A stretch of DNA of 24,000 nucleotides. Source: Thiogranum sp. GTDB lineage: Bacteria > Pseudomonadota > Gammaproteobacteria > DSM-19610. The notes beneath the pieces were generated by a model. It ran no database searches. It had not been told where the DNA came from and saw only the letters and a list, made by a program, of their open reading frames with translations. Below are positions 1-24,000 of this stretch, one piece after another (position 1 is the first letter of the stretch; each line of letters begins with the position of its first letter). Location of the stretch: contig JASBSS010000030.1 in NCBI GenBank assembly GCA_030148805.1, positions 18,258 to 42,257 of the forward strand, read 5' to 3'. Both the position numbers and the translations under genes were made by a program.

Positions 1-912
1 GTCGATTTCCTGCGAGCTATCAATACCGGAAAAAGTATCCAGTTACCCAATAAAGTCGCAATTATCGGCGGTGGTAATACCGCGATTGACGCAGCCCGTT
101 GTGCGCGCCGTTTAGGTGCTGAGGTCACGGTCATTTGTCCGCAAGAACCTCACGGCACACAGCCCGGGCATCCTGGCGCAGAAATACCTGCGTCGCTGGA
201 AGAGGTGTTGCAGGCTGAAGCCGAAGGTGTGCGCTTAGTTTACCGTGCTGGCATAAAACGCCTGGTCCGCAGTGGCGAGCACTTGTCGGGTTTGGAAATC
301 GCACGTGTTGACCGCTTGCATAACCTGCAGGGTGATTTTAAGCCAGTTTTATTTGAAGGCACTGAAGAATTTTTACCCGCAGGCTTTGCCATCTTCGCAA
401 TCGGTCAGGAAGTTAACTGGAAAGGCCTGGAAGCAGTGATAGAAAAACCCGCTAACAATATTACCGTTGGCGGCGACGCAGCCGGGAAACCGCGCTTTGC
501 CGCGACTGCCGTCGGCAGCGGGTTTCAGGGGGCGATGATTACAATCGCCAGCCTGACCGGTACACCCCCCGTGTATGAACAACATGAAAAAGCAGAAATC
601 ACGGTGAAGCAACTCCATCTTCCTTATTATCCCGCGGTCATAAGAAATGAATCCGCAATTTTAGAACGTTGGAAAGATAACGTTGAGCTTGTAACCGGTT
701 TCAACGAAGAGGTGACTCTGAATGAAGCGCAGCGTTGCCTGAGTTGTGGCGTTTGTTTTCAATGTGATAATTGCTGGCATTTTTGTCCTGATGCGGCGGT
801 CATAAAAAACGATACAGGTTATGAAATTGATTATGACTATTGCAAAGGTTGTGGTATCTGCGCACAAGAATGCCCCAGTGGGCACATCAATATGGAGATT
901 GTAACTACCTGA
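1..912 (+). CDS. GltD-like NAD(P)H-dependent flavin oxidoreductase with C-terminal 2x[4Fe-4S] ferredoxin domain (5' partial, continues upstream of window)
   Basis: Frame 1 is open from nt 1; the track start at 205 is an internal GTG. Translation from nt 1 gives VAIIGGGNTAIDAARCARRLGA, the dinucleotide-binding GxGxxA fold typical of the glutamate synthase small-subunit family. The C-terminus carries two cluster motifs, CLSCGVCFQCDNCWHFCP and CKGCGICAQECP. Codon usage is visibly AT-rich, unlike the rest of the window. Confidence 0.75.
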   Translation, partial: VDFLRAINTGKSIQLPNKVAIIGGGNTAIDAARCARRLGAEVTVICPQEPHGTQPGHPGAEIPASLEEVLQAEAEGVRLVYRAGIKRLVRSGEHLSGLEIARVDRLHNLQGDFKPVLFEGTEEFLPAGFAIFAIGQEVNWKGLEAVIEKPANNITVGGDAAGKPRFAATAVGSGFQGAMITIASLTGTPPVYEQHEKAEITVKQLHLPYYPAVIRNESAILERWKDNVELVTGFNEEVTLNEAQRCLSCGVCFQCDNCWHFCPDAAVIKNDTGYEIDYDYCKGCGICAQECPSGHINMEIVTT

Positions 913-1033
913 CACAGTGAAGGACTGAACGGAAACATGACAAGTTAAATTGAGGGATTTGAGCATGGGTAAAATTACCGACGTAAAGCAATTTGCCTAA
1001 GATGCAAAATTGTTATCTTGTAGATGATATTGA

Positions 1034-1330
1034 CTTACCACGCTTGGCGGTAAGCGGGGCGCGAAGATGCTGGCCGGGGCGGACAGTGTGAAGATTCACG
1101 GCGGGTGGATTCCGGTCAAAGCCAGGGTCGAGGTGATCCACGGGCTGTCGGGTCACGCCGGCTATGTGGAGCTGCAGCATTGGCTGGAGCGCTCGCGGCT
1201 AAGGAAAGACACGGCCATCAAACTGGTGCACGGTGAGCCGGACGATTTGGACGCCATGCGCGATCACCTGCAGCGCATCACTCACTACAACGTCGAGGTG
1301 GCCGGTTATCAAAGTATCCTGAAGGTGTAG
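1034..1330 (+). pseudogene. 5'-truncated remnant of a beta-CASP / MBL-fold metallo-hydrolase (only the C-terminal RNA-specificity region is left)
   Basis: The frame opens just after TGA at 1031-1033; the first ATG is at 1067. The translation ...SVKIHGGWIPVKARVEVIHGLSGHAGYVELQHWLERS...VHGEPD matches the extreme C-terminus of ~450-aa beta-CASP MBL hydrolases (consensus v.i.G..v.V.a.v..l.g.SaHAD..eL..wl...vfLvHGE). About 350 N-terminal residues, including the HxHxDH metal site, are absent. The truncation point coincides with the GC-content switch. Confidence 0.6.
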
Positions 1331-1341
1331 TACTCAACGCA

Positions 1342-2601
1342 ATGAACAACGGAGGCGGCATTTATTTGAAACATGACGACCACATTCTGGTATTCAACAG
1401 CGGCAGTTCCTCGCTGAAGTTTCAATTAGGTGCGGACATGCCGGACAGTACGTTGCGGGGCGTGGTGCGCGACCTTGGCGATGAAGCAGTCTGTGAGTGG
1501 ATCTATCACGGCCAACGGGAACGCGTTTCGGTTACCGCAAACGATCACGGCAGCGCCGCCCGATATGTCCTCACACTGCTGAACCAGATCACCGATGCGG
1601 GCGGCTCACTCCTCGATACGGTTACCGCGATCGGGCATCGCATCGTCCATGGCGGCGAAAGCTTTTTCGAACCAACGCTACTTACGAACAAAGCGTTGGC
1701 GGCGCTCGATGCCATGAGCCCTCTCGCGCCGCTGCACAATCCACCGGCGCTTGCGGTGATACGTGCGTGCCAGGAAGAACGCCCGGACCTTCCCCAGGTC
1801 GGCGTATTCGATACGGCGTTCTTCCACGCATTGCCTGATTACGTCCGCGCCTACGCGCTGCCCGCTGAATGGACAGAACAATCACAACCGATCCGGCGTT
1901 ACGGTTTCCACGGACTGGCACACCGCTGCATGGTCGAACGGTTTGCCACCATCCACGCTGCAAACGACACCTCGACCCGGGTCATCACGCTGCAACTGGG
2001 CCACGGCTGCTCGGTCGCCGCCATACGCAACGGGGAAGCGATCGAGACCAGCATGGGCTTCACACCGCTGGAAGGATTGATCATGGCCACCCGCCCGGGT
2101 GATCTTGATGCCGGGGTTCTATTGCATCTGCTGGAACGGGGTGTCGTCAGCATCACGGAGCTGAATGATGCTCTGAATCACCGATCCGGTTTGCTGGGCC
2201 TGTCCGGCGTCAGTGGCAATATGCAGGAATTGTTGGAACTGGAAGCACAAGGCCATGCCGGTGCGCACCTGGCTGTTGAGGCGTTTTGCCATCGCGCACG
2301 CAAGTACCTCGGCGCCTACCTGGCCGTGCTCGGCGGCGCCGACGCGATTGCCTTTGGCGGCGGCATTGGCGAGCACGCAGCCGCCATCCGAGCGCGTATC
2401 TGCGCCGGGATGGCGTGGTGCGGACTGCAACTGGATGAACATTCCAATCACTCAGTCGAGGGAGCAGAGGCATGCATTAGCGCGGCGGATGCCGCTATCG
2501 CGGCCTACGTGATTCCGGTCGACGAGGAATTACTCATTGCACGGGATACCGTGAATTGTCTGAGCACGACTCATGCCCAAGACAGTCGTTATTCCAATTG
2601 A
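1342..2601 (+). CDS. ackA: acetate kinase
   Basis: 419 aa with an ATG start. Hallmark motifs are present: [75 protein letters not shown] and FGGGIGEH. Confidence 0.92.
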
Positions 2602-2618
2602 ACATGGAGGAAAAAACC

Positions 2619-5033
2619 ATGGATAAAAAAAATCAGAACGCACAGCCCGAGACCCACAACGGGCCAGGCACGCTGGAGGCGGACGAATTGCGCAACATGG
2701 ATGCCTACTGGCGGGCGGCGAATTACCTGTCGGTGGGGCAGATCTATCTGTTGGATAATCCGCTGCTCACCGAGCCGCTGACACTGGCGCATGTCAAGCA
2801 GCGACTGCTCGGGCACTGGGGCACCACCCCAGGTTTGAATTTCATCTACGTGCACCTGAACCGCGTGATCAGGGCACAGGATCTCAATGTGATCTATGTG
2901 GCCGGTCCCGGCCACGGCGGCCCGGGGCTGGTCGCCAACACCTGGCTGGAAGGCAGTTACAGTGAGTTTTACCCGAATATTTCGCAGAATGTTGCCGGCA
3001 TGCAACGGTTGTTCAAGCAGTTTTCCTTTCCGGGTGGAATACCGAGCCACGTGGCACCGGAGACGCCGGGTTCCATCCATGAGGGCGGCGAGCTTGGCTA
3101 CGCCCTGTCACATGCGTACGGCGCGGTGTTCGATAATCCTGACCTCATCGCCGCTTGTGTAGTGGGTGATGGCGAGGCCGAGACCGGGCCGCTCGCCACC
3201 GCCTGGCATTCCAACAAGTTTCTCAATCCGGCCAACGATGGTGCGGTACTGCCAATCCTGCACCTCAATGGCTACAAGATCGCCAATCCCACCGTGCTGG
3301 CGCGCATCCCGCGCGAGGAACTGGAGAGCCTGTTCATCGGTTATGGCTATCAGCCGTATTTCGTCGAGGGTGCCGATCCGGAAGATATGCATCAACTGAT
3401 GGCTGACACGATGGACAAGGCAATTGCCGATATCAGGGCGATCCAGCATGCGGCGCGCAACGAAGGCGCAACGCAGCGGCCACGCTGGCCGATGATCATC
3501 CTGAAAACGCCCAAGGGTTGGACCGGGCCAAAAGAAGTCGATGGCAAAAAGGCGGAAGGGTATTGGCGTTCTCACCAGGTCCCGTTTGCCGAACTGGCTG
3601 AGAAACCGGAGCACCTCAAACTGCTCGAGAAATGGATGCAGAGCTATCGCCCCGACGAGTTGTTCGATGAAAACGGTCGCCTGATGCCTGAACTGGCGGC
3701 GCTGGCGCCACAGGGCGAACGGCGTATGGGCGCCAATCCGCACGCCAACGGCGGGCTATTGCTTAAGGATCTGCAGCTGCCGGACTTCCGCGACTATGCC
3801 GTCAAGGTGACTGATCCCGGCGCTGGGCAGGCGGAATCGACGCGGGTCATGGGCGCCTACCTGCGTGACGTGATGAAGCGCAACCTGCCAACGCGGAACT
3901 TCCGCGTGATGGGTCCGGACGAGACCAACTCCAACCGCCTCGGTGCGCTGTTCGAGGTGACCGATCGAGCCTGGCTGGCTGAGACCCTTCCGGAGGACGA
4001 TCACCTGGCACCCGACGGGCGCGTGATGGAGATCCTCTCCGAACACACCTGCCAGGGCTGGCTGGAAGGCTACTTGCTCACCGGCCGACACGGCCTGTTT
4101 TCCTGCTACGAGGCCTTCATCCACATCATCGATTCCATGTTCAACCAGCACGCCAAGTGGCTGAAGGTGACCAACGACGAAATCCCCTGGCGCCGGCCGA
4201 TCGCCTCGCTAAATTACCTGCTGACTTCGCATGTCTGGCGCCAGGATCACAACGGCTTCTCGCACCAGGACCCCGGCTTTATCGATCACGTGGTCAATAA
4301 AAAGGCGGATGTCATAAGGGTATATTTACCGCCCGATGCGAATACGCTGCTGTGTGTCACTGACTGTTGCCTGCGCTCGCGCAATTTCGTCAATGTGATT
4401 GTGGCCGGTAAACAGATGCAGCCGCAGTGGCTTGATATGGAAGCGGCCATCAAGCACTGCACAGCCGGTATCGGTATCTGGGAGTGGGCCAGCAACGACC
4501 AGGGCGGTGAGCCGGACGTGGTGATGGCCTGTGCCGGTGATGTGCCAACCCTGGAGACGCTGGCGGCGGTGGATATCCTGCGCCGCCATCTGCCCGACCT
4601 CAAGGTGCGGGTGATCAACGTGGTGGATCTCATGACCTTGCAGGACCAGGCAGAGCACCCCCACGGCCTCTCGCACAAGGACTTCGATACGCTGTTCACA
4701 ACCGACAAACCGATCATCTTCGCCTATCACGGTTATCCCTGGTTGATCCATCGCCTGACCTATCGGCGCACCAATCACAGAAACCTGCACGTGCGCGGTT
4801 ACAAGGAAGAGGGCACCACCACTACGCCGTTCGACATGGTGGTACGAAACGACATGGACCGGTTTGACCTGGTGGCGGACGTCATCGATCGCGTGCCACA
4901 TCTGGGATCGCGGGCGGCCTATCTCAAGCAATGGCTGCGCTATAAACATATTGAGCACCGGCAATACATCACCGAGCATGGGATAGACATGCCGGAGGTG
5001 ACAGAGTGGCAATGGGATACAACTACGAACTGA
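2619..5033 (+). CDS. xfp: xylulose-5-phosphate/fructose-6-phosphate phosphoketolase
   Basis: About 804 aa. Motifs: [42 protein letters not shown] (TPP site), [24 protein letters not shown] and [18 protein letters not shown] chose the ATG at 2619 because GGAGGA at 2606-2611 precedes it by 7 nt. The track start at 2556 is a TTG inside ackA. Confidence 0.93.
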
Positions 5034-5043
5034 GGAGAGCCTT

Positions 5044-5220
5044 ATGGAATGGTTAGCGGAAAATTGGTTCTGGGTGCTTATCGGCATCCTGTTTGTGGCT
5101 ATGCACATGTTCGGCCATGGTGGGCACGGGGGGCATGGCGGAACTGGTGGGCACGGCGGACATGGCAACTCGGCTAAACCGGATGACGGGCCGGACAGGC
5201 CATCAGGACATCAACACTGA
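5044..5220 (+). CDS. DUF2933-like small membrane protein with a His/Gly-rich tail (58 aa; below the ORF-track size cut-off)
   Basis: Hand translation gives MEWLAENWFWVLIGILFVAMHMFGHGGHGGHGGTGGHGGHGNSAKPDDGPDRPSGHQH*. GGAGAG at 5034-5039 lies 4 nt upstream of the ATG. One N-terminal TM helix followed by a (HGG)n tail is the architecture I associate with DUF2933 proteins of metal-resistance loci. Confidence 0.6.
   Translation: MEWLAENWFWVLIGILFVAMHMFGHGGHGGHGGTGGHGGHGNSAKPDDGPDRPSGHQH
5116..5166 (+). repeat. in-frame 9-nt tandem repeat (CAY GGN GGN) encoding HGGHGGHGGTGGHGGHG
   Basis: Read directly from the sequence: cat ggt ggg cac ggg ggg cat ggc gga act ggt ggg cac ggc gga cat ggc. The antisense reading produces the spurious MPCPPCPPVPPCPPCPP start of track ORF 4326..5168(-). 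Confidence 0.7.
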
Positions 5221-5233
5221 CGGAGGGCAAAAC

Positions 5234-5491
5234 ATGCTTAATACGAAACTGGTCAGTTGGGCACTGGGGCTCTTTGCGGGGGTCACCTTCATCGTGTGCG
5301 TGATCTATGGACTGGTGACGCCCCAAAGCCTGCATATGCACGAATTTCTCGAACAGATACTGCCGGCTTTTAAATGGCTTACCTGGTGGGGTTTCCTGCT
5401 TGGATTGATCGAGAGCTTTCTTTACGGCGTCTATGCCGGGCTGGTGTTCTGCCCGATCTACAACGCGCTTCACCGCCGCTTCGGCGCCTGA
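5234..5491 (+). CDS. small (85 aa) multi-pass membrane protein, possibly DUF5676-like
   Basis: ATG at 5234 is preceded by GGAGGG at 5222-5227. The product MLNTKLVSWALGLFAGVTFIVCVIYGLV...WLTWWGFLLGLIESFLYGVYAGLVFCPIYNAL has two clear hydrophobic segments. The track ORF 5093..5491 is the same frame with an implausible upstream extension overlapping the previous gene. The family assignment is from memory only. Confidence 0.5.
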   Translation: MLNTKLVSWALGLFAGVTFIVCVIYGLVTPQSLHMHEFLEQILPAFKWLTWWGFLLGLIESFLYGVYAGLVFCPIYNALHRRFGA

Positions 5492-5505
5492 CGAGGGAAC
5501 CGGCA

Positions 5506-6981
5506 ATGGAAAAACGCCAACAGTTCTCGATCTGGTATTTCATCGCCGTCTTCCTGTTGATCATGGCGGTACAGAACGACCTGTACGGCCGGCACACCGA
5601 AACCCTGTCTTACGACAACTTCAAGATCATGCTCAAGGCCGGAAAGCTGACTGACGTCGCAATCGGTGAGAGGACCCTGAGGGGCGGATTGATCAATGAA
5701 GGATTGGAGGAACTGCTGCCGAAGGAAAAGCTCAATGAACTGCGCAAATCCGGCGATGGACCGCACCGCTTCGTCACTGTGCGGGTAGACGATCCGGATC
5801 TGATCAAGGAGCTGGAAGCCGCCAAGGTGCGTTTCGCCGGCGTGATCGAGAGCAACTGGTTTCGCACGTTGCTGTCGTGGGTGCTGCCGGCGGTTGTTTT
5901 CGTCGGCATCTGGATGTTGCTGATGAAACGCATGGGTGCGGCGGGCGGTATGCTCGAGATCGGCAAGAGCAAGGCCAAGATCTATGTGGAGAAGGACACG
6001 CGGGCGTCTTTCAACGACGTCGCCGGCGTGGACAAGGCCAAGGAGGAACTGGAAGAAGTCGTCACCTTCCTGAAGGAACCCGGGCGCTTCGACCGTCAGG
6101 TGTTGGTGGACCGGCCCGACAAGATCGGCCGGATGCAAATCCTGCAGGTACATCTCAAGAAGGTCATGCTCGCGCCCGGCGTCGACGTGGAGCAGATCGT
6201 GGCGCTCACGCCCGGCTTCTCCGGCGCCGACCTCGCTAACCTGATCAACGAGGCGGCGCTGCTCGCCACTCGCCGAGGCGCCGAGGGCGTGGCGCTCGAC
6301 GATTTCACCCGTGCCGTCGAACGCATCGTCGCCGGTCTGGAGAAAAAGAACCGTCTGCTCAATCCCAAGGAACGCGAGGTGGTGGCGCATCACGAGATGG
6401 GGCATGCGCTGGTGGCCATGGCGCTGCCCGGCACGGACCCGGTACACAAGGTCTCCATCATCCCGCGCGGCATCGGCGCCCTGGGCTATACCATCCAGCG
6501 CCCGACCGAGGACCGCTTTCTCATGACCCGCGAGGAACTGGAAAACAAGATGGCGGTGCTGCTCGGCGGCCGGGCGGCTGAGCAAATTGTGTTCGGCCAT
6601 CTGTCCACCGGCGCCGCCGACGATCTCGCCAAGGCAACTGACATTGCGCGCAGCATGGTGATGCGGTACGGCATGGACGAGAAGCTCGGTCATGTGGCGC
6701 TGGAGTCCAGCCGCCCGGCGTTCCTGGACCTGCCCGGCGCCTTTCCGCCCGTGCGCGAATACAGCGAGGCGACTGCGCACGAGGTCGATTGCGCCGTGCG
6801 CGCCATCGTGCAGGCGGCGTTCGAGCGGGCTGTACAGTTGCTCACCGAGCGGCGCGACACACTCGACCGCGGCGCACGGCAGTTACTCGCCCAAGAGACA
6901 CTGAGCGGGGAGGACGTGCAGACCTTGCTGCAAGCACCGCTGCCTGCAGCAGCCGCCAAACCGGAAGGAGGATTCTCATGA
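5506..6981 (+). CDS. FtsH-family zinc metalloprotease paralog lacking the AAA+ ATPase core (in-frame internal deletion; possibly a pseudogene)
   Basis: ATG at 5506 follows GAGGGA at 5493-5498. The 491-aa product has TM1 FSIWYFIAVFLLIMAV, a periplasmic segment and TM2 LLSWVLPAVVFVGIWMLLM. It then reads FNDVAGVDKAKEELEEVVTFLKEPGRF|DRQVLVDRPDKIGRMQILQVH..TPGFSGADLANLINEAALLA (AAA lid), followed by HHEMGHALV (HExxH) and TGAADDLAKATDIARSMV (M41 peptidase). No GPPGTGKT, DExD or pore-loop FVG is present in any frame. Confidence 0.8.
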   Translation: MEKRQQFSIWYFIAVFLLIMAVQNDLYGRHTETLSYDNFKIMLKAGKLTDVAIGERTLRGGLINEGLEELLPKEKLNELRKSGDGPHRFVTVRVDDPDLIKELEAAKVRFAGVIESNWFRTLLSWVLPAVVFVGIWMLLMKRMGAAGGMLEIGKSKAKIYVEKDTRASFNDVAGVDKAKEELEEVVTFLKEPGRFDRQVLVDRPDKIGRMQILQVHLKKVMLAPGVDVEQIVALTPGFSGADLANLINEAALLATRRGAEGVALDDFTRAVERIVAGLEKKNRLLNPKEREVVAHHEMGHALVAMALPGTDPVHKVSIIPRGIGALGYTIQRPTEDRFLMTREELENKMAVLLGGRAAEQIVFGHLSTGAADDLAKATDIARSMVMRYGMDEKLGHVALESSRPAFLDLPGAFPPVREYSEATAHEVDCAVRAIVQAAFERAVQLLTERRDTLDRGARQLLAQETLSGEDVQTLLQAPLPAAAAKPEGGFS

Positions 6982-8039
6982 CCACAGCCGAACTGGAAAA
7001 GACCGTGCAGCAGCTGACCGCGCCGGGCAAGGGCATCCTTGCGGCGGACGAGAGCACTGGCACGATCGAGATGCGCTTCAAGGCCGTGAACGTGCCCTGC
7101 ACCGAGCAGACCCGGCGCGCCTACCGCGAGATGCTGTTCACCACGCCGGGACTGGGTGACTACATCAGCGGCGTGATTCTGTTCGAGGAAACGCTGAAGC
7201 AAACCAACGCCGCGGGAGTGGCGTTCCCGCAGCTGCTCACTGGGCAGGGCATCGTCCCCGGCATCAAGGTGGACAAAGGCACGGTGGCGCTGCCCGGGTT
7301 CCCCGGCGAGAAGGTGACCCAGGGTCTCGACGGGTTGGCGGAGCGGCTGGCCGAGTACAGGAAATCCGGCGCGCGCTTCGCCAAGTGGCGCGCGGTGCTC
7401 GCGATCGGCGCCGGCATGCCGAGCGCCGCGGGGATTGATGCGAACGCACACGCACTGGCGCGTTACGCGGCAATCTGCCAGGACCAGGACCTGGTGCCGA
7501 TCGTTGAACCGGAGGTGTTGATGGACGGCGACCATGATATCGCGACCTGTGCGCGCGTGACCGAGAATGTGTTGCATGCGGTGTTTCACGCACTGCATCG
7601 TCAGCGCGTCGCGCTGGAGTTCATGCTGCTCAAGCCGAACATGGTCATCGCGGGCAGCGCCTGCCCCAAACAGGCTACGCCCGAGGAAGTCGCGGCGGCG
7701 ACTCTGTCCCGCCTGCGGCGCACGGTGCCGCCGGCCGTGCCGGGTATCTACTTCCTCTCCGGTGGGCAGAGTGAGGCAGTTGCAACCACAAATCTCAATG
7801 CCATGAACGCCAGCGCGGTAAAACGACCATGGATTTTGAGTTTTTCATACGGGCGTGCCCTTCAGGCGCCAGCGCTCGACGCCTGGCGTGGTGAGGCCGC
7901 GAACCAGGTCGCGGCCCAGCAGGCGCTCGCCAAGCGGGCGCGCCTGAACGCGGCGGCGCGTGAAGGACGATATACCGCCGCCATGGAGCAGGGTCGCCGG
8001 GTTAACGTTGGAGATGAACCAGTAGGAGATAAATCATGA
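6978..8039 (+). CDS. fba: fructose-bisphosphate aldolase, class I (Schiff-base type)
   Basis: ATG at 6978 overlaps the ftsH-like stop (ATGA), with GGAGGA at 6966-6971. Motifs: [56 protein letters not shown] (catalytic Lys context) and FLSGGQS. The track start at 6789 lies inside the upstream gene. Confidence 0.88.
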
Positions 8040-10390
8040 AAACAAGCATAGTCGAGGTCGGAGGGCTATTGTCGACACTCAGTGCGCGCGGTGTGGAGAA
8101 GCAGCTTGCGAAGCTGCCGGGCGTGAAGAAGGTCGAGGTCAACTACGTGGCCGGCAGCGCCACCGTCACCTACGACGAAGCGGCGGTCGACCTCAAGGCG
8201 ATCAAGGCCCGCGTTCATGAGTGCGGTTACCACTGCCGCGGCGAACAGACACCGAAGCATGTGTGCGCAGCTGAGGATCCGCCAGCCGCGGTGGCCGTTG
8301 CCGAACATGAGCATGAAGGTCATGCAGTTCATGCCGGGCACGAGAAGGCCACCGAACGGGCCGGCGCCCGAGACGAGATGGCCCATGAAATGGGGCATGG
8401 CGGCGGCATGGACATGCAGGCCATGGTGCGCGACATGCGCAATCGTTTCTGGGTCTGTTTTATTTTTACCATTCCGATTTTCATCTATTCGCCCATGGGC
8501 GGGCTGTTCACGCCGCCGGCGCCGCCCTTCGGTCTGGATCTGAATGCCTGGCTGTTCCTGCTCGCCACCGTCGCGGTGATCTGGCCGAGCTGGCCGTTCT
8601 TCGTCGCTGCCTGGCGTGCGCTCAGAAACGGTGTGCTCAATATGGCGGTGCTGGTGGTGCTGTCGGTGGGCACCGGTTACCTGTTCAGTCTCGGTGCTAC
8701 CTTCCTGTTCGATGGCGTGCAGTTCTTCGAGGCAGTCGCGGTGTTGCTGGTGTTTATCCTGCTCGGACATTGGCTGGAGATGCGTGCCCGCGCCGGCGCC
8801 TCCGATGCTATCCGCTCGCTGATGGACCTTGCCCCGCCCAAGGCCGTGGTATTGCGCGACGGACAGGAGCTGGAGGTGCCGACGGCCGAGGTGTTGAAGG
8901 GCGACGTGGTAGTAATCCGCCCAGGCAACAAGATCCCGGTTGACGGCGAGGTGCTGGAGGGAGAGTCACAGGTAGACGAGTCCATGCTCACCGGCGAGTC
9001 CATGCCGGTAGCCAAGAAACCCGGCGATACAGTGATCGGAGCCACCATCAACAAGAGCGGCAGTTTCAAGTACCGCGCTACCAAGGTGGGTGCCGATACG
9101 GCGCTGGCGCAAATCGTCAAACTGGTGCAGGAGGCGCAGAACTCCAAGGCCCCGGCGCAACTGCTGGCGGACAAGGCTTCACAGTGGCTGGTGGTGATCG
9201 CCATCGTCATCGGTCTGCTTACCTTTGCGGTGTGGTTCTGGGGGCTCAGTGCGACATTACTATTCGCCGTGACCCTGACCATCACCGTGTTCGTCATCGC
9301 CTGCCCCGATGCCCTCGGACTCGCCACGCCCATGGCGGTGATGGTGGGTACCGGTCTCGGTGCCAAGAACGGCATCCTGTTCAAGAACGCCTCGGCGCTG
9401 GAGGATGCGACCAAGCTGGATGTAGTGGTGTTCGACAAGACCGGCACCCTGACCATGGGTGAGCCGCAGGTGGTGGAGGCCGTTGCCGCGGCGGACACCA
9501 GCCAGGATGCCGTGCTGGCGCTGGCCGCCACGGTGGAGCAGGGCTCGGATCATCCACTGGCACAGGCTATCCAGAAGCGGGCCGAGGGTTTGAAACTGGA
9601 ACCGCTCAGCGGCTTCGCCAATATCGAGGGCAAGGGAGCACGCGCCGAGGTGGGTGGCAAGAATGTGCTGCTCGGTAACCGCCGCCTGATGGACGAAGAA
9701 AAGATCGACATGGGGCGGTTAAAGGATGAGGCCGCGCGCCTGCAGGGCGCGGGCCAGACCGTGGTGCACGTTGCGCACGGTGGCAAGCTTACAGGATTGA
9801 TCGCAATCGCCGATGCGCCGCGGCCGACCGCGGCGGCCATGGTAAATAAGATGCGCGAGCGCGGTGTGGAGGTGGCCATGCTCACCGGCGACAATCAGGC
9901 CACCGCTGAACGCATCGCCGGGGAACTCGGCATCACCACCGTCATCGCCGACGTGTTGCCGGGGCAGAAGGCGGACAAGATCAAGGAACTGCAAGGGCAG
10001 GGCAAGAAGGTGGGCATGGTGGGCGACGGCGTCAACGACGCCCCAGCGCTGACCCAGGCCGAAGTGGGTTTTGCTATCGGTGCCGGCACCGACGTGGCCA
10101 TGGAATCGGCCGACGTGGTGCTGATGAAGAGCGATCCCTATGATGTTCTGGGCGCGATTGAATTATCACGCGCGACCCTGCGCAAGATGCACCAGAACCT
10201 GTTCTGGGCGGTGGCCTACAACGTCATCGCCTTTCCCGCAGCCGCCGGGGTGTTCTACCCGCTGGTGATCAGCCCCGAGGTGGCGGCGCTGGCTATGTCT
10301 GGCAGCTCGGCGCTGGTGGCGGTGAACGCGCTGCTGCTCAAACGCACCCGGCTGGAGGGCATTCGCCAGGTCAGGGCAAGCGGAACATGA
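8036..10390 (+). CDS. P1B-type heavy-metal (copper-like) translocating P-type ATPase with atypical CPD transmembrane motif
   Basis: 784 aa; ATG at 8036 overlaps the fba stop (ATGA), with AGGAGA at 8023-8028. Core motifs: [24 protein letters not shown] and [12 protein letters not shown] signatures are YNVIAFP and P-x6-MSGSS. The TM4 motif reads [12 protein letters not shown] (codons 9302-9310) instead of CPC or CPH. The N-terminal HMA-like fold has STLS (8072-8083) where CxxC is expected. A His/Met-rich linker follows: [15 protein letters not shown]...[14 protein letters not shown]. Confidence 0.88.
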
Positions 10391-11550
10391 AGGGCGAGGT
10401 GTTCTGGCGCTCGCCACAGGTAGCGGGTCTGGTGACGGTGGCGGCCATGCTGCTGGCCTTCGTGCTGGTCAATTCCCCTGCAGAGAGTTGGTACGGGCAG
10501 GTGCATCACCTGACCTTGCTGGTCCAGGTGGGCGAATTCAGCATCAACAAGCCAATGATCCTGTGGATCAACGACGGCTTGATGGTGTTTTTCTTCTTGC
10601 TCATCGCCCTGGAGCTCAAGCGCGAGGTGCTGGAAGGCGAGCTGTCTTCGCTCAAGTCCCTCGCCGCGCCGGGTTTTGCTGCGCTGGGTGGCATGCTGGC
10701 ACCGGCACTTATCTATGCCTCACTGAACACCGGCGATTCGCTGGCCATGCGTGGCTGGGCGATCCCCGTCGCCACCGACGCCGTACTGGCATTGACCGTG
10801 CTGATTCTGCTCGGCAGCCGGGTACCTGCCTCGCTCAAGGTGTTTCTGACGGCCCTGGCGATCTTCGACGACCTGGGCGCGATCCTGGTCATCGCGCTGT
10901 TCTATACCGAAGGGCTCGCCACGTCCTCGCTGCTGCTGGCGGGCCTCGGAATTGCGGTGCTGGTGCTGTTTAATTATTACAAGGTCACGCAGGTTGCGGC
11001 CTACGTCATCGTCGGTGTGTTCCTGTGGCTTGCCGTGCTCAAGTCCGGCGTGCACGCGACCATCGCCGGTGTTGCCATCGGCCTGGCGATCCCGATGCAG
11101 GTCAGCCGGGATGGGAAATCCTGGTCGCCGATAAAAGAGACGGAACACGCGCTGTATCCCTGGGTCGCGCTGGGGGTCGTGCCGGTGTTCGCCTTTTTCA
11201 ACGCCGGCATCCCCCTGTCTGTCGCGGTGCTCGACACGCTGGCCTCGCCGATCTCGGTTGGCATTATGCTGGGGTTGTTTGTCGGCAAACAAATTGGTGT
11301 GTTCGGCGCGACCTGGCTGGCCGTGCGCCTTGGCCTGGCGCAGCTGCCCCACGCCGCCGGCTGGTGGCACATTTATGGCGTGGCGATGATCGCCGGGATC
11401 GGCTTCACTATGAGCCTGTTCATCGCCGGACTGGCGTTCTCCGATCCGGAAACCTTCCGCAGTGCGCGGCTGAGCGTGGTGGTCGGTTCGGTAATTTCCG
11501 CCTTTGTCGGTGCCGCCGTGTTGTGGTGGGCTGGGCGCGGACGCCGCTGA
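10387..11550 (+). CDS. nhaA: Na+/H+ antiporter NhaA
   Basis: 387 aa; ATG at 10387 overlaps the ATPase stop (ATGA). Motifs: [32 protein letters not shown], and [16 protein letters not shown] containing the paired Asp equivalent to E. coli D163/D164. Confidence 0.9.
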
Positions 11551-11590
11551 CGGCCGGTTAACAGTTTGTTATCTAAAGGAGGTCAAGGTT

Positions 11591-12151
11591 ATGAAAACTG
11601 TCATCGTCACCCTGGGTATTATCGTCACGCTGGCGATTTCCACGGCGCTTGCCGTGATGTATACGGGGTTGTTCAATGTGGCCACGGACTGGAAAGACCC
11701 GGCCTGGCTCAGGTGGGTGCTGGTCACGACCCGGGAGAGTTCAATCGAGCGCCGCGCGCAGGCGTTGCAGGCGCCGGCCGAACTCGGTGACCCGCAGCGT
11801 ATCGCACGCGGCTTTGGCGCCTTTCGCGATATGTGCGCCATCTGTCATACCCTGCCCGGTGACGATCCGACACCACTAACACGCGGGCTCAATCCAGCGC
11901 CACCAGACCTTGCGAAAGGGGAAGGGCATATGTCGGAAACGGAGGTATTCTGGGTGATCAAGAACGGTATTCGCATGACCGGCATGCCGGCCTGGCATCC
12001 GTCACACAGCGAAGGGGAACTGTGGGATATCGTTGCCTTTATCAAGGTGTTGCCGGACATGCGTGTCGAAGAGATCGACTTGTTGAAACAACGCTATCCA
12101 ACGCCTTCGGGACAAGGTGCCGAACCCGCGCACGCACCTTCGCCGCATTGA
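11591..12151 (+). CDS. membrane-anchored monoheme c-type cytochrome
   Basis: ATG at 11591 follows AAGGAGG at 11577-11583. There is an N-terminal TM anchor (VIVTLGIIVTLAISTALAV) and a single CAICH heme-binding site. Downstream, GIRMTGMPAW is a plausible Met ligand region. The track ORF 11504..12151 is the same frame extended into the nhaA 3' end. Confidence 0.75.
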   Translation: MKTVIVTLGIIVTLAISTALAVMYTGLFNVATDWKDPAWLRWVLVTTRESSIERRAQALQAPAELGDPQRIARGFGAFRDMCAICHTLPGDDPTPLTRGLNPAPPDLAKGEGHMSETEVFWVIKNGIRMTGMPAWHPSHSEGELWDIVAFIKVLPDMRVEEIDLLKQRYPTPSGQGAEPAHAPSPH

Positions 12152-12236
12152 GTGCTTGGATCGTGAGGTATAAAAGCAGAGCAAGCGTTTGGATCGAGTC
12201 CGTAGTAGGGCAAACGAATCTAGACGCGAGGGTGCA

Positions 12237-13469
12237 GTGAGCGTGCGGCGACACGACGGGCTGGCGACTTTACCGTTCTTTTTGCTCATGGCGGCGGTGT
12301 TTGCCGTGTATGTGGGTTACGGCATCGTGCTGCCGGTGCTGCCGTTCCTGCTGGAATCGCTGCTGGGCGCTAGTGCACGTTTTTCGGTTGCCTGGCACAC
12401 CGGCATGATCGCGGCGATCTACATGTTCGCGCTGTTCGTGGGCGCGCCGCTGTGGGGAAAAGTCTCCGACCGTATCGGACGCCGGCCGGTAATCCTGCTG
12501 GGCTTAGGTGGTTGCGTCCTGGCGCTGGCGACCTTCGGCCTGGCGGCGAATCTTTGGGTGGCCTACCTGGCTCGCGCTCTCGCGGGGGGGCTGGTCTCCG
12601 CTGTCTTGCCCGTGGCCCTGGCCTATATCAGTGATACCAGCGCACCGGAGGCGCGAGCGCGTCGCTTCGCCTGGATGACCGCGGCCACCACGCTTGGGTT
12701 TATGGCAGGACCGTTACTGGGTGGCTGGCTCGCTGGGATGCCGGCCGGTATATGGGGGCAGGCGGGAGGTGGCGGTTCGTTGTCGGCAGGGTTTTTCACC
12801 GCCGCCGCCGGTGGCGCCGTGATCTGGCTGGCGGTTTGGCGCAGGCTGCCAGGGATCCCGCCGCCGGTAAACACAGCGGCGCATACGCAGTGTCTGCCGG
12901 ATGAACGAAATACAAAGTCGGTGAATGTGCTGCTGTTGCTGGCGCTGCTTGGCATGTTCGGTCTGGGCGCTTTCGAAGTTGCGATTGCCCTGCAGGGCCA
13001 GCAGGTGTTGGGGCTCGATCCGTTGCAGATCGGGCTGATATTCATGGAATGCAGCCTGGTCATGGTCGCGGTGCAGGTGCTGGTGTTCTCGCCATTGGTG
13101 CGGCGCACTGGATTTCGCTTTATCGTCGCGCCCGCCTTTCTGGCGATGGCGGTGGGGGTAGGGCTGTTGCCTCTGGTGAGCGATCCAGGCTGGATTATGC
13201 TGTTGGTCGGGTTGTTCGCCGCCGGATCGGGCATCCTGATTCCGATGCTGGCCTACCGCGTGTCCCTGGATGCCGGACCGGCCCAGGGCGCGGCGCTGGG
13301 CAAGCAGACTGCGGCCGCCGCCCTGGGACAGGGCCTTGGTTCGGCTGCGGCCGGCTGGTTGTATGGCATTACCATCGATGCGCCGTTCTGGTTCACGGCG
13401 GCCTTATTATTGAGTGGGTTGCTGGTCAGCATGGTGATGCGACAGCGCGACCGGTTTACTCTCAACTAA
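12237..13469 (+). CDS. MFS transporter (drug/H+ antiporter-like)
   Basis: Twelve-TM-like hydrophobic pattern. MFS motif A is GKVSDRIGRRPVILLGL, between TM2 and TM3. The start is uncertain. GTG at 12237 lies 5 nt after GAGG at 12228-12231. The longest ORF starts at TTG 12189. Confidence 0.78.
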   Translation: MSVRRHDGLATLPFFLLMAAVFAVYVGYGIVLPVLPFLLESLLGASARFSVAWHTGMIAAIYMFALFVGAPLWGKVSDRIGRRPVILLGLGGCVLALATFGLAANLWVAYLARALAGGLVSAVLPVALAYISDTSAPEARARRFAWMTAATTLGFMAGPLLGGWLAGMPAGIWGQAGGGGSLSAGFFTAAAGGAVIWLAVWRRLPGIPPPVNTAAHTQCLPDERNTKSVNVLLLLALLGMFGLGAFEVAIALQGQQVLGLDPLQIGLIFMECSLVMVAVQVLVFSPLVRRTGFRFIVAPAFLAMAVGVGLLPLVSDPGWIMLLVGLFAAGSGILIPMLAYRVSLDAGPAQGAALGKQTAAAALGQGLGSAAAGWLYGITIDAPFWFTAALLLSGLLVSMVMRQRDRFTLN

Positions 13470-13525
13470 GTGTCTACGATGTTGCATTTATAGTAGTGGA
13501 ATGACCAAATCGAAAAACTGGATGC

Positions 13526-14713
13526 ATGATGGAGCAAGCTGTACTTACAAGTATCATTGGTCTTCTCGCCGCCTCTGTGGCGTTGCTGGCCGTGTTCGAA
13601 CGCATCGGGCTGCCGATTTTACTGGCTTATCTTTTGGTAGGGATCGTTCTGGGCCCGGCTGGTTTTTCCTGGATTCCTCATACCCAGACTCTACATTTTC
13701 TTGCCGAGTTCGGGGTAGTGCTGCTGCTATTCACCATCGGACTGGAATTCTCCCTTGGCAAGCTCTGGACGCTACGAAAACATGTGTTCGGACTCGGTGC
13801 GGCTCAGGTCCTGGTAACTGCCGTAATCGGCGCGCTGTTGGCCTGGGCGCTGGGACTTGCCCCGGGCGCGGCTTTTGTGGTGGGTGGGGCGCTGGCATTA
13901 TCCTCGACGGCGGTGGTATCGCGCGAACTCAGTCGCAGGGAGGAACTCGGACAGCCGCACGGTCGCCTGTCGATTGCGATCTTGATCTTTCAGGATCTGG
14001 CCGTGGTTCCCTTCCTGATCCTGATCCCCGTATTGGCGGGCGATTCGGAGAACGGTGTTTGGGCCGCAATCAGCCAGGCATTACTGGTCGGTGCCATTGT
14101 CATCGCGCTGATGATGGCGGCGGGCCGTTGGTTGTTGCGGCCGCTGTTTCGGCGCATTGCCGATCGGGGTTCTGAGGAGTTGTTCACGCTGACGGCACTG
14201 CTGTTTGCACTTGGGGCGGCATGGATCACCGAGTTCGCTGGGTTGTCGCTGGCCCTGGGGTCTTTTCTCGCCGGTGTGATGCTCAGCGAGACCGAGTACA
14301 GGCATCGCCTCAGAGATGAGATCCGTCCGTTTCGCGATGTACTCCTGGGGTTCTTTTTCGTGGTAATCGGCATGATGCTGGACCTGGACGCGGTGATGAC
14401 ACTGTTGCCGTGGGTACTGCTGGCGTTGACCCTGTTGCTGTTGGTGAAGACGGTGACCACCACCCTCCTCGGACGATTGTTCAGCGTGCCTCGCGGGGTG
14501 GCCATGCATACGGCGTTGCTGCTGTCCCAGGGCGGCGAGTTCGGATTGGTGCTGGTGTTGCTGGCAGCCAAAGAGGGTCTGCTCGGATCCTCTGTCGAGC
14601 AGCTGGTTCTGGGCACGATCATCCTGAGTATTGCGCTGACACCATTGCTGGTCGTTTGGGCGGGTCCGCTGTCACGCAAGGTCTGTTTTCGCGATATTGG
14701 GGTAGGCAATTGA
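13526..14713 (+). CDS. monovalent cation:proton antiporter, CPA2 (Kef-type) family, membrane domain only
   Basis: 395 aa. The N-terminus LLAYLLVGIVLGPAGFSWI...FLAEFGVVLLLFTIGLEFS and SIAILIFQDLAVVPFLILIP are typical Na_H_Exchanger/KefB-like signatures. I could not recognise a C-terminal KTN/TrkA-N Rossmann motif. Confidence 0.8.
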   Translation: MMEQAVLTSIIGLLAASVALLAVFERIGLPILLAYLLVGIVLGPAGFSWIPHTQTLHFLAEFGVVLLLFTIGLEFSLGKLWTLRKHVFGLGAAQVLVTAVIGALLAWALGLAPGAAFVVGGALALSSTAVVSRELSRREELGQPHGRLSIAILIFQDLAVVPFLILIPVLAGDSENGVWAAISQALLVGAIVIALMMAAGRWLLRPLFRRIADRGSEELFTLTALLFALGAAWITEFAGLSLALGSFLAGVMLSETEYRHRLRDEIRPFRDVLLGFFFVVIGMMLDLDAVMTLLPWVLLALTLLLLVKTVTTTLLGRLFSVPRGVAMHTALLLSQGGEFGLVLVLLAAKEGLLGSSVEQLVLGTIILSIALTPLLVVWAGPLSRKVCFRDIGVGN

Positions 14714-14752
14714 GTTTCATTACATGGCAAATAACCCAGGGAGGACACGACC

Positions 14753-15262
14753 ATGGGGCTTGGCCGTAAAAAGCTGAAAGACCCGGTGTGCAAGATGCTG
14801 GTGGCGCCGGATCAGCATGCGATCAACTATCAGGGCATGGATTTCGCCTTCTGCTCGCTGCAGTGCAAGGAGCGGTTTCTGGCCAACCCGCACCTGTATA
14901 TCGGCGTGCCGGGCGAGCAAGCGCCGAAACAGGCCGGGGAGGATATCATCAAGCGCCGTCGCCTGCGTCTCGATCAACCTTTGTCGGCGTCGGCGGTGCA
15001 GCAAGTCACCGAGCAACTCCAGGCCATGATGGGCGTGTACACGGTAGACATCGATGCGAACGAGCTGACCATCACCTACGACCTGCTGCAGGCGACGGCC
15101 GAGCAGATCGAGACGAGCCTGCAACATGCAGGCGCCCGTCTGGGCGATGGCTGGGGTGAGCGGCTACGACGGGCATTTGTCCACTATCTGGAAGAGAGCG
15201 AAGTGGCGAGCCGCGAGGTGCAGCCCGGCCCGCATGGGCACGGGGGCCATCACCATGGCTGA
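14753..15262 (+). CDS. YHS/TRASH-domain metal-binding protein with Cys-less HMA-like domain and His-rich tail
   Basis: ATG at 14753 follows GGGAGGA at 14739-14745. The YHS signature is DPVCKMLV...GMDFAFCSLQCKERFLANP. The middle region (RLRLDQPLSASAVQQVTEQLQAMMGVYTVDIDANELTITYD) looks like an HMA ferredoxin fold with SASA where CxxC is expected. The C-terminus is GPHGHGGHHHG. Confidence 0.7.
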   Translation: MGLGRKKLKDPVCKMLVAPDQHAINYQGMDFAFCSLQCKERFLANPHLYIGVPGEQAPKQAGEDIIKRRRLRLDQPLSASAVQQVTEQLQAMMGVYTVDIDANELTITYDLLQATAEQIETSLQHAGARLGDGWGERLRRAFVHYLEESEVASREVQPGPHGHGGHHHG

Positions 15263-15310
15263 TGGCGGTGGTGTAGAGGGCATGTTTTACGGGCCCTGGA
15301 TCGCAGGATC

Positions 15311-16495
15311 GTGACGCAACAGCCAGACAGCCGCATGCAAGGCTGTGCGTCCGGGCGCCCGCCAGTCTTGACGTCACAGATCGTACCGGCAATGAGCACG
15401 CCGCTGGCATCCATTTTCGGCAGTGGTTTTCTGGTCATCGTCCCCGTGTTGGCGAGCGCTGTAGGACCGTATGCGGTGTGGGCGATGCTGGCGGTGGCCT
15501 TTGTCGCGTTTCATACCGGTGCCATCGTGCGGCACAATATCCTCTGCGCCGAACCGGTGCTGGCGGCGGGCAACAGGCGCACGACGTTGTTACTGGAACG
15601 GCTGTCCGATGTGGCGCTGGTGGCGGCCTATGTTGTCTCCGTGTGCCTCTACATCCATATCCTCAGCGCTTTCGTGCTCGGTGCCTTCGAGCTGGATTCG
15701 GGTTTCAACAAGAGCCTGCTCACCACGCTGGTGATCGGATTGATTAGCGTCATCGGCATCCTGGGTGGACTGAAACCACTGGAACATCTGGAGCGCTGGG
15801 CGCTGTACGTCACCCTGTTGATCCTGGCACTGCTGCTGATCGGCTTTGCTGTTTACGACGCACGGCTTTATCTGAACACCGGCCAGTTCGCGCTGCCGGC
15901 ACTGCCGCAACGCTCCGGCTGGGAGATGCTGACCATCGTCGCCGGCACGCTGATCGTGGTGCAGGGTTTCGAGACCCCGCGCTATCTCGGCCACCGCTTC
16001 GACACCTTGACCCGCATCCGCGCCTCGCGCTGGTCACAATACATTTCCCTTGCAGTGTACGTCGCTTTCGTGGCCCTGGCGCTGCCCCTTGTGCCGTTGC
16101 TGAACGGAGAGTACGCCGACAACAGCCTCATTCGGCTGGCGGCGGCGGCTTCGGTGCTGCTATCGGTGCCGCTGGTTCTCGCCGCCGGCCTGTCGCAGTT
16201 CTCCGCCGCGGTGGCGGACACCTTAGCCGCCGCCGCGAACCTCGAAGAAGTTACGCAGCGGCGTTTCGCTGAGCGCTGGGGCTATCTGCTGGTAGGTGGC
16301 GCGGCCATGGTGCTGGCCTGGACGGGTTCGACTTTCACGGTGCTCGTGCTAGCATCCAAGGCCTTCGCCCTGTACTACCTGCTGCAATGCCTGGTGGGCC
16401 TGACGGTGTGCCGCAACCACCGTGAGCGGGTGCGTTTTTTTCTGGTAGCGTTGGCGTTGGGGTTTGTGCTGTTGTTTGCCGTACCGGCGGGGTAG
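15311..16495 (+). CDS. polytopic inner-membrane protein of unknown function
   Basis: The long ORF has at least 9 hydrophobic segments and no motif I can assign. The start is ambiguous among GTG 15311, ATG 15335 and ATG 15392, none with a convincing Shine-Dalgarno sequence. Confidence 0.55.
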   Translation: MTQQPDSRMQGCASGRPPVLTSQIVPAMSTPLASIFGSGFLVIVPVLASAVGPYAVWAMLAVAFVAFHTGAIVRHNILCAEPVLAAGNRRTTLLLERLSDVALVAAYVVSVCLYIHILSAFVLGAFELDSGFNKSLLTTLVIGLISVIGILGGLKPLEHLERWALYVTLLILALLLIGFAVYDARLYLNTGQFALPALPQRSGWEMLTIVAGTLIVVQGFETPRYLGHRFDTLTRIRASRWSQYISLAVYVAFVALALPLVPLLNGEYADNSLIRLAAAASVLLSVPLVLAAGLSQFSAAVADTLAAAANLEEVTQRRFAERWGYLLVGGAAMVLAWTGSTFTVLVLASKAFALYYLLQCLVGLTVCRNHRERVRFFLVALALGFVLLFAVPAG

Positions 16496-16505
16496 GGAGA
16501 AGGAT

Positions 16506-17168
16506 ATGACGGGTGTTGGCAACCAGGCTAGCGACGGGTGCAGTGAGCCGGCCTTTTCGCCCGCGGTGAGATGGTTCGGGCTGCTGGGTCTGGTGGGTCT
16601 GGTTGCGTTTGCGTCATCGCTCATTGTTCTGCACCTGACGAGCAGCAACATTGACTTGATGGATCATTATGTCAGTAACCTGGCCAACCAACCGCTCGGC
16701 TGGGTCTTCATGGCCGGAGCCTTTGTGCATGGCTGGGGCAACCTGGCCTTGACCCTCGGTCTGCGCGCTGCGCTAAACCCGGGAGGGCTGCGGACCTGGG
16801 CGGTTCTGCTGTTTGGTCTGGCTGCTTTGGGCATTCTGCTGGCGGCGGTGTTTCCTATCGATGCCCCCGATCAAGTCCCCGGCGTGAGCGGACGCATCCA
16901 CCGCTCGGCGGCCAGTGCCACCTTTGCGCTCGAACTCGCCGCGCTGTTTGTGTTCTCGTCAGCATTCGGTCGCGACCGTCGCTGGCGCAGGCAAAGGGTC
17001 GTCTCTCTGGTGCTTGCAGTTTGCGCGACGGTGGCAATCATTAGCTTCGTCATCGCCATTCAATTGGATGTGGCGCCAGGTCTGGCGGAGCGTATCGCGA
17101 TGCTGGTTTTACTGGTATGGGAGATTTGGGTCAGTATTCAATTAATCCGAACCGGGAGGCGCGTATAG
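16506..17168 (+). CDS. membrane protein, DUF998-like
   Basis: ATG at 16506 follows GGGAGAAGGA at 16495-16504. The 220-aa product has about 6 hydrophobic segments (LLGLVGLVAFASSLIVL; WVFMAGAFVHGWGNLALTLGL; WAVLLFGLAALGILLAAVF ...). The family call is tentative and from memory. Confidence 0.45.
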   Translation: MTGVGNQASDGCSEPAFSPAVRWFGLLGLVGLVAFASSLIVLHLTSSNIDLMDHYVSNLANQPLGWVFMAGAFVHGWGNLALTLGLRAALNPGGLRTWAVLLFGLAALGILLAAVFPIDAPDQVPGVSGRIHRSAASATFALELAALFVFSSAFGRDRRWRRQRVVSLVLAVCATVAIISFVIAIQLDVAPGLAERIAMLVLLVWEIWVSIQLIRTGRRV

Positions 17169-17215
17169 TTATGGTGGCGCCATAAGAGGGTTATGTCGAA
17201 GGCTTAAGCCCGGCA

Positions 17216-19642
17216 TTAGCGATTCTCATAACGATTCAGATCGAACAGCCCCGATACGACCGGCTGGTTGCGTGCGTATTCGTCCTGGAACCAGTCCGCC
17301 GTTGCCCAGAAACCGGGGCTGGTGCGCCGGATTCCATAGCGATCAACAAACCTTTCATAATCCTTGTGGTTGCGGATCTCCGCACACTGTTCGGTGAAGG
17401 CATCGATTTCAGACCCTGCCACAGAGAAAAAGAAATTGGGGTAGGAGCCCTCGAGCCAGTTGACCACCGTCATGCTGTCCTGTTCGATGTCGGCGCGGTC
17501 GCGCTCGCGTTCATCGGCAAGAAAGGAGGTGACGTTCTTATAGGCCTTGTTGCGGATCAGCGTATAGGCCCGGTCCTGTTGCGGATCATCCATCCTGACC
17601 TGGACGAAGGCGAGGTCGGGGAAGGCGTGCAGATTGTTGCCCTGTAGACGGGCGATCACCGCCATCGCCTGGTCCACTTGCGCGATCTCGGTGTCGGGCC
17701 GCCGTTTAATGCAGTCCTGAATGCCACAGCGATTCATGGCATCCGCCTGTTGGGTCACACCGGCGACGCGGCCCCGGATGTACTGGTAAAGCTCCCGCTG
17801 CGGATCGTCGCTCCGATAACCGCTCACGGTGTCGACCTGCATCCAGTCCTGCGGTGCCGTAAAGAGTTTTTCCACGCCGCTGCGCAGTCCGGCATACCAG
17901 CTATCGCGTATGGCCTTGCGCCGGTCTGCGGGGAGAAAGGCCAGAAAATGATCCTCGCCCTCCATGCGCAGGAAATCCATATAGATGCGGGTGTTCACCT
18001 GGTGGACGAGGTTACCGTAGACATTGAAGCCGGCGACCAGCAGATAGTGGATGCGCTCGAATAACGGATAATCAAGAATCCAGGCCGTTTCCGGATCATT
18101 ACCCACCAGGCCATAGGCCACTGAGCCACTGTCGAAATGGCGGAACACCGTCAGTGCCGCATTGGGGTTATTGCCCTCGCCATCCCAGATGTAGCCCAGT
18201 GCATGATGGATATCGTGGGTGCTGATCTTCTTGAACAACGCCTGTTTGGATGTCATGTAGCGCCGCTGGCGTTGCCAGTAATCGCTCCAGATACTGGTCA
18301 GGTTCAGTGAGCTGCGGCGATCGGCCGGCAGTTGCAGATCATCGGCCATGCTCCCGACGAACTGGGCATCATTGGTAAACACGTCCTGATCCGGATCGAA
18401 AAACAGCACCCAGAACTGGTCTTCGATCACATTCAGCGCGATTTGCCCGCGGCAGACCGGACCCTTGATAAAGCCCTCGATAAAGAACCGTGCATCGTCC
18501 AGCAGAAACCGGTAGCGGGATTTGAGTGGCAGATCGATAAATGTCTTGAATGGGTTAGACGCGATCTCCGGTTGGTAGGATGGCAGTTCGCGCACCGCAT
18601 AATCGGGGTCCAGAAAAAGTTCCCGATAACGTTCCATGCGCCGGTCGGAGAACTCGTACAGGATGTGGTTTTTTACCACAATACTCGGGTGGTACCTCAG
18701 CAGCCGGTAATAGAATGGCGCGGCGCCAGGGTCGTCATAGGGACGCACCGTCGGGATCTCATCGATCGCCTGACCAGGCGGCGTGGTCGAGCGCACCAGC
18801 CGGTAGAACTCGCGTGTCGGTGATCCGGCAAAATGAATATGCGCATGAAACAAATGTTCATAGAGATAACGGCTGACCAGTTGTTGCTTGTTTGACCGCT
18901 GGTTCAGAAACTCTTCCCACTGCGCGATCTGCGGCAGGACCCCGGCAGAGGGGGCGGGCGGGGCAGGTGCCGGTGCGCCCTGCGCCAGCCAGGAAACGAG
19001 GGTGCGGTACTCCTGATCCGACAGGTTGGGCATCGCATAAGGCATGCCCCACAACGGGTGCTCCTCGGCAAAATCATCAACGGACTCCAGCGTCGGGCAG
19101 GTCTGCTCGCGGTCCAGCTCCAGGGTGAAGCTATCCGGCAGTTGGTCCGTGTCGGGCTGCGGGTGTTGCTGTTTCAGTCGCAGCAAGCGGTACAACACCG
19201 AGTCTTGCAGATTGGATTCGGGGGTCTGTTGTCCCTCATTGAGTACCGGGTGGAAGCCGCGGGAGCGCCATTCCGCGGTGCCCCTGGCATCGACGAACAG
19301 ACGCGTCGGTTGCATGGGTGTCAGGCGTGCGGGGTCGTAGACCAGCGCTTCACTGGCGCCGCGCCGCAGACCTTCACTGGACGAGAGTTTCAACTGGCAG
19401 GGCGCATCGTAGCAACCGTGGCACACCACGCAACGTCGCTCCAGCACGGGTCTGACCTGATGCTCGAATTCGACCGGAGCATCCAGCAGCGCTGATGCCA
19501 GATCCGCTTCAATCACTACCGGTTCATGTTCCACGCTGAATGGCGCTTCCAGCACCCAATAACCGAGAATACCTGCCAGGAGGGTGATGAGAAAAATCGC
19601 CGGCATCCGTTTGTTGATCGGTATTATGCGTCGTTTCCTCAT
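17216..19642 (-). CDS. cti: fatty acid cis/trans isomerase (periplasmic heme-c enzyme)
   Basis: About 808 aa from the ATG at 19642 (MRKRRIIPINKRMPAIFLITLLAGILGYWVL, a signal/anchor). It has the heme-binding CVVCHGCYDAPCQLKLSS motif characteristic of Cti, and a long conserved body (FYRLLRYHPSIVVKNHILYEF, GPVCRGQIALNVIEDQFWVLF, FDSGSVAYGLVG). The track ORF extends to 19789 with no support. Confidence 0.85.
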   Translation of the reverse strand: MRKRRIIPINKRMPAIFLITLLAGILGYWVLEAPFSVEHEPVVIEADLASALLDAPVEFEHQVRPVLERRCVVCHGCYDAPCQLKLSSSEGLRRGASEALVYDPARLTPMQPTRLFVDARGTAEWRSRGFHPVLNEGQQTPESNLQDSVLYRLLRLKQQHPQPDTDQLPDSFTLELDREQTCPTLESVDDFAEEHPLWGMPYAMPNLSDQEYRTLVSWLAQGAPAPAPPAPSAGVLPQIAQWEEFLNQRSNKQQLVSRYLYEHLFHAHIHFAGSPTREFYRLVRSTTPPGQAIDEIPTVRPYDDPGAAPFYYRLLRYHPSIVVKNHILYEFSDRRMERYRELFLDPDYAVRELPSYQPEIASNPFKTFIDLPLKSRYRFLLDDARFFIEGFIKGPVCRGQIALNVIEDQFWVLFFDPDQDVFTNDAQFVGSMADDLQLPADRRSSLNLTSIWSDYWQRQRRYMTSKQALFKKISTHDIHHALGYIWDGEGNNPNAALTVFRHFDSGSVAYGLVGNDPETAWILDYPLFERIHYLLVAGFNVYGNLVHQVNTRIYMDFLRMEGEDHFLAFLPADRRKAIRDSWYAGLRSGVEKLFTAPQDWMQVDTVSGYRSDDPQRELYQYIRGRVAGVTQQADAMNRCGIQDCIKRRPDTEIAQVDQAMAVIARLQGNNLHAFPDLAFVQVRMDDPQQDRAYTLIRNKAYKNVTSFLADERERDRADIEQDSMTVVNWLEGSYPNFFFSVAGSEIDAFTEQCAEIRNHKDYERFVDRYGIRRTSPGFWATADWFQDEYARNQPVVSGLFDLNRYENR

Positions 19643-19737
19643 CAGCGCTATGTTAACAGAAGCGGCTTCCGGGCGAAGAGAAGGTATCCCGATATGGCGC
19701 GGTGAGTTAGTGAGCCGGTGCCGGATACGATTTTCGG

Positions 19738-21327
19738 CTACAGACGCCCGGACCGGGAGATTCCGCCCACCAGGCGCAGTGTGACCCACAGTGCGAGGCC
19801 GAGGGTGATCAGGGCCGGCAGCGGCATGCCAGCTATTCGGGGTGACACATCCAGCGGCATCAGCAGGGCGCTGGCGATATACAGGCCCAGCGCCAGCAGC
19901 GCCAGGCTCAGCCGGTTGCTGCTGCGGTCCAGGTGCTGTTCAAGATCATGGAGGCCGCGATGCTGGAGACGGATCTCGAAACCCTGCTGCCGTACCCGGC
20001 GCACCCATTTGCCCAGCGAGTCGGGCAGATCCTGTGCCGCGATGCCGGCCTCGTAGCCGAGACGTGCCTTGCCGGTTGCCGCGCGCTCTTCGAAGGCCGC
20101 CTTGGCGATCGGTTCGGCCTGTCCGGCCAGCCCGTCGAGCAGATTGAATTCGGGGTCCAGACTGCGCACCGTGGTCTCCATCAGGAACAGGGTGCGCATC
20201 AGCACCAGCAGGCTACGCGGGAAACGCACATCCCGCCCCTGGCCCAGTCGCGCGATGCGCAGAAAGGCTACGGCGAACGACCAGTCTTTCAGCGGCAGGC
20301 GGGCGTAATCTTCCAGCAGGCGTTCCAGGCCGGCGCGATAGACCATGATATCGAGATCTTCGGCTAACACCCCCATGTCCAGATAGGCATCCAGCAGCCA
20401 GTCGGCATCCTGGTGGACAAAGGCCTGCATAAAGGCGGCCAGGTTGCGGCGCGAGTCGCGGTCCAGGAAGCCCACCAGGCCAAAATCGTGGAAGCAGATG
20501 CGCCCGTCGTCCATGACGAACAGATTGCCAGGATGAGGGTCGCCATGAAACAGACCCAGCACGAAAAACTGGTGCAGGTAGGCCGAGACAAAGGTTTTGG
20601 CCAGCGCCGGCCCCTGTTCAACGAGGCTGACGTCATCCACGCGCCGTCCGCCACTGCGCGCCTGGACCAGTACCGAATCGGTCGACAGCGTGTCGAACAC
20701 CCGGGGGATATGGATCGCGGGCCAGTCGCGGAAGGCTTCGTGAAAGCGTTGCATGGAGCGCGCCTCTTCGCGGAAGTCCATCTCCCGCCGTAGACCGTCT
20801 TCCGCCTCCGCGAGGGTGTCGAGCGGCGCGTAGCGGCGCAGGAAGGGCAGCAACCACAGCAACGCCCGCACCGTGAGACGCAACAGGCGCATGTCTTGCG
20901 CCACCTGGCGTCGGATGTCCGGGCGGCGCACCTTGACGATCACCTCGGTGCCGTCCTGGAGACGCGCGCAATGCACCTGGGCGATGGAGGCCGCGGCCAG
21001 CGGTGTCTCGTCGAAGGTTGCGAACAATTCACCGGGCGGTTTTCCCAGGGCACGGGTGATCTCGGCGACGGCCAGTTCGCCCGCAAAGGGTGCCACCCGG
21101 TCCTGCAGCCCCTCCAGCGCCGCGACGTATTCATCCGGCAGCAGGTCGCGGCGCAGGCCCACCCCCTGGCCGAGTTTGACAAAGGTGGTGCCCAGCCGTT
21201 CCAGCATCCGGCTCAGGCGTTGCGCGGGGTGCTCGGCGGGGCGCAGCAAGTGTAGCCGTACCAGCAGCCACCAGCCGGCAAAACTCCACAGGGCACTGCT
21301 GATGCGGATGAATCGGAAAATTCCCAT
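19738..21327 (-). CDS. ABC1/UbiB-family atypical protein kinase
   Basis: 529 aa; ATG at 21327 is preceded by GGGAGG. Motifs: FVKLGQ, LAAASIAQVH, VKVRRPDI, FHGDPHPGNLFV and HDFGLVG. Two C-terminal TM segments are present. Confidence 0.85.
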   Translation of the reverse strand: MGIFRFIRISSALWSFAGWWLLVRLHLLRPAEHPAQRLSRMLERLGTTFVKLGQGVGLRRDLLPDEYVAALEGLQDRVAPFAGELAVAEITRALGKPPGELFATFDETPLAAASIAQVHCARLQDGTEVIVKVRRPDIRRQVAQDMRLLRLTVRALLWLLPFLRRYAPLDTLAEAEDGLRREMDFREEARSMQRFHEAFRDWPAIHIPRVFDTLSTDSVLVQARSGGRRVDDVSLVEQGPALAKTFVSAYLHQFFVLGLFHGDPHPGNLFVMDDGRICFHDFGLVGFLDRDSRRNLAAFMQAFVHQDADWLLDAYLDMGVLAEDLDIMVYRAGLERLLEDYARLPLKDWSFAVAFLRIARLGQGRDVRFPRSLLVLMRTLFLMETTVRSLDPEFNLLDGLAGQAEPIAKAAFEERAATGKARLGYEAGIAAQDLPDSLGKWVRRVRQQGFEIRLQHRGLHDLEQHLDRSSNRLSLALLALGLYIASALLMPLDVSPRIAGMPLPALITLGLALWVTLRLVGGISRSGRL

Positions 21328-21458
21328 GTTACCTCCCAGAGTTGTAGAACCAGTATATCGATGCCGGGACGAAAAAACTGGCAGCGCAGCGCGGCTTGAC
21401 CTGTGCCCAGATCACAGGTGCTATACAGAACCGGTATATGACACGAAGTCGGCGTGGC

Positions 21459-21472
21459 TTGATCCAGGTCAA
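21459..21472. promoter_or_regulatory. candidate FNR/Anr/FixK-type (CRP-family) binding box TTGATCCAGGTCAA
   Basis: Read directly from the sequence. It fits TTGA-N6-TCAA perfectly and TTGAT-N4-ATCAA with one mismatch. It lies in the divergent intergenic region, 87 nt upstream of the ATG at 21559 and 132 nt from the ubiB-like ATG at 21327. Confidence 0.4.
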
Positions 21473-21558
21473 GCGCCTCCCCCGCGAAGAGGAACACGAT
21501 CGCCTACAGACAGTCTATACCGTTAAGTATCCCGTGGCACATACCAAGGAGGTGCAGC

Positions 21559-21654
21559 ATGGAGACCAAACAACGTTGGCAAGACTGGCTTAATCTCATC
21601 CTCGGAATCTGGCTATTGTCGGCGCCGTTTTTCGGTATCGGCGCGGCGAAGTAG
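21559..21654 (+). pseudogene. 31-codon ORF resembling the first repeat of an SPW-repeat membrane protein (truncated remnant or mini-protein)
   Basis: AAGGAGG at 21546-21552 lies 6 nt before the ATG. The product is METKQRWQDWLNLILGIWLLSAPFFGIGAAK*. The RWQDW(L/V)NL(I/V)LG(I/L)WL opening is what I recall from SPW-repeat proteins, which normally run ~110-130 aa. Here SPW is replaced by SAPFF and a stop follows. Confidence 0.3.
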
Positions 21655-21698
21655 GAAGTAGGTATTTCATTTAACTAACCGCAGTGAGGATCTGACCG

Positions 21699-22076
21699 GT
21701 GGAACATCGCTACGTGCAGCGCAAGACGGTAGAATTGAAGGTGTGGTTGTCAGGGGTAAGTTTTGACAATCGGCCGGCCAGGGTCCGCAACTTCTGTCTC
21801 GATGGCATGTTTATCGAAACCTTCAAGGACAGCCTGCCGGTGGGAAGTTATGTTTCCGTGACACTGGACTACGCCGGAGCGCGGCACGGATGCAGATGTT
21901 GCTTGGGAGCGCTGGTCGTGCACAGCAAGGGGAATGGCGCCGGCCTCATGTTTAACGCCTCCCGTTGCGAACGCCAGCGCATCTTCAATGAGGTTCTGCT
22001 CGATGTGGTCGGTCCGCCTGGGGATGACTGTGTGCAATATACAAACTCTGATGTCACGATGGATGTCTGCCGATGA
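21699..22076 (+). CDS. stand-alone PilZ-domain protein (putative c-di-GMP receptor)
   Basis: GTG at 21699 lies 8 nt after GAGGA at 21686-21690. The 125-aa product has RYVQR (RxxxR) at residues 4-8 and NFCLDG at the (D/N)x(S/A)xxG position, followed by MFIET. It then shows a beta-barrel-like pattern (VSVTL...GALVVHSKGNGAGLMF). Confidence 0.65.
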   Translation: MEHRYVQRKTVELKVWLSGVSFDNRPARVRNFCLDGMFIETFKDSLPVGSYVSVTLDYAGARHGCRCCLGALVVHSKGNGAGLMFNASRCERQRIFNEVLLDVVGPPGDDCVQYTNSDVTMDVCR

Positions 22077-22496
22077 TAACTTATCAGGAGGTTCTGGCGG
22101 CGGTCGACTTCAGCGAGCATACGGACGCCGTCATGCAGGGCGCCTTGCGGCAGGCCGAGTGCAGCGGCGCGAGGCTTGGGTGTTGCATGTGGTCGACTAC
22201 ATGCGGCCGATCGATGATGGCTTATCATCCCGCCCAATGATAAGGTGGAAACGACTCTGCTGGCCTCGGCAAAAGAGCGATTGGAAGAGAGCCTGAGCCA
22301 TCATGGCACGGCGCACGCTCGGGGGCTGGTCGTCGTCGGTCGTCTCAAGCAGGAAATTCTGCGTGTGGCGGAGCGGGAGGCGGCCGACCTGATTGTGATC
22401 GGCGCCCACGGCCATCACGGGCTCGCCGGCCTGCTCGGTTCCACGACCGACCGGGTGGTGCACCGAGCAGCCTGCCCGGTGCTGATCGCCAGGTAA
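22073..22496 (+). pseudogene. universal stress protein (UspA family) interrupted by two frameshifts
   Basis: ATG at 22073 overlaps the PilZ stop (ATGA). Three frames together give a normal ~141-aa USP. They read MITYQEVLAAVDFSEHTDAVMQGALRQAECSGA / EAWVLHVVDYMRPIDDG / (L)IIPPNDKVETTLLASAKERLEE...ADLIVIGAHGHHGLAGLLGSTTDRVVHRAACPVLIAR*. The shifts lie at ~22169-22174 and ~22219-22223. Each is consistent with loss of one nucleotide. Confidence 0.75.
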
Positions 22497-22563
22497 TACG
22501 ACCCGAATCGACGCATTTCTTGTTAGCCGCAATCCGGTTGTTGCCAAGTATGGAGTATCTGAT

Positions 22564-24000
22564 ATGACGGACACCGTCTCCACATCGGGGAACGCCGGCC
22601 CGATACGGGCCGGGGTGCCGCTGCCGTTGGGCGCGGGCGAGCGCTGCGGTGGGGTGAATTTCGCGCTGTTCAGCCGGCACGCGACGCGGGTCACACTGCT
22701 GTTGTTCGCTGCGGCAACGGATACCGCGCCCTGCCGCGTGCTCGAATTGGACCCGACGCGGCACCGCACCGGCGACGTCTGGCACGCCTGGATCGCGGGC
22801 CTCGGGCAGGGCGCGATCTACGCCTGGCGCGTGGACGGCCCCTACCAGCCGGCGCAGGGACACCGCTTCAATGCCCACAAGGTGCTGCTTGATCCCTATG
22901 CCAACGCGCTGGTGGGGACGGAGTGCTGGGACTTTGCCTGCGCCAGTGGATTCGAGCCGGCCTCCGCGGCGGGGGATCGCTCCTTTTCCGAGAAAGACAA
23001 CACCCGCTGGCAGGCCAAGTGCATGGTCAGCGACGGCGTGTTTGAGCATGGAGTAGAGCCGCGTCCCCGCCACACCTGGGCGGACACTATCATCTATGAA
23101 ACCCACATACGCGGGTTCAGCGTGCATCCCTCCGCCGGTGCGGCGCACCCCGGGACCTATCTGGGGCTCATCGAGAAGATCCCCTACTTGCAGGAACTCG
23201 GGGTCACCGCTGTCGAGTTGCTACCGGTGCAGGAGTTCTTCGAGAATGAACTCGTGCGTGACAACCCGCTCAGCGGCGAGCGCCTGCGCAACTACTGGGG
23301 CTACAGCACGGTGGCCTTCTTCGCCCCGAAGGAAAGCTACTCCAGCCGCCGCGCGCCGGGCTGCCAGCTGGACGAGTTCAGGACCATGGTTGCCGCGCTG
23401 CACCGCGCCGGCATCGAGGTGATCCTGGATATCGTCTTCAACCACACGGCGGAGGGCAATGAAACCGGTCCGACGCTGAACTTTCGCGGCCTGGACAATC
23501 GTGTGTATTACCTGCTGGAAGACGACCGCCGGTTTTACAAGAACTACTCCGGCACCGGCAACACCCTCAACTGCAACCACCCGGTGGTGCGCGACTACAT
23601 CCTCGATTGCCTGCGCCACTGGGTCATTCACATGCAGGTGGACGGCTTCCGTTTCGACCTGGCCTCGGTGCTGGGCCGTGACGAGCAGGGCAATCTGCTG
23701 CCCAATCCACCGCTGCTGGAACGCATTGCCGAGGATCCGGTGTTGCGTGATGTCAAACTGATTGCCGAGGCCTGGGACGCCGGCGGCGCCTACCAGGTGG
23801 GCAGCTTTCCGGGCCAACGCTGGTCCGAGTGGAACGGGCGGTTTCGCGATGACGTGCGCCGCTTCTGGCGCGGCGACCCCGGCATGACCGGGGCCCTGGC
23901 CAGCCGCCTGTGCGGCAGCGCGGACATCTACCAATACGGCGGCAAGCAACCCGTCAACAGCATCAATTTCGTCACCTGCCACGACGGTTTCACGCTGAAC
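22564..24000 (+). CDS. glgX: glycogen debranching enzyme GlgX (GH13), 3' partial, runs off the window
   Basis: This ORF is not in the track because there is no stop in the window. I translated frame 1 by hand from the ATG at 22564 (GGAG at 22552-22555). The product reads MTDTVSTSG...GVNFALFSRHATRVTLLLF...GDVWHAWIAGLGQGAIYAWRVDGPY...HKVLLDPYA...IIYETHIRGFS...NYWGYSTVAFFAP...VILDIVFNHTAEGN...VDGFRFDLASVLGR...IAEAWDAGGAYQVGSFP...WSEWNGRFRDDVRRFWRGD...NFVTCHDGFTLN. All four GH13 conserved regions are present. Confidence 0.9.
   Translation, partial: MTDTVSTSGNAGPIRAGVPLPLGAGERCGGVNFALFSRHATRVTLLLFAAATDTAPCRVLELDPTRHRTGDVWHAWIAGLGQGAIYAWRVDGPYQPAQGHRFNAHKVLLDPYANALVGTECWDFACASGFEPASAAGDRSFSEKDNTRWQAKCMVSDGVFEHGVEPRPRHTWADTIIYETHIRGFSVHPSAGAAHPGTYLGLIEKIPYLQELGVTAVELLPVQEFFENELVRDNPLSGERLRNYWGYSTVAFFAPKESYSSRRAPGCQLDEFRTMVAALHRAGIEVILDIVFNHTAEGNETGPTLNFRGLDNRVYYLLEDDRRFYKNYSGTGNTLNCNHPVVRDYILDCLRHWVIHMQVDGFRFDLASVLGRDEQGNLLPNPPLLERIAEDPVLRDVKLIAEAWDAGGAYQVGSFPGQRWSEWNGRFRDDVRRFWRGDPGMTGALASRLCGSADIYQYGGKQPVNSINFVTCHDGFTLN

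Follow-up and report, generated by a model that had tools for sequence, protein, structure and literature searches.

A P1B-type ATPase with a Cys-Pro-Asp motif in a Thiogranum sp. gene cluster and the conserved clade to which it belongs

The ATPase gene and its surroundings

The window, by which we mean the whole analysed stretch of 24,000 nucleotides, contains a gene for a P1B-type (heavy-metal) P-type ATPase of the CPD subtype, placed between the genes for an aldolase and a Na+/H+ antiporter. The gene, its catalytic motifs and the neighbours discussed below are listed first; residue numbers are those of the ATPase, and counts out of 80 loci refer to species-representative genome loci carrying a CPD pump.

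6978..8039, + strand: class I fructose-bisphosphate aldolase (Pfam Glycolytic, 6.8e-147); its stop overlaps the ATPase start (ATGA)
8036..10390, + strand: P1B-type ATPase gene, CPD subtype, from the 784-aa ORF, Pfam, TIGR and structure alignment
8990..9001, + strand: TGES, residues 319-322, dephosphorylation motif of the A domain; kept in 80/80 loci
9434..9454, + strand: DKTGTLT, residues 467-473, with D467 as the phosphorylated Asp; D467 kept in 80/80 loci
9551..9556, + strand: H506-P507, HP dipeptide of the N domain, characteristic of P1B pumps; kept in 80/80 loci
10022..10045, + strand: GDGVNDAP, residues 663-670, hinge motif of the P domain; columns invariant or nearly so in a 43-sequence alignment
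10387..11550, + strand: NhaA Na+/H+ antiporter (Pfam Na_H_antiport_1, 8.3e-135); its start overlaps the ATPase stop (ATGA)
14753..15262, + strand: soluble YHS-domain protein (Pfam YHS, 1.7e-11) with a His-rich tail ending in HGHGGHHHG

The ATPase gene is intact. Its ORF (8036-10390, + strand) starts with ATG, with GGAG 7 nt upstream, and encodes the Pfam domains HMA (residues 6-66; 52.6 bits, cutoff 24.8), E1-E2_ATPase (265-445) and Hydrolase (462-675). The models TIGR01525 (630 bits, cutoff 346), TIGR01494 (315 bits, cutoff 62) and the copper-translocating model TIGR01511 (615 bits, cutoff 397) were all passed, and the alignment to the structures of AfCopA (3j09) and LpCopA (3rfu) spans the full length with an E value of about 1e-160. 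The features of the P-type superfamily (DKTGT, TGES, GDGxNDxP and a HAD-like P domain) are all present, as are those of the P1B subfamily, namely eight hydrophobic segments, placed as MA, MB and M1-M6, an xPx motif in M4 (CPD) and HP at 506-507. The initial annotation had described the catalytic motifs as canonical, and TGES, DKTGTLT, HP and GDGVNDAP were indeed found in what is a complete P1B ATPase. An AlphaFold2 model built with 43 close homologs had a mean pLDDT of 53 and a pTM of 0.29 and was usable for the HMA domain only.

The genes for acetate kinase, phosphoketolase, a DUF5676 protein, an FtsH-like protein, the aldolase, the ATPase, NhaA and further proteins form a co-directional cluster; the second gene downstream of the ATPase encodes a c-type cytochrome. 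As judged from the ATGA overlaps, the ATPase is translationally coupled inside this long cluster. CueR, CopZ or other dedicated cop genes were not found in the window. A scan of 800-17400 for sigma-70 promoters and terminators gave nothing informative, and the tRNA and Rfam scans for island borders and riboswitches gave no hits. The YHS protein contains a weak Cys-less HMA-like domain (3.3e-4, below cutoff), has homologs in 10/80 loci and is a possible metal-handling partner. ORF clustering had placed a YHS/ATPase neighbour at 43/80 loci; this count was rejected as a single-linkage artefact that mixed unrelated proteins.

Islands with a CPD pump overlap in several gene families with the low-oxygen-activated (lxa) locus of Burkholderia cenocepacia, namely those of acetate kinase, the metal-dependent beta-CASP RNase, the LOG/'lysine decarboxylase' protein, cytochrome c and the cation-transporting ATPase; the ATPase of that locus, BCAM0318, has been likened to a DosR-regulon ATPase (PMC3721108). 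Unlike the lxa locus, the window lacks universal stress protein genes and has no FNR/Anr box near the cluster; one site with a single mismatch, at 21459, is far off and was matched by 30 of 100 shuffles.

Across the 80 loci the neighbours of the CPD gene are mostly metabolic or stress genes and not copper genes, and none of them proved to be a constant operon partner from which the substrate could be read; the aldolase is near the pump in 2/80. The CPD genes sit in mosaic, often plasmid-borne islands with glycogen, fermentative ATP-generating and stress genes, and are repeatedly linked with modules for substrate-level ATP formation (phosphoketolase plus acetate kinase, arginine deiminase pathway). 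The cluster of the window resembles such islands. That the pump recurs in these mobile elements suggests that metal handling is linked to non-respiratory survival. Neighbours of the Cu/Ag type occur at some loci, such as CusF-CusA-CusB(HMBD) at locus L090; FixH and an RND pump accompany the CPD gene on Nitrobacter plasmid 2, and MerR and a CxxC HMA protein that on a Methylophaga plasmid. By direct count a second P1B pump lies within 10 kb in 14/80 loci, mostly a CPC pump where the TM4 motif was readable, which hints at a non-redundant role of the CPD pump.

The CPD motif and the transmembrane metal pathway

The residues that line the predicted ion path through the membrane are the following.

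8585..8590, + strand: P184-S185 in helix MB, at the LpCopA G129-G130 kink in the 3rfu alignment
8642..8644, + strand: M203, equivalent of the entry-site Met (LpCopA M148, AfCopA M158); kept in 80/80 loci
9302..9310, + strand: C423-P424-D425 (tgc ccc gat), the TM4 CPx motif with Asp as third residue, aligned to the CPC of the CopA structures
10217..10237, + strand: TM5 Y728-N729-(x)4-P734 (AYNVIAFP); Y and N kept in 80/80 loci
10295..10327, + strand: TM6 M754-S-G-S-S758-(x)5-N764 (P747-x6-MSGSS); MSGSS in 120/120 homologs

The initial annotation had read tgc ccc gat as CPD replacing CPC or CPH, taken it for a rare and uncharacterised variant, and proposed a check of orthologs to tell a private from a conserved change. 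The reading of the motif is correct: C423-P424-D425 aligned to the CPC of both AfCopA (3j09) and LpCopA (3rfu). The variant is also conserved. CPD, together with MSGSS and the lack of Cys at the CxxC positions, was present in 120/120 of the best database homologs, and CPD was found in 80/80 genome loci, encoded by 13 codon combinations (GAT 40, GAC 40). Divergence within the clade is high at synonymous sites (dS about 0.9 to saturated) and low at non-synonymous ones (dN 0.07-0.18; dN/dS about 0.1). Because the motif is universal among homologs and loci, is written with varied codons and persists at a dS near saturation with low dN, the sequences indicate that D425 is held by purifying selection and is not a sequencing error. 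That D425 could be a private inactivating change, or an error, in a decaying copA or copB is hardly conceivable and found no support: the homolog and locus counts and the equal use of both Asp codons rule out a private change, and the intact ORF, the invariant catalytic motifs and the low dN/dS rule out decay.

We obtained 313 genome hits and at least 27 plasmids for the CPD clade, from Alpha-, Beta- and Gammaproteobacteria, and distant members were seen in Chloroflexota and Actinomycetota. The motif is thus neither rare nor private, and marks a large, strongly conserved clade. The other half of the earlier description stands, as functional data or a defined substrate for any CPD enzyme were not found in the searchable literature. 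In full-text searches, CPD in a P-type ATPase was mentioned only in PMC5552934, a 2017 survey of Rhizobiales that reported a 'novel CPD motif' as group VIc / P1B-3a in Xanthobacter, Nitrobacter hamburgensis and Bradyrhizobium, based on three sequences from one order and with no function given. The subtype had therefore been catalogued in print and is not new, and the ATPase of the window is a real member of it: CPD, YN(x)4P and MSGSS are all present, as is an N-terminus that is longer than in CopB and contains few histidines. Its identity is 66% to the gene on plasmid 2 of Nitrobacter hamburgensis X14 and 67% to that of Bradyrhizobium BTAi1, which are plasmid-borne, and 77.5% over 83% of the query to the plasmid-borne gene of Xanthobacter autotrophicus Py2. 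What we add to that account is the size of the clade, its cross-class spread (often at >75% identity) and three features absent from PMC5552934, namely the invariant CGYHCxGx5HxC cluster described below, Pro184 in place of the first Gly of the double-glycine kink in MB, and the mosaic island context.

The roles of the CopA residues in the Cu+ pathway that we matched to the CPD pump, including the entry-site methionine equivalent to M203, have been described (PMC9433437). M203, E248, D379, C423, Y728, N729, M754 and S757 were kept in 80/80 genomes, E232 in 79/80, N764 in 79/80 and S758 in 78/80, with Thr in the other two. P184 was likewise found in 80/80 loci, and position 185 is Ser in 66/80. 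Going by the alignments, all residues assigned to the CopA Cu+ pathway, other than D425, are invariant or nearly so in the CPD clade. The copper-type TM5 and TM6 signatures noted earlier were recovered as YN(x)4P at 728-734 and P747-x6-MSGSS with MSGSS at 754-758.

The N-terminal domain and the relation to known P1B pumps

The region before the membrane domain carries four features.

8051..8233, + strand: N-terminal HMA domain (ferredoxin-like), residues 6-66, without the CxxC cysteines (Pfam HMA, 5.9e-14)
8072..8083, + strand: S13-T-L-S16 (tcg aca ctc agt) at the GMTCxxC metal-site position, aligned to C-A-M-C of the AfCopA HMA
8222..8266, + strand: C63-G-Y-H66-C67-x-G-x5-H75-x-C77 cluster at the C-terminal end of the HMA fold, possibly a substitute metal site or a sensor site
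8297..8425, + strand: His/Met-rich linker, residues 88-130, with invariant HEMGHG (117-122) and M125/M130, preceding helix MA

In the AlphaFold2 model residues 1-60 form a strand-helix-strand-strand-helix order with pLDDT 67-88. The claim that STLS occupies the GMTCxxC site was borne out, as it aligned residue for residue to the C-A-M-C of AfCopA. Over the 80 genome loci position 13 is S in 64, E in 10, T in 2 and N in 1, and position 16 is S in 64, D in 12 and T in 1, with never a Cys at either; in one CPD subclade E and D occupy both CxxC positions. The earlier conclusion that this domain could not bind Cu(I) in the usual way holds as far as the missing cysteines are concerned, but the domain does not appear to be ligand-free, as C63, H66, C67, H75 and C77 are about 100% conserved. 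The CGYHCxGx5HxC cluster is 99-100% conserved among 121 close homologs, is retained in the homolog P0123 at 54% identity and was found in 75-77 of the 77 genome loci with coverage of this part. The Cys-less HMA, the cluster and the linker with HEMGHG and its methionines would together most likely act as a regulatory or metal-delivery module, by analogy with the His-rich N-terminus of CopB.

The stretch at residues 88-130 had been called CopB-like, and the lineage agrees with this. With the CPx columns removed, CPD and CPH pumps split from CPC pumps in 100/100 NJ bootstraps, in a sample of 40 CPC and only four CPH representatives. Ten positions are common to CPD and CPH pumps and absent from CPC pumps, including H245 and M249 of GHWxEM. 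On its sequence relationships, the strongly conserved CPD subtype can thus be placed as a sister or a grade of the CopB (CPH, 'P1B-3') lineage. With CopB of A. fulgidus, E. hirae and S. thermophilus it shares, besides this lineage, GHWxEM in TM2 and eight further positions, YN(x)4P and a His/Met-rich segment just before MA; the His-rich N-termini of the CopB representatives end in the same M..DhrRRF context as the linker of the CPD pump. A His-rich N-terminus and kinship with the CPH lineage, the latter judged from the four CPH representatives, are thus present. The CPD pump differs from CopB in having CPD instead of CPH, a Cys-less HMA to which the Cys/His cluster is added, Pro184 where CopB representatives carry the GG of YGGWPF, and MSGSS instead of MSxST in TM6. 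The P1B-3 signature MSxST(x)5N is therefore not matched, and among CPD members only the distant P0125 has MSAST.

The best solved-structure matches were CopA / P1B-1 proteins (LpCopA 3rfu, AfCopA 3j09 and 7r0g), at 41-48% identity. The TM5 and TM6 signatures of this group, YN(x)4P and M(x)2SS(x)5[N/S], are present in the CPD pump, which also keeps the residues for entry and exit (M148, E189, E205 and D337 in LpCopA numbering), whereas Asp replaces the second Cys of CPC, the HMA has no CxxC and the pump falls outside the CPC group in the tree. It has YN and not the TM5 Lys of P1B-2 pumps (ZntA/CadA), and MSGSS and not their TM6 DxG; the ZntA equivalog models scored far under cutoff (NF033775, 336 bits vs 1240; NF008262, 371 vs 1005). 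Similarly, CPD and MSGSS replace the SPC and HEGxT of P1B-4 pumps (CoaT/CzcP/PfeT), and the sCoaT structure 7qbz gave 287 bits vs 543 for CopA.

Candidate substrates and role of the pump

Here we infer the substrate of the CPD pump, the role of D425, that of the N-terminus and the physiology. On balance we lean towards a functional P1B metal exporter of the CPD subtype, with Cu(I)/Ag(I) as the most likely substrate. The pump would follow the usual Post-Albers cycle, in which a thiophilic cation would enter from the cytoplasm past M203 and be occluded among C423 and D425 of TM4, Y728 and N729 of TM5, and M754 and S757/S758 of TM6. D467 would then be phosphorylated, the ion would leave to the periplasm past E232, and dephosphorylation would be catalysed by TGES. 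Asp425, in place of the His of CopB, may be a ligand of harder or ionisable character, or else a residue that handles charge or protons. The pump would protect from Cu(I), or keep metal balance, during oxygen- or energy-limited survival. Export of Cu(I)/Ag(I) is favoured because the Cu-pathway residues are kept, TIGR01511 is passed, the pump is akin to CPH pumps and has some Cu/Ag-type neighbours, and CopB-type (CPH) pumps are now classed as Cu(I) exporters, as stated in the passage of PMC7558416 that cites Purohit 2018. Against Cu(I) stand the Asp at the position of AfCopA C382, which is chemically unfavourable for this ion, the lack of dedicated cop genes in the window, the mostly non-copper neighbours and the nearby second P1B pump at 14/80 loci.

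The third residue of CPx is one of the main sorting keys for P1B substrate classes, which are based on few transmembrane residues. The CPD clade, with a carboxylate at this position and the other Cu-pathway residues fixed, offers a clean natural test of its role. Should the pump move Cu(I), the rules built on CPx would have to be relaxed, as was the case for CopB; should it move another substrate, a real function could be assigned to a common pump that is now mis-annotated as 'Cu2+-exporting ATPase' or 'heavy metal translocating'.

A weaker but serious candidate, in line with the change of selectivity that the initial annotation expected from a carboxylate, is that Asp retunes the membrane site to a borderline or harder divalent ion, such as Cu(II), Zn(II), Cd(II), Co(II), Fe(II) or Mn(II), and so defines a separate selectivity class. 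For Zn(II), P1B-2 pumps rely on an Asp in TM6; P1B-4 pumps rely on His/Glu. The invariance of Asp at saturating synonymous divergence suggests that it was selected for itself, a Cys3His2-type cluster with a His-rich linker would suit divalent ions, and the subclade with E and D at the HMA CxxC positions and the canonical CPC pump often encoded nearby fit the same reading. Furthermore, the equivalent Cys of AfCopA, C382, gave an anomalous Cu signal and is required for Cu+ binding as a direct ligand (PMC9433437). However, the soft ligands C423, M754, M203 and M249 are invariant, copper pumps are the nearest relatives, the pump lacks the TM5 Lys/TM6 DxG of P1B-2 as well as the SPC/HEGxT of P1B-4, and the ZntA models stayed far under their cutoffs.

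A broader proposal, which we regard as less likely than plain Cu(I)/Ag(I) export, is that the CPD clade may form a distinct class in both selectivity and regulation. Asp would alter the ion or add obligatory proton or charge handling, the cluster-bearing HMA would be a new sensor domain, and the pump, as a constant component of plasmid-borne survival islands for non-respiratory ATP formation (glycogen breakdown, phosphoketolase, acetate kinase, arginine deiminase), would have travelled between bacterial classes.

It is improbable that the protein is a low-turnover Cu(I) pump like CopA2/CcoI, supplying a periplasmic or membrane cuproprotein of the host and not serving detoxification. Paralogs of Cu-ATPases with roles in metallation are well known (PMC7558416), a second canonical pump often co-occurs, and the c-type cytochrome gene is close by; however, cuproenzyme or assembly genes were seen neither in the window nor as a regular neighbour, and in the tree the clade sits with CopB-type pumps, apart from the CPC pumps of the FixI/CcoI type.

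Very improbable, finally, is the use of the P1B scaffold for H+, Na+ or K+, with fermentative ATP maintaining gradients in anoxic or starved cells together with the coupled NhaA. In TM4, D425 presumably takes the place that the gating Glu of PEGL has in P2 pumps, and the repeated linkage to substrate-level ATP-generating modules would agree with such a role. We know of no precedent for transport of alkali cations or protons by a P1B pump, and the whole Cu-type pathway, Cys and Met included, is invariant. The ATGA coupling to NhaA speaks for this reading, and NhaA follows the CPD pump directly in 7 of the 73 loci with enough flank, and also on Tenderia and Thiobacillus contigs, but this adjacency concerns only about 10% of the loci.

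Motifs of the P1B-type ATPase

Among solved structures, the copper pumps AfCopA (3j09, 7r0g) and LpCopA (3rfu) were the top relatives of the P1B-type ATPase, with E ~1e-160 over nearly the whole core. The initial annotation had reported a CPD motif in TM4 and an STLS sequence in the HMA domain, and both were fully confirmed, codon by codon and at the same coordinates.

Features of the ATPase (nucleotide positions in the window)
8036-10390, + strand: ATPase open reading frame, 784 residues
Residues 6-66: HMA domain (Pfam, 52.6 bits)
Residues 265-445: E1-E2_ATPase domain (Pfam)
Residues 462-675: Hydrolase domain (Pfam)
8072-8083, + strand: S13-T-L-S16 (tcg aca ctc agt), on C-A-M-C of the AfCopA HMA domain
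9302-9310, + strand: C423-P424-D425 (tgc ccc gat), on C-P-C in the AfCopA and LpCopA alignments

The ATG is preceded by GGAG 7 nt upstream, eight hydrophobic segments lie at the expected MA, MB and M1-M6 positions, and the TGES, DKTGTLT, HP, GDGVNDAP, YN(x)4P and P-x6-MSGSS signatures were found. With the NCBIfam models the ATPase scored 630 bits for general heavy-metal transport (TIGR01525, over cutoff) and 615 bits against a cutoff of 397 for copper (TIGR01511), and its scores for the ZntA equivalogs were far under cutoff. Overall the quality of the AF2 model was low (pLDDT 53), but its HMA region reached pLDDT 67-88 with strands and helices in the expected order.

Conservation and phylogenetic placement

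The CPD motif, MSGSS and the Cys-less CxxC position were present in all 120 best matches (81-99% identity) from a search of 5.8 billion proteins. When each species was represented by a single genome, a scan gave 313 loci, and the best 80 of these (74-89% identity) all carried CPD, written in 13 codon combinations with the aspartate as GAT in 40 and GAC in 40. A private substitution, which the initial annotation had set against a clade-wide one, is ruled out by these matches, loci and codon combinations. Relative to the window gene, dS ranged from ~0.9 to saturated and dN from 0.07 to 0.18, so that the close similarity of the proteins is due to constraint rather than to very recent spread. The aspartate at the third CPx position is under selection, and the ATPase is intact and strongly selected.

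The description of the ATPase in the initial annotation was accurate, including an HMA domain that lacks the CxxC cysteines: positions 13 and 16 were never Cys in the 80 loci, being S/S in 64. A subclade of 10-12 of the 80 loci has E/D at these positions instead of the usual S/S. However, the reading in the initial annotation was borne out only partly, as CPD is not private and the N-terminal domain has candidate metal ligands. These are C63, H66, C67, H75 and C77 (CGYHCxGx5HxC), where the HMA fold ends; they are 99-100% conserved among 121 close homologs and retained in a 54%-identical member, and of the 77 genome loci with sequence for this part, 75-77 have them. HEMGHG (117-122) and the subsequent methionines are invariant. 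Where LpCopA has the double-glycine kink of helix MB, the ATPase has P184-S185, with Pro184 in 80/80 loci. The equivalents of the CopA copper entry, binding and exit residues are invariant or nearly so in these loci (M203, E248, D379, C423, Y728, N729, M754 and S757 in 80/80, E232 in 79/80, S758 in 78/80). These N-terminal, kink and pathway features were absent from the initial annotation.

Among 1.84 billion cluster representatives, the search returned a handful of CPD clusters, after which identity fell to 41-48% and nearly all hits were CPC pumps (CopA, P1B-1). In a neighbour-joining tree that besides CPC pumps took in 13 CPD and 4 CPH (CopB, P1B-3) representatives, all CPD and CPH sequences formed one group, and their split from the rest had 100/100 bootstraps with the CPx columns removed. 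The ATPase belongs to the CopB lineage. In the same analysis the core CPD group was supported by 100 bootstraps and CPH by 99, with only 1 for monophyly of all CPD pumps. Because of this low value beside the 100/100 split, the CPD pumps are, as judged from these sequences and a CPH sample of n = 4, a grade or sister of the CopB-type pumps. The CPD and CPH pumps (CPH n = 4) share fixed residues at ten positions that are rare in CPC pumps, including H245 and M249 of GHWxEM (TM2), L385, A389 and G393 (TM3) and A732 (TM5).

A phylogenetic study from 2017 on the copper ATPases of Rhizobiales described a group with CPD, YN(x)4P, MSGSS and few N-terminal histidines, termed CPD a novel motif and named the subtype P1B-3a (PMC5552934). 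We found no other mention of CPD in P-type ATPases, and no functional data on CPD pumps, in the open-access literature. To judge from these papers, the subtype has been catalogued but never characterised, and the window ATPase is a new member.

CPD pumps are abundant and mis-annotated. Their hosts include Marinobacter, Thiobacillus, Ca. Tenderia, Woeseiaceae, roseobacters, sphingomonads and Methyloceanibacter, as well as MAGs assigned to several further phyla, and Roseiflexaceae and Ca. Aquicultor have distant CPD pumps (47-53% identity). Copies with ≥60% identity were found on at least 27 plasmids, among them Nitrobacter hamburgensis plasmid 2 and plasmids of Xanthobacter Py2, Bradyrhizobium BTAi1, Cupriavidus, Ralstonia, Methylophaga and Paracoccus. 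Marinobacter manganoxydans MnI7-9 has three copies on three contigs (L030, L038, L043), 81-85% identical to the window protein.

Substrate of the CPD pumps

Compared to characterised copper pumps, the transmembrane site of the ATPase differs only at residue 425 and in the TM6 variant MSGSS. We infer from the sequence that it is probably a Cu(I)/Ag(I) exporter, because all soft ligands and pathway residues are kept, its nearest relatives are copper pumps, and the sister group carries Cu(I) despite a non-thiol residue at the CPx position. According to a review (PMC7558416), Cu(I) transport was later shown for the P1B-3 pumps, which are now counted within P1B-1. A shift of the substrate to a borderline divalent metal is a serious rival to copper export. 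Speaking against copper, the equivalent AfCopA residue, Cys382, makes up the entry site together with M158 and C380 and carries the anomalous copper signal (PMC9433437). By analogy with this site, Asp425 must alter the site chemistry to some degree. That the pump moves an alkali cation or proton together with NhaA is a long shot. As a natural experiment, the CPD clade could test the CPx rule cleanly; nothing in the analysis shows a new kind of system.

Gene neighbourhood of the CPD pumps

The ATPase lies in a co-directional cluster on the + strand.

Genes around the ATPase in the window
1342-2601, +: acetate kinase
ending at 5033, +: phosphoketolase
within 5093-5491, +: DUF5676
5374-6981, +: FtsH-like protein
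6978-8039, +: class I aldolase
10387-11550, +: NhaA
11504-12151, +: cytochrome c
12189-13469, +: MFS transporter
13526-14713, +: Na+/H+ exchanger
14753-15262, +: YHS protein
15311-16495, +: unknown
16464-17168, +: DUF998
17216-21327, -: fatty acid cis/trans isomerase (857 aa, Pfam CTI 1.6e-271) and ABC1 atypical kinase, convergent with the cluster end

Three successive ATGA stop/start overlaps (6978-6981, 8036-8039, 10387-10390) join the FtsH-like gene, aldolase, ATPase and NhaA, which suggests that these metabolically unrelated genes are translationally coupled.

In other loci the neighbours of the pump vary.

Genes within 10 kb of the CPD pump (80 loci)
CFA synthase: 39/80
ICMT/PEMT-like methyltransferase: 31/80
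DUF5676: 28/80
ECF sigma factor: 19/80
Glycogen phosphorylase: 16/80
ABC1 kinase: 14/80
Second P1B pump: 14/80
Phosphoketolase: 12/80
PPK2: 12/80
FtsH-like: 11/80
NhaA: 8/80

At some loci the pump is accompanied by Cus or RND genes, or by MerR and an HMA protein. The arginine deiminase pathway lies 0.1-4 kb downstream of the pump in ~14 loci, including roseobacter and Marinobacter genomes, and is a second substrate-level ATP module tied to the pump besides phosphoketolase and acetate kinase. In its cluster (L022, L086, L087, L088 and ~10 more loci), the genes for arginine deiminase, ornithine carbamoyltransferase and carbamate kinase are joined by one for a DcuC-family carrier. From the recurrent, varying neighbours and the plasmid copies it follows that the pump is a recurring component of a mosaic, often plasmid-borne island, whose genes serve to break down glycogen and sugars, form ATP at the substrate level, transport ions, remodel membranes and degrade proteins, alongside genes for proteins with YHS/HMBD metal domains. 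Judged only by this neighbourhood, the pump would be tied to survival without respiration. Copper toxicity is higher under anoxia, which would give a simple reason for the island having its own pump.

The FtsH paralog retains the transmembrane/periplasmic part, the AAA lid and the M41 protease (HEMGH) and has no Walker A or B; the sequence '...FLKEPGRFDRQVLVDRPD...' marks an in-frame loss of the entire AAA+ core. The same form occurs in a 99%-identical contig (L006), and the AAA domain is present in a Tenderia homolog (634 aa). The soluble YHS protein (169 aa) has a C-terminal HGHGGHHHG tail and a weak HMA-like domain, also without CxxC cysteines (Pfam E 3.3e-4, under cutoff). The protein may serve the Cys-less HMA domain of the pump as a partner or chaperone. 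Its homologs occur in 10/80 related loci. ABC1 and CTI also recur near CPD pumps at other loci.

An ECF-sigma-like motif, GTAAC-N16-CGTC, was found 76-163 nt 5' of the pump gene start in 14/79 loci (L046-L058, L078-L088, L043), where chance would give ~0.01 per 260-nt window, and with spacers that differ from group to group; it was absent from the window. An ECF sigma gene lies near the pump in 15-19 loci. In two Marinobacter loci (L028, 6616-6972; L030, 9559-9822) the last residues encoded by the open reading frame just 5' of the pump gene are '...KDVKQLSCCAG'. They resemble the C-terminal end of mercuric reductase and suggest a truncated mer region beside the pump. In Ca. Tenderia electrophaga contigs (L001-L003) and L005, a beta-CASP RNase lies immediately upstream of the pump and several island proteins are YHS/HMBD metal-domain fusions on unrelated enzymes, such as YHS-LOG/'lysine decarboxylase', HMBD-epimerase and HMBD-VKOR, one fusion being 1089 aa long.
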